Positions 1-36,454 of a DNA stretch of 36,454 nucleotides are shown here, in pieces. How positions within the stretch are numbered: position 1 is the first letter of the stretch; every line of letters starts with the position of its first letter. The stretch is from contig CANQYN010000002.1 in the NCBI GenBank assembly GCA_947628105.1, positions 1-36,454 of the forward strand, given 5' to 3'. The notes below the pieces were generated by a model. It was not told the origin of the DNA. It did no database searches and was given only the letters and a program-made list of their open reading frames with translations. Both the position numbers and the translations under genes were made by a program. Origin of the DNA: an uncultured Bacilli bacterium. Its GTDB lineage: Bacteria > Bacillota_I > Bacilli_A > RF39 > UBA660.

Positions 1-12
1 GATATTAAATGT

Positions 13-1116
13 TTAGCTTCCTTTTCTTGTTGTCACACTTTTTCCGGTAAACGTGTGAGTATGTTCAGTTCCCGTTAATGTATGCGTATGGGATGTTCCA
101 GTAAACGTATGACTATGAGCTGTTCCCGTAAACGTATGCGTATGAGCTGCTCCCGTAAAGGTATGACTATGAGTAGTTCCAGTAAATGCATGCGTATGAC
201 TAGCCATTTCTTTTTCTTCTAATTTGTGAATTTTTTCTCCTCCTGTTTTTCCCATTCCATTAAATTCAGTTTGAGAACTATCGTATCCAACTAATACTTT
301 CCCTTTCAAATCAGGAAGATTAAAAGAAGTAGATCCATCCCCAGAACCATATACGCTTTTGATTTTATCATACAATTTTTTATATGTCTTTCTCATCACT
401 TCTTGTCCGTTTGCTTCTAAATATCCTTTAGGTATATCTGAACCTCCAAAGGCAACAATTCCACCTATTGGAGTCTTATCAATTTGTACGATACTAGCTG
501 TACAACTTCGATATCCTAATTCTTCATTACTTTTAAAACGCATAATAAAATATCCATTTTTTTGTAATTGAAAATTTGCTACTCCAAGTCTTTCATCATC
601 ACTATATTTTTTCCAACTTTTTCCATTATCTAGAGAATAACTATATTCATAATCTCCTCCTACAGGAAATTGAACTTCGACTTCTTTTTCAATTGCATAA
701 CCATTTGTTAAAATTTCACAATCGATATCTCCTAAGTTGGCATTAACAACTCCTTTTTCAATACATTCATATCTATTTACCCAGCCAAAATCCAATTTTT
801 CTTCTCCGTTGACTCTTGCACGTACTACATTTTCATCTGCTTTGTCTGGTAAATCTTCATACTGTAAATATTCACCTTGTTCTAATCGATCTGTAGAAAT
901 ACAATAAGTGTTTCCTTCTTCCAATGGATAAGCATTTTTATTATCATCCAAATATCGATCCGTTGCTTGATATAACAATCGTTGTTTAGAACCTTCCGTT
1001 TTTCCGGTTACTTGATTCATCATTTCTAATATTCTAGGAAACGCAATCAAACTAACCAATCCTAATAGAACAATTACAGCAAGTAATTCCACTAAAGTAA
1101 ATCCTCTTTTCTTCAT
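13..1116 (-). CDS. Type IV pilin-like protein (prepilin N-terminal cleavage/methylation motif) fused to a phage tail-collar-like domain and a C-terminal HxH nonapeptide repeat array
   Basis: The N-terminus MKKRG|FTLVELLAVIVLLGLV has the class III signal features G-1, F+1 and E+5 followed by a hydrophobic helix. Residues ~215-305 (IGGIVAFGG..GYLEANGQ..FNLPDLKGKVLVG..GGEKIHKLEEKEMASHTH) fit the tail-collar / MdpB-type pattern as I remember it. The tail carries six HxHxFTG units. An SD AGGAAG and a consensus promoter lie upstream; the stop is TAA at 13-15. Confidence 0.85.
   Translation of the reverse strand: MKKRGFTLVELLAVIVLLGLVSLIAFPRILEMMNQVTGKTEGSKQRLLYQATDRYLDDNKNAYPLEEGNTYCISTDRLEQGEYLQYEDLPDKADENVVRARVNGEEKLDFGWVNRYECIEKGVVNANLGDIDCEILTNGYAIEKEVEVQFPVGGDYEYSYSLDNGKSWKKYSDDERLGVANFQLQKNGYFIMRFKSNEELGYRSCTASIVQIDKTPIGGIVAFGGSDIPKGYLEANGQEVMRKTYKKLYDKIKSVYGSGDGSTSFNLPDLKGKVLVGYDSSQTEFNGMGKTGGEKIHKLEEKEMASHTHAFTGTTHSHTFTGAAHTHTFTGTAHSHTFTGTSHTHTLTGTEHTHTFTGKSVTTRKGS
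43..201 (-). repeat. In-frame 27-bp tandem repeat, about 6 copies, encoding (S/T/A/E)H(T/S)H(A/T)(F/L)TG(T/A/K)
   Basis: The plus strand shows period-27 units such as cgtaaacgtatgcgtatgagctgctcc. Translated units are SHTHAFTGT, THSHTFTGA, AHTHTFTGT, AHSHTFTGT, SHTHTLTGT and EHTHTFTG. Confidence 0.9.
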
Positions 1117-1145
1117 TTTTCAACTTCCTATCCTATTCTGTATCA

Positions 1146-1175
1146 ATTATACCTCTCATTTCATTGTTTTGTCAA
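1146..1175 (-). promoter_or_regulatory. Sigma-A type promoter for the pilin-like gene
   Basis: The minus strand reads TTGACA (1175-1170), an 18-nt spacer, then TATAAT (1151-1146). It lies about 30 nt upstream of the ATG, directly after the upstream terminator. Confidence 0.6.
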
Positions 1176-1203
1176 TCAAAAAAGCTATCTTTCTGATAGC
1201 TTT
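1176..1203 (-). terminator. Rho-independent terminator ending the Mur/AsnB operon
   Basis: The minus strand reads AAAGCTATC-agaaa-GATAGCTTT followed by a T-run. The hairpin overlaps the stop codon of the last asnB-like gene. Confidence 0.7.
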
Positions 1204-3031
1204 ATGATTCCATTTTCTCAAAAAATTCATGATACCAAACAAGAAATGTATAAACCGTCCAAATTTTTTTATAGTTATCTTTTTTATTATGACGATGTTC
1301 TTCTAACAGTTTTAATAATTTTTCTGTTTTAAATAATTTTTGACAAATATCACTTTGAAAAGCATCTTTTATCTCTAAATAAATATCTTCTTCCCTCATC
1401 CATTCACGAAGAGGAACAGGAAATCCTAATTTTTTCTTATTATAAGATTCATTAGGAATATCTCTTTTTGCAGCTTGACGAAGTGCTACTTTCGTATTTT
1501 CTTTCGTCACTTTTGCACTATCAGGTAACGTTCTAGCCACCTTAAAAACTTCAATATCAGTAAAAGGTACCCTTCCTTCTATCGAATGGGCCATCGTCAT
1601 TTTATCTGCTTTTTGAAAAATATCATTAATTAGCCAAAATTGAATATCGATTGCCTGTCTTTTAATAATATTACTTTGTCCTTTTTGAAGTTCACAAACA
1701 GATCGAATAATTTCTTTATTGCTTTTTGATTTATCTTCTATCTTTAAAATTTTTCTAGCTTCTTTTTCGGGATAAACAGCATTGACTCCAATATAACCAT
1801 CCTCTATTTTTTGCCCTCGCCTTACTAAAAAGTTAATTCCTCTTCGTTGTGGTAAAAAACTACAAAGAGTGGCAATAAAATGTCGAATCGGGTAAGGAAT
1901 TTTATTATAGAAGCTAACATCTACCTCTGCTCGATAAATATTATATCCGCCAAAAAATTCATCGGCTCCTTCTCCAGATAATACTACTTTCACATCACGA
2001 CTTGCCAATTCAGCGACAAAATAAAGTGCGACAGCAGCGGGATCTGCTAGTGGTTCATCCAAATGGTACATAATTTTTGGAATGACATCAAAATATTCTT
2101 CTTTTGATATTTTTTTACTAGTATTATTAATATGAAGTTGTTTCGCTAAATCTTGTGCATAACGAATTTCATCATACTTAGGAATATCATATCCCACCGT
2201 ATATGTTTTATCAGGTTTTGTCAAAGCAACTAAATAAGAAGAATCAATTCCACTACTTAAAAAGGAACCAACTTCTACATCACTTATCATATGATGAGAA
2301 GCAGAATCTTTCATCACTTTACTAATCTCATCGACAATTTCATCAAATGATCTTTCTTTTTGATCAAAAGTCAATTCAAAATAAGATTGAATATCTAAAT
2401 GACCTTCTTTAAATCGAAAATAATGACCTGGTTTTAATTTATAAACATTTTTAAAAAAAGTTTCTTCTGTCGGTGTATAATTAAATCGCAAATAAGCTGG
2501 TAAAATATCAGTATTTAGTTCTTTTTTAAATTCTGGATTTTTTAAAAAACTTTTAATTTCTGATCCATACATAAAAAATTCCTTATCATGATAATAATAA
2601 AGCGGTTTAATTCCAAAATAATCTCTCGCTCCAAATAATTCTTTCTTTTTTGTATCCCATATAACAAAAGCAAACATCCCACGAAGTTTTTTTAAGATAT
2701 CTACTCCATATTCTTCATAGCCATGTAAAATTACTTCTGTATCGGTCGTCGTTGTAAATTGATGTCCTTTTTTCTGTAATTCTTTTTTTATTTCTCGATA
2801 ATTATAAATTTCTCCATTAAAGGTAATTAACTTATCTTTTTTTTCATTAAAAATTGGTTGTTTCCCTGTATTTAAATCAATAATCGAAAGTCTTCGGTGT
2901 CCTAAAGCAACGATATCATCGATATAATAACCTTCATCATCTGGTCCTCGATGAACAATTTGAAAAAGCATATCTTTTAATATTTTTTCTTTGTTCTTTT
3001 TCTTACTAATATATCCTGTAATTCCGCACAT
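1202..3031 (-). CDS. asnB: Asparagine synthase (glutamine-hydrolysing) family amidotransferase, paralog 1
   Basis: N-terminal MCGI with the Ntn nucleophile Cys2. HRRLSIIDL..GKQP and SGG-type (SSGIDSS) PP-loop motifs are present. SD is AAGGAGG. Confidence 0.9.
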   Translation of the reverse strand: MCGITGYISKKKNKEKILKDMLFQIVHRGPDDEGYYIDDIVALGHRRLSIIDLNTGKQPIFNEKKDKLITFNGEIYNYREIKKELQKKGHQFTTTTDTEVILHGYEEYGVDILKKLRGMFAFVIWDTKKKELFGARDYFGIKPLYYYHDKEFFMYGSEIKSFLKNPEFKKELNTDILPAYLRFNYTPTEETFFKNVYKLKPGHYFRFKEGHLDIQSYFELTFDQKERSFDEIVDEISKVMKDSASHHMISDVEVGSFLSSGIDSSYLVALTKPDKTYTVGYDIPKYDEIRYAQDLAKQLHINNTSKKISKEEYFDVIPKIMYHLDEPLADPAAVALYFVAELASRDVKVVLSGEGADEFFGGYNIYRAEVDVSFYNKIPYPIRHFIATLCSFLPQRRGINFLVRRGQKIEDGYIGVNAVYPEKEARKILKIEDKSKSNKEIIRSVCELQKGQSNIIKRQAIDIQFWLINDIFQKADKMTMAHSIEGRVPFTDIEVFKVARTLPDSAKVTKENTKVALRQAAKRDIPNESYNKKKLGFPVPLREWMREEDIYLEIKDAFQSDICQKLFKTEKLLKLLEEHRHNKKDNYKKIWTVYTFLVWYHEFFEKMES

Positions 3032-3047
3032 AATATCCTCCTTCTTT

Positions 3048-4898
3048 TTATAACTCGATAAAATATTTTTGATACCAAGTTAGAAAGACAAATATATTAT
3101 AAATTTTTCTTCCATTATTTTCTATTTTTCGATAATGTTTTTCTAATAAATCGTTGATTTTTTCTTTTTCAAAGAAATTAGAAACAAAATCTTTTTGAAA
3201 CATTTCCTTTACTTGTTGATAATATTTTTTTTCATATAACCATTTAGAAAAAGGTACTGGAAAACCTAACTTTCTTCTTTTTGCCCATTCTTCTGGTATT
3301 GTTTCATTGGCAATTTCTCGAAATATATATTTCGTCTGTTTCTTTTTTACTAAATATTTTGTAGGAATTTGGGAAGCAATATCCCATAATTTTTTATCTA
3401 ACAATGGAGTTCTTAATTCCAATGAATGAGCCATAGCCATTTTATCGGCTTTTAAAAGCATATCTTGAGGTAACCAAAAATGAAAATCAATATACAGTTT
3501 TTTAGTAATATCATCTTGATTTTTAACTTTATCATAATATGGTTTAATTACATCGCGAATCATCATATTATCTTTTAATCGTGGAGCCAATATATCATTT
3601 GCTTCTTTTTCATTCATAATATAAGCATGTCCAAAATATCGTTCATAAAATGGTTGACTATACTTTATAATGGTATTTTTTCCAGGAAAGTGAGGAAGAG
3701 GAGTTGCGATCGTCGCAAAACTTCTTTTCACAAATTGTGGTAATTTAATATAAAGTTTTACTACATTAGGCTCATAATATTCATTATAACCGGCAAACAT
3801 TTCATCAGATCCTTCTCCAGATAATACTACTTTTACTTGTTTTGATGCTAAAGAAGATAAAAAATAAAGAGGAACGGTTGACAAATTAGCATGAGGTTCA
3901 TCTGTATGATATTGAATCATAGGGAGAGCTTCAAAATATTCATCCGTAGTAATAAATTTTCTTTTATTTTTAATTCCTAACATTTCCGATAAATCTTTTG
4001 CATATTCTGTCTCATCAAAGGTTAATCCCCCTTTTTTGTCCATATGAAAACCGACAGAAAACGTCTTATCTGGTTTCGCGACACTAACGACATAAGAAGA
4101 ATCAACACCTCCTGATAAATAAGCACCCACTTCTACATCAGAAGTAATTTGATGATATTTTACAGAATCTTCTAGAACTTCTTTTAATTCTTGTTTATAA
4201 CTATCATAATCTCTATCTTTTTTATTATATAAGATATCAAAATATTGTTTTACTTTTAATTTCCCATCTTTATATTGAAAATAATGACCTGGTTTTAACT
4301 TATAAACATTTTTAAAAAAAGTTTCTTCAAAAATTGAATATTGAAAAATCAAAAACATTTTTAATGGTTTATCATTGATTTCTTTTTTAAAATGAGGGTG
4401 TGGTAAAAAACTCTTAATTTCAGAGCCAAACATAAATTCATCATCACAATAGTAATAATAAAATGGTTTCATTCCAAAATGATCTCGAGCCCCCACTAAT
4501 TCTTTCGTTTTTTTATCATAAATAACAAAGGCAAACATCCCTCTTAATTGCGAAAAAAGCTTTTCATGATATTCTTCATAACCATGTAAAATTACTTCTG
4601 TATCAGTTGTTGTGGTAAATTGATGACCTTTTTCTATTAAATCTTTTTTTAGTTCTTGATAGTTATAAATTTCTCCATTAAAAATAATCATTTTGCTTTT
4701 ATCTTCGTTATAGATTGGTTGTTTTCCTGTATTTAAATCAATAATGGAAAGACGTCGATGTCCAAGAGCAATATCATCATCGATATAATAACCTTCATCA
4801 TCGGGTCCCCGATGAATAATTTTATCTGCCATATTTTTAATGATTTTTTTCTTTTTCTCTTTTTTTATCGTATCGATAAATCCGACAATCCCACACAT
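3048..4898 (-). CDS. asnB: Asparagine synthase (glutamine-hydrolysing) family amidotransferase, paralog 2
   Basis: MCGIVGF start, HRRLSIIDL..GKQP motif and SGGVDSS PP-loop. SD is AGGAGG. Tandem to paralog 1. Confidence 0.9.
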   Translation of the reverse strand: MCGIVGFIDTIKKEKKKKIIKNMADKIIHRGPDDEGYYIDDDIALGHRRLSIIDLNTGKQPIYNEDKSKMIIFNGEIYNYQELKKDLIEKGHQFTTTTDTEVILHGYEEYHEKLFSQLRGMFAFVIYDKKTKELVGARDHFGMKPFYYYYCDDEFMFGSEIKSFLPHPHFKKEINDKPLKMFLIFQYSIFEETFFKNVYKLKPGHYFQYKDGKLKVKQYFDILYNKKDRDYDSYKQELKEVLEDSVKYHQITSDVEVGAYLSGGVDSSYVVSVAKPDKTFSVGFHMDKKGGLTFDETEYAKDLSEMLGIKNKRKFITTDEYFEALPMIQYHTDEPHANLSTVPLYFLSSLASKQVKVVLSGEGSDEMFAGYNEYYEPNVVKLYIKLPQFVKRSFATIATPLPHFPGKNTIIKYSQPFYERYFGHAYIMNEKEANDILAPRLKDNMMIRDVIKPYYDKVKNQDDITKKLYIDFHFWLPQDMLLKADKMAMAHSLELRTPLLDKKLWDIASQIPTKYLVKKKQTKYIFREIANETIPEEWAKRRKLGFPVPFSKWLYEKKYYQQVKEMFQKDFVSNFFEKEKINDLLEKHYRKIENNGRKIYNIFVFLTWYQKYFIEL

Positions 4899-4907
4899 AA
4901 TATCCTC

Positions 4908-6137
4908 CTAATCTGATGTCCAATAGCTATTTTTATATTCTCGATAATAAACAACGTGTCTTTTAAATAAGAAAATTTGCCGTTTCAAATTTCTATCTTT
5001 AGAATATCGTATTGGATTTACTACTTTTCCTGGTTTCCATAATCGTAACATTTCTTTTTTAAATTTTTTATTTTTAATATATTTTTTCGCTACTCCTTTA
5101 GGAACAAAAGAAAGCAATACTTTTTCGTCTAAAAAACGATAATTCATATCTTTGTGATAGATAACATCATCGGCAAGTACTTGAATTAAATTGGCCCCAA
5201 TCGGTGTAATATAATAACTACATCTTCCTTGTCTAGCATTAATTTCTAATACTTTAAATCGATGATCTCTCACATCATATTTCATATCAAATTCAGCAAA
5301 TCCTTGATATCCGATTTCTTCCATAAATTTTTTTATGTTTTCTGCCATCTCTCGTACTCCAGGAAATTCTGAATATCCATTGATTAAGACAGCTGCATTC
5401 CCAACCATATTTTTACTTCTTTCTTGAAGTCCAATTTGAGCAAACGAAAGAAGTTTTACTTTTTTATGTCTATCACAATAAACAACAGCATCAAAAAGAT
5501 GACTATCATCTCCAGGAATAAATTCTTGAATAACTAATTTACTCTTATAACCATTTTCTTTTATTCGTTTGAGAACTTCCTGTAATTCTCCTTCATTTTC
5601 TAATTTGTAAATTTTATTTTTCCCCTCAAAATCAAGATGATTATATTCTATGACATTACAAGGTTTTACAACGATAGGATATGTCAATTTGTCTTGAAAT
5701 AATCGATCTTGAGAACAGTCATAATAATAAGTTTTAGGAAAATCTAGACAAGAGTCCTGATAAGTTTGATAAAATTTATCTTTCATAATTAAATTTTGAA
5801 TAATTTCTTTATCAGGATAATTATATACATAATTTTTATGAAGCTTCTTTTTATTTTTAGCGATAAATTCCGCATAAGTTTCATTACTACTGACAAGTAA
5901 TATCTTTTTATTTGGATGCTTTTTTTGAAAATCATCTAGTGCTTTTAAAAAACCCTTTTCTGTCCATATTTCTTGATTATATTCCAACGTTAAAATATTG
6001 GTAAGTTCTGTATAAGGAGTAATACTATGACCTTTTCTTCCAATTAAATAAGCCTTTTTATGATATGCTTCATGGTAACATCTAGCCATATAATAGGCAT
6101 TGGCATCTGTTCCCATAATAAGTACTTCAAAGTCCAT
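4908..6137 (-). CDS. ATP-grasp carboxylate-amine ligase, D-aspartate-ligase-like (COG3919-type)
   Basis: The N-terminus VLIMGTDANAYYMARCYHEAYHK resembles the LLGSD.N.YGMARSF.EAYG start I recall for Enterococcus faecium Aslfm. The central YPIVVKP..QEFIPGDD..EINAR pattern is typical of ATP-grasp folds. SD is AGGAGGG. Confidence 0.65.
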   Translation of the reverse strand: MDFEVLIMGTDANAYYMARCYHEAYHKKAYLIGRKGHSITPYTELTNILTLEYNQEIWTEKGFLKALDDFQKKHPNKKILLVSSNETYAEFIAKNKKKLHKNYVYNYPDKEIIQNLIMKDKFYQTYQDSCLDFPKTYYYDCSQDRLFQDKLTYPIVVKPCNVIEYNHLDFEGKNKIYKLENEGELQEVLKRIKENGYKSKLVIQEFIPGDDSHLFDAVVYCDRHKKVKLLSFAQIGLQERSKNMVGNAAVLINGYSEFPGVREMAENIKKFMEEIGYQGFAEFDMKYDVRDHRFKVLEINARQGRCSYYITPIGANLIQVLADDVIYHKDMNYRFLDEKVLLSFVPKGVAKKYIKNKKFKKEMLRLWKPGKVVNPIRYSKDRNLKRQIFLFKRHVVYYREYKNSYWTSD

Positions 6138-6147
6138 CTTTTCCCTC

Positions 6148-7320
6148 CTAATATTTTATTTCTTTTTCATCATATATTCGTGGAACTCGATTTGTAATTG
6201 ATAACAACAACTGATAAGCATTGCTTTTCTTTTTTAAAGCTGCTTCTTTTACACTAATAGTATCTCCAAAAATTTCTACCTTATCATGTAAAGAAACAGA
6301 ATCATCAATTTGAATTATCGTCATATCCATACATATTTCCCCTATAATCGGATATTTTTTTCCATGAATTATCACTTCTTTAAAATCCAAACTCATCCCA
6401 TCCGCATAACCAATCGGTAAAATAGCAATCGTCATATCATCTTTGGCCTGATAAGAAGCGCGATAGCCAATTACTTCTCCTCGTTTTACTTGTTTGATAC
6501 TCATCACCTCTGTATAAAGTGAAAAAGCCGTTTGTAATGCAAGATGGTTTTCAAGATGTGTTTTTGAAATTTGAGTTTTTTTCAAATAACAATTTCGTTT
6601 GATTAATCGAAGTTTTCTTTTTATTCCACGACCGAAAGAAATACTTTGATTAAAACCATACATAATAATTCCTAAACGAATTCCATTAACAAAATCTGGT
6701 TTATCGTGATTTACTAAGGTTAATGATCTTCCCATATGAATTATCTTAACAGAAGTTAAATCGATATCTTTTAAAAGAAATTGAAATTTTTGGTATTGTC
6801 GATCCCAATATATATCATGAACTCCTTGCGTAGCAAAATGAGTATATATTCCTTCTACCTCGATATTTTTTTCTTGTTGTAATCCATAAAATACAGTTTC
6901 AAACTCTTCTTTTTCTTTGAAGCCTAATCGATTCATTCCCGTATCTAATTTTATATGTACCTTTAATTTTTTTGATAATTTTTCTCTTTTTAATTCTTGA
7001 TAGTAAGAAAAAGATTCCACCGTTATTGTTATATGTTGGCGAATACATTCTTCTAAGTAAGAAATAGGAATCACTTCTAAACATAAAATAGGAATAGTTT
7101 CATTCCATTTTCGAATACTTAATGCTTCTTCTAAAGAAGAGACAGCTAAATAATTGACTCCTCCTTTTATTAAGTCATTTACAATATAATCTCCATGTCC
7201 ATAAGCATTTCCTTTCACGACTCCAATATAGTATTGATAATTGGGATAATGCTTTTTAATTTCTTTGATATTATTTGTTAAAATTTCTGGTTTAATAGAA
7301 ACATAAGTATTTCGATACAT
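6148..7320 (-). CDS. alr: PLP-dependent alanine racemase family protein
   Basis: VVKGNAYGHG PLP-lysine motif, PIGYADG motif and a C-terminal RVPRIY-type end. There seems to be a basic ~25-aa insertion (GRGIKRKLRLIKRNCYLKKTQISK) relative to the Alr sequences I remember. Confidence 0.85.
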   Translation of the reverse strand: MYRNTYVSIKPEILTNNIKEIKKHYPNYQYYIGVVKGNAYGHGDYIVNDLIKGGVNYLAVSSLEEALSIRKWNETIPILCLEVIPISYLEECIRQHITITVESFSYYQELKREKLSKKLKVHIKLDTGMNRLGFKEKEEFETVFYGLQQEKNIEVEGIYTHFATQGVHDIYWDRQYQKFQFLLKDIDLTSVKIIHMGRSLTLVNHDKPDFVNGIRLGIIMYGFNQSISFGRGIKRKLRLIKRNCYLKKTQISKTHLENHLALQTAFSLYTEVMSIKQVKRGEVIGYRASYQAKDDMTIAILPIGYADGMSLDFKEVIIHGKKYPIIGEICMDMTIIQIDDSVSLHDKVEIFGDTISVKEAALKKKSNAYQLLLSITNRVPRIYDEKEIKY

Positions 7321-7331
7321 AAAAATCCTCC

Positions 7332-8693
7332 TTAATGATTTTGTATATATTCATTAACTATTTCTTGATCAGAAAAATGTATTTTTTCTGTTCCGATAAT
7401 TTGATAATCTTCATGCCCTTTTCCTAATATCATCAAAATATCATTGTGATTTAATAATGACATGCCTTTTTGAATCGCTTTTTTACGATCATAAATTACT
7501 TCATAATGTTGTCCACTAGCCCCCTCTAAAATATCATCCATAATCTTTTTAGGATCCTCCGTTCGGGGATTATCATTCGTAAATAAAACATAATCAGAAT
7601 AATCTAAAGCGATTTTTCCCATCAATGGTCGTTTTGTATGATCTCTATCTCCTCCACAGCCAAGAATAGTAATAATTTTTCCTTTTTTATATTCTTGAGC
7701 AGATGTTAATACATTTTCTACCGCATCTGGAGTATGAGCATAATCGACAAAAATACTATTATCATGGTAAGAAATCATTTCCATTCTCCCACTTGGAGCT
7801 TTCAAATCACTTGTTATTTTTAAAATTTCTTCTATCGTATATCCCATATAATAAACGAGTAATAAAGAAGTAAGATAATTATAAATATTATATCTTCCAA
7901 CCATTGGAATTGTCGTATGATATGATTTCATCTTCCACTTAAAATCAAACGATGTTCCTAAATGAGAAAATTCAATATTTGAAAAAACCAAATCACCTTG
8001 TTTATTACTAATTAAAATATTATGGTTTTCTAATAAATATCTTCGATAATAATGATCATCCCCATTAATAATCGCAATTTTTTCCCCTCTCGTTTTTTCA
8101 AATAACATTCTTTTGGCATTAGCGTAATTATCTAATGTTTTATGATAGTCCAAATGATCTTGTGTCAAATTAGTAAAAGCAACCTCATCAAAAGTAAGAC
8201 CATGAATTCGATTTTTATCTAACGCATGGCTACTTACTTCCATGACGACTGCTCGACATCCATTTTCTTTTGCCTCGATTAATAATTCATATAAAAGATC
8301 GATATCTGGAGTAGTATTATTCAATAGTCTTTTTTTATCTTGATAATAAAATCCAATCGTTCCGATATACGCAACAGGATATCCTAGTTTCTGTAACATT
8401 TGAAAAACTAAAAAACAAGTTGTCGTTTTTCCATTTGTTCCTGTTACCCCGATCATTTTCATATCTTTTATAGTCGGATAATAATTTTCATATAAATAAT
8501 TTTCTAAATATTTTCTTGTATCTTTTACAATTTCTGTCTCTACTGAATAAGACCCTTCTTCAGCAATAATTTTAGTAGCGCCATTGGAAATAGCATTTTC
8601 GATATAATCATGACCATCTCTTGCGACATTTCGAATAGCAATAAAAGTATCACCTGGTTTTACTTTTCTAGAATCAGTTTTTATTTCTATCAT
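7332..8693 (-). CDS. murE: UDP-MurNAc-L-Ala-D-Glu:diamino-acid ligase, MurE paralog 1, with a DNPR (meso-DAP type) motif
   Basis: TDSRKVKPGD start, GVTGTNGKTTT P-loop, DYAHTPDA, GGDRD..KRP, TNDNPRTEDP and GKGHEDYQ motifs. Its ATG overlaps the murF stop (ATGA). Confidence 0.9.
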   Translation of the reverse strand: MIEIKTDSRKVKPGDTFIAIRNVARDGHDYIENAISNGATKIIAEEGSYSVETEIVKDTRKYLENYLYENYYPTIKDMKMIGVTGTNGKTTTCFLVFQMLQKLGYPVAYIGTIGFYYQDKKRLLNNTTPDIDLLYELLIEAKENGCRAVVMEVSSHALDKNRIHGLTFDEVAFTNLTQDHLDYHKTLDNYANAKRMLFEKTRGEKIAIINGDDHYYRRYLLENHNILISNKQGDLVFSNIEFSHLGTSFDFKWKMKSYHTTIPMVGRYNIYNYLTSLLLVYYMGYTIEEILKITSDLKAPSGRMEMISYHDNSIFVDYAHTPDAVENVLTSAQEYKKGKIITILGCGGDRDHTKRPLMGKIALDYSDYVLFTNDNPRTEDPKKIMDDILEGASGQHYEVIYDRKKAIQKGMSLLNHNDILMILGKGHEDYQIIGTEKIHFSDQEIVNEYIQNH

Positions 8694-10294
8694 TTTTTTC
8701 CCTCTTTTTCAAGAAACATATCAGGAAGATCATTTTCAATCAAAGTATAAGTATCTTTGTCACTAATCTTCCGTAACAATTGAAATGCTTCATAAATATT
8801 ATCAAAAATATGAATTTTTTTATGATCATATTTCTGTTCGATTAACCCCTCATAAATAGGTTTTGTCTGCTTTTTCCCAACTAAGATTACTTCATCTGCG
8901 ACTTCTGTTATTTGTTTCCCAAAACGGAAATTAAGTTCATATTGTTTTTCTTTCAGTTCGATCATACCTGGTGTTACCACAATTTTTTTACCTGGCATCA
9001 AAGCAAGCGTTTCTAATGCCATCTTCGCTCCTACTGGATTAGAATTATAGCCATCATCAATTAAGTTTAATCCCCCTTCTCGTTTTAATTCTAAACGATG
9101 AGGAATCGTTTTAACTCCTTTTACTCCTTGTTTTATTTCATCGATAGTCATTCCTAGATGATAAGCTAATAAAATAGCGGCCAAAATATTATAGATATTT
9201 GCTTTCCCTAACAATTTTGTCTCCATGGAATATTTTTTCTTGTCTCCTTTAAATTGAATATCAAAAGTCATTCCATCTTTTGTTCCTTTGATATTAGAAG
9301 CTTTTAAATCCGCATTTTTATTATCGATGGCAATCCATTGAACTTGACAATGATTTTTAATGTTATACTGGACTTGTTTTTCATCGTCCATATTTAATAT
9401 AGCAAGCCCATCTTCTGGTAATGATTCCACTAATTCAAACTTTGTCTTTTGAATATTTTCTTCTGTTTTAAAGCTTTCTAAATGAGCAACTCCTATCTTT
9501 GTCAAAATCCCATATTTTGGTTTTACAAAATCACATAATTCTTTAATTTGACCTACTTCACAAGCTCCCATTTCTGCGACTAAATATTCGGTAAATTTAT
9601 CTAGATGATTATTGATAGTAAGCATTAATCCATAAGGAGTATTAAAATTTTTAGGAGTTGGTAACGTATCATACTTTACCTGTAAAATATCGGCTAAAAT
9701 ATTTTTACTACTCGTCTTTCCATAACTACCAGTAATCCCTATCACTTGTAAACGGGTATCTTCCTTAATCTTTTTTTTCGCTTTTTGAAAATAATAATAG
9801 TAAACGATTTTTTCGATTGGCTTATTAACAATATTAACAAAATAAATATAAAAAGCATTAAACGAAGCTAAAAGAACAAATAATAAAATTCCTGCTTTTT
9901 CATGAAATAAATATATCAAAGCAAAAACGAGATATCCTATTATCCAAGTCGCAAACATTCTTTTTACTCGTGAAGTAATTTTAAAACTGATTACAACTGG
10001 CTCTTTTTTATATTTCTCTTTGGTAATATAAAATAATAAAAGATAAAAAATTCCTAAAATAAGATAAATTCCTACCTTTAATTTTAATAAAAAGATAGTA
10101 ATAGGAATAAGTAAAATATCCGCTGTTATTAACAATTTTTGTGGATTATTTTTAAGCCATTTTAAATATCGATTGGAATTATTATAAAAATTTTGTTGTA
10201 ACATATGAAAACTTTTTTTCGACTTTATAATAACGTAACTAAAATAACAGATAAAGCAAAAAATAATTTCTAAACTTTTATATTCTATACTCAT
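8690..10294 (-). CDS. murF: MurF-type Mur ligase (UDP-MurNAc-tripeptide:D-Ala-D-Ala ligase family) with a polytopic membrane N-terminal region of about 165 aa
   Basis: GITGSYGKTSS P-loop, EMGA..GQI, IGVAHLESF and HRLE..IDDGYNSNP motifs are MurF-like. The first ~165 aa form about 5 hydrophobic helices in place of the usual soluble domain 1. The start is probably the ATG at 10294 (GGAGG with a 6-nt spacer); the ORF track start is 10300. Confidence 0.8.
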   Translation of the reverse strand: MSIEYKSLEIIFCFICYFSYVIIKSKKSFHMLQQNFYNNSNRYLKWLKNNPQKLLITADILLIPITIFLLKLKVGIYLILGIFYLLLFYITKEKYKKEPVVISFKITSRVKRMFATWIIGYLVFALIYLFHEKAGILLFVLLASFNAFYIYFVNIVNKPIEKIVYYYYFQKAKKKIKEDTRLQVIGITGSYGKTSSKNILADILQVKYDTLPTPKNFNTPYGLMLTINNHLDKFTEYLVAEMGACEVGQIKELCDFVKPKYGILTKIGVAHLESFKTEENIQKTKFELVESLPEDGLAILNMDDEKQVQYNIKNHCQVQWIAIDNKNADLKASNIKGTKDGMTFDIQFKGDKKKYSMETKLLGKANIYNILAAILLAYHLGMTIDEIKQGVKGVKTIPHRLELKREGGLNLIDDGYNSNPVGAKMALETLALMPGKKIVVTPGMIELKEKQYELNFRFGKQITEVADEVILVGKKQTKPIYEGLIEQKYDHKKIHIFDNIYEAFQLLRKISDKDTYTLIENDLPDMFLEKEGKK

Positions 10295-10317
10295 TTTCAT
10301 CCTCCAAATATATTTTT

Positions 10318-10326
10318 ATTATATCA
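10318..10326 (-). promoter_or_regulatory. Extended -10 element (TGATATAAT) upstream of murF
   Basis: The minus strand reads ccTGTGATATAAT about 20 nt upstream of the murF SD and downstream of the LCP terminator. The -35 is poor (T-run). Confidence 0.4.
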
Positions 10327-10387
10327 CAGGAATTTCTTGAAAAAAAGTTTTCCCTTCTCTTTTTTTGATTTCTTAAGTTTTATTTAC

Positions 10388-10413
10388 ATAAAAAGAAGGA
10401 TTATTTATCCTTC
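10388..10413 (-). terminator. Candidate rho-independent terminator after the LCP gene
   Basis: The minus strand reads GAAGGAT-aaata-ATCCTTC followed by TTTTT. The LCP stop codon sits in the loop. The stem is short and AT-rich, so this may be a partial terminator. Confidence 0.5.
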
Positions 10414-11859
10414 CTGTAAAATGGTTGCGATTTTTTGTTTTGCCTCCGCTATCGAAGTTTGATCGGGAATCATAACATAAAGATTATATTTTAATCCCAT
10501 ACTATAAGTTGGTTGTTTACTACCACTTCCCGTTACACCAAACGTATCGATTTTCCATCCTGTCATCTCATCAATTTGTTTTTTAATAAAGGTAGTAATC
10601 GTATGGCTTGGCATATCTGTTTGAAATGATCCACTCATCGAATTTAAAATACTACTATATTTACTGATAATTACTTGTGATTTTGTCACTTTATTGATAA
10701 TGGCTTTCATTACTTGTTGCTGATTTTCTCCTCGATGTCTATCGCCTGAAGCATAAGCATGTCTTTCCCGAGCAAAAGCTAAAGCTTGTTTCCCATTTAA
10801 ATGATTATATCCTTTTTGAATATTGACACTTCGATCAGTCCAAGCATTAAAAGAAGTATCTGAATAAATATCAATTCCACCAATAGTATCTACTAATTGA
10901 ATTAAAGAATTAAAATTAACTCTAAAATAATAATTAATATCAATATCATATAAATTTTCTAAGGTTTGAATACTTTTTTCAACTCCATAAATTCCCGCAT
11001 GAGTAAGCTTATCTTTTAATCCTGTCGTACCAGCTAATTGAACATAATAATCTCTTGGAGTATTTAACAATAAAATATGATGTGTGGTAGGATTGACAAT
11101 CGCTAATTGATTGACATCGCTTCTTCCTCGCACTGAAGTGACATTTCCATATTGATCGATTCCACTAATATAGACAATAAATGGCTTTTTGGTAACATCT
11201 AATTTTTGATCATCTTCTTTATGAGATTTTACTTTAATATCAAAAGTATATATTGTTTTAATGTTTGATTCAAAATCTTTTATTTCTTCACTTAATAAAG
11301 CAATATATCCTTGTTCTAAACATAAAGCATCGACTTTTTGATTTAATAATTGAGATGCCATATTAGTAGAATTAGTATCTATCTGTTCTTGATAATCAAC
11401 TCTTTTTTCTAATGCTTTTTTAACTTCTTTTTTATTTTGATCGTCTAAATAAGATATTGTTTTATTTGCTAATTCATCTATTTTTGTATAAGGACTATTT
11501 TTTAAGGTAATAACAGAATAAGTGATGGTATCGTAATCGCCTATTTGTAAATCATCAAAGAAATCACTTGTATCATTAATATAGATAGATCCGACAATTA
11601 AAATAATTGATAATATTACACTAATAACATAAGAAAATATCTTTAATGGTTTGGGACACTTCTTCTTAAAAAATGCGAAAAACAATAGTCCAAATACGAT
11701 AAAAAATATAATATATATAATTACTAAATACTTCATAGGTAAAATATTAGCTTTGAAAATAGCCTTTGAAAATAGCGCTAAACTCATTAAACTTAAAAGA
11801 GAAAATAAAAAACTTAATAAACGAAAAATTCGTAATTTTCTTCTTCTTTCACTTCTCAT
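10405..11859 (-). CDS. LytR-CpsA-Psr (LCP) family cell-wall glycopolymer ligase, membrane anchored
   Basis: A basic N-terminus and a TM helix are followed by the LCP core (VYISGIDQYG..RSDVNQLAIVNP..LLLNTPRD..). The start is placed at 11859 because AAGGAGGAG precedes that ATG. The longer ORF (to 11898) has no SD. Confidence 0.85.
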   Translation of the reverse strand: MRSERRRKLRIFRLLSFLFSLLSLMSLALFSKAIFKANILPMKYLVIIYIIFFIVFGLLFFAFFKKKCPKPLKIFSYVISVILSIILIVGSIYINDTSDFFDDLQIGDYDTITYSVITLKNSPYTKIDELANKTISYLDDQNKKEVKKALEKRVDYQEQIDTNSTNMASQLLNQKVDALCLEQGYIALLSEEIKDFESNIKTIYTFDIKVKSHKEDDQKLDVTKKPFIVYISGIDQYGNVTSVRGRSDVNQLAIVNPTTHHILLLNTPRDYYVQLAGTTGLKDKLTHAGIYGVEKSIQTLENLYDIDINYYFRVNFNSLIQLVDTIGGIDIYSDTSFNAWTDRSVNIQKGYNHLNGKQALAFARERHAYASGDRHRGENQQQVMKAIINKVTKSQVIISKYSSILNSMSGSFQTDMPSHTITTFIKKQIDEMTGWKIDTFGVTGSGSKQPTYSMGLKYNLYVMIPDQTSIAEAKQKIATILQEG

Positions 11860-11915
11860 GTTTCTCCTCCTTTTTTTCTTTTTCAATATATCTATCATTC
11901 ATTTTACCACAAAAA

Positions 11916-13472
11916 TTACTTTTTTTCTTCATGATATTCTTTTTCAGTATTTACATTCCATATATTTGTTTTATCTTTTGAATGATTTAAAATATTTTTT
12001 ATTGTTTCAAAAGAAGTAACCATCGAATGATCCATATTATTATAACGATGTTGTCCATTTCTTCCTACGCAATATAAATTTTCATATTGATTGATATATG
12101 TAATTAATTCATCAATATTATCATACGTATCAAAATAAGCAGGATATGCTTTTTTTACTTTTTCACGATGACTATCAATTACATCATCTTTATCGATAAT
12201 CCCCATCGAAATTAATTCTTCTGTCGCAAATTGAATACATTCTTGATCACTCATATTCCAAAAATTATCGTTTTCATTGCAAAAATATTCTAAACCGATC
12301 CATACGGTTTCATTAGGATCTTTTACCATATAAGGAGACCAATTATTAAATATTTGAATTCTTCCTAATTTGACATTAGGTTCTTGAACATAAATCCAGC
12401 AATCAGGGACAATATTATGTAACGTCTTAATATCTGTCTCATTTTTTAAATTTAATTTGTCGACTAAAATTCCTACCGTTACAAAATCTCGATAAGGTAA
12501 GCCTTGAGCAATATCATAATATTTAGTAGGAACTTTCTTTTTCATGGAAATCACTAAATCCTTAAGAGGCATAGAAGAAATAAAAATATCTCCCTCGATC
12601 GTTTCTTTTTTTGATCCTACTTCACAAATAACTGATTTTATTTTATTTTTTTGATTGTCTATTTGAACTACCTTATAGCCTTTTTGGATAGTACCTCCCA
12701 TTTTTTCAAATTCTTTGGCTACTGTTTCCCATAATTGTCCAGGACCATATTTAGGATAAAGAAATTCTTCAATTAAAGAGGTTTCTACTTTTCCATTATT
12801 TAAATGAAATACTTTTTTAAACATATCTTTAACAATTCCTAAAATAGATAATCCTTTTACCCTTTGCGCACCCCAATCGGCTGAAATTTGTGAAGGATGT
12901 CTTCCCCACAACTTTTCCGTATATTTTTCAAAAAACATACTGTATAATTTTTTTCCAAAACGATTGATATAAAAATTTTCTAAAGAAGTTTCTGGCTTTT
13001 TCACAACTGTTGCTTTTAAATAACTAAAGCCACTAGAAACGGTTCTTCCTACCCCCATATTTTTAAATGTTTGTAATTTCATACTAATAGGATAATCAAA
13101 AAATTTCTTTAAGTAATAAATCCTTGATACTCGGTGTCTTAATAACATAACACGATCGACTTTTTCTGGATCAGGTCCCTTTTTTGGTAACGTTTTTTCT
13201 CTTCCCAAGATTTTGTCATCATAAGAAGGTTTTCCTTGAAGTGGCATGATAGTTTTCCAAAAATCCATTACCTCTTGATTTTTAGAGAAGAAACGATGCC
13301 CTCCAATATCCATACGATTTCCTTTATAATTAACGGTCCTAGAAATACCACCAATATCATTACTTTCTTCTAAGATGATAACTTCATAATCTTTTGATTG
13401 TTTCATCAATTCATAACCAGCAGTAAGTCCTGCAGGTCCCGCTCCAATAATAATTACTTTTTTCTTTTTCAT
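11916..13472 (-). CDS. NAD(P)/FAD-dependent oxidoreductase (amine-oxidase / protoporphyrinogen-oxidase-like fold), specific function unknown
   Basis: The N-terminus [19 protein letters not shown] is a Rossmann dinucleotide motif, followed by [21 protein letters not shown] is AAGGAG. Confidence 0.75.
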
Positions 13473-13518
13473 AACTTCTACTCCTTTTTGATTTAATTAA
13501 TTTTTTCCAATTATTAAA

Positions 13519-13527
13519 ATTATAACA
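13519..13527 (-). promoter_or_regulatory. Possible internal extended -10 element (TGTTATAAT)
   Basis: It lies in the 80-nt gap between membrane paralog 1 and the oxidoreductase gene. AT-rich DNA produces such matches by chance. Confidence 0.3.
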
Positions 13528-13552
13528 TAATACAAACTTTGGTATAAATAAA

Positions 13553-15091
13553 TCATTCGTTTTTATTTACATTTTTATGATTTTTCCACTTTAATGAATA
13601 AATGAGTAAAGGGATAGCACAAAACATTTGAGAACAAACAAACCTTATCTCTCCTCCTGTAATTAATAACATAACGATTAATGTATTACTAATGACAAGA
13701 AGAAATGGCAAATAAGCTTCTAAATTCAATTTCTGCTTAGCAATCATCAACATAAATGAAAAAACGATAATGAAAAGCCCTGTTCCAACCCCAAAAAATA
13801 AATATTTCAATAATGAAGATGAAACTATATTGGTATATCTATCATAATATTCATTAAGTTGTTTTAAAATACTTGAAGACGGAACTTCTGTAACATCAAA
13901 TTTAGAAAAGGAAACACTATCTTCTATTTTCCAAATAGGGCTTGTCACATTTAAGTAAGATCGAAGATACTTGAAAGGATATTTAAAACCATATTTTATA
14001 TAAAGTGTTATAATATCATTAAAATTTTCATTTGCCCAAGTCATATAAAGTTGTTTCCCTTTTGTTTTTAAAGAATTAAAATTAGTAGGACTATAATACT
14101 CTTCCCATGTTTTTTTATCTGCAAATTTATCTAATAACTCTCTTTCTTCTTTGGTTAATGTGGCGTTATTATGATAAATATAAGCGATTTGATTCATCGG
14201 AATTCCTAACATTTCTGTTTTCCCGCCATCAGGAGAAACACCAAGAGAAGAATAAATTGGACCATACAGTAAAAACCGAAATATTACTAATAAAAATCCC
14301 AACATAAGATAAAACTTTCGATATTTTTTATATAACAAAGATAGTACAATAAACATTATTATAATGCTGATAATTCCATTATGTCGGAGCAGCATCACTC
14401 CTAAGCTCATTAGAATAAAAACTATTTTATGACTTACTTTTTCTATCCATTGACCATGAGTAAAAACTAGTTCTATCAATATTAAAGTTCCTAAGAAAAT
14501 CATCCAAGAAAATGGTGTATCTTTACATAGAAACATGCACATTTTCATCACGGCAGGATTGAACAGAAATATGAAAAGAGTAATTAAAGTTCCTTTTTTA
14601 CTTAAGAAATATTTTCGTAAAATATAACAAAAATATAGTAAAATAACTCCTATTAAAATTAATTGAAAAATAGAACAAGACACATAACTATCATATATTA
14701 AAGATGGCAATTTAAAGAATAACAAAGTATGAATAACAGGATGCCAATTACTATAAGTATTTGTATGGGCTTGTCGCCATTGATTTGCGGTATCTACTGG
14801 TTTTAATACTGCCGGATATAAGGCGAAAAAGATAAAAATTAAAATAATACATATAAAAGCCCCATATAATAATAATTCTTTAGAATGAAAATCTTCTTTT
14901 TTAGCTTGTATCTCTCGCGAAATAAACGAAGGAAATAAAAATGATAGAATGATTACTGTTATACCAAATAATACTAATATACTAAACCAAGAAATACTTT
15001 CTCCTACCGTCCAACAAATCGATAAAGAAAAATAAAATGCTAAAATAATAATTAATATTTTTGATAAAAAATTATTTTTTACTTTTTTCAT
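13553..15091 (-). CDS. Polytopic membrane protein, tandem paralog 1 of 3 (possible GT-C-like extracytoplasmic glycosyltransferase)
   Basis: About 11-13 hydrophobic helices. A conserved first-loop D..QWRQ....Y(S/T)NWHP motif and a large soluble loop (GGK.EM.G.P.NQIAYIYH..) are present. Its ATG overlaps the stop of paralog 2 (ATGA). Confidence 0.85.
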   Translation of the reverse strand: MKKVKNNFLSKILIIILAFYFSLSICWTVGESISWFSILVLFGITVIILSFLFPSFISREIQAKKEDFHSKELLLYGAFICIILIFIFFALYPAVLKPVDTANQWRQAHTNTYSNWHPVIHTLLFFKLPSLIYDSYVSCSIFQLILIGVILLYFCYILRKYFLSKKGTLITLFIFLFNPAVMKMCMFLCKDTPFSWMIFLGTLILIELVFTHGQWIEKVSHKIVFILMSLGVMLLRHNGIISIIIMFIVLSLLYKKYRKFYLMLGFLLVIFRFLLYGPIYSSLGVSPDGGKTEMLGIPMNQIAYIYHNNATLTKEERELLDKFADKKTWEEYYSPTNFNSLKTKGKQLYMTWANENFNDIITLYIKYGFKYPFKYLRSYLNVTSPIWKIEDSVSFSKFDVTEVPSSSILKQLNEYYDRYTNIVSSSLLKYLFFGVGTGLFIIVFSFMLMIAKQKLNLEAYLPFLLVISNTLIVMLLITGGEIRFVCSQMFCAIPLLIYSLKWKNHKNVNKNE

Positions 15092-16635
15092 TTTATTTCC
15101 TCATTTCTAATTATTATTTTTTTTAGATATAATGCATAAATAAGCAATGGAATTACACATAACATTTGCGAATATACAAATCTTATTTCATATTTTGCCG
15201 TTGTTAACATCATAATAACAGCTGTATTACTTAATACGAGTATATATGGTAAATAGGCATGAAGATGTTTTTTTGACTTTATTATTACAATTGTAAAAGA
15301 TACTATAATACCAAATAAACTTGTTCCTATCCCCATAAAAATATATTTGAATGGTGATGCTTCTACAACAGAAGCATAATCGTCATAAACATTTTTTATA
15401 TAAGAAAATACTTTCGAATGATTTTCTGGTTGAGGCAATGAATCAAAATGAATGGAATCATTTCTAATAGTCCATATAGAACTGGTAACATTTAAATAAG
15501 CACGCAAATATTTATCTGGATATTTCATAGCGTATTTGATATAAAGTTTTATAAGATCATTAAAATTTTCATTTACCCAAGGAATAAATACAGGGCGAAT
15601 GTCATCATCAAATTTAAGAGTATTGAAATTTCCAGGTCTATATTTTTCTTCCCATTTTTTCTTTGGTGCTAATTTATCAAATAAATCCAGTTCTTCAGGT
15701 GTCATTTTTACATTTTGATGGTAAATATAGGCGATTTGATTTAAAGGCACTCCTATCATTTCTGATTTACCTCCATCGGAAGCAATTCCTAATTGATGAT
15801 AAATAGGACCATATAGTAAAAATCGAAATAAGAATAATAAGATTCCCACTATAAGATAAAATTTCCTATCTTTTTTATAAATTAAAATCAAGAAAACTAA
15901 TAAACAAAAGATGCTGATAATTCCATTATGCCGAAATAACATAATTCCTAAGCTCATTAATACAAAAAGTATTTTATGACTTATTTTCTCAATCCATTTC
16001 CCTTTTGTCAGTACTATTTCTATCGAAATTAATGTTCCTAAAAATAAAAGCCATGAAAATGCAATATCCTTTATTAAAAACATCGACATTTTACTAAAAG
16101 ATGGATTCAATACGATGAGCAACAAAACGAGAATGGTTCCTTTTTTACTTAAAAAATATTTTCTTAAAAAGATACAAAAATATAACAAGATAGTGCCAAT
16201 AAAAAGCATTTGAAAAATTGTACAAGATATATAATGATTATAAATTAATGTAGGTAATTTCAGAAATAAAATTGTTTGAACTACAGGGTGCCAATTACTA
16301 TAATTTCCAGTTTGTACTTGTCTCCATTGAGAAGTAATATCAGCATTGATAACTGCGGGATACCACACCAAGAAAGATAATACAAAAACGATAAGAAGAA
16401 TAAATCCATATAAAATGAGTTCCTTACGCATATCTTCCTCTGGTGACTTTTTTAAAGTTATACTTGTTATGGTTGAAAAATATCTTTTCAAAAATAAATA
16501 AGAAATAATAAATATGATTCCTACGCTAAACCAAGAAATACTCTCATTTAAATCCCATCCAATAGCAATAGACAAATAAAATGCTAATAGTATCACTAAT
16601 ATATTATTTAATAAATTTTGTTTCGCTATTTTCAT
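15088..16635 (-). CDS. Polytopic membrane protein, tandem paralog 2 of 3
   Basis: Same architecture and motifs as paralog 1 (SNWHPV, LRKYFLSKKGT, FRFLLYGPIY, EIRFVYSQ). ATGA overlap with paralog 3. Confidence 0.85.
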   Translation of the reverse strand: MKIAKQNLLNNILVILLAFYLSIAIGWDLNESISWFSVGIIFIISYLFLKRYFSTITSITLKKSPEEDMRKELILYGFILLIVFVLSFLVWYPAVINADITSQWRQVQTGNYSNWHPVVQTILFLKLPTLIYNHYISCTIFQMLFIGTILLYFCIFLRKYFLSKKGTILVLLLIVLNPSFSKMSMFLIKDIAFSWLLFLGTLISIEIVLTKGKWIEKISHKILFVLMSLGIMLFRHNGIISIFCLLVFLILIYKKDRKFYLIVGILLFLFRFLLYGPIYHQLGIASDGGKSEMIGVPLNQIAYIYHQNVKMTPEELDLFDKLAPKKKWEEKYRPGNFNTLKFDDDIRPVFIPWVNENFNDLIKLYIKYAMKYPDKYLRAYLNVTSSIWTIRNDSIHFDSLPQPENHSKVFSYIKNVYDDYASVVEASPFKYIFMGIGTSLFGIIVSFTIVIIKSKKHLHAYLPYILVLSNTAVIMMLTTAKYEIRFVYSQMLCVIPLLIYALYLKKIIIRNEEIK

Positions 16636-18155
16636 ATTTCATGACCAGCTTTTCTACCTTTTAAAGAAAGAGCATAAATCAATAATGGAACAGCACATAG
16701 TATTTGAGAATAAACAAATCGTATCTCTTCACCTGTTATTAATAACATAATAATTAACGTGTTACTAATAACTAGTATAAATGGTAAATAATATTCTAAT
16801 TGAAATCTTTTCCTATAAATCACTATTACAATAGATAAAACAATAAGAAATAACCCCATTCCCACTCCGAAAAATAAATATTTTAATGGAGACGTAGAAA
16901 TAATATCATAATATCTTTCATAACACCCTCTCGCATGAATTAAAATGAAAGAATGATTTTTTTGTAATTCATCCGATGCAAAATTATCTAAATGATCTTG
17001 AATTTTCCAAATAGGACTTGTCACGTTCATATAAGAACGTATATATTTATCAGGATATTTAATAGCATATTTTATATAAAATTTTATAATTTCTTTAAAA
17101 TTTGTATCCACCCATGTTCCATAAATACCTTTACTGTTTGATTTCAAAAAATTAAAACTCGCTGGGCGATAATATTGTTCCCACTTTTCTTTGGGAGCAA
17201 GCTTGTCCAATAGTTTATGTTCTTCTTTTGTCATTTTAACATTTTGATGATAAATATAGGCGATTTGATTCATCGGAACTCCCATCATTTCTGATTTTCC
17301 TCCATCAGGGGTAATTCCTAATTGACTATAAACGGGTCCATATAATAAAAATCGAAATAAAACAAATAGAATGCCACAAGTCATATAAAATTTACGTTTA
17401 TCTTTATATAAAACAATTAAAGTTAAAAACATCAATACGACACTGAAAAGTCCATTATGACGAAACATCATAATTCCTAAGCTTACTAAAATAAAAATTA
17501 TTTTATGACTTGTTTTTTCTATCCATTTTCCTTTTGTAAAAACAATTTCTATTAAAAATAAAGTTCCTACAAACAATATCCATGAAAATGGGACATCTTT
17601 ATAACAATACATCGACATTTTAATAAAAGTAGGATTTAACATAATTGTCAATAAAGCAAGGATTGTTCCTTTTTTACTCAGAAAATATTTTCTTAAAAAG
17701 ATACAAAAATATAATAAAATACATCCAATAAAAATTAATTGAAAAACAGATAATGATACATAACTGTCATATATCATAGTCGGTAAAGTGACAAAAATTA
17801 AAGTCTCAATGAAAGGATGCCAATTGGTATAAGTTCCACTATGTACTTGACGCAATTGACTTTGGGTATCAGAACTTACAACGGCAGGAAATAAGGCAAG
17901 AAATGCGAAAAGAAAAATTGTTATAATGATACCACCATATAAAATCAATTCCTTTTTTTCATATTTTTCTTTATCTTTTTTCAAAACAAAATTACTGAGA
18001 TTAGGAAATATCGTCTTCAATATCATAAAAGAAATAAAAAATATCATTACCACACTAAACCAAGAGATGCTTTCATTTAGATTCCAACAAATGGAAATAG
18101 AAAAATAAATAGATAATAACATTTCCAAAATAAATAACAAACTATTTTTTTTCAT
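16632..18155 (-). CDS. Polytopic membrane protein, tandem paralog 3 of 3
   Basis: Same motifs as the other two. The start is placed at the ATG at 18155 (MKKNSLLF...), which aligns with the N-termini of the paralogs. The ORF-track extension to 18233 would overlap the 3' end of ugd. Confidence 0.85.
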   Translation of the reverse strand: MKKNSLLFILEMLLSIYFSISICWNLNESISWFSVVMIFFISFMILKTIFPNLSNFVLKKDKEKYEKKELILYGGIIITIFLFAFLALFPAVVSSDTQSQLRQVHSGTYTNWHPFIETLIFVTLPTMIYDSYVSLSVFQLIFIGCILLYFCIFLRKYFLSKKGTILALLTIMLNPTFIKMSMYCYKDVPFSWILFVGTLFLIEIVFTKGKWIEKTSHKIIFILVSLGIMMFRHNGLFSVVLMFLTLIVLYKDKRKFYMTCGILFVLFRFLLYGPVYSQLGITPDGGKSEMMGVPMNQIAYIYHQNVKMTKEEHKLLDKLAPKEKWEQYYRPASFNFLKSNSKGIYGTWVDTNFKEIIKFYIKYAIKYPDKYIRSYMNVTSPIWKIQDHLDNFASDELQKNHSFILIHARGCYERYYDIISTSPLKYLFFGVGMGLFLIVLSIVIVIYRKRFQLEYYLPFILVISNTLIIMLLITGEEIRFVYSQILCAVPLLIYALSLKGRKAGHEI

Positions 18156-18171
18156 CTTTTCACATCCATTC

Positions 18172-19338
18172 TCAATCTCTTGTATAAATATCTCTCGTAT
18201 AAATTTTGGAAATGCTATCGTTAATATTTTCATCTATTCTATTAGCTAAAATAATATCAGATTTTTCTTTAAAATCTTGTAGATCATCTATTACTTTACA
18301 ATTAGCAAATGTCCCTTCTTTTACAATTGGTTCATAGATAATAATATCGATATCTTTTCGTTTCAATAACGCTATAATATCTTGAATAGCGCTGGCTCTA
18401 AAATTATCAGAATTATTTTTCATTGTTAAACGATATATTCCTACTATTTTGGGAGATTTTTTTTCTATCATATCAACAATATGTCTTTTTCGTGTATCAT
18501 TTGATTTTATAATAGCTTCTATAATATTATTCGGGACATCTTTATAATTAGCAAGCAATTGTTTTGTATCCTTAGGTAGGCAATATCCACCATACCCAAA
18601 AGAAGGATTATTATAAAAATCACCAATTCTAGGATCAAGGCATACCCCTTCAATAATATCTTTTGTATTTAGACCTTTCAGTTCCGCGTAAGTATCTAAC
18701 TCATTAAAATAAGATACACGTAATGCTAAATAAGTGTTTGCGAACAATTTAACTGCTTCTGCTTCAGTTGATTCCATTAAAAGAATTGGAATATCTTTTT
18801 TAATAGCTGCTTCTTTTAATAAAGAAGCAAATTTTAAAGCTCTATCACTTTTCTCACCTACGATAATTCGAGATGGATATAAATTATCATATAAAGCTTT
18901 TCCTTCTCTTAAAAATTCTGGTGAAAACATAATATTAGTCATTTGATATTTTTGTTTCATTTGCTTAATAAAACCAACTGGTACTGTCGACTTGACAACG
19001 ATTGTCCCCATAGGATTAATACTTTTTACTTTCATGATAATATCTTCTACACTAGAAGTATCAAAATAATTTAATTCTTCATCATAATTAGTAGGTGTAC
19101 TAATGATAATAAATTCAGCTTTTTCAAATGCTTCTTTAGCATCTAACGTAGCTTTTAAATCAAGCTTTTTTGTTCTGAAATATTCTTCTATTTCCCTATC
19201 TCTTATAGGCGACTTTTTTTGATTTATCATATCTACTTTTTCAGATAATACATCGAAAGCTATTACTGTATTCCTTTGAGCAAGTAAAACAGCAATAGAA
19301 AGTCCTACATATCCTGTTCCTGCAACTGCTATTTTCAT
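18172..19338 (-). CDS. ugd: UDP-glucose 6-dehydrogenase
   Basis: [14 protein letters not shown] Rossmann start, a catalytic-region [10 protein letters not shown] motif and a length of 388 aa. Confidence 0.9.
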
Positions 19339-20276
19339 GACTTTACACCCTTTCTTAATTCATTTCTTTTATTATCTTTTAAATTTCCCCATAATTTTCC
19401 AAGTTCATAATCCCATGCATCTGGAATAAAATTTCCTAATCCACATGCACTAGTAAAAGTTAATTCTCCAAAATAAATTTTCCCTTTAATTGAATATAAA
19501 TCAACCCTTACATGATCAAAATCTTTCGATAAAAGGCGACAAATTTTTTTCATTTCTTCAAACTTATCTGGGCGTTTAATATTTCCCTCATAATTTTCAT
19601 ATTTGCAACGATATCCTTTTTGTAATTTCCAGTTCATATCATAAATGTTTCGTTTATGTTTTTGAAAACGATTAATATCTACCCAACAATAATATGGGTT
19701 TCCATGAAAGCATAAAAATTTATAATCTTTTAAATTATCACCCATATTTTTTTCAATCATAATCTTTGGTTTAATATCTCTATATTGCATTTGATAACCT
19801 GAATTTGCATAAGCAAAATTCCTCTTTAAAAAGAAATTATTATATTTTGTTCTTAATTTTTTAATTGGTAATTTTTTCTTATCATTACAAATGAAAACAC
19901 TTCCACAATCATGATTGCATTTTATAACAAATTTATTGGGCAACTTATCAAAAGGAATATCATCAAAATTATCGTATATACCCAATAAAGGGATTAAATA
20001 TTCCTCCCCTATTTTTTCTTTAATATATTCTCTTACTGCAATTTTATCTGTTGCCATTGTTTTTAATTTCGTATTCCCATAAAGTTTTACCACATTCAAT
20101 TTTTCATTATAAGTTTTTGGATCTTCCCAATTGATAGAACGATGAAATACTTTTATAAACTGACCATTTATTTCTTGCTCGCTTTGAATATAACTTTTAT
20201 GCTTTCTTTTATTTATTTTTATCAAACGATACATATAAATAATTTTATCAGGTAATAATTTTTTTAATAATTTCAT
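19335..20276 (-). CDS. TupA-like ATP-grasp amidoligase family protein
   Basis: [42 protein letters not shown].. fits the ATPgrasp_TupA pattern as I remember it. The ORF track starts at TTG 20285; ATG 20276 is preferred. ATGA overlap with ugd. Confidence 0.75.
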
Positions 20277-20295
20277 TTTTATCAACTCTTTCTAA

Positions 20296-21804
20296 CTATC
20301 GAATAAATCGTCTGATTAAGTTTTTAAAATATTTATTAAATTGGAAAAATAAACTAAACGAAATAATTCCTAGGAAGCATAAATCAACTATTAATTTAAC
20401 GATAAAAGTTTCCCAAGAAATACCAACCAAATGGAAGATGTGAATATTGACATAATTCAATGTGATGATTGCAATCGATATATATAAAATACTTTCACCT
20501 AGATATAGCAATAAATTATTTTTTGATTTTAATACTTCTTTACAAACTAAATGATAATTAAATGGGATTAAAATAAGATAAGTTGCAAGTACGGTTCCTA
20601 ATAAAAGTCCAAATATTCCAAATTTTTGAACAAATAATAAAGACAAAATAATATTTACAATGGCCTGCCACAACGTATAATGTTTACTTTGTTTATATAA
20701 TCCTTTTGCATCCCTAGCAATGTATACAACCGGCATAATACAACGATGAATATATATCAACATCCAAATAATAATACATCCTGCCCCTAAGGTAAATTCT
20801 TCTCCTATCCACAAAGTAATAAAATCATTGATAAACAAATAAAAGATAGGTGCCGAAATAAGAACAAATAAATAGTTTATAGAAATAGTTTCATAAAATA
20901 ACTGAATAGCACTTTTTTCATTTTCGACTATTTTTTTTCCAAAGGTTGCTCGTAGATTATCGACGACTCGATTAATTAAATTAATTGGATAAGTCATGAC
21001 CATATTATAAGCACTATATATTGTAACATTTTTTAGATTACTAAGAATAGATAAAATAATATTATCCGTTGAACTAAATACGACACTGCTAATCTGATGA
21101 ACAATAATATCTTTCGTCATACTAGTCGCCTCATAATTAGGTTTACTATTTTCTATTAAAATTTGCTTACAATTTTTTTCTATTAACATAAGATAAATAT
21201 AGTTGGTCAATAGTATAATAATAATTCCAATAGTCAATGTAATCAATATATCAATTTTAAATATACTGGCCATAATAATTTCGATAATTAAAATAACTAT
21301 ATTGGCAATCCCATCCACTAAATCAACCAAATATTTTTTCTCATATACATATAATAAATTTTTCTTACTTATTAAAAAATAATATGGTAAAATAAAACGA
21401 ATTCCTAACAAAGCTAAAATAAGAGCAATTTGAATATAAGACAATGTTCCTTTATTTACAATAAATGGATAAATAAAAGAAATTAATAACATGACTACTA
21501 ACATTAACATAGCAATTTTTTTCAGTGATGTTACTAATCCTTTATATAAACCATTTACTTTTGTATATTCCTCTTTAGCCATCGGTTTATACATTTTAAA
21601 AAGATAAGCTGCTCCCAGTCCACTTTCTAATAGCACCAAATAATTAAAAATTTGATGAGAGAGTTGTACTACTCCATTTACATCTGTTCCGTAAAATTCA
21701 ATAAACACTTTGGTTCTAATTAAAGTGAATATTCCCTGTAATAGAAACATAACTACACTGATAATAAATGCTTTTATCATCATATTTTTTCTATTCATCT
21801 TCAT
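20296..21804 (-). CDS. wzx: Wzx-type oligosaccharide flippase (MOP superfamily)
   Basis: About 12-14 TM helices over 502 aa. It sits within a Wzy-dependent cluster and overlaps the CapA-like gene by 14 nt. Confidence 0.75.
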   Translation of the reverse strand: MKMNRKNMMIKAFIISVVMFLLQGIFTLIRTKVFIEFYGTDVNGVVQLSHQIFNYLVLLESGLGAAYLFKMYKPMAKEEYTKVNGLYKGLVTSLKKIAMLMLVVMLLISFIYPFIVNKGTLSYIQIALILALLGIRFILPYYFLISKKNLLYVYEKKYLVDLVDGIANIVILIIEIIMASIFKIDILITLTIGIIIILLTNYIYLMLIEKNCKQILIENSKPNYEATSMTKDIIVHQISSVVFSSTDNIILSILSNLKNVTIYSAYNMVMTYPINLINRVVDNLRATFGKKIVENEKSAIQLFYETISINYLFVLISAPIFYLFINDFITLWIGEEFTLGAGCIIIWMLIYIHRCIMPVVYIARDAKGLYKQSKHYTLWQAIVNIILSLLFVQKFGIFGLLLGTVLATYLILIPFNYHLVCKEVLKSKNNLLLYLGESILYISIAIITLNYVNIHIFHLVGISWETFIVKLIVDLCFLGIISFSLFFQFNKYFKNLIRRFIR

Positions 21805-22933
21805 TTTTCATCCCAATTCTATTTTTTAATCCTCGAATAAATAGTTCGTTATGAGCCTCACATTGCAAAAGATTTAAAATTTGAAGATAATCTTGCTCTC
21901 GATAACTGTGATTATAACGTCCTTTTGTGATTTTATTCATCAATCGATAGAAAAATGTTTTGTTTACTGTTCTCTTTAAATAATTATCCAAATTTTTATC
22001 AGCAAACTGATTATAATTATCATTGATAAACTTGCTATCTTTTATCTTCTGGTTACGGAGCATAAATTCATCCATACATTGACAATATTTTTTATCTTTA
22101 GGGGATAACAACCTGATTTTCCCGTTTTGTTTTTCATGAAATAAATAATTGATTTTAATACGTTTATTAATTGTAACTTCTAATATCATTCCCGTATTCC
22201 AGTACTCATCGTCTCCACGATCAAAAATAAAATTACCTTGTCCATATACGATTGTTGAATGATGATATTTCTCTACAGAACCAATAGCATGACTATGTTG
22301 ACATACGACGATATCAGCTCCACTATCTACTAATTTACGACATAATTTTTGTAATCTTGGACTAGGATAACGATAATACTCTTTTCCTCCATGATATAAT
22401 ACTATTAGACGATTACATTGTTTTTTTAATTCTTTTACATCATCAAAAGTGGTAAATTCATCATAATAATTAGCACCATAAGTAGTTCTTGTAGCATTCG
22501 AAAACTCTGTCTCACAACAAGAATAAATTCCTATTTTAAGATTACCATCTTTTAATATAAAATACTTTTTTAACTTTTCTTTATTAGTTCCTACTCCCAC
22601 ATAAGAAATACGATTTTTAGTTAAAATATCTAACGTGTTTTTACATCCTTTTTCTCCATAGTCCATAATATGATTGTTAGCAAGAGAAATTAAACTCGGG
22701 TTTAATGCTTTTATTCCTTTTATAACAATAGGGTTAGTTTGTAAATTAGGCCCTGTTTTTTTGATTGGTTTTAAATTCTTACAAATTGGCGTCTCTAAGT
22801 TAAATAATTTGTATTTTGTTTTATCCCAAATTTGGTATAAATCTTTCCCTAACAATTCTTCTATATGGCCCTGTGCAAATAATTCTTGATTTGATTGGGT
22901 AGGAACCAAATCACCTGCTATTAATAATTTCAT
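21791..22933 (-). CDS. CapA/PgsA-like metallophosphatase-fold protein with no N-terminal membrane anchor
   Basis: MKLLIAGDL.., SLANNHIMDYG, GADIVVCQHSH and GQGNFIFD motifs fit the PGA_cap family. SD is GAGGTGA. Confidence 0.7.
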   Translation of the reverse strand: MKLLIAGDLVPTQSNQELFAQGHIEELLGKDLYQIWDKTKYKLFNLETPICKNLKPIKKTGPNLQTNPIVIKGIKALNPSLISLANNHIMDYGEKGCKNTLDILTKNRISYVGVGTNKEKLKKYFILKDGNLKIGIYSCCETEFSNATRTTYGANYYDEFTTFDDVKELKKQCNRLIVLYHGGKEYYRYPSPRLQKLCRKLVDSGADIVVCQHSHAIGSVEKYHHSTIVYGQGNFIFDRGDDEYWNTGMILEVTINKRIKINYLFHEKQNGKIRLLSPKDKKYCQCMDEFMLRNQKIKDSKFINDNYNQFADKNLDNYLKRTVNKTFFYRLMNKITKGRYNHSYREQDYLQILNLLQCEAHNELFIRGLKNRIGMKNEDE

Positions 22934-22964
22934 ATCATCACCTCAATTTAATTTTTTAATTATA

Positions 22965-24131
22965 CTAAATTTTAGTTTTCTTATTAAACAATTCTGGACT
23001 TCGATAACATAACAACCAAATGAAAAACATCAAAGCTGTCCCAGAATAACTAAATGGTTCTGTCATCCACATTAAAAAATATGTTGCCATAACAGCTAAT
23101 AAAATATTTGTAATTGGTAAATTCGTGCATTTTTTTAATTGCTTTGTAATATCATAAATTATATAAGTAACAACTATCAATAATAAGATACCACCCTCGA
23201 ATAAAAATATTAAAAATTGATTATGAGGACTGGTAGATCCTAAAATAGCAGTCCTTGCCTCTTGGGATAATCTTCCATATCCAAGGAAAGGTCTATCCCC
23301 TATTAAAGAAAGAACTTTTCGCCAAATAACTGTTCTTCCCGTAAAGGTAATATCTCTATGTAAAATTGTCACAATCAAAGGAGCTATTAAATTTTGAATT
23401 TTTACTTTAATAACTAAAAAAGAAGCAACAGCAAAAAAAAGATAAGAATTAAAAGGATAAAACAAATCTCTTTTTTTAGGTAATCGTTTCATTATTATTA
23501 ATAGGATAATAAATAATCCAAATCCTAGTATAGAAGTAACAGGCCAAGTAAGAAGAAGAGTTAAAGCAACAACTCCTACATAACAATAACTTCTTTTATC
23601 CAATTTTTGTTCTTTTAAATAAGAACGTATCATAGTTAAACAACATCCTGGTAACAAATAACGAATGGTAACATTTACGTGATCAAAAAGATAATAATTA
23701 CGAGTATAGTCTAGATGATACAAACCATTTGGAAAAAAGATTGCTAAAATAAAATTGATGTAAGTTAAAATTTCGAGCAATAAAACAATAGTATCGAGAG
23801 AAGAATAAAATTCTTTTTTATCTAAATTGCTCCATATCAATATCATTAAAATAATAGATCCTATTTCAGCAATCAAAGGTTTTAAAGGATAGGGGCTTAA
23901 AAATGTAGAAAGAAATAAAACACCGTAATAAATTAACAAATATCCAAAGAATTTTGTAATTTTCAAATCTTGTTTAAAATAGAAAAAAAGTAAAAATGTA
24001 ATACCACTTAAAACACAACATATAAAATTAATATGTGAAATGAAATAATCAATAATAGGAATTCTAATAGCACAAAGAAAATTAATAATAATTAATATTT
24101 TTAATCCCTTCCCTAATATTTTGTTATCCAT
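22965..24131 (-). CDS. wzy: Wzy-type polysaccharide polymerase / O-antigen-ligase-like membrane protein
   Basis: About 10 TM helices with a late periplasmic-type loop, and SPHNQFLIFLFEGGILLL resembling the Wzy_C motif. Confidence 0.7.
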   Translation of the reverse strand: MDNKILGKGLKILIIINFLCAIRIPIIDYFISHINFICCVLSGITFLLFFYFKQDLKITKFFGYLLIYYGVLFLSTFLSPYPLKPLIAEIGSIILMILIWSNLDKKEFYSSLDTIVLLLEILTYINFILAIFFPNGLYHLDYTRNYYLFDHVNVTIRYLLPGCCLTMIRSYLKEQKLDKRSYCYVGVVALTLLLTWPVTSILGFGLFIILLIIMKRLPKKRDLFYPFNSYLFFAVASFLVIKVKIQNLIAPLIVTILHRDITFTGRTVIWRKVLSLIGDRPFLGYGRLSQEARTAILGSTSPHNQFLIFLFEGGILLLIVVTYIIYDITKQLKKCTNLPITNILLAVMATYFLMWMTEPFSYSGTALMFFIWLLCYRSPELFNKKTKI

Positions 24132-25308
24132 TTTTTATCACCTCAATAACAAGATTTAAATATCTTTGAGACATGTCTTCTTCATTATAATAATTTCCTG
24201 TTTTGATTGCTTCTTGAATAATATGATTTCGCTCTTCTGTTTTCATATCTATAATCTTTGTTATTACTTCTGTTAGCTCTTTTTCATTGGGATGAATCAA
24301 AAAACCATTTTTATTATTTTTGATGATTCCATCAATTCCCTCATTTTGAATTCCAATCGTAATACATCCATGAGACATCGCTTCTAAATAAACAAGTCCT
24401 AATGTTTCTCTTACACTTGGCATACAAAATATATCCGCCTTGCTCATAAATTCAAAAACTTTACTTTTGGGTAAATTTCCTAAAAATTTAACCATTTTAG
24501 CTAAATTTAATTCGTTTACCAAATTTTGATATTTTTCTAACATGGGCCCCGATCCAATTACAATTAATTCCCAATTTTTATTCTTTACTAGTTTTAATGC
24601 TCGAATTAAAATATCTAAATTTTTTCTTTTTATCAACTTTCCAACATATAAGATTTGAATTTTAGATTTCTTAAATTTATTATTGCATATATCTTTTGTT
24701 ATATCTACTTTTGGAACTCCAGATAAAATTAATTCTTTTTGTAAATTAGGTAAATGATATTTTTTAAATATATCATAAATTGCTTTGCTTCGACAAAATA
24801 TATATTGGTAAGTTTCTTTCAAATGTTGAATATATTTATCTCCTTTTTTATTTAAAAACAAAACATCAGAATAATGCAAAATAGCAACTTTATTACATTT
24901 ATAATTTAATTTATTTATAAAAAATGAAGAAATACAAGGTAAATGCACTAAAATAACATTTGGAATAAAATGTTCTTTTTTCAACTCCTGTTCAATCATA
25001 TGATTAAATCTTTTCCTTGCTAAATAATGTCCTTGCTTTTGTTTTGGAAAAAAATTTTGCCGCTCTATTAAAAAGACAGGAATATCTCCACAATGATAAT
25101 GATATCCATTTTCATAATATATTCTATTTTCTTTTTTTAAAAAACGGGTTATTTTCCTAATCCCCATTGGAAAATTATTAATTACTAAAAGATTATTAGA
25201 AGAGGTCCAATACTTTGTTAAATCATAAATACATATAGAATCTCTTTCTAATTCTTCTCTACCTATGATTTGATACATCGGTGTAATTAATAATATATTA
25301 TGTTTCAT
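24124..25308 (-). CDS. Glycosyltransferase, GT4 (GT-B fold)
   Basis: The C-terminal E..G.VYLEAMSHGCITIG....GIDGIIKNNKNGFL is an EX7E-type motif. The start is probably ATG 25308 (AAGGTGA SD); the ORF track starts at GTG 25314. Confidence 0.85.
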   Translation of the reverse strand: MKHNILLITPMYQIIGREELERDSICIYDLTKYWTSSNNLLVINNFPMGIRKITRFLKKENRIYYENGYHYHCGDIPVFLIERQNFFPKQKQGHYLARKRFNHMIEQELKKEHFIPNVILVHLPCISSFFINKLNYKCNKVAILHYSDVLFLNKKGDKYIQHLKETYQYIFCRSKAIYDIFKKYHLPNLQKELILSGVPKVDITKDICNNKFKKSKIQILYVGKLIKRKNLDILIRALKLVKNKNWELIVIGSGPMLEKYQNLVNELNLAKMVKFLGNLPKSKVFEFMSKADIFCMPSVRETLGLVYLEAMSHGCITIGIQNEGIDGIIKNNKNGFLIHPNEKELTEVITKIIDMKTEERNHIIQEAIKTGNYYNEEDMSQRYLNLVIEVIKNG

Positions 25309-25310
25309 TG

Positions 25311-26465
25311 TCACATCACCTTTTTATATAATTTTATAATTTCTTCCGCATTTTTTTCCACAGAAAATACTTTTGCTCTCTCATAACCATTTTGAATAAT
25401 TTCTTTTCTTTTCTTAGTATCCATATAAAAAATTTTTTCGATAACATTTGCCAACTCTTGATTATTATTATATTTATATAAAAATCCTGTATCTTTTTGA
25501 ATAATTTCTAAATTTGCCCCCGTATTTGACGCTATTGTTAATAATTTATTTGACATATATTCAACTGTTACTCTACCAAAAGCTTCCGCTTTTGAACACA
25601 TAATTCCAATGTCATATTTAGAAATAATATTTTCAATATTTTTATTATATCCTTTAAAGTTAAAATTTTTTATTATATTATACTTCTTTATCTTTTTTTC
25701 TAAATAATGAATATAAGCATCTGAGCCGTTTCCATAAAAATCAACTACAATTTGTTTTTGAATCATATCTGGCAATAGATGAATAGCTTCAATTAATTGA
25801 TATTGCCCTTTACTTTCTTGAATTCCCCCCATAAAAAGAATTTTTAATTTATCTTGCGAAAAATCTTTTTCAAAATCTTCTTTGATTTTTATTCCATTGT
25901 AAATTCGTTTTATTTTCTTTTTATCAATTCCTTTTTTAATAAAATTTTCTTTGATTATATCTGAAATGGCAATAAAATAATCTGTATATTGATTTAAAAA
26001 TTGAATATGATTTTTAATCAAATAAATTCCTTTATAATCTTGATCTTGAAATTCTCGTATATGTTGAATATGTGGTTTATGATATTTTTGACTTAATAAT
26101 ATTCCAAAATCATCTCGATTTACATTAGTATGAATAATATCTATTTTAGACATATCAAGTAGAGTATCTATTTTTTTTAAAGCTACTTTATTACAAAAAT
26201 AATGTTGCCATTTATAAAACGGATATAACGTTCTTTTTATAACTTTTTTAATAGTAGTACTTGCATCTGGGACAAAAAATGGCTTATAGTTTAATATTCT
26301 ATATGTAATGTTATGCTTTTCGCATAATTCGGTTAACAATCCTTTTCTAGACATTATTATAAATGGCTCAACATCATATTTTTGTCTTAAATAGTCAGCC
26401 AAATAAATTAATGATTTCGTAGCCCCTCCAATTTGAGCTTCATTGGCAACAAATAAAACTTTCAT
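25311..26465 (-). CDS. Glycosyltransferase, GT4 (GT-B fold)
   Basis: MKVLFV..GGA start, and C-terminal SKAEAFGRVTVEYMSNKLLTIASNTGAN.EII. SD is GGAGAGG. Confidence 0.85.
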   Translation of the reverse strand: MKVLFVANEAQIGGATKSLIYLADYLRQKYDVEPFIIMSRKGLLTELCEKHNITYRILNYKPFFVPDASTTIKKVIKRTLYPFYKWQHYFCNKVALKKIDTLLDMSKIDIIHTNVNRDDFGILLSQKYHKPHIQHIREFQDQDYKGIYLIKNHIQFLNQYTDYFIAISDIIKENFIKKGIDKKKIKRIYNGIKIKEDFEKDFSQDKLKILFMGGIQESKGQYQLIEAIHLLPDMIQKQIVVDFYGNGSDAYIHYLEKKIKKYNIIKNFNFKGYNKNIENIISKYDIGIMCSKAEAFGRVTVEYMSNKLLTIASNTGANLEIIQKDTGFLYKYNNNQELANVIEKIFYMDTKKRKEIIQNGYERAKVFSVEKNAEEIIKLYKKVM

Positions 26466-26468
26466 TTT

Positions 26469-28397
26469 TTACCTCTCCTCTACTTTATTATGATGCATAA
26501 ATAATCGACGTAATATAGAATATGGCACATTGAATTTAAATACCTGTTTTAAAAACATTGCTTTACAACTAGAATTACGAAAGTCAAGATAAAAATTTTT
26601 TAAATGAAACAAGTAATACATCAGTGAGTGAGCTGATACCAATTTAGTAGCATTGACATCTTCAAATTCAATATTTTTAAATAGCTTTATATTAGAAAAA
26701 GTGGGATGTAAAGAAAGATTTTTATAATTTTCAAAAAATGCTTCTTTTTTGATATTGCTAAATAAATCTTTTATATGACTTTGTTCGACATCTTGGACAA
26801 ATTGCTTTGCTTTATCTTGCATTTGTTTTACTATTTCTTTATTAGAAATAGACTGATTACCATAAATAGGTTCAATCACTTCTCCTTTTTCTTGATAACC
26901 TATGGTAGTTTTTTCAGTTGATAAAAACATGGTTTCAAACAATCCTAAACTTAATCGAATTATAATTTGAAAATCCAAATTGTTTTTGTCATCATATAAA
27001 AAACCAAACCGATTTAAAGATTGATATTCAGAATATTTTTTTTCTTGGTCTATTCCATAATAATACCCATATAAATTTACATCATTGCTAGTATATTTAT
27101 CTAAATAATACTGTATTGTTCCATTCCAACCAATATCGACAAGAGCAATATTTCCTGTAAAATTATTTTGACTTAAATATCGAGTAAAATATTCTTTTTG
27201 AATTTTACTTGATAATTCTGCCGGTCTACGTATTACTTTAAAAATTTCTTCCTTCTCTTGAATGGTTAACTCATTCAGTATTTTATTTTGATAAGGAACT
27301 TTCAAATTATCTAATTGCATAACATGTAAAACATCACTTACTTTAGAAAAATCCCGAATAATAGATTTTATCTTATAGATCATATCATCAAAATCTTTTA
27401 ATTTTTCTAAATTAGCTAAAACAACCGATTTGCGAGATATTTTTATATAATAAATAGGAAGTTTTTCATTAAACCTTTTTTCATATACCTCTTTTATAAT
27501 TTTCGCATCTCTTGCTAGAAAATAAATCTTGTCAATTTTATCCTCCTTTATTTTTTGATGGATCCATGTAGTAAAGCTATATAAAATAGGACCTAATACT
27601 TCATATCCAAAAGCTTCATAATCGGATAAATTACCAATCCGATTATTAATAAATGTCGATAAAATATTATAATCTAAAGAATTATTTTTGCTTTCAAAAG
27701 ATGAATATTTTCCATTTTGAGAAATTAAAATAGATTTTATTCCATATTTTTTAGTCCTTATAAAATCTGCTTTAGGATGATCACCAATATGTACTATTCT
27801 TTTTTTTGATATATGATTTTCTTCTAAAAAACATTTAAATAAATTCCCACTTGCTTTCGATAATTTTTTATCAGAAGATACATATAACTTTTCATATTCA
27901 GTATATCCATTACTTTCTAATATTTCCTTTATTAATTCTATTGGTAAATAGATATCAGAAATAAAAAAAATCATTTTCTTTTGTTCTACACATTTTTGAT
28001 AAATAGAATACATTGGTAAATTTTTAGTACAAATTTTCTTTTCTATTTCTAATTCTAATTTCAACAATTCTTTTTTTTCTTCTTTCGAATACTTTCCTAT
28101 ATAATCATAAATTTCTGATAATGTTACTTCTTCCTCTTTGGTATTTTCTCTTGCTTTTTTTTCAGCAATAATTCTCTCTTCTTGAAATCCTGCTATTTTA
28201 TCTTTTCTTATTTCATTAAATTTTTCCTCTACCAATAAAAATACATCTTTTGGTTTTTGTACATCTCTTTTTATTACCGTATCAAAAATATCGAAAGATA
28301 CGACATCAGCATCTTTTATTTTATTTTCTATTTGGTGATAATTGGTATCAAAAACAACATGAAAAAAATTTTTTAAAATTTTTTTTAATTGTTTCAT
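26469..28397 (-). CDS. HAD-superfamily hydrolase domain (N-terminal ~230 aa) fused to a ~400-aa uncharacterised domain
   Basis: HAD motif I is VVSFDIFDTVIKRD and the late motif is HIGDHPKADF. The C-terminal two-thirds has no motif I can name. Confidence 0.7.
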   Translation of the reverse strand: MKQLKKILKNFFHVVFDTNYHQIENKIKDADVVSFDIFDTVIKRDVQKPKDVFLLVEEKFNEIRKDKIAGFQEERIIAEKKARENTKEEEVTLSEIYDYIGKYSKEEKKELLKLELEIEKKICTKNLPMYSIYQKCVEQKKMIFFISDIYLPIELIKEILESNGYTEYEKLYVSSDKKLSKASGNLFKCFLEENHISKKRIVHIGDHPKADFIRTKKYGIKSILISQNGKYSSFESKNNSLDYNILSTFINNRIGNLSDYEAFGYEVLGPILYSFTTWIHQKIKEDKIDKIYFLARDAKIIKEVYEKRFNEKLPIYYIKISRKSVVLANLEKLKDFDDMIYKIKSIIRDFSKVSDVLHVMQLDNLKVPYQNKILNELTIQEKEEIFKVIRRPAELSSKIQKEYFTRYLSQNNFTGNIALVDIGWNGTIQYYLDKYTSNDVNLYGYYYGIDQEKKYSEYQSLNRFGFLYDDKNNLDFQIIIRLSLGLFETMFLSTEKTTIGYQEKGEVIEPIYGNQSISNKEIVKQMQDKAKQFVQDVEQSHIKDLFSNIKKEAFFENYKNLSLHPTFSNIKLFKNIEFEDVNATKLVSAHSLMYYLFHLKNFYLDFRNSSCKAMFLKQVFKFNVPYSILRRLFMHHNKVEER

Positions 28398-28413
28398 ATA
28401 ACATCACCACCTT

Positions 28414-29187
28414 TTAAAAACTTTTTTCATATTTTTTTCCTAAAAACTTTGCTTTTAAAAATCCGGTTCCCTTTTTAAACCAGTCAATTTTTTCCATATA
28501 CATAAATGGTACTTCTTTATAAGAATATCCTTTATAATCTAGCCAAATATCTAATAAGCGTTCACTTATTCTTCCATAAAATCTAGCATGAAAAGCATCA
28601 TATTTTTGATGTTTCATTTTCTTTTCTAGTTCAAATAAAATATCAAATAACCATGTACAATATTCATCTAAATATTCTTTTTTCATAATAAACATATTAA
28701 ATGCATGCATATGTGTTCTTTTCATCACTTTTTGCAAACTATCCATATATTCTGGATATTTTTTATTGATAATTTTAATTGTCTCATCTAAAGGTTCTTC
28801 ATGCATAGTGTGTCTATAATGATTTTCAATAGTTTCAATATAATATTTTCTTTTAGAAGGAACAATAATATTATATTGATCTAGATATTTTTCTAATTCA
28901 TCTCTTTTTAAAATGGAAGAAAATTTATCTTTGCCGTATTTCCCTTTAAAGTATCTTCTATAATGAACAAGTCCTACATAATCTGCCTCTAAATTTTTCC
29001 ACGCCCAATATAGTCCAGTTAATTCACAAAAATATGGATTTTTCTCTGATATATTTTTTCCATCATCATCTCTTTGATATCCCAAACTATCCTTATCCTT
29101 AGCTCCTACATGGAGAGGAAGATACATATTATCTTTAGGCATTTCATATTTTTTGTGAGTCGCAACAACGATTTTAATATCTTTCAA
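28414..29187 (-). CDS. DUF4422-family putative glycosyltransferase
   Basis: IKIVVATHKKYEMP..YLPLHVGA..DDDGKNISEKNPYFCELTGLYWAWKN matches the DUF4422 signature as I remember it. Confidence 0.7.
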   Translation of the reverse strand: MKDIKIVVATHKKYEMPKDNMYLPLHVGAKDKDSLGYQRDDDGKNISEKNPYFCELTGLYWAWKNLEADYVGLVHYRRYFKGKYGKDKFSSILKRDELEKYLDQYNIIVPSKRKYYIETIENHYRHTMHEEPLDETIKIINKKYPEYMDSLQKVMKRTHMHAFNMFIMKKEYLDEYCTWLFDILFELEKKMKHQKYDAFHARFYGRISERLLDIWLDYKGYSYKEVPFMYMEKIDWFKKGTGFLKAKFLGKKYEKSF

Positions 29188-29195
29188 TTTATCAC

Positions 29196-29873
29196 CTACT
29201 TTGCTCCATGACCTCTTAAAACTGCAATCACTGTTTTGAAAATAATTTTAATATCCAACCATATACTCATATGATCAACATAATATAATTCTAAAGCTAT
29301 TCTATCTTCATAGTTCCTACAGCTTCTTCCATTACAAGCCCACCATCCAGTTAAACCCGGTAATATACTTAATAATTTTTTCTGGTTTTTACCATATTTT
29401 TTTAATTCTTCTTTTACGATAGGTCTAGGTCCTACTAAAGACATATCTCCTTTTAAAACATTGATTAATTGTGGTAATTCATCCAAAGAACAAATTCGTA
29501 AAATTTTTCCAACTTTCGTAATTCTCGGATCATTATCTAATTTAAAATTAGCTTTCCACTCTTTTCTTCTTTTCGGATTTTTTAATAATTTTTTTAATTC
29601 TTTATCGGCACCATCATACATGCTTCTAAATTTATATAACCATATCGTTTTCCCATCTTTTCCAATACGCTTATGTTTATAAAATACTGGTCCTTTTGAA
29701 TTCAGTTTTATCATTAAAGCAATCAATAAAAAAATCGGTGACAAAATTATTAAAGCCGCTAACGAAAAAAATGCATCAAAAAAACGTTTAACGAATAAAT
29801 AATTTTTATTTGTTTCGCTAAAGTTTTGCTTTTTTAATACTTTATCCTTCAATGCTTTTCTTTGATTGCCCAC
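29196..29873 (-). CDS. Initiating undecaprenyl-phosphate sugar-phosphate transferase (small monotopic phosphoglycosyl transferase)
   Basis: KRFFD..SL..LIILSPIFLLIAL..GPVFYKHKRIG and DELPQLINVLKGDMSLVGPRP motifs. GTG start at 29873 preceded by GGAGGG with a 6-nt spacer. Confidence 0.9.
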   Translation of the reverse strand: MGNQRKALKDKVLKKQNFSETNKNYLFVKRFFDAFFSLAALIILSPIFLLIALMIKLNSKGPVFYKHKRIGKDGKTIWLYKFRSMYDGADKELKKLLKNPKRRKEWKANFKLDNDPRITKVGKILRICSLDELPQLINVLKGDMSLVGPRPIVKEELKKYGKNQKKLLSILPGLTGWWACNGRSCRNYEDRIALELYYVDHMSIWLDIKIIFKTVIAVLRGHGAK

Positions 29874-29917
29874 AACATACCCTCCATACTACTATATTAG
29901 TCTTTTAAAAATATCAT

Positions 29918-29932
29918 AGAACAACTAGTTCT
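29918..29932. repeat. Left recombination core site AGAAC-AACTA-GTTCT
   Basis: Perfect 5-bp inverted arms flank an asymmetric 5-nt spacer. It is the exact reverse complement of the site at 31130-31144. It lies 44 nt upstream of the operon's GTG start. Confidence 0.7.
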
Positions 29933-29954
29933 CGGATAGCTGTAATACATACAA

Positions 29955-29985
29955 ATTATATCATAAAATCATCTTTTTTTAACAA
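29955..29985 (-). promoter_or_regulatory. Outward-facing extended -10 promoter candidate reading into the polysaccharide operon
   Basis: The minus strand carries TGATATAAT (29963-29955). The best -35, TTGTTA (29985-29980), sits at a 19-nt spacing. The element lies inside the cassette and reads across the left core site. Confidence 0.45.
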
Positions 29986-30072
29986 TTATTACATAAAAAT
30001 AAGCTAATTTTTATTTTTTTATTTAATAAAAGTAAAGAAATAATTAAAATAACAGTTTGGAGGTGACAAAAA

Positions 30073-31008
30073 ATGTTAATATTTAAGAAAAAATATCTTT
30101 TTTTCGATTTGATTAATTTATGGCTAGATACGAAAAAAAACATTAAAATTCAATCGTATCAAAAGTATGAAAATTTAGCCAATTTATTTATTAAAAATAG
30201 TATAGGTAATATTGATATTAATTTACTAACAAAAGAAGATATCCTCTGTTTTTTTAAAAATCTACAAGATAAAAAAGTATCTATATCAACTCAGAAAATA
30301 TTACTTTATATTATAAAAGCTACTCTACAAATGGCATATCAAAAGAAAAAATGCAATTATATTGATCTAAGCGATATTAAAATTAAATCACCAGTCAGAA
30401 ATACATATATTTTATCAAAAGAAGACCAATTGAAGCTAGAACATGTTTTAAAAGAAGATATTAACATTCGAAAAACATGCTTGTTACTTTGTTTATATAC
30501 TGGTCTTCGTATTGGTGAAGTATGTGGTTTAAAATGGGAGGATATTAATTTCAATACAAAATCACTAGAAGTAAAAAGAACGATTGAGAGAATAAAAAAT
30601 AATGAAAAAAATTCTCATTTAAAAACTATTTTAATTGAAAGTACACCTAAAAGTGATACATCTAATCGTATTATTCCTATTCCTAATTTTTTAATTCAAA
30701 TGTTACAAAAATTAAAAACAGAGGATAAATATTTTTTATTATCCAATAAAGAAACATTATATGATCCAAGACTTTTTAATTATTTTTATAAAAATATTTT
30801 AAAAAAATCTAATATTACCTATACTAATTTTCATACTTTACGCCATACTTTTGCAACTCGTTCAATCGAATCAAAAATGGATATAAAAACGTTAAGTGAA
30901 ATTTTAGGACATTCTAATGTCGATATAACGTTGCGTTTATATGTACATCCTTCGTATGAATTAAAGAAAAAATCGATTGAAAATTTAGTAAACTTTATGA
31001 CTAATTAG
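30073..31008 (+). CDS. Tyrosine site-specific recombinase (phage-integrase / Xer-like family)
   Basis: The catalytic signature is present: TGLRIGEV (Arg I), HTLRHTFAT (His-x-x-Arg), LGHSNV and RLYVH (Tyr). SD is GGAGGTGA. Confidence 0.9.
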   Translation: MLIFKKKYLFFDLINLWLDTKKNIKIQSYQKYENLANLFIKNSIGNIDINLLTKEDILCFFKNLQDKKVSISTQKILLYIIKATLQMAYQKKKCNYIDLSDIKIKSPVRNTYILSKEDQLKLEHVLKEDINIRKTCLLLCLYTGLRIGEVCGLKWEDINFNTKSLEVKRTIERIKNNEKNSHLKTILIESTPKSDTSNRIIPIPNFLIQMLQKLKTEDKYFLLSNKETLYDPRLFNYFYKNILKKSNITYTNFHTLRHTFATRSIESKMDIKTLSEILGHSNVDITLRLYVHPSYELKKKSIENLVNFMTN

Positions 31009-31073
31009 CAAAAAAAGAAAAATTGTTATATATGTTTTACATAAATGATATAGCTTTTAACTAATAATATCAT

Positions 31074-31088
31074 AAAACTAGTTGTTCT
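31074..31088. repeat. Inner right core site AAAAC-TAGTT-GTTCT (one arm mismatch)
   Basis: A direct repeat of the outer right site, 56 nt upstream of it. It overlaps the -35 of the right-hand promoter and is preceded by ATATCATA, as the left site is. Confidence 0.55.
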
Positions 31089-31110
31089 AAGAATGTTTTC
31101 ATGATATAAT
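31082..31110 (+). promoter_or_regulatory. Outward-facing extended -10 promoter candidate at the right end of the cassette
   Basis: TTGTTC (31082-31087), a 17-nt spacer including TG, then TATAAT (31105-31110). In the present orientation it reads into the mraY terminator. Confidence 0.5.
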
Positions 31111-31129
31111 TTATATACAAAATTACTGA

Positions 31130-31144
31130 AGAACTAGTTGTTCT
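31130..31144. repeat. Outer right recombination core site AGAAC-TAGTT-GTTCT
   Basis: Exact inverted copy of 29918-29932. Confidence 0.7.
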
Positions 31145-31189
31145 AAGATAACATTCTTATTATGGAGTAAAACAATATTATTATTCCAC

Positions 31190-31226
31190 TAAAAAATCAC
31201 TAGATAAATGTCTAGTGATTTTTTTT
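31190..31226. terminator. Bidirectional rho-independent terminator downstream of mraY
   Basis: aaaaaATCACTAGA-taaatg-TCTAGTGATttttttt. The 9-bp stem has an A-run on one side and a T-run on the other. Confidence 0.8.
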
Positions 31227-32214
31227 AAATCCATACTGCAAATAAAACACCTGCCATAGAAAGAATTATTCCAACAACCCAAAACATTTTTACAATATCT
31301 CTTTCTTTCCATCCTAATTTTTCAAAATGATGATGGAGTGGTGCCATTAAAAATACTCTTCTTCCCGTTATCATTAAAGATAATCTTTGAATAATAACAG
31401 ATAATGTTTCAATAATAAATACTCCGGCAATAATAATAAAAGTAATTTCATGATTCGTAAGAATAGCAATCGTTGCCATGGTACCTCCTAAACATAAAGA
31501 GCCAGAATCTCCCATCATAATTTTAGCTGGATAGGTATTATAAAATAAATATCCTAATAAAGCACCCACTAAAATGAAGCAGAAAACAGCAATCTCAGTA
31601 TAACCTACTACCCAGGTAGAATTCCATGCAATTAATCCAAGGGCTAAAAAAGCGATAAGAGAAAGACCTCCTGCTAAACCATCTAATCCATCTGTTAGAT
31701 TTACAGCATTACTACTTGCCACTAAAATAAATAGTAAAAATACTCCATAGAACCAATACATTTCTAAACGAAAATTAAGTGTATGAATATAAAGCTCTGT
31801 TTGATGTCCACTTTTTAAAAAGATATAGAAAAATCCTAATGCAATTAATAACTGTCCAACTAGCTTTTTCATTTCACTTAACCCATTATTATTATGTCTT
31901 TTTATAATTAAAAAATCATCAATAAATCCTAATATAGCATATCCAATAAAGACAAATAAAATAGTAAGCAAGTTATTAGACCATTCTAATCGATTCATAA
32001 GAAGTAAGATTAAAATAGTCAGAACAGTAGGAATAATAAAGATAAAACTTCCCATCGTTGGTGTTCCTTCTTTTTTCTTATGTTGTAGTAAAGACCAACT
32101 TAACACTTGTTTTGCTCCTACTTTTTTCATCAAAGGAATAATTATTAAACCACATAAGATGGCGAGAATAAACCCGATCATCATGGCCAACATTGCTTTT
32201 GCTAGAACTAACAC
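31225..32214 (-). CDS. mraY: Phospho-N-acetylmuramoyl-pentapeptide transferase
   Basis: Ten-TM profile with GFIDDFLIIK, NAVNLTDGLDGLA, MGDSGSL and APLHHHFE motifs. GTG start with an AGGAG SD. Confidence 0.92.
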   Translation of the reverse strand: MLVLAKAMLAMMIGFILAILCGLIIIPLMKKVGAKQVLSWSLLQHKKKEGTPTMGSFIFIIPTVLTILILLLMNRLEWSNNLLTILFVFIGYAILGFIDDFLIIKRHNNNGLSEMKKLVGQLLIALGFFYIFLKSGHQTELYIHTLNFRLEMYWFYGVFLLFILVASSNAVNLTDGLDGLAGGLSLIAFLALGLIAWNSTWVVGYTEIAVFCFILVGALLGYLFYNTYPAKIMMGDSGSLCLGGTMATIAILTNHEITFIIIAGVFIIETLSVIIQRLSLMITGRRVFLMAPLHHHFEKLGWKERDIVKMFWVVGIILSMAGVLFAVWI

Positions 32215-32228
32215 AAAATCATCTCCTA

Positions 32229-33605
32229 CTATCTTCTTCTGCGTACTTTTTCTAAATATTCTAATACGGCATTTTTATCATTAAATGGAATTTCTTGTTC
32301 TCTTATTTTCATATATTGTTCATACCCTTTTCCTAAAATAACTAGAGCATCATTTCCTCTTAAATAAGAAATTCCTTTATTAATTGCTTCTTTTCGATCT
32401 AAAATCACTTCATAATTAGTAAAATCTTTTTTTGATAAAATATCGTTTACAATTTGATTTTCATCCTCATATCCAGGATCATCATTCGTAATAATAAATT
32501 GTTTAGATAGTTTACTTGCTACATAAGCCATCATTGGTCTTTTATTACGATCTTTTCCTCCTGCACAACCAAATATAACATAAATATCGCCTGTTGTAAA
32601 TTCTTTTATAGACATTAATACTTTCTCCATTGCATCTGGAGTATGAGCATAATCGATAATAATTAGACTACTATTATATTTTATCATATCCATGTATCCA
32701 CTAGGTGCTTTTAACGCATAAATCGTTTTTAATAGTGGAACTGGTTTTACTCCAAGAGCTAATAAATAAACAATGACAGCCATCAAATTATAAATATTAT
32801 ATTTCCCAATCAACGAAGTATTTACTTGATAAGTATCTCCTTTATAAGAAAACTTAAATATCATTCCATTAGGATTTAATTCATATTCTCCTATTTTAAA
32901 ATGAACTCCTTCTTTCGTACCATAAACTAAATTATAATTATTAGCTAATATAAAATTAGAAGCATAATTATCATCACCATTAATGATGGCAATTCCTCCA
33001 CTTTTTAAATGGCGAAACAATTGTTGCTTTACTTCAGCATATTTTTCCATCGTTACAAAAGCATCTAAATGCGATTCTGATAAATTTGTAAAAATAGCAT
33101 CATCAAAAGGAATCGTTTTTACTTTTTCTTGTTCTAAATCATGACAGCTTACTTCTAATATAAAGTACTTAAAACCCTTATCATATGCTTGAATCATATA
33201 ATCATAAATATCACAAATATTAAGTTCTTTCATTCCATCTTCTTTTTGATTTTCTAAAAAATATCCCATAGTTCCTAGAAAAGCTACTTTATATCCTAAA
33301 CGTGTCATAGCATCATAAAGCAAATAAGAAACGCTACTTTTCCCATTTGTTCCAGTAACTCCAATAATATTCATTTCATGTAAAAATTCATTGTAATTTT
33401 TTCTTAAATATTTTGCTAAATAATCATATGTATTATCTACTAATTCTGTTGTAATACTATAATTTCCCGTTTCGGCAATAATTTTTCTTGCCCCTTTTTG
33501 AATTGCTTGATTAATATAATCATGGCCATCCGTATTTACTCCACGTAAAGCAACATAAATATCTCCTGGTTTTATTTTTTGGTAGTCTGTTTTTATATTT
33601 ATCAT
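32229..33605 (-). CDS. murE: MurE paralog 2, a UDP-MurNAc-L-Ala-D-Glu:amino-acid ligase with a non-DNPR motif (DDPG)
   Basis: GVTGTNGKSS P-loop, DYAHTPDA and GGKDRNKRP motifs. It has TNDDPGYEDE in place of DNPR and GKGYEQY in place of GKGHE.Y. SD is AAGGTGA. Confidence 0.85.
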   Translation of the reverse strand: MINIKTDYQKIKPGDIYVALRGVNTDGHDYINQAIQKGARKIIAETGNYSITTELVDNTYDYLAKYLRKNYNEFLHEMNIIGVTGTNGKSSVSYLLYDAMTRLGYKVAFLGTMGYFLENQKEDGMKELNICDIYDYMIQAYDKGFKYFILEVSCHDLEQEKVKTIPFDDAIFTNLSESHLDAFVTMEKYAEVKQQLFRHLKSGGIAIINGDDNYASNFILANNYNLVYGTKEGVHFKIGEYELNPNGMIFKFSYKGDTYQVNTSLIGKYNIYNLMAVIVYLLALGVKPVPLLKTIYALKAPSGYMDMIKYNSSLIIIDYAHTPDAMEKVLMSIKEFTTGDIYVIFGCAGGKDRNKRPMMAYVASKLSKQFIITNDDPGYEDENQIVNDILSKKDFTNYEVILDRKEAINKGISYLRGNDALVILGKGYEQYMKIREQEIPFNDKNAVLEYLEKVRRRR

Positions 33606-33624
33606 ACGATTTCACCTTATCCTA

Positions 33625-33653
33625 ATTTTACTATAATTCATATATTTTATCAA
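33625..33653 (-). promoter_or_regulatory. Candidate sigma-A promoter for murE2-mraY
   Basis: The minus strand reads TTGATA (33653-33648), a 17-nt spacer, then TAAAAT (33630-33625), about 20 nt upstream of the ATG. Confidence 0.4.
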
Positions 33654-33723
33654 TCAAAACTATCTTTACAATATAAAGCATTTGTAAAGTATATTTTTTA
33701 TACTACCCTATTTTTTCCATTTT

Positions 33724-33748
33724 ATAAAAAAACTGCCTTATGGCAGTT
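33724..33748 (-). terminator. Rho-independent terminator after the 93-aa gene
   Basis: The minus strand reads AACTGCC-ataa-GGCAGTT followed by TTTTTTT. It overlaps the stop codon. Confidence 0.75.
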
Positions 33749-34028
33749 ATTTTATATGTTCCTCTATTTTTGTAGTTAATAAATCTTTTTGATTTTGAAA
33801 GAAATTATTTAATAAATCTTTATTACAACCCCGTTCAGAAATCATGTGAGAATTAATAAAGTCACTTGCGATAGCGACTTGCTCTTTTATTGCTTCTCCC
33901 TTTTCTTGAGCAAGTTTCATCGTAGCTGTTGCAAATTGAACAAGTGCATCTAATGAGACATTATTTCCTTCTTGTAAGGCTAACTCACACGATTGATTGA
34001 CTCTTTGCAATCCAACTAATAAATTCAT
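33747..34028 (-). CDS. Hypothetical small helical protein (93 aa)
   Basis: ATGA overlap with the upstream 188-aa gene and a terminator directly after it. No recognisable motif. Confidence 0.6.
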   Translation of the reverse strand: MNLLVGLQRVNQSCELALQEGNNVSLDALVQFATATMKLAQEKGEAIKEQVAIASDFINSHMISERGCNKDLLNNFFQNQKDLLTTKIEEHIK

Positions 34029-34573
34029 AGTTCAATCTCTCCTTCATTTACTAAAGCATCTACTACCTTGGCAGAATTATTGGTAAAATAAGATTCAAAT
34101 AAAACATCATTCCCAATTAAAGCTGCTACCATGTTGGTGGCGATTACTTCATCATCAAATAAAGTTAATTCTTGGTTGTTTCCTACAATAAAATTCGTTA
34201 GTATCTCTGTATATCCAACATTTAAAGCTAGAAGTTTATTATTTTGATCAAAGCCATAAGTATCATCATGAGCAGTAATAATGCATAAAAGTCCGTGCAT
34301 CAATACGTGTCTCATATCATATCCTTTTTTTATTTCATTAACATTAAAAGATAATGTATTTGTCAAAGGATAATAGTTAACAATTTTTTTGCTTACAAAT
34401 TTATTCGTTCGATCAATTTTTAAATCTTTTAAACGTTCATTTAAATTATTTAGATTGACGGTAGGAAAAAATTTGTTAAAAATAATAATTAACTCTGCCA
34501 TATCTCCTTTTACAGCTTTATCGATATTCTTATTTTGCTCTAATGTTTTAAATATCTCATCTAGCCCCACCAT
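34025..34573 (-). CDS. Hypothetical protein (about 182-188 aa)
   Basis: Open frame with non-shadow composition, translationally coupled to the 93-aa gene. The start is probably ATG 34573 (GGTGA SD), because a TGGTAAAAT extended -10 candidate overlaps the first ATG at 34591. Confidence 0.6.
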   Translation of the reverse strand: MVGLDEIFKTLEQNKNIDKAVKGDMAELIIIFNKFFPTVNLNNLNERLKDLKIDRTNKFVSKKIVNYYPLTNTLSFNVNEIKKGYDMRHVLMHGLLCIITAHDDTYGFDQNNKLLALNVGYTEILTNFIVGNNQELTLFDDEVIATNMVAALIGNDVLFESYFTNNSAKVVDALVNEGEIEL

Positions 34574-34589
34574 TTTTATCACCAATTTC

Positions 34590-34618
34590 ATTTTACCATA
34601 GAATTAGATTTTTTTCTA
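34590..34618 (-). promoter_or_regulatory. Possible promoter of the orphan pair
   Basis: The minus strand reads TAGAAA, a 17-nt spacer including TG, then TAAAAT (34595-34590). Confidence 0.3.
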
Positions 34619-34637
34619 TCTTTTTTTCAATACTCTT

Positions 34638-35513
34638 TTAATAAATTCCTTTTTTATATAATTTTTTTATTTCTTGTTTCACTTTTTCTTTATCTTCCGC
34701 ATAAGTAATTCCAAACCATTTATCGTTAGTTTTTAATACTTTTACTTTGATTCCTTTCTCTTCTATCATCTTCGATACAACTTTTGGAAGTAAAAATTCT
34801 GAAGAGATATCATCTTTTTCTAACTGTTGTAAAAATATAGAAAATTCTTTTTCTAATTCATCGATAATACTAGGCTGAAATCCAAAAAAATTCATCGATA
34901 CAATATCATTTTTTTGAATATCATTATTATTATCTGATACGATTACATCATTTTCTAATCTGACATGATAACTTTCCTTGATAGAAATCAATTCATCATT
35001 TTGAGCTAACTTACAAACTCCTCGTGTCACTCCCCCATTTTCACTTAACGTATTCAAAATTTGATAACCTGCCATACAATAATCATATTCTCCTTGATGA
35101 TTAACTAAATAATCATGAACGAGAAGAAAAGCTTCTTTTCCATAATAATCATCGGCATTGATGACGATAAATGGATTTTTAATAAAAGGTTTCGTCGCAA
35201 GAACCGCTTGTCCAGTTCCCCATGGTTTAGTACGATTTCCTACTTCAAAATCGGAAGGAATATCATCTAATCGTTGGAAAACGTATTTACAATCAATTAT
35301 TTTTTCAATTCGATTTCCAATAATTTCTTTAAAATCTTTTTCAATATCTTCTCGAATTACAAAAACAACTTGATTAAACCCCGCTTCTTTCGCTGCTTGT
35401 ATTGAATAATCCATCAATATTTCCCCATTTGGGCCAACTTTTTCTAACTGTTTAATCCCCTTTTTAAACCGGCTTCCTAATCCAGCCGCCATAATTACAA
35501 CACTTGTATTCAT
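34638..35513 (-). CDS. Sugar-1-phosphate nucleotidyltransferase family protein
   Basis: The N-terminus VVIMAAGLGSRFKKGIKQL is the G-x-G-(T/S)-R nucleotide-binding loop. KPWGTGQAV and VINADDYYG motifs are present. SD is AAGGAGG. Confidence 0.8.
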   Translation of the reverse strand: MNTSVVIMAAGLGSRFKKGIKQLEKVGPNGEILMDYSIQAAKEAGFNQVVFVIREDIEKDFKEIIGNRIEKIIDCKYVFQRLDDIPSDFEVGNRTKPWGTGQAVLATKPFIKNPFIVINADDYYGKEAFLLVHDYLVNHQGEYDYCMAGYQILNTLSENGGVTRGVCKLAQNDELISIKESYHVRLENDVIVSDNNNDIQKNDIVSMNFFGFQPSIIDELEKEFSIFLQQLEKDDISSEFLLPKVVSKMIEEKGIKVKVLKTNDKWFGITYAEDKEKVKQEIKKLYKKGIY

Positions 35514-35523
35514 TTATACCTCC

Positions 35524-35910
35524 TTAAATATATTTTTCTGCTTCTCCTCGATAAATCATCACAATTGGATAAAAAATAATATGAATTAACATCACGATAA
35601 GAATCGACCAACCGATAATAGGAACGATTAGGCAAAGAATCCAAGCATAAGGATTCATATAAATTTCTCTTCCTGGGACATTTAATTTATCACATACAGA
35701 ACAAGAAATTTGAACGACAAAGACAACGGACATTAAAGCAAGTGGAAAAACACAAGCAAGAGCAGCACCTGCCCAATATTGCCACTTCATATACCAAGCA
35801 TTTTTTTGATATACCTTTAAATAATAAGCTAGTATAAGATGAAAATATCCTTGGGTAATTATCATCAATAATAAATCAACAATCCAATTTTCTTTTTTTA
35901 ATAATGACAT
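35524..35910 (-). CDS. Small integral membrane protein (128 aa, about 4 TM), function unknown
   Basis: Four hydrophobic segments with a CSVCDK loop. A strong SD (AGGAGG) is present. Confidence 0.7.
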   Translation of the reverse strand: MSLLKKENWIVDLLLMIITQGYFHLILAYYLKVYQKNAWYMKWQYWAGAALACVFPLALMSVVFVVQISCSVCDKLNVPGREIYMNPYAWILCLIVPIIGWSILIVMLIHIIFYPIVMIYRGEAEKYI

Positions 35911-35919
35911 AAAATCCTC

Positions 35920-36454
35920 CTATTTAATTTTTTCTTTTAATCGATATAAAATATTTAATGCTTCCATTGGCGTAATTTCCAAAGGATTAATTTTTTTAAT
36001 TTCCTCTTCTAAATCATTTTCTTTCGTAATTAATTCATCTAATGGTAACGATTCTTGAATAATAACATCTCTTTTTTTCTCTTTATTTTCATACACTTTT
36101 AAAATTTGATTTGCCCGATGAATTAATGCCTCTGGAAGATTTGCCAATTTGGCAACATGAATTCCATAACTTTTATCGATACTCCCTTCTTTAATTTTAT
36201 GTAAAAATACTAAATTACCATTTTCTTCATAAGCACTAACATGAATGTTTCTTAGATGTGATAATGTATTTTCTAAGTCAGTCAATTCATGATAATGAGT
36301 AGAAAATAAAGTTTTCGCATGAATATTTTTATGAATATATTCAATGATAGATTGAGCTAAAGCCATTCCATCAAAAGTAGCCGTCCCTCTTCCTAATACA
36401 TCAAATAAGATAAGACTATTTTCGGTAGAATTCGTAATCGCTCGATTCGCTTCA
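35920..36454 (-). CDS. mutS: DNA mismatch repair protein MutS, C-terminal part (5' end outside the window)
   Basis: The frame is open to the window edge: ..[38 protein letters not shown].. is the Walker B / ABC ATPase region of MutS, followed by a C-terminal dimerisation helix. Confidence 0.9.

Follow-up and report, generated by a model that had tools for sequence, protein, structure and literature searches.

A type IV pilin module joined to a phage-type collar and HxH needle opens a cassette of paralogous Collar genes in low-GC gut bacteria

The window, by which we mean the whole 36,454-nucleotide stretch of DNA analysed here, is a 36-kb cell-wall glycopolymer locus. At its beginning, on the minus strand, an open reading frame of 367 amino acids runs from an ATG start to a TAA stop, and we refer to its product as chain A (Table 1). 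The hairpin upstream of the gene, of a class for which 0.3 sites are expected by chance, closes an asnB-like gene and sits between the glycopolymer operon and the pilin-fibre gene. The near-consensus promoter and the preceding terminator described in the first-pass annotation are both borne out by the sequence elements found here. Its further claim, that the gene forms an independent unit, is doubtful, because in relatives the corresponding copy is the first gene of a cassette of two or three genes.

Table 1 Features of the chain A gene and its surroundings (positions in the window).
Feature	Position	Strand	Basis
Whole ORF, chain A: pilin, FN3-like domain, Collar and HxH protein	13..1116 (TAA stop at 13-15)	-	ORF call; Pfam and NCBIfam profiles
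Ribosome-binding site AGGAAG, 7 nt 5' of the ATG	1124..1129	-	Read from sequence
Sigma-70-type promoter, TTGACA-18 nt-TATAAT, 12/12 match	1146..1175	-	Consensus match only
Terminator-like hairpin, 9 pairs (3 G-C) and T run	1181..1203	-	-14.2 kcal/mol, z=-3.9
Pilin module, residues 1-120	757..1116	-	Profiles, homology to stand-alone pilins, AF2
Leader MKKRG	1102-1116	-	Within pilin module
Middle beta-sandwich domain, residues ~125-212, with Asp-box-like YSLDxGKxW motif	481..744	-	AF2, weak Foldseek matches
Phage tail Collar domain, residues 218-274	295..465	-	Pfam, PHROGs, PDB profiles
Linker from Collar to first His	199-294	-	
Six HxHxFTGxx units, residues 307-358; gp37-type putative metal-binding needle segment	43..198	-	
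Aberrant end: KSVTTRKGS, TAA at 13-15, then 12 nt reading T-F-N-I in frame	1..42	-	Alignment with relatives

The N-terminus of chain A reads MKKRG followed by FTLVELLAVIVLLGLVSLIAF, and the succession of Gly-1, Phe+1, Glu+5 and a hydrophobic segment constitutes a class III signal peptide. The prepilin leader and methylation site noticed earlier, with the boundary between MKKRG and FTLVE, are upheld by two profiles above their cut-offs: N_methyl (PF07963) matches residues 2-26 at 29.1 bits (Pfam cut-off 21.2) and the NCBIfam model IV_pilin_GFxxxE (TIGR02532) matches at 28.3 bits (cut-off 16.3). Across 19 family sequences, residues F6, T7, L8 and E10-V16 are at least 90% conserved, the sole exception being the N-terminally truncated P0016; no variation occurs at these positions in the 18 members whose N-terminus is intact, and all 18 have the prepilin motif with Glu+5. 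The similarity continues beyond the motif. The alignment of residues 1-120 with complete, stand-alone pilins (113-135 amino acids) spans the full length and takes in an EGNxYC motif. The Cys72/Cys118 pair of the module is invariant in the family alignment, and the C-terminal Cys is also kept in stand-alone pilins of 121 and 127 amino acids. AF2 predicts a hydrophobic alpha1 helix of 51 residues (residues 8-58) and a small three-stranded beta-sheet, at pLDDT 70-88. A PDB profile search with chain A also matches pilins; a Foldseek comparison of both AF2 models with the PDB returned no pilin structure and no fibre. Judged from these homologies, the N-terminal half of chain A is a whole pilin module, beyond a mere motif.

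The middle domain is all beta in the AF2 model (pLDDT 80-90), with weak FN3/Ig-like Foldseek matches (E of at least 0.005) next to a Pfam match to BNR at E=0.2. The same domain recurs up to 39 times in giant proteins, and the FN3-like sandwich is predicted to act in chain A as a spacer or adaptor.

In the C-terminal half, the Pfam Collar family (PF07484) matches at 59.6 bits (E=3e-16, cut-off 24), supporting the tail-collar domain that had been proposed on first reading. The Gp10_C family (PF21939) reaches 25.4 bits, just below its cut-off of 27, over profile positions 34-120 of 139 only. PHROGs tail-fibre and tail-collar families match residues ~205-360 with a best E of 2.2e-30, and a PDB profile search finds the 'Long tail fiber' chain 8kec_A (4.9e-19) and T4 gp37 (2xgf, 1.1e-7). 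The HxH units recur with a period of nine residues and are encoded by a 27-nt tandem repeat of 5.9 copies at 42-199. The full-length AF2 monomer is poor over the C-terminal half, and its collar-needle part is uninformative at pLDDT below 50. Taken together, the sequence comparisons confirm that the joining of a pilin module to a phage long-tail-fibre-type tip reflects real homology in both halves.

About 19 sequences with the pilin-Collar architecture make up a family, small and as yet without a name, in Gram-positive gut bacteria of low GC content. At nine of nine loci, representing eight family members, the chain A gene is followed after 8-14 nt by one or two shorter Collar(+Gp10_C) genes. 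These form triads in L005, L087 (two in tandem) and L091, and dyads in L001, L088 and L092. The partner proteins, here called chains B and C, carry Sec-type signal peptides and no pilin N-terminus, and have almost no sequence preceding the collar. The nine loci are flanked by housekeeping, sporulation or cell-wall genes.

Set beside these relatives, the window copy is aberrant at its C-terminus. Its ORF is without the conserved cap G..xHNNLxPYxxLxYIIKYQ, while the HNNLxPY..YIIK ending is found in 18 of 18 relatives and in each partner that is not cut by a contig end. The Gp10_C match breaks off at position 120 of 139, and the TAA, 12 nt from the contig end, falls where relatives show 3-5 variable residues ahead of HNNL. 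In T4 gp37 (2XGF) the last 17 residues, 1010-1026, complete the collar fold. Since the ORF stops so close to the contig end and the cap is missing, chain A as assembled is probably cut at its end. The earlier observation of six HxH units therefore holds, but the stop that follows them is probably not the native C-terminus. Either the contig end or an assembly fault truncates the window copy, or the allele is damaged; as the cap closing the collar is absent, this copy may be non-functional.

We consider it slightly more probable than the converse that no functional product comes from the window copy, this being either a pseudogene or the result of an assembly artefact: a nonsense change, a rearrangement (for instance through a repeat or insertion sequence at the contig end) or a mis-assembled contig tip would have cut the gene ahead of the cap. 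Tempering this reading, the likeness of the codons after the stop to the cap is weak, because only four follow; the family tips are highly variable and include short ones (62-63 amino acids in the second triad of L087); and the promoter, the ribosome-binding site and the remaining ORF are all intact. A defective window copy fits any functional model for the family. The gene in the window calls for caution, being cut or damaged at the contig end and having its partner genes out of view. Other accounts of the early end were considered and rejected. All three stop codons are in use among 29 ORFs of the window (TAA 12, TAG 9, TGA 8), which speaks against an alternative genetic code; the other two frames past the HxH region contain stops and show no similarity, leaving no frameshift that would rescue the C-terminus; and no inverted repeats join 1-1116 to the remaining window, as a shufflon-like inversion at the gene end would require.

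For the family as a whole, we propose that chain A would be a modular type IV pilin in a cell-surface fibre of a low-GC Gram-positive gut bacterium, built from a complete small pilin module (residues 1-120), a spacer of FN3-like type, a collar of gp37/gp12 type and, last, a needle with HxH motifs. Its class III signal peptide would put the chain in the membrane, and a prepilin peptidase encoded elsewhere would cut it after Gly5. Outside the membrane, the collar-needle would join one or two Sec-exported paralogues, B and C, whose genes for the window copy would lie past coordinate 1. The resulting three-chain needle, with one pilin stem, would be held by metal ions on the HxH histidines. The stem would allow the fibre to be mounted on a type IV filament (a pilus or a Com-type pseudopilus), most probably at the filament tip or close to it, and there the fibre would serve to bind a glycan or a protein on a surface. 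What the analysis establishes are the domain homologies, the conserved cassette, the matching of tips within loci and, in the window copy, the missing cap. We put at about even the chances that chain A is, as this whole model has it, the pilin-stemmed chain of a heteromeric fibre on a type IV filament; in this model we infer that the chains assemble with one another, that chain A is processed as a prepilin and displayed on a filament, and that the fibre binds a ligand.

A modular type IV pilin has been defined as a protein with an N-terminal IPR012902 and at least one domain not specific to type IV filament biology (Raynaud et al. 2021), and chain A agrees with this definition, having N_methyl and Collar above their Pfam cut-offs in one polypeptide. 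The 2021 census counts 1,219 such proteins in 264 architectures, among them Streptococcus sanguinis PilB (vWA module) and PilC (lectin module), and at the tips of pili such proteins display effector modules (PMC8179133). The architecture of chain A fits this published concept. It shares with the modular pilins an N_methyl/IPR012902 module, a linker and a non-pilus domain, in a monoderm, as a putative filament-presented adhesin; it differs from them in that its module is a collar/HxH needle that normally needs three chains, in its FN3-like spacer, and in its gene, which lies outside a pilus operon and is followed in relatives by Sec-exported paralogues (PMC8179133).

Pilus display of chain A is plausible but unproven. 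The 36-kb window contains no PilB/ComGA, PilC/ComGB or PilD/ComC gene and no peptidase A24. A motif scan found no PilB/GspE-type ATPase within 10 kb of any family locus, the motif occurring in 3 of 98 fetched loci, none of which is a family locus, and the precomputed Pfam rows of the family loci list no pilus-assembly family. The first-pass annotation had placed the rest of any pilus locus past coordinate 1; what relatives show in that position is one or two Sec-exported Collar paralogues and not pilB, pilC or pilD. The picture is similar in related gut Bacilli MAGs, where no PilB/GspE-type ATPase ORF is found within 10 kb at 78 of the best 80 loci with similar pilin N-termini; large pilin-like ORFs, of 300-1586 aa, are present at about 50 of the 80. 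The closest stand-alone pilins lie on contigs that are too short or are orphans among housekeeping genes.

These gaps in the neighbourhood, at all nine family loci and at most of the related ones, would be expected if the protein were a membrane-anchored surface fibre that is not borne on a filament. The pilin-like N-terminus, cleaved or not, would then act as export signal and anchor, and the FN3-like spacer and three-chain needle would cross the wall as a fixed structure, serving as an adhesin or to bind wall glycopolymers, with no part played by pili. It is also in favour of an anchored fibre that several family loci adjoin cell-wall genes, namely the glycopolymer operon of the window, teichoic-acid Glyphos_transf genes and FemAB. 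However, the whole pilin module is conserved and homologous to stand-alone pilins, beyond its hydrophobic helix, and Glu+5, a residue that in type IV pilins matters for filament assembly rather than for anchoring, is kept in every member with an intact N-terminus. Moreover, bacteria that make type IV filaments commonly have pilin genes lying apart from the machinery. We therefore regard a fixed, filament-independent anchor as unlikely, although of the competing accounts of the family's function it is the one that stands up best.

The second element of our model, the joining of chain A with its partners, was assessed by comparing the tips within and between loci. The chains of a locus have the same number of HxH units (4/4, 8/8/8, 3/3/3, 1/1/1, 5/5, 6/6 and 3/3/3), and tip lengths are matched as well (171/171/171, 100/100/101 and 63/62/62). 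Mean tip identity is 59.5% within loci as compared with 29.2% between loci; for the Collar the values are 56.7% and 49.2%. The pair L092/L094 is the only locus that breaks the match, with 5 and 2 HxH units and tips of 126 and 51 amino acids. Because HxH number and tip length stay equal although the tips have diverged to 46-61% identity, we read A, B and C as one register-bound needle. From gene order and matched tips only, this would correspond to a hetero-oligomeric fibre with a single pilin stem. The conflict pointed out earlier, between a fibre module that acts as a trimer and a pilin that assembles as a monomer, is probably solved by hetero-oligomerisation with partners, only one chain having a pilin stem. 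Such an arrangement has a precedent in the virophage DSLV2, where three consecutive gp37-like Collar proteins were found by experiment to form a 1:1:1 heterotrimer (PMC12724248).

Gene conversion between tandem paralogues that form homotrimers would give the same matched-tip pattern.

In the corresponding alternative, chain A would itself be a homotrimeric tip minor pilin like CofB of ETEC, and B and C would be separate secreted homotrimeric lectin-like fibres whose receptor specificity is shared via gene conversion. Phage collar/gp37 tips are normally homotrimers, and according to PMC8179133 CofB forms trimers and is a modular minor pilin, with a predicted place at the tip of the pilus. In the second triad of L087 the tips are 90-93% identical and the B and C genes are 90.5% identical at the DNA level, which fits recent gene conversion, and three lineages have dyads with one partner gene and not triads. 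Homotrimerisation has to contend with the persistence of equal HxH counts and tip lengths at 46-61% tip identity and with the DSLV2 heterotrimer. Furthermore, B and C as homotrimers would be unattached, since almost nothing precedes their collar. We judge separate homotrimers to be improbable, somewhat more so than the fixed anchor. As described in PMC8179133, CofB (type IVb) is comparable to chain A as a large modular minor pilin with a C-terminal trimer at the pilus tip, and differs in being a homotrimer with three pilin stems, with unrelated C-terminal folds and a gene inside a pilus operon.

That chain A is a prophage or tailocin tail-fibre remnant with a chance hydrophobic N-terminus is very improbable and is rejected: its C-terminal half does find matches among tail-fibre proteins (463 phage records) and in numerous PHROGs tail families, but the phage records match the collar part only and none spans more than 40% of the chain, the pilin-plus-spacer carrier has no match in the IMG/VR scan, the pilin module is clearly conserved, neither the window nor the nine family loci contain phage structural, lysis or packaging genes, and the context is a cell-wall glycopolymer locus in the window and housekeeping flanks in the nine relatives.

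The heteromeric, pilin-stemmed fibre can also be set against known Collar proteins. Comparable proteins of the PilV type are the PilV adhesins of R64 and a PilV-collar fusion, UCP91044.1. In the latter, a PilV shufflon N-terminus is fused to a phage tail collar among pilus genes, and the fusion was interpreted as a case in which a receptor-binding module of phages has been put to new use in recognition by pili (PMC9881135, Milman et al. 2023). Collar (IPR011083) also occurs in two singleton modular-pilin architectures of the 2021 census, each with other domains (PMC8179133). The combination is consequently not undescribed, as had been supposed at first: chain A is a new form of modular type IV pilin, pilin-Collar fusions being already known. 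Chain A and UCP91044.1 have in common a pilin-type N-terminus joined to Collar; unlike chain A, the latter has PilV pfam04917, sits in pilus genes and is varied by programmed inversion (PMC9881135). In chain A, no PF04917 was found at E<=1 in Pfam, no pilus genes lie near, and no inverted repeats occur over 1-1116; the only recombinase of the window is 29 kb from the gene.

The tip of T4 gp37 (2XGF), with the related gp12 and gp10 C-terminal domains, has the same order of Collar and then HxH. There the HxH motifs bind iron along a three-chain needle inserted in the collar, and a returning C-terminal collar segment is shared with the relatives of chain A and missing in the window ORF. In contrast to chain A, which has a cellular context and a pilin N-terminus, gp37 is a virion homotrimer that needs chaperones. 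The DSLV2 tail (PMC12724248) resembles the family triads with matched tips in its consecutive paralogous Collar genes of similar length, but it is viral and capsid-attached, with no pilin or signal peptide, whereas chain A is extended by pilin and spacer and some family loci have two genes. The partner chains resemble COG4675-type proteins (MdpB-like), short cellular Collar+Gp10_C proteins that some sources name 'microcystin-dependent protein'; unlike chain A, these are without pilin module and spacer, and we found no described function for them.

Current thinking credits modular pilins with the wide range of functions that simple type IV filaments have gained, and phage fibre tips are among the best-evolved binders of bacterial or host surface glycans. 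We tentatively suggest, at a likelihood clearly below even, that in Gram-positive gut bacteria a chain with a pilin stem unites with Sec-exported paralogues, one or two in number, to form a trimeric phage-type needle carried by a type IV filament. If true, trimeric adhesins would be reconciled in a previously undescribed way with the stepwise building of a pilus, and cells would have domesticated a gp37-type tip. The cassette would then show a trimeric viral module displayed by a machinery that adds single subunits, and would point to a new adhesin class in gut Firmicutes of low GC content, which have been little studied. Equal HxH number and tip length per locus, the matched-tip rule, would be a simple, testable signature of co-assembly, and may also hold for the numerous tandem Collar genes of bacteria that still lack an explanation ('microcystin-dependent protein').

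Hundreds of weaker matches to chain A are short cellular Collar+Gp10_C proteins. A scan of GTDB genomes with the family alignment gave no full-length family member in the best 80 loci, and is uninformative because it was swamped by the generic GFTLVELLA pilin motif. A metagenome scan with a carrier-specific alignment gave only three loci: a known one and two others, distantly related, whose C-terminal modules are different. The proposed fibre also draws support from a split version at one locus, L056, in which two Collar/HxH genes adjoin a pilin-like gene that has the same middle domain and no Collar.

The ORF for chain A, the pilin-Collar fusion protein, begins with the leader MKKRG|FTLVE. 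In the Pfam check suggested by the first-pass annotation, N_methyl matches at residues 2–26 (29.1 bits, cut-off 21.2) and Collar at residues 218–274 (59.6 bits, cut-off 24, E=3e-16), each above its cut-off, as is the NCBIfam prepilin-type cleavage/methylation domain; Gp10_C lies slightly below (25.4 bits, cut-off 27) and covers only profile positions 34–120 of 139. Residues ~205–360 match PHROGs tail-fibre and tail-collar families (best E=2e-30), and six HxHxFTGxx units at residues 307–358 arise from a 27-nt sequence repeated 5.9 times in tandem. Against solved structures, the profile of the family (relatives of chain A with N_methyl and Collar) matches the 'Long tail fiber' chain 8kec_A (4.9e-19), the tip of T4 gp37 (2xgf, 1.1e-7) and, via the N-terminal helix, several pilins. 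The proposed pilin N-terminus with a tail-collar/HxH C-terminus is thus borne out far beyond chance. The promoter, described as near-consensus, is a perfect match, and the proposed upstream terminator corresponds to a hairpin overlapping the stop codon of the upstream asparagine-synthase-like gene.

Features of the chain A gene and protein and of the remaining window
Feature	Position	Strand	Basis or remark
Chain A ORF	13..1116	-	367 aa
Ribosome-binding site AGGAAG	7 nt 5' of ATG	-	sequence
Promoter TTGACA-18-TATAAT, perfect	1175..1146	-	consensus match
Terminator-like hairpin	1203..1181	-	-14.2 kcal/mol, z=-3.9
Pilin module	residues 1-120	-	homology to stand-alone pilins; AF2
Spacer, all-beta sandwich	residues ~125-212	-	AF2; weak Foldseek matches
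Collar + needle	residues 213-358	-	Pfam, PHROGs
Glycopolymer locus, first set: two AsnB paralogues, ATP-grasp protein, alanine racemase, Mur ligases, LytR-CpsA-Psr		-
Glycopolymer locus, second set: three DUF6020 proteins, UDP-glucose dehydrogenase, Wzy-like protein		-
Glycopolymer locus, third set: GT1 and Bac_transf glycosyltransferases, MraY-like transferase		-
Inverted repeat, 32 nt, 78% complementary	29907-29938 + 31068-31099		brackets 30073-31008 (+)
Tyrosine recombinase (Phage_integrase)	30073-31008	+	window's only plus-strand gene

A phmmer search with residues 1–215 against 1.84 billion representative proteins returned 2,773 matches, many of them complete stand-alone pilins (113–135 aa) aligning over residues 1 to ~120. 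These share an EGNxYC motif with chain A, the C-terminal cysteine is also kept in pilins of 121 and 127 aa, and Cys72 and Cys118 never vary in the family alignment. Judged by this homology, residues 1–120 are a whole pilin, more than a motif. The AF2 model of residues 1–215 (mean pLDDT 79) has a 51-residue alpha1 helix and a small sheet, and the spacer adopts a confident beta-only fold that carries an Asp-box-like YSLDxGKxW motif, gives only weak FN3/Ig-like matches in Foldseek and is repeated in giant proteins in up to 39 copies. Collar and needle (the HxH segment) show pLDDT <50 in the monomer model, which is expected for an interdigitated multi-chain fold and is therefore informative neither way. 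A 533-aa protein from a human gut metagenome (OPBM01000774.1, 9519–11120) has the same pilin and middle domain with Ig-like C-terminal modules replacing Collar; here the pilin and spacer together serve again as carrier, for effector modules of a different kind. Some family members can dispense with the needle: in a 294-aa variant (P0123) the Collar region leads directly to the ..MIKYQ cap, with the HxH needle absent.

By its architecture, chain A qualifies as a modular type IV pilin as defined in 2021 (PMC8179133). Among the 1,219 proteins of the census in that paper, Collar (IPR011083) occurs in two singleton architectures only: one combines three Collar copies with FN3, the other has a PilV shufflon domain (PMC8179133). 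In 2023 a PilV-tail-collar fusion was reported that lies in a pilus gene set, varies through programmed inversion and was read as a phage module put to new use (PMC9881135). The joining of a pilin to a tail collar therefore has precedents, in the 2021 census and the 2023 fusion, of which the first-pass annotation was not aware. In the literature searched we found no report of this monoderm pilin-Collar family, of its FN3-like spacer or, most notably, of the conserved Sec-exported partners with matched tips that are encoded downstream.

Searching 5.8 billion proteins recovered the N_methyl+Collar architecture in ~19 clusters (415–489 aa, 29–52% identity, none named). Hundreds of shorter proteins found alongside have Collar and Gp10_C but no pilin N-terminus, and some of them bear the name 'microcystin-dependent protein'. 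Gene surroundings were inspected at nine loci, which stand for eight family members; the set of independent loci is small. At all nine, the chain A gene has one or two smaller Collar genes 8–14 nt behind it, and one NCBI contig has two such triads in tandem. The products of these partner genes (chains B and C) start with an ordinary Sec signal peptide and reach the Collar domain almost directly after it. Flanks vary between housekeeping, sporulation and cell-wall genes (CotE, SpoIIGA/sigE, ffh, teichoic-acid transferases, FemAB, enolase), and contain neither phage nor pilus-assembly genes; motif scans detected no PilB/GspE-type ATPase in any family locus. The pilB-like genes that the first-pass annotation proposed to look for were thus not seen at these loci. 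In one lineage (495–2078 and 4935–6518 of two loci, L001 and L002), a large serine recombinase (Resolvase+Recombinase+Zn_ribbon_recom) lies directly upstream of the pilin-Collar gene.

Within loci, HxH counts are equal between chains (4/4, 8/8/8, 3/3/3, 1/1/1, 5/5, 6/6, 3/3/3) and the tips, the parts after Collar, are nearly the same length (171/171/171, 100/100/101, 63/62/62, 132/129, 134/139); the exception is L092/L094, where chain A has 5 HxH and a tip of 126 aa but the short partner has 2 HxH and a tip of 51 aa. Mean tip identity is 59.5% within loci versus 29.2% between loci (between-locus maximum 53.7%), with p=3e-9 indicative only as pairs are non-independent, and Collar identity is slightly higher within loci (56.7% versus 49.2%). 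Chains that have to line up their HxH layers within a single needle would show exactly such a pattern, and gene conversion among tandem paralogues, each homotrimeric, could yield it as well. Co-assembly is favoured because chains B and C have no shaft preceding the collar, because at a locus of an uncultured Bacilli MAG (CASPVX010000017.1, 258–3162) the fusion seems to be split, carrier and fibre being encoded by different genes side by side, and because virophage DSLV2 encodes in succession three gp37-like Collar proteins that were shown by experiment to form a 1:1:1 heterotrimeric needle (PMC12724248). The split locus has two tandem Collar/HxH genes and then a 383-aa pilin-like gene, whose product carries at its C-terminus the YSLDxGxxW beta-sandwich domain also seen in chain A and has no Collar. 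In the second triad of L087 (12861–15282), each tip contains one HxH and a Gly-rich segment; the three tips are 90–93% identical and the Collar domains only 59–73%, a sequence pattern that suggests recent homogenisation confined to the tips.

Most likely, chain A is the pilin-stemmed chain of a filament-borne three-chain fibre. Its class III signal peptide would insert it in the membrane, where a prepilin peptidase encoded elsewhere would process it; its collar-needle would then combine with Sec-exported B (and C) in a metal-stapled fibre outside the membrane, with a single pilin stem only, and a type IV filament would carry this fibre, probably near its tip, for use in binding. The chief alternative is a fibre that is anchored in the membrane at a fixed site, independent of any filament. 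It is favoured by the consistent absence of pilus genes near family loci and by the abundance, in MAGs of related gut Bacilli, of orphan pilin-like ORFs of very large size. Against it, the family keeps Glu+5 and the full pilin module, which from general pilin biology points to real filament incorporation rather than a mere membrane anchor. A CofB-like homotrimer of chain A is possible. A prophage remnant is essentially excluded by gene context, with no phage genes at the nine family loci; 463 phage GenBank records match the Collar part only, none covering >40% of the protein, and an IMG/VR scan did not find the carrier. Across 80 loci from a GTDB scan dominated by generic pilin N-termini, mostly of uncultured gut Bacilli, 'Tenericutes' and Erysipelotrichaceae MAGs, ~50 have a large prepilin-type ORF (300–1586 aa) scattered among housekeeping genes, with a PilB/GspE-type ATPase within 10 kb in only 2–3 of the 80; use of pilin-type N-termini seems to be very widespread in these lineages.

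A C-terminal G..xHNNLxPYxxLxYIIKYQ is present in 18/18 relatives and in all partners except those truncated where a contig ends. In T4 gp37, collar domain D10 comprises residues 811–881 and the returning 1010–1026, the needle being an insertion in D10 with seven His-coordinated iron atoms (PMC6957217); since residues 1010–1026 return to complete D10, the family cap corresponds to the collar-closing segment. The window ORF ends ...HTHTFTGKSVTTRKGS-TAA, and in the MAFFT alignment its Gly366 pairs with the invariant Gly 4–5 residues ahead of HNNL in the relatives. Four in-frame codons (T-F-N-I) follow the stop before the contig ends, and the other two frames, each with stops, do not rescue the cap. 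As written, the 367-aa product lacks a defining part of the fold, whether through a true nonsense allele, a rearrangement or repeat at this point, or an error at the contig tip. The partner genes are expected beyond coordinate 1.

The remainder of the window (27% GC, all three stop codons used) is one long minus-strand cell-wall glycopolymer/capsule locus. The recombinase lies directly upstream of Bac_transf (29196–29873), the first gene of the glycopolymer operon, and may form with its bracketing repeat an invertible switch by which the capsule/wall polysaccharide locus undergoes phase variation. The locus also contains two tandem asparagine-synthase (AsnB-like) paralogues (1202–4898) and three tandem DUF6020 membrane-protein paralogues (13553–18233) with 70–78% nucleotide identity in blocks.

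Follow-up and report, generated by a model that had tools for sequence, protein, structure and literature searches.

A conserved racemase-ligase pair in a putative late peptidoglycan-precursor operon of an uncultured Bacilli bacterium, with a probable role in building an amidated side branch

Background

The precedent for a D-Asp cross-bridge is the set of AslA, RacD and AsnH, in which AsnH amidates; in Lactococcus lactis, racD and aslA belong to one operon (PMC4155827). In this set (L. lactis; Enterococcus faecium with Aslfm) the D-amino acid comes from a racemase and is added to the peptidoglycan precursor through an ATP-grasp ligase, after which an AsnB-family enzyme converts it to the amide. 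The window considered here (the whole analysed stretch of 36,454 nt from an uncultured gut bacterium of the Bacilli) contains the same three kinds of genes, and its ligase belongs to the same broad family. Unlike the known set, all three genes are contiguous here; the racemase is a PLP fold-III derivative of alanine racemase (Alr), not a PLP-independent PF01177 enzyme as RacD is; and the ligase falls into a separate clade, with FxEFD replacing the FANFD of nearly all relatives.

Amidation of meso-DAP is the task of AsnB1 of L. plantarum, LtsA of Corynebacterium and AsnB of B. subtilis, which, like the two enzymes of the window, belong to the AsnB family, depend on glutamine and are long (about 610-620 aa). 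The gene asnB1 of L. plantarum adjoins murE (PMC4155827), and a DNPR-type murE stands in the operon of both copies considered here; however, here there are two paralogues, and the widespread one tracks the ligase and not murE. MurT/GatD (acting on D-Glu of lipid II) likewise places an amide derived from glutamine on a carboxyl of the stem peptide, but it consists of a Mur-ligase-like protein and a class-I glutaminase; no MurT/GatD was seen within the window.

Two further systems are instructive. VanT with VanC/VanG also pairs a specialised Alr-family racemase (for serine) with an ATP-grasp ligase (D-Ala-D-Ser) and alters the precursor chemistry; however, the ligase here lies outside the Ddl family, the racemase scores 209 against the VanT cut-off of 460, and vanXY and regulator genes are absent here. 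Tyr354, which VanT replaces, is kept in the racemase of the window. PylC, which shares the ATP-grasp fold (Foldseek match 4ffm), shows that such an enzyme can attach a D-amino acid (D-ornithine) by its alpha-carboxyl to a side-chain amine (the lysine epsilon-amine), although it has no detectable sequence relationship to our ligase and its substrate is free lysine instead of a wall precursor.

Results

All features described below lie on the minus strand. Six genes run from 10300 to 1202: murF, murE, the racemase, the ligase and two AsnB-type amidotransferases. The last four, predicted originally in 1202-7320, are confirmed. The intergenic gaps are, in order, -4, 11, 10, 9 and 16 nt, against the 10-17 nt stated originally. 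GGAGG or AGGAGG stands upstream of murF and, in agreement with the prediction of strong Shine-Dalgarno sites, of the racemase, ligase, asnB1 and asnB2; murE, which overlaps murF by 4 nt, has only a weaker GAGGG-like site. Two terminator-like hairpins enclose exactly the six genes: the first (10393..10415) ends the upstream LCP gene and shows where the operon region begins, and the second (1181..1203), directly behind asnB2, shows where the operon ends. A promoter-like site TTTCAA-N8-TGTGATATAAT (extended -10) is predicted from sequence alone 5' of murF (10318..10342). With tight or overlapping gaps, strong ribosome-binding sites and flanking hairpins, the six genes form one unit.

In a survey of the gene neighbourhood in relatives, which had been proposed as a check, 143 of 157 family loci carried the racemase-ligase pair, 129 of them unique. 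A median of 11 nt separates the two genes, and their products co-vary (r = 0.86 between the pairwise identities). The module occurs inside the dcw cluster together with murE and mraY, next to a MOP-family flippase that precedes a canonical alr, and near murE variants bearing EDAR, EDPG or DDLH motifs; in Lachnospiraceae (carriers include the isolate Lachnospiraceae bacterium YSD2013) it is preceded by ftsEX, an M23 peptidase and ctpA, and followed by a diaminobutyrate transaminase and murE. Thus, the conserved unit is the racemase plus the ligase, with or without AsnB, and the supposed fusion to murF-murE, which is correct for the window, is lineage-specific.

The ligase (4908..6137; 409 aa), a carboxylate-amine ligase of the ATP-grasp type, belongs to the Asl (D-aspartate-ligase-like) family. 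It gave no Pfam match, and NCBIfam returned only weak CPSase-like and Ddl-like matches; however, its AF2 model (pLDDT 78.8, pTM 0.83) has the ATP-grasp fold, with the L-amino acid ligase 3VOT as the top Foldseek match. Full-length relatives at 30-35% identity are labelled D-aspartate ligase in IMG or UniProt, and other relatives are fused to an Asp/Glu racemase (P0138, P0143) or to FemAB (P0181, P0224). In the cultured Pseudoclavibacter soli, a relative adjoins an Asp/Glu racemase (PF01177) and a FemAB gene; in Lacticigenium, one adjoins two Mur ligases and a MurJ-family gene. The predicted likeness to D-aspartate ligases is thereby supported, and the family placement relies on annotated relatives and domain fusions. 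Within the family, the ligase belongs to the FxEFD clade, whose members are at least 40% identical to each other and about 30-35% to annotated D-Asp ligases. The clade is defined by Glu282 in the catalytic strand (codon 5292..5294; FAEFD against FANFD): among 150 family representatives, Glu is found only in the window ligase and six relatives at least 40% identical to it, and Asn in about 125. This Glu occurs in precisely the clade that is paired with the present type of racemase and in no other, which we count as evidence for a possible change of substrate.

The racemase (6148..7320; 390 aa; Ala_racemase_N and Ala_racemase_C) is of the ligase-linked type (T-type); on TIGR00492, where the cut-off is 168, it reaches 278 bits. 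The racemase partner of the ligase is an Alr derivative in 143 of 143 pairs. In G. stearothermophilus numbering, every catalytic or pocket residue is retained (K39, Y43, K129, R136, H166, R219, Y265', Y284', M312', Y354), including those of the alanine-sized pocket (Y354, Y265', Y284', M312'), while the entryway is remodelled; the derived changes are G86E, D171G, loss of E172, N203R and R309'E. The predicted basic insertion is present past barrel strand 8 (residues 230-257; 6550..6633): it comprises 27-28 residues, GRGIKRKLRLIKRNCYLKKTQISKTHLE, of which 10 are K/R and one is D/E. The corresponding segment has 29-38 residues in all 144 ligase-adjacent racemases (mean net charge +6) and 8-10 in 17 canonical paralogues; the insertion and the entryway changes occur together in 150 of 150 racemases of the derived type. 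In 17 cases the locus also carries a canonical alr (D171, R309', no insertion), and fixed derived features absent from it are evidence that the ligase-linked racemase is probably a specialised relative of canonical alr.

These data bear on the D-Asp branch that had been foreseen. According to this explanation, the Alr-fold enzyme became an Asp (or Glu) racemase; the ligase would add D-Asp by its beta-carboxyl to the side-chain amine of the third residue (mDAP or Lys), AsnB1 would produce D-iso-asparagine as AsnH does, and AsnB2 would amidate mDAP, giving an A4-type doubly amidated wall. It is attractive that the whole ligase family is tied to D-Asp/D-Glu by names, fusions and adjacent PF01177 racemases, and that Planococcus, Sporosarcina, Lacticigenium and Macrococcus harbour relatives, several of these genera having D-Glu or D-Asp bridges in their walls. 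A dicarboxylic branch would also give the coupled AsnB1 the same task as AsnH, and the basic insertion with Arg/Lys at 203 could bind a side-chain carboxylate. On the other hand, the alanine-restricting Y354, Y265' and Y284' are retained, the residues acquired at 86 and 309' are acidic, the near-universal Asn282 became Glu in the ligase clade, which is unexpected if D-Asp stayed the substrate, and Alr-family enzymes are not known to accept acidic amino acids. Considering that the partner is Alr-derived with an alanine-sized pocket and that the ligase clade has its own Asn-to-Glu change, D-Asp as the branch residue is not supported, and we regard the whole explanation as rather unlikely.

Both amidotransferases contain GATase_7 and Asn_synthase domains: asnB1 (3048..4898; 616 aa) has an MCG start and the PP-loop SGGVDS, and asnB2 (1202..3031; 609 aa) has the PP-loop SSGIDS. 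The two proteins score 534 and 514 bits on TIGR01536 and are 51% identical. In 102 loci, an AsnB gene (asnB1 orthologues) comes immediately after the ligase at a median distance of 4 nt, and there is none near the pair in about a third of loci. The asnB2 group is restricted to six distinct related loci of Bacilli type (eight sequences if one includes this window and the two loci that were retrieved twice), four of them also with a DNPR-type murE. Hence asnB1 is the ligase-coupled copy and asnB2 is lineage-specific; two distinct amidotransferases are indeed found in the window, but the second is rare elsewhere. The tight coupling of AsnB to the ligase supports the original reading and parallels AsnH/AsnB1 (PMC4155827).

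It is tempting to consider the racemase simply as the alanine racemase of the cell and the AsnBs as asparagine synthetases placed near mur genes by convenience, so that only the ATP-grasp enzyme, if any, modifies peptidoglycan. Many Firmicutes have two alanine racemases, PDB entries titled alanine racemase 1 and 2 are among the structure matches, and the racemase exceeds the alr equivalog cut-off, as both AsnBs exceed that of the asparagine synthase model. Nevertheless, convenience hardly agrees with 143 adjacent racemase-ligase pairs in very different contexts covarying at r = 0.86, with the fixed derived features that same-locus canonical alr lacks, or with an AsnB following the ligase at a median of 4 nt in 102 loci; we consider this improbable. 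A soluble product (a small D-amino-acid peptide amide such as an osmolyte or antibiotic), with N-acetylglutaminylglutamine amide made by an ATP-grasp and an AsnO-type enzyme as precedent, recalls the 360-368 bits of both AsnBs on the N-acetylglutaminylglutamine amidotransferase model (under the cut-off of 570) and the match to 3VOT, but is very improbable given the consistent cell-wall neighbours (murE, murF, mraY, flippase, dcw), the FemAB fusions and the fact that no recurrent exporter, GNAT or peptidase partner was found among the identified frequent neighbour families.

The murF-like gene (8690..10300; Mur_ligase_M and Mur_ligase_C) scores 238 bits on TIGR01143, below the cut-off of 288.6, with only model positions 64-396 matched. 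The usual N-terminal domain (MurF domain 1) is missing; about 170 hydrophobic residues take its place, with roughly five membrane-spanning stretches (residues 7-27, 53-94 and 114-158 in a Kyte-Doolittle scan). The best 120 homologue clusters listed, which their sources call MurF, share 54-72% identity with this protein across 93-100% of its length. The operon murE (paralogue B; 7332..8693) scores 518 bits on NF001126 (cut-off 373) and has DNPR at residues 374-377, the motif that binds the D-centre carboxylate of mDAP (PMC3829189), so the DAP-type assignment stands. Paralogue A (32229..33605), 42% identical to B, has DDPG in place of DNPR and is therefore not DAP-type; it adjoins mraY (31225..32214; TIGR00445, 304 bits against 192). 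The gene order in the relative L163 (murE-A, mraY, one unknown gene, murF, murE-B, racemase, ligase, asnB1, asnB2) assigns murE-A to the same ancestral cluster as the operon. With a second MurE of non-DAP type there, the suspected mismatch of a DAP-type MurE with an L-Lys bridge carries less weight.

Discussion

We believe, with some reservation, that the six genes constitute a late cytoplasmic peptidoglycan-precursor operon around the conserved racemase-ligase module. We infer its substrates and chemical steps as follows. The alanine-racemase-derived enzyme would make a D-amino acid; the ligase would turn a carboxylate into an acyl phosphate and join the D-amino acid to the stem of the UDP-MurNAc-peptide as a side branch or substituent, most likely at the side-chain amine of the diamino acid at residue 3, as with Aslfm. 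AsnB1 would then amidate the carboxyl left free after ligation, and AsnB2 most likely the epsilon-carboxyl of meso-DAP, like L. plantarum AsnB1 and LtsA; murF and murE-B would supply the stem.

As for the branch residue, we rank an alanine-sized neutral one (D-Ala, perhaps D-Ser) first, D-Asp/D-Glu second and a D-diamino acid third. If the branch were D-Ala joined via its alpha-carboxyl, no new carboxyl would appear, and AsnB1 would need another target, e.g., the D-Glu alpha-carboxyl or the mDAP epsilon-carboxyl. In addition, no peptidoglycan type with a D-Ala side branch is known to us, and about a third of the loci lack an AsnB gene near the pair; both points count against the preferred explanation.

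A role in peptidoglycan branching is well supported, and the original view of the gene set as a peptidoglycan kit agrees with its cell-wall neighbours, the ligase family and the AsnB coupling. The module, uncharacterised so far, recurs in about 130 distinct related loci, where it probably adds an amidated D-amino-acid side branch to the wall peptide.

Results

A racemase, an ATP-grasp ligase and two AsnB-family genes had been predicted beside murF and murE, and domain scans, tight gaps, ribosome-binding sites and enclosing hairpins confirm that this gene set is real. The unit lies on the minus strand and comprises a murF-like Mur ligase (8690-10300), murE-B (7332-8693), which overlaps murF by 4 nt, an Alr-family racemase (6148-7320), the ATP-grasp protein (the ligase, 4908-6137), and the amidotransferase genes asnB1 (3048-4898) and asnB2 (1202-3031). 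Domain and family scans bear out each of these assignments; the ligase has no Pfam match and no sequence relative in the PDB, and its fold is taken from an AF2 model. The gaps along the unit are -4, 11, 10, 9 and 16 nt, an extended -10 promoter-like site is found 5' of murF, and terminator-like hairpins at 10415-10393 and 1203-1181 enclose exactly the six genes. The original prediction also placed a strong Shine-Dalgarno sequence before each of the four genes downstream of murF-murE. This holds: the racemase, the ligase, asnB1 and asnB2 have GGAGG-type sites, as does murF. At murE, only a weaker GAGGG-like site is present.

The murE-B product carries DNPR at residues 374-377 and scores 518 bits on NF001126 (cut-off 373), i.e., it belongs to the meso-DAP-adding type; the arginine in the fourth position of this motif binds the D-centre carboxylate of mDAP (PMC3829189). 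A DAP-type MurE in the operon is as predicted; however, the supposed conflict with a bridge attached to L-Lys is not compelling, because the same ancestral cluster contains a second MurE with a different motif. This paralogue, murE-A (32229-33605), is next to mraY, is 42% identical to murE-B and has DDPG where the DAP type has DNPR. The cluster is seen on a single stretch in L163, a related locus with a ligase 74% identical to ours, in the order murE-A, mraY, one unknown gene, murF, murE-B, racemase, ligase, asnB1, asnB2; its two MurE paralogues (1048-2427 and 6288-7649) are both conserved at 77% identity to the copies in the window.

The murF-like protein lacks domain 1 and has in its place an N-terminal part of about 170 residues with about five hydrophobic stretches; the score on TIGR01143 (238 bits) is below the cut-off of 288.6, and the protein departs from the three-domain MurF architecture. 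The long form is common to the best 120 homologue clusters listed (54-72% identity, 93-100% coverage), which are named MurF in their sources. Since it is the rule in the lineage, the protein probably still acts as MurF, although a membrane-anchored MurF would be unusual.

Relative to L163, about 21 kb (10405-31224) are inserted between mraY and murF in the window. They include a tyrosine-type integrase (30073-31008, plus strand) and a polysaccharide locus, to which belong genes for a priming transferase, DUF4422, two GT1, Wzy, a CapA-like protein, a TupA-like ATP-grasp protein, UDP-glucose dehydrogenase, three DUF6020 proteins, an FAD oxidoreductase and LCP; the region looks like an inserted surface-polysaccharide island. 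The DUF6020 membrane proteins (512, 515 and 533 aa) are three tandem paralogues at 13553-18233. A capsule-related role for the operon was rejected, as the polysaccharide genes are an insertion absent from the close relative. The gene at 13-1116 encodes a protein in which a prepilin-type N-terminal methylation motif is joined to a phage tail collar domain, a Gp10_C-like region and, at the C-terminus, a run of HTHxFTGT repeats. The gene is preceded, at 1175-1146, by a perfect match to a TTGACA-18-TATAAT promoter, and L163 has a Gp10_C protein at the equivalent place.

The ligase model (pLDDT 78.8, pTM 0.83) has an ATP-grasp fold, and Foldseek relates it to L-amino acid ligase, PurK, biotin carboxylase, Ddl and PylC (E 1e-11 to 1e-14). 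Searching 1.84 billion cluster representatives with a profile yielded 3017 relatives at E<=0.001, including 322 at <=1e-30. Four of the family representatives (P0127, P0132, P0160 and P0175), each of which is named D-aspartate ligase in IMG itself or through a member of its cluster, align with our ligase over its full length of about 400 residues at 30-35% identity (BLASTP E 1e-58 to 1e-92), and the relatives from Occultella and Paraoerskovia bear this name in UniProt. Two relatives carry a fused Asp/Glu racemase domain (PF01177), and others are fused to FemAB or DegT-type aminotransferase domains. In Pseudoclavibacter soli, the relative is flanked by an Asp/Glu racemase on one side and a FemAB-family gene on the other, and that in Lacticigenium adjoins two Mur ligases and a MurJ-family gene. 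A single-protein query found no close relatives in species genomes, and the loci surveyed below came from an alignment query. The family is also represented in Macrococcus, Sporosarcina, Planococcus, Psychrobacillus, Caryophanon, Filobacillus and Lacticigenium, several of which have D-Glu- or D-Asp-bridged walls. On the basis of these annotated relatives, fusions and wall-gene neighbours, on which its placement rests, the ligase is assigned to the family of wall cross-bridge ligases typified by Aslfm and AslA, and the predicted likeness to Aslfm is right at the family level. Separately, some representatives have a composite architecture: P0181, P0193, P0194, P0257 and P0224 (up to 1235 aa) are fused to a DegT-type aminotransferase, to FemAB or to both, and P0179 to a response-regulator receiver domain.

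The survey of gene neighbourhoods proposed with the prediction was carried out on 157 fetched loci, in which the ligase is 40-79% identical to that of the window. The loci derive from overlapping sets of 196 and 318 candidate matches, and some stretches are present twice as a result of the two scans. Almost all come from metagenome-assembled genomes, which carry the labels Bacilli, Tenericutes, Clostridia, Lachnospiraceae, Acutalibacteraceae or Oscillospiraceae. The only cultured carrier found is an isolate, Lachnospiraceae bacterium YSD2013 (locus L091); the carrier genomes also include a circular MAG, JBAMOY010000001.1. An Alr-type racemase is directly upstream of the ligase in 143 of the 157 loci (129 unique; median gap 11 nt), and pairwise identities of the two proteins correlate with r = 0.86; therefore, the pair is inherited as a unit. 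An AsnB gene is directly 3' of the ligase in 102 loci (median gap 4 nt). The fusion onto murF-murE, true as it is of the window, proved to be lineage-specific: together with the second AsnB, it is confined to the lineage of the window and a few neighbours, and the conserved unit is the racemase and ligase, with or without AsnB.

Elsewhere the module is found beside the dcw cluster, 5' of a MOP-family flippase followed by a canonical alr (the paralogue without the insertion described below), or 5' of murE variants with EDPG, EDAR or DDLH instead of DNPR. Since it recurs in such varied wall-gene settings, the guilt-by-association case for a peptidoglycan function is strong; these settings also show that it combines with different residue 3 ligases. 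The flippase was also considered as MurJ; this was rejected, as it matches Polysacc_synt and MatE and can be called only a MOP-family flippase. The order in one Lachnospiraceae clade is ftsE, ftsX, M23 peptidase, ctpA, racemase, ligase, asnB, diaminobutyrate transaminase, murE. In L091 (9091-11844) and about 25 related loci, the transaminase matches the diaminobutyrate-2-oxoglutarate family at 623 bits (cut-off 438) and sits between asnB and a murE with the EDAR motif. This position suggests that the peptidoglycan of this clade contains 2,4-diaminobutyrate.

The linked racemase is of PLP fold-III type with a basic insertion, as predicted (278 bits on TIGR00492, cut-off 168). It was aligned, along with 150 ligase-linked racemases, to G. 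stearothermophilus Alr (sequence checked against PDB 1l6f), and the numbering of that enzyme is used here. The PLP lysine, Tyr43, Lys129, Arg136, His166, Arg219 and Tyr265' are kept in 150/150, and Tyr284', Met312' and Tyr354 almost always; the PLP lysine, catalytic Tyr265', the carbamylated-Lys position, Arg136, Arg219, His166 and the inner-gate tyrosines are kept in the window racemase and, depending on the position, in 137-150 of the 150. As Tyr284', Met312' and Tyr354 give canonical Alr its alanine-sized pocket, the pocket here still looks alanine-sized. The enzymes also share several changes: D171G occurs in 149/150 and R309' is replaced by E or D in 129/150; in addition, G86 becomes E/Q, E172 is lost, N203 becomes R/K and I352 becomes N/T/S. 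In canonical Alr, Asp171, Arg309', Arg290' and Ile352 form the conserved middle layer of the entryway, and the linker that follows strand 8 is compact. The ligase-linked racemases also share the insertion, which is 27-28 residues long, follows barrel strand 8 and carries a net charge that averages +6; its position relative to the active site is inferred from topology only. Seventeen loci have an additional canonical alr a few kb downstream, which keeps D171 and R309' and has neither the insertion nor the derived changes. Judging by these fixed differences within the same loci, the linked racemase is a specialised paralogue and not simply the housekeeping Alr. Resistance of the VanT/VanC type was rejected, given a ligase that does not resemble Ddl and a racemase score far below the VanT cut-offs.

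In the Aslfm/AslA system, the partner is a PLP-independent Asp racemase (racD co-operonic or fused), whereas the clade of our ligase is paired with an Alr-family enzyme. The PF01177 racemase probe had no match in any clade locus of the second set, and such partners were found only in distant members of the ligase family. The catalytic strand also differs. About 125 of the 150 ligase-family representatives have F-A/S-N-F-D, including members fused to an Asp/Glu racemase and those of Planococcaceae; the Glu variant F-x-E-F-D is found only in the window ligase and six relatives at least 40% identical to it. The changed position precedes the first predicted metal-binding Asp by two residues, and the proteins with F-x-E-F-D make up precisely the clade that has the derived racemase as its partner. 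This coincidence of the partner switch with the catalytic-strand change argues for an altered ligase substrate. Position 254 (Arg in Planococcaceae, Gly here) was dropped as a specificity determinant, since it varies family-wide.

Two distinct amidotransferases were predicted, and the sequences bear this out. The AsnB proteins are 51% identical; both begin with MCG, which provides the N-terminal Cys nucleophile, and contain glutaminase and Asn_synthase domains, with PP-loops SGGVDS in asnB1 and SSGIDS in asnB2. The AsnB genes of the window, known here from domains, motifs and linkage, are co-operonic with both murE and the ligase, a linkage of the kind looked for in peptidoglycan amidotransferases such as AsnH, AsnB1 and LtsA.

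Discussion

The module represents the known logic of a racemase, a bridge ligase and an amidotransferase in a new form. It is common across uncultured gut Firmicutes and, to the extent that could be established, has so far remained uncharacterised. The safest reading of the gene set is branching or substitution of the stem peptide. The derived racemase would supply a D-amino acid, the ligase would couple it to a wall precursor, and AsnB1 would amidate a carboxyl remaining after ligation. The lineage-specific AsnB2 probably amidates mDAP; in L. plantarum, asnB1 adjoins murE (PMC4155827).

The residue added is a separate matter. D-Ala is a candidate, considering the retained alanine-sized pocket; however, 17 loci have a canonical alr next door, and D-Ala joined via its alpha-carboxyl leaves no obvious target for AsnB1. 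A D-diamino acid is possible in view of the acidic shifts in the racemase and of the diaminobutyrate transaminase encoded by the Lachnospiraceae operon, although a murE adding L-Dab at position 3 would explain the latter equally well. D-Asp or D-Glu, the chemistry implied by the original prediction, follows the precedent of the family, in which Aslfm and AslA activate D-Asp as beta-aspartyl phosphate (PMC4155827), and a dicarboxylic branch would leave a carboxyl for AsnB1, as with AsnH; nevertheless, this version is unproven and in part contradicted by the Alr type of the racemase, its alanine pocket, the new acidic residues and Glu282.

One variant that would fit all three genes is a D-amino-acid amide on a stem carboxyl. 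It is tempting to propose, although we consider it rather unlikely, that the triad makes wall chemistry for which no enzymes have been identified to date: either such an amide substituent, e.g., D-Ala-NH2 on the D-Glu alpha-carboxyl or the mDAP epsilon-carboxyl, or a new D-Ala-type side branch. Chemical descriptions of D-Glu substituted with D-alanine amide or glycine amide reportedly date back decades, for a few actinobacteria; we are unaware of any genes assigned to them. The literature searched gave no support for D-alanine-amide wall substituents. If true, either version of this chemistry would occur widely among uncultured gut Firmicutes, and in the lineage of the window it would be combined with two MurEs of different specificity.

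For most gut Firmicutes, the chemistry of the wall is not yet established, and most Lachnospiraceae and Oscillospiraceae genera are blank for it in a published table (PMC11382707); at the same time, peptidoglycan fragments in the gut are host-active signals. The module provides a compact genomic marker (129 unique loci) that predicts a branched or substituted, amidated stem in almost wholly uncultured lineages, as well as a case, open to testing, in which an alanine racemase and a D-Asp-type ligase have changed in concert. Identification of the residue would extend the known routes to non-ribosomal wall branches and would affect predictions of susceptibility to lysozyme, endolysins and antibiotics and of recognition by NOD receptors.

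Follow-up and report, generated by a model that had tools for sequence, protein, structure and literature searches.

A putative invertible promoter cassette encoding its own tyrosine recombinase ahead of a polysaccharide operon in an uncultured Bacilli bacterium

Background

Inversion of a promoter segment within short inverted repeats by tyrosine recombinases is known from fimS of E. coli, which is acted on by FimB and FimE, and from the RecV switches cwpV, flgB and cmrRST of C. difficile. As at the locus described here, these systems concern phase-variable surface structures (PMC5903667). However, the fimS and RecV segments are only about 150-320 bp in size and the recombinase gene lies outside, in the case of RecV elsewhere in the genome, whereas here the recombinase gene forms the body of the segment. 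RecV was set apart by this description. FimB and FimE are separated from the protein studied here by their models as well, since it scores below the cut-offs (25-30 bits compared to 221-222).

The H segment of Salmonella resembles our locus in that the recombinase gene hin lies inside the invertible segment together with an outward promoter for the adjoining operon (PMC5903667). One predicted gammaproteobacterial case is the putative fimbrial switch of Providencia stuartii (Sekulovic et al. 2018, PMC5903667). No account is given there of its family relationship, of its promoter anatomy or of insulation by a terminator, and the likeness to our locus is by description only.

In gut bacteria, promoter inversion ahead of polysaccharide or surface operons is found in the capsule invertons of Bacteroides (Mpi; Tsr-type tyrosine invertases) and in inverton group 139 with invertase group 35 of Clostridia (PMC11892184). 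Tyrosine recombinase genes are enriched nearby (PMC11892184). These invertons measure about 200-300 bp and depend on an invertase outside the segment or on a master invertase in trans, whereas recombinase and spacer are private to each of the cassettes considered here; group 35 was compared by description. The hsdS shufflons of Type I restriction-modification systems (pneumococcal ivr/SpnIII and SsuCC20p of S. suis) also carry a tyrosine recombinase within the inverting locus (PMC7672463, PMC10790761, PMC11868660). There, the repeats lie inside genes and inversion recombines coding sequence, namely the target-recognition domains of hsdS, whereas a promoter would be inverted at our locus.

We analyzed a stretch of 36,454 nt, here referred to as the window. 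We consider it likely that the locus at the head of its polysaccharide operon is an autonomous invertible promoter cassette (inverton) encoding its own tyrosine recombinase. Such a cassette is a form of the known tyrosine-recombinase inverton.

Results and discussion

The coordinates of all features are summarized in Table 1. The recombinase gene had initially been annotated as the sole plus-strand gene, and it is indeed the only credible one, the other plus-strand ORF (11651-12019) overlapping minus-strand genes. Its product is a member of the tyrosine recombinase superfamily (PF00589, Phage_integrase: 93 bits, cut-off 27.1) and carries an N-terminal SAM-like domain (Phage_int_SAM_3). Besides these two, no Resolvase catalytic domain as in the serine invertases Hin, Gin and Mpi was found. 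Hin, whose layout had been named as the closest in spite of its different enzyme class, is a serine invertase requiring Fis and an enhancer, whereas the window combines a tyrosine recombinase with palindromic arms around an asymmetric spacer. The predicted R..HxxR..Y signature is intact: R146, H254, R257, H280 and Y290 are among the residues invariant across 25 homologues, the catalytic residues align with the XerA/XerC-like motifs GLR, HxLRH and LGH..Y, and the protein is of full length compared to homologues of 60-68% identity. The scores stayed below the NCBIfam cut-offs for XerA (82 compared to 220), XerC (71 to 335), XerD (62 to 330), XerS (46 to 267) and IntI (56 to 265), as well as for the FimB/FimE-type models NF007370 and NF007371 (24.6 and 30.4 bits; cut-offs 221 and 222). 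The candidate promoter of the gene is a weak match (9/12), inferred from sequence alone.

Table 1. Position and basis of the features identified within the window
Feature	Position	Strand	Basis
Remaining part of the polysaccharide operon	10405..29195	-	ORF list, domain profiles
First target gene, priming polyprenyl glycosylphosphotransferase	29196..29885	-	profiles, ORF list
Left recombination site TATCATAGAAC-AACTA-GTTCTCGGATA (outer arm 29912-29922, asymmetric spacer 29923-29927, inner arm 29928-29938)	29912..29938	.	repeat searches, shuffle test; family arm consensus
Predicted outward promoter P_L: TGATATAAT 29955-29963, 19-nt spacer, TTGTTA 29980-29985	29955..29985	-	consensus scan and family conservation
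Candidate recombinase promoter TTAATA-16-TAAAAT 30023-30050 and RBS GGAGGTG 30060-30066	30023..30066	+	consensus scan
Tyrosine recombinase gene, 311 aa, catalytic residues intact	30073..31008	+	Pfam and NCBIfam profiles, homologue alignment
Inner right site ATCATAAAAC-TAGTT-GTTCTAAGAAT	31068..31094	.	repeat search, arm alignment
Predicted second outward promoter P_R: TTGTTC, 17-nt spacer, TGATATAAT 31102-31110	31082..31110	+	sequence, arm alignment
Outer right site TACTGAAGAAC-TAGTT-GTTCTAAGATA, core 31130-31144	31124..31150	.	repeat search, shuffle test
Bidirectional intrinsic terminator: A-run, 15-bp stem, T-run	31191..31228	.	folding

The inverted AGAAC-type core sites, AGAACAACTAGTTCT on the left (29918-29932) and AGAACTAGTTGTTCT on the right, were found exactly where they had been annotated. 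They are part of a 21-nt inverted repeat (29912-29932 and 31130-31150) with 20 of 21 positions matching. Its score of 18, the best ungapped inverted-repeat score between the flanks, was reached by none of 500 dinucleotide shuffles (11.1 +/- 1.2, maximum 15). The 13-mer AACTAGTTGTTCT has exactly three copies in the 36 kb, all of them at the cassette ends, and the arms, described before as extended and imperfect, are alignable over about 100 columns. Asymmetric 5-nt spacers are present at both ends in opposite orientation as proposed, so that inversion is predicted rather than excision.

A third site copy at 31074-31089, which the initial annotation did not contain, is direct relative to the right one and lies within a 56-nt tandem duplication (31045-31092 and 31101-31148). 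In the arm alignment this inner right site shows as a 12-nt insertion. It is inverted with respect to the left site, has the identical spacer and overlaps the TTGTTC (31082-31087) that is the -35 element of P_R. To regard the inner copy merely as this -35 element is insufficient, since 17 consecutive bases including the spacer are identical to the outer site. All three copies retain 13 identical bases, again with the spacer. Across the family the arm consensus is TATCrTAGAAy and the spacers are locus-specific. Counted by hand, 20 of 22 positions of the left site conform to the family consensus for the arms. The outer right site has a poor inner arm, with 7 of 11 positions in agreement with the TATCATAGAAC arm consensus.

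Each arm carries the extended -10 element TGATATAAT facing outward, as annotated, on the minus strand at the left and on the plus strand at the right end. The promoter predicted at the left, P_L, was listed by the consensus scan (29982-29955, minus strand, 10/12, with TG) and would read leftward over the left site into the operon. The earlier measurement of 44 nt from this site to the GTG start of the priming glycosylphosphotransferase (29873) was correct; the RBS (GGAGGG, 29880-29885) is only 26 nt away from the site. P_R is predicted to read rightward over the outer site into the terminator. Both annotated spacings, 19 nt to TTGTTA and 17 nt to TTGTTC, were reproduced. The description of the right promoter as optimal was not, since TTGTTC matches TTGACA at 3/6 positions only, which is also why P_R was unlisted by the consensus scan. 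Promoter-like hexamer pairs showed no enrichment across the AT-rich region (11 found, 13.5 expected).

The bidirectional terminator towards which the right promoter had been said to point is predicted to end mraY and to insulate the far side of the cassette. Its hairpin was missed by the consensus terminator scan and was clear on folding. The 91 nt from 31150 to 31240, with a second small hairpin included, gave -22.2 kcal/mol (z = -6.45), and 0 of 200 shuffles folded equally well. An Rfam search yielded no match in the window.

From 29873 to about 10405 the polysaccharide operon spans roughly 19.5 kb, more than the 18 kb first estimated. Downstream of the priming transferase it comprises DUF4422, a 642-aa protein without assignment, two GT1, Wzy_C, PGA_cap and a 502-aa protein without assignment. 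Additionally, it contains a TupA-like ATP-grasp protein, UDP-glucose dehydrogenase, three DUF6020, a flavin amine-oxidase-like protein and LytR-CpsA-Psr.

Inverted sites of 16-34 nt around the recombinase gene were found in 52 of 80 homologous genome loci as well as in L001 and L011; the spacing in the 52 loci is 1.07-1.5 kb. The sites take the form TTCGTAGAAy-N5-7-rTTCTACGAA with centres that are locus-specific, yet identical at both ends of each locus. Of 55 cassettes, 27 have an outward TGnTAnnnT within 90 nt of the site at the recombinase-5' end, compared to 2, 2 and 1 in the other three end/strand combinations (one of the twos facing inward at the recombinase-5' end). In the family this outward -10 keeps a fixed distance from the site. 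In relatives, only 15-55 nt separate one site from RBS and start of the target gene outside it, too little to accommodate an external promoter, and hairpins equivalent to the mraY terminator sit just outside the far site. The family norm is one predicted promoter and one putative insulating terminator, and the cassette of the window belongs to a large family of predicted flip switches of uncultured gut Firmicutes. An outward extended -10 at both ends was seen only in the window and in L017 among the 55 cassettes; this exceptional state had previously gone unremarked.

Homologous cassettes stand ahead of homologous Bac_transf-led loci in L024, L017 and L016. In L024, the closest relative of the same context, no right site is detectable within 1.1 kb, and some copies may thus be locked. 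Phage and plasmid collections contained only distant integrases (at most 37% identical). This family of recombinase-carrying cassettes was not found described in the literature searched, of which coverage was partial.

Direct evidence for inversion comes from P0024, a recombinase of 62% identity, whose locus was seen in ERZ13632042 and ERZ13657790. Here, a 1.1 kb cassette occurs in both orientations between flanks of 100% identity. Positions 1-713 of L132 are the reverse complement of 3662-2950 of L128 (100% identity), 690-1793 correspond to 1870-2973 in direct orientation (99.8%) and 1770-2256 are again the reverse complement of 1893-1407 (100%). The overlaps coincide with the 24-nt site, placing the crossover inside it, and a SNP of the outer arm stays with the flank. 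The flipped allele was present in one assembly and retains both flanks. Furthermore, L032 and L033 show an orthologous flip between species, with flanks of 82% identity and, 22-23 nt beyond the site, the same gene of 192 aa. L037 and L051 have the cassette reversed with respect to L044 at orthologous loci of related species. The three shortest homologue-bearing contigs (1071-1091 nt) have both ends at or within sites.

A flipped allele was seen only with P0024 and not in the P0009 or P0091 contigs examined: P0009 had a single orientation in 10 contigs among the matches listed, and P0091 one orientation in ten contigs. The metagenome scan for P0009, an abundant relative, gave 3 loci only. Contigs of P0115, P0072 and P0024 from many assemblies share their first base, which lies at the left site or just within it. 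As the sequence runs on without a break at their right junctions, this shared start was not counted as evidence for inversion. Exact-sequence look-ups of the recombinase, the priming transferase and MraY of the window returned no other contig.

The reading as a switch is thus strongly supported by the relatives; at the window locus itself we infer inversion. The initially proposed recombinase-in-cassette switch ahead of the polysaccharide operon is supported by the architecture of the 52 loci, the end-specific -10 and the P0024 inversion. The recombinase would bind sites of about 27 bp at the two ends, each with 11-bp arms around the asymmetric spacer AACTA/TAGTT, and the opposite spacer orientation would lead to inversion of the approximately 1.2 kb between them. 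P_L would be carried next to the 5' end of the recombinase gene. In the sequenced state, transcription from P_L is predicted to cross the left site and to reach RBS and GTG of the priming glycosylphosphotransferase. The window is in this promoter-toward-operon state, probably with the 19.5 kb operon ON and the far side insulated by the mraY terminator. In most family members a flip would set the recombinase 3' end against the target gene, resulting in OFF or low expression by read-through, and would send the promoter into the terminator.

This simple ON/OFF logic does not apply to the window, where both cassette ends carry a consensus extended -10. The left site could pair with either of the two right sites. 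Pairing with the outer one would bring P_R to the operon (ON-prime), whereas pairing with the inner one would leave only a degenerate -10 (TGATATAGC / TATCAT) and hence low expression or OFF. Given the second promoter and the two possible right sites, flipping may result in ON-prime or low expression rather than in a clean OFF, and its phenotype may be mild. The exchange of promoter variants proposed earlier would accordingly hold for the outer-site pairing, but not as the sole outcome.

Three other explanations were considered. The locus may descend from the invertible family but no longer flip, the duplicates of promoter and site at the right end being scars and the operon effectively constitutive. 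Promoters at both ends, which make orientation nearly irrelevant, the poor inner arm of the outer right site and the lack of a detectable partner site in L024 fit such a locked or decaying switch. We regard it as unlikely, however, since no invariant residue is missing from the intact recombinase ORF, the three site copies have preserved their common bases including the spacer, and the left site is close to the family consensus. There is a slim chance that the cassette flips while the operon escapes its control, so that inversion alters only the expression of the recombinase. A TAATAT in the region 29892-29897, between site and RBS, follows the invariant TTGTTC at a distance of 19 nt; this hybrid of invariant site bases and outside flank (TTGTTC-19-TAATAT) could drive the operon in either orientation. 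Read-through from murF-mraY would be another fixed source, the upstream genes being co-directional with the operon. Against this, a 19-nt spacer without TG motif makes a weak promoter, and a strong bidirectional terminator stands between mraY and the cassette. Moreover, an external promoter is excluded in relatives by the target start, only 15-25 nt away from the site, and the distance between the site and the conserved outward -10 is fixed.

Finally, the cassette might be a small mobile element, either an IS-like unit whose terminal inverted repeats enclose a tyrosine transposase, or a remnant phage or ICE integrase with fortuitous repeats. Homologous cassettes do adjoin many unrelated genes, some short contigs have just the length of the cassette, as a multi-copy element would produce, and the distant homologues are phage or plasmid integrases. 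The best of these matches is, however, at most 37% identical. The initial annotation had named copies at unrelated loci with target-site duplications as the mark of a transposable element; neither near-identical cassettes at different flanks nor a target-site duplication at the window ends (29911/31151) was found. Identity between different loci does not exceed 78%, and the only pairs above this value, L023/L097 (99%) and L021/L095 (92% nt identity), are most simply one locus sampled twice. L019 and L028 of one MAG share 77% identity, and the start of the target gene was duplicated along with them (95% identity over 56 nt). Together with the inverted asymmetric spacers, which lead to inversion and not excision, and the flanks retained by the flipped P0024 allele, this renders a mobile element highly improbable. 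The self-encoded invertible promoter cassette is therefore our preferred explanation.

Conclusions

Capsules subject to phase variation influence how bacteria evade immunity, resist phages and colonise. To our knowledge, no such regulation is known from the uncultured Bacilli of low GC content that inhabit animal and human guts. It is possible, and we put this forward tentatively, that autonomous invertons of this type make up a very large family in gut Bacilli and Clostridia. Each module of 1.1-1.5 kb would combine a tyrosine invertase and a spacer of its own with an outward promoter and an insulating terminator, and the family as a whole would amount to a natural library of recombinase/site pairs orthogonal to one another. 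The copy in the window would have evolved into a three-site, two-promoter device with three expression levels of the capsule operon in place of a plain ON/OFF choice. Since each recombinase is paired with its own spacer, the family would offer ready-made orthogonal invertases for genetic memory circuits. Invertons are usually reported with a size of about 200-300 bp (PMC11892184), and segments of 1.1-1.5 kb with a recombinase gene as their body may thus be overlooked by standard surveys. Should the size of the family be what the lists of homologues indicate, a considerable part of the phase variation in gut Firmicutes would have escaped notice.

Anatomy of the cassette

Reading of positions 29600-31500 in the window, which has a G+C content of 27%, bore out all coordinates of the initial annotation. 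The cores of the left and the outer right site belong to a 21-nt inverted repeat (29912-29932 / 31130-31150) that extends both of them with one mismatch. Between the flanks of the recombinase gene the top inverted match scored 18, compared with 11.1 +/- 1.2 in dinucleotide shuffles (0/500 reached 18). The imperfect inverted arms of about 85 bp described initially were recovered as well, with an arm-versus-arm alignment spanning about 100 columns.

Features at the cassette ends and of the adjacent genes in the window
Feature	Position	Strand	Basis or remark
Left site core AGAACAACTAGTTCT	29918-29932		sequence reading
Outer right site core AGAACTAGTTGTTCT	31130-31144		inverted copy of left core
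Extended -10 TGATATAAT of predicted promoter P_L (left end)	29955-29963	-	sequence reading
Extended -10 TGATATAAT of predicted promoter P_R (right end)	31102-31110	+	sequence reading
Tyrosine recombinase, 311 aa	30073-31008	+	PF00589 (93 bits) and SAM-like N-domain
Priming polyprenyl glycosylphosphotransferase (Bac_transf; WbaP/EPS_sugtrans-like), first operon gene	RBS GGAGGG 29880-29885; GTG 29873	-	
mraY 3' end and strong bidirectional hairpin terminator	right of cassette		folding

A third exact copy of AACTAGTTGTTCT, overlooked by the initial annotation, was found at 31076-31088 in the orientation of the outer right copy. It is contained in a 56-nt tandem duplication (31045-31092 / 31101-31148) and shows up in the arm alignment as 12 nt inserted into the right arm. 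A hand count against the arm consensus TATCATAGAAC gave matches for the left site at 20/22 positions, the inner right site at 18/22 and the outer right site at 17/22. There are two candidate right-hand partners for the left site, with identical spacers. The flank beyond the outer right site (31151-31190) carries TTATTATGGAG with no start codon after it, resembling the TGATATAAT unit and also the ribosome-binding region TATGGAGGG beyond the left site. It may be left over from a second target gene or from a duplication that reached into the outside flank.

The recombinase signature is intact, as first described: R146, H254, R257, H280 and Y290 did not vary in 25 homologues, and in XerA/XerC-like structures they line up with the catalytic motifs. 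By the NCBIfam cut-offs the protein stayed below all named families, including XerA/C/D/S, integron integrases and FimB/FimE-type invertases.

With no more than 26 nt between the left site and the RBS of the operon, any operon promoter must be located within the cassette or share bases with the site. The spacings of TGATATAAT to TTGTTA on the left (19 nt) and TTGTTC on the right (17 nt) were as annotated. Downstream of Bac_transf the operon contains DUF4422, two GT1, Wzy_C, PGA_cap, a TupA-like ATP-grasp, UDP-glucose dehydrogenase, three DUF6020 membrane proteins, a flavin amine-oxidase-like protein and LCP, and ends at ~10405. The DUF6020 genes are three consecutive paralogues (13553-18233; 512-533 aa) to which Pfam gives no function. 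On the other side of the cassette, a 91-nt stretch with the mraY terminator and a smaller hairpin reached -22.2 kcal/mol (z = -6.45).

Elsewhere in the 36 kb, the regions 1202-4898, 7332-10300 and 32229-33605 hold a tandem pair of asparagine-synthase paralogues (609 and 616 aa) and three Mur-ligase-family genes, two of them MurF-like (453 and 458 aa), next to an alanine racemase and an ATP-grasp gene. This suggests an unusual peptidoglycan stem-peptide or cross-bridge pathway. In an ORF at 13-1116 a prepilin-type methylation motif (N_methyl) at the N-terminus is joined to a phage tail collar domain and, at the C-terminus, a Gp10-like domain.

A family of recombinase cassettes

The window recombinase has at least 120 full-length homologues with 52-68% identity, none closer among the matches listed. 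A profile scan with one genome per species gave 80 loci, the nearest from uncultured Bacilli and 'Tenericutes' MAGs of rabbit, human and mouse gut, the remoter ones from Lachnospiraceae, Oscillospiraceae and Ruminococcus. Inverted repeats of 16-34 nt, located 1.07-1.5 kb apart, enclosed the recombinase gene in 52 of the 80 and also in L001 and L011, two metagenomic loci. Scores of the same-strand control were 8-14 for nearly every locus, with the exceptions of L033, L063 and L074 (19-23). The general form of the sites is TTCGTAGAAy-N5-7-rTTCTACGAA, that is two arms and a short asymmetric centre. This centre varies between loci, yet any one locus has the same centre at both its ends, and such co-variation is predicted for functional recombination sites.

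In most Bacilli-type members the right site follows the recombinase stop at a distance of 0-12 nt. An outward extended -10 (TGnTATAAT-like) is present in the 110-140 nt that precede the recombinase start on the left-site side; in Bacilli-type cassettes it stands 13-24 nt before the site. Requiring TGnTAnnnT with at least 5/6 of TATAAT within 90 nt of the site, we found an outward -10 at the recombinase-5' end in 27 of 55 cassettes; the other three combinations of end and strand gave 2, 2 and 1. The target gene points away from the cassette with its RBS and start 15-55 nt outside one site, and a hairpin-plus-T-run terminator is usual just beyond the opposite site. Targets are diverse and often surface-related (Big_2/Listeria-Bacteroides-repeat proteins, secreted proteins, GT2, DUF3137-LemA, priming transferases).

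In two Clostridia-type loci the gene directly outside the right site has a Cas12f1-like TNB domain (L053:5046-6290, E = 3e-9) or is TnpB/Cas12f-like by eye (L090:5053-6390, approximate). In L021 an extra site-like copy (2 mismatches in 16) lies 1.5 kb left of the cassette and inverted relative to the left site; the 48-nt stretch holding it (2324-2371) shares 81% identity with the cassette of L028 at its left end.

Inversion in relatives

In contigs L128, L129 and L133 the recombinase P0024, 62% identical to that of the window, has its 3' end next to a gene of 144 aa; in L132, from another assembly, the cassette has the opposite orientation. Two parts of L132, 1-713 and 1770-2256, match L128 in reverse complement (3662-2950 and 1893-1407, respectively; both 100% identity), and L132 690-1793 corresponds to L128 1870-2973 (99.8%). 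The overlaps fall on the 24-nt site and the one base that differs in the outer arm goes with the flank, which places the exchange inside the site. Inversion is likewise seen between related species. The right flank of L032 and the reverse-complemented left flank of L033 have 82% identity. At both loci one and the same gene of 192 aa begins 22 or 23 nt beyond the site, and the cassettes (71% identical) are oppositely directed. L037 and L051 are also flipped relative to the isolate genome L044.

Assembly graphs break contigs at the sites when a sample holds both junction types. The three shortest homologue-bearing contigs (1071, 1083 and 1091 nt) had both ends at or within sites. Contigs of many independent assemblies (L101-L107, L110-L117, L130-L137) begin at the same base, on the left site of their cassette or slightly within it, and run on past the right site as far as the target gene. 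We did not count these one-sided breaks as evidence of inversion; strain-variable left flanks and site-adjoining hairpin terminators are candidate explanations for them.

A single MAG (CANQON01) contains two paralogous units of cassette and target-gene start in opposite states (L019:3857-4977 and L028:3832-4931). Their cassettes are 77% identical, and junction plus gene start 95% over 56 nt. The spacers, TCATA and TCATT, differ in one base, which would prevent cross-recombination between the two switches.

The cassette could alternatively be a transposon or other mobile element, which would be recognized by its repetition at unrelated loci with target-site duplications. Cassettes of different loci were at most 78% identical; the only near-identical pairs, L023/L097 (99%) and L021/L095 (92%), are most simply one locus sampled twice. 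The ends of the window cassette lack a target-site duplication, and asymmetric spacers in opposite orientation cannot yield excision. Furthermore, the polymorphism between L132 and L128 retains both flanks, and phage and plasmid collections contained only distant integrases (at most 37% identical). On these grounds we rejected the transposon explanation.

Predicted consequences of inversion at the window locus

The window copy differs from the usual family pattern in two respects: 121 nt from the recombinase stop to the outer right site carry the second outward TGATATAAT, and the left site has two candidate right-hand partners. Among 55 cassettes such a predicted right-end promoter was shared only by L017, where outward-pointing genes, including a Bac_transf gene, flank the cassette left and right. 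In the window P_L faces the operon, as the 5'-end promoter faces the target in L132, L033 and L001, and by this analogy the state is probably ON. Pairing of the left with the outer right site would place P_R instead of P_L before the operon, the exchange of promoter variants proposed initially. Pairing with the inner right site would have a different outcome: the operon would receive no more than a degenerate -10 (TGATATAGC, or TATCAT with a -35 matching at 4/6), and P_R would stay in place, firing into the terminator. The device may be a two-level switch, a three-level switch or an evolutionary intermediate.

L024:3821-6040 shares the genomic context of the window, with 72% identity across the junction and operon head, from the DUF4422 gene up to and including the recombinase. 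This locus kept the left site (with a 7-nt centre) and P_L with conserved TGATATAAT; no inverted right partner was found in the remaining 1.1 kb of the contig. Either L024 is a descendant locked in the ON state, or its partner is situated past the contig end.

In a 63% identical relative (L016:640-2591) two tandem left sites are found 30 nt apart (708-723, 738-753) and the right site ~560 nt past the recombinase stop. Priming-transferase genes are directed away on both sides: the left flank has 74% DNA identity to the window Bac_transf gene, and the N-terminus of the right gene shows 50% identity across 28 aa (E = 9e-7). Here one outward promoter would toggle between two polysaccharide operons.

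Relation to known systems

In function the cassette resembles fimS with FimB/FimE and the RecV switches, likewise promoter invertons of tyrosine recombinases, but its recombinase gene is inside the segment. The latter is also true for hin, a serine recombinase, and for the Type I R-M shufflons, in which coding sequence is recombined. In Providencia stuartii a single 844-bp promoter-switch segment enclosing a tyrosine-type recombinase has been predicted (PMC5903667); beyond this case we found no other of this type in the literature searched. A survey of gut invertons tied ~250-bp Clostridia invertons to nearby tyrosine recombinases and did not describe recombinase-containing segments (PMC11892184). 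A published description of the present recombinase-cassette family was not found in the literature searched, which is no proof of absence.

The anatomy described in the initial annotation is confirmed. Its reading as a switch is supported at the family level, with direct inversion in the P0024 relative, and for the window locus itself we infer it. Invertons as such are already known; new here are the self-contained architecture, the wide distribution and the layout of three sites and two predicted promoters.
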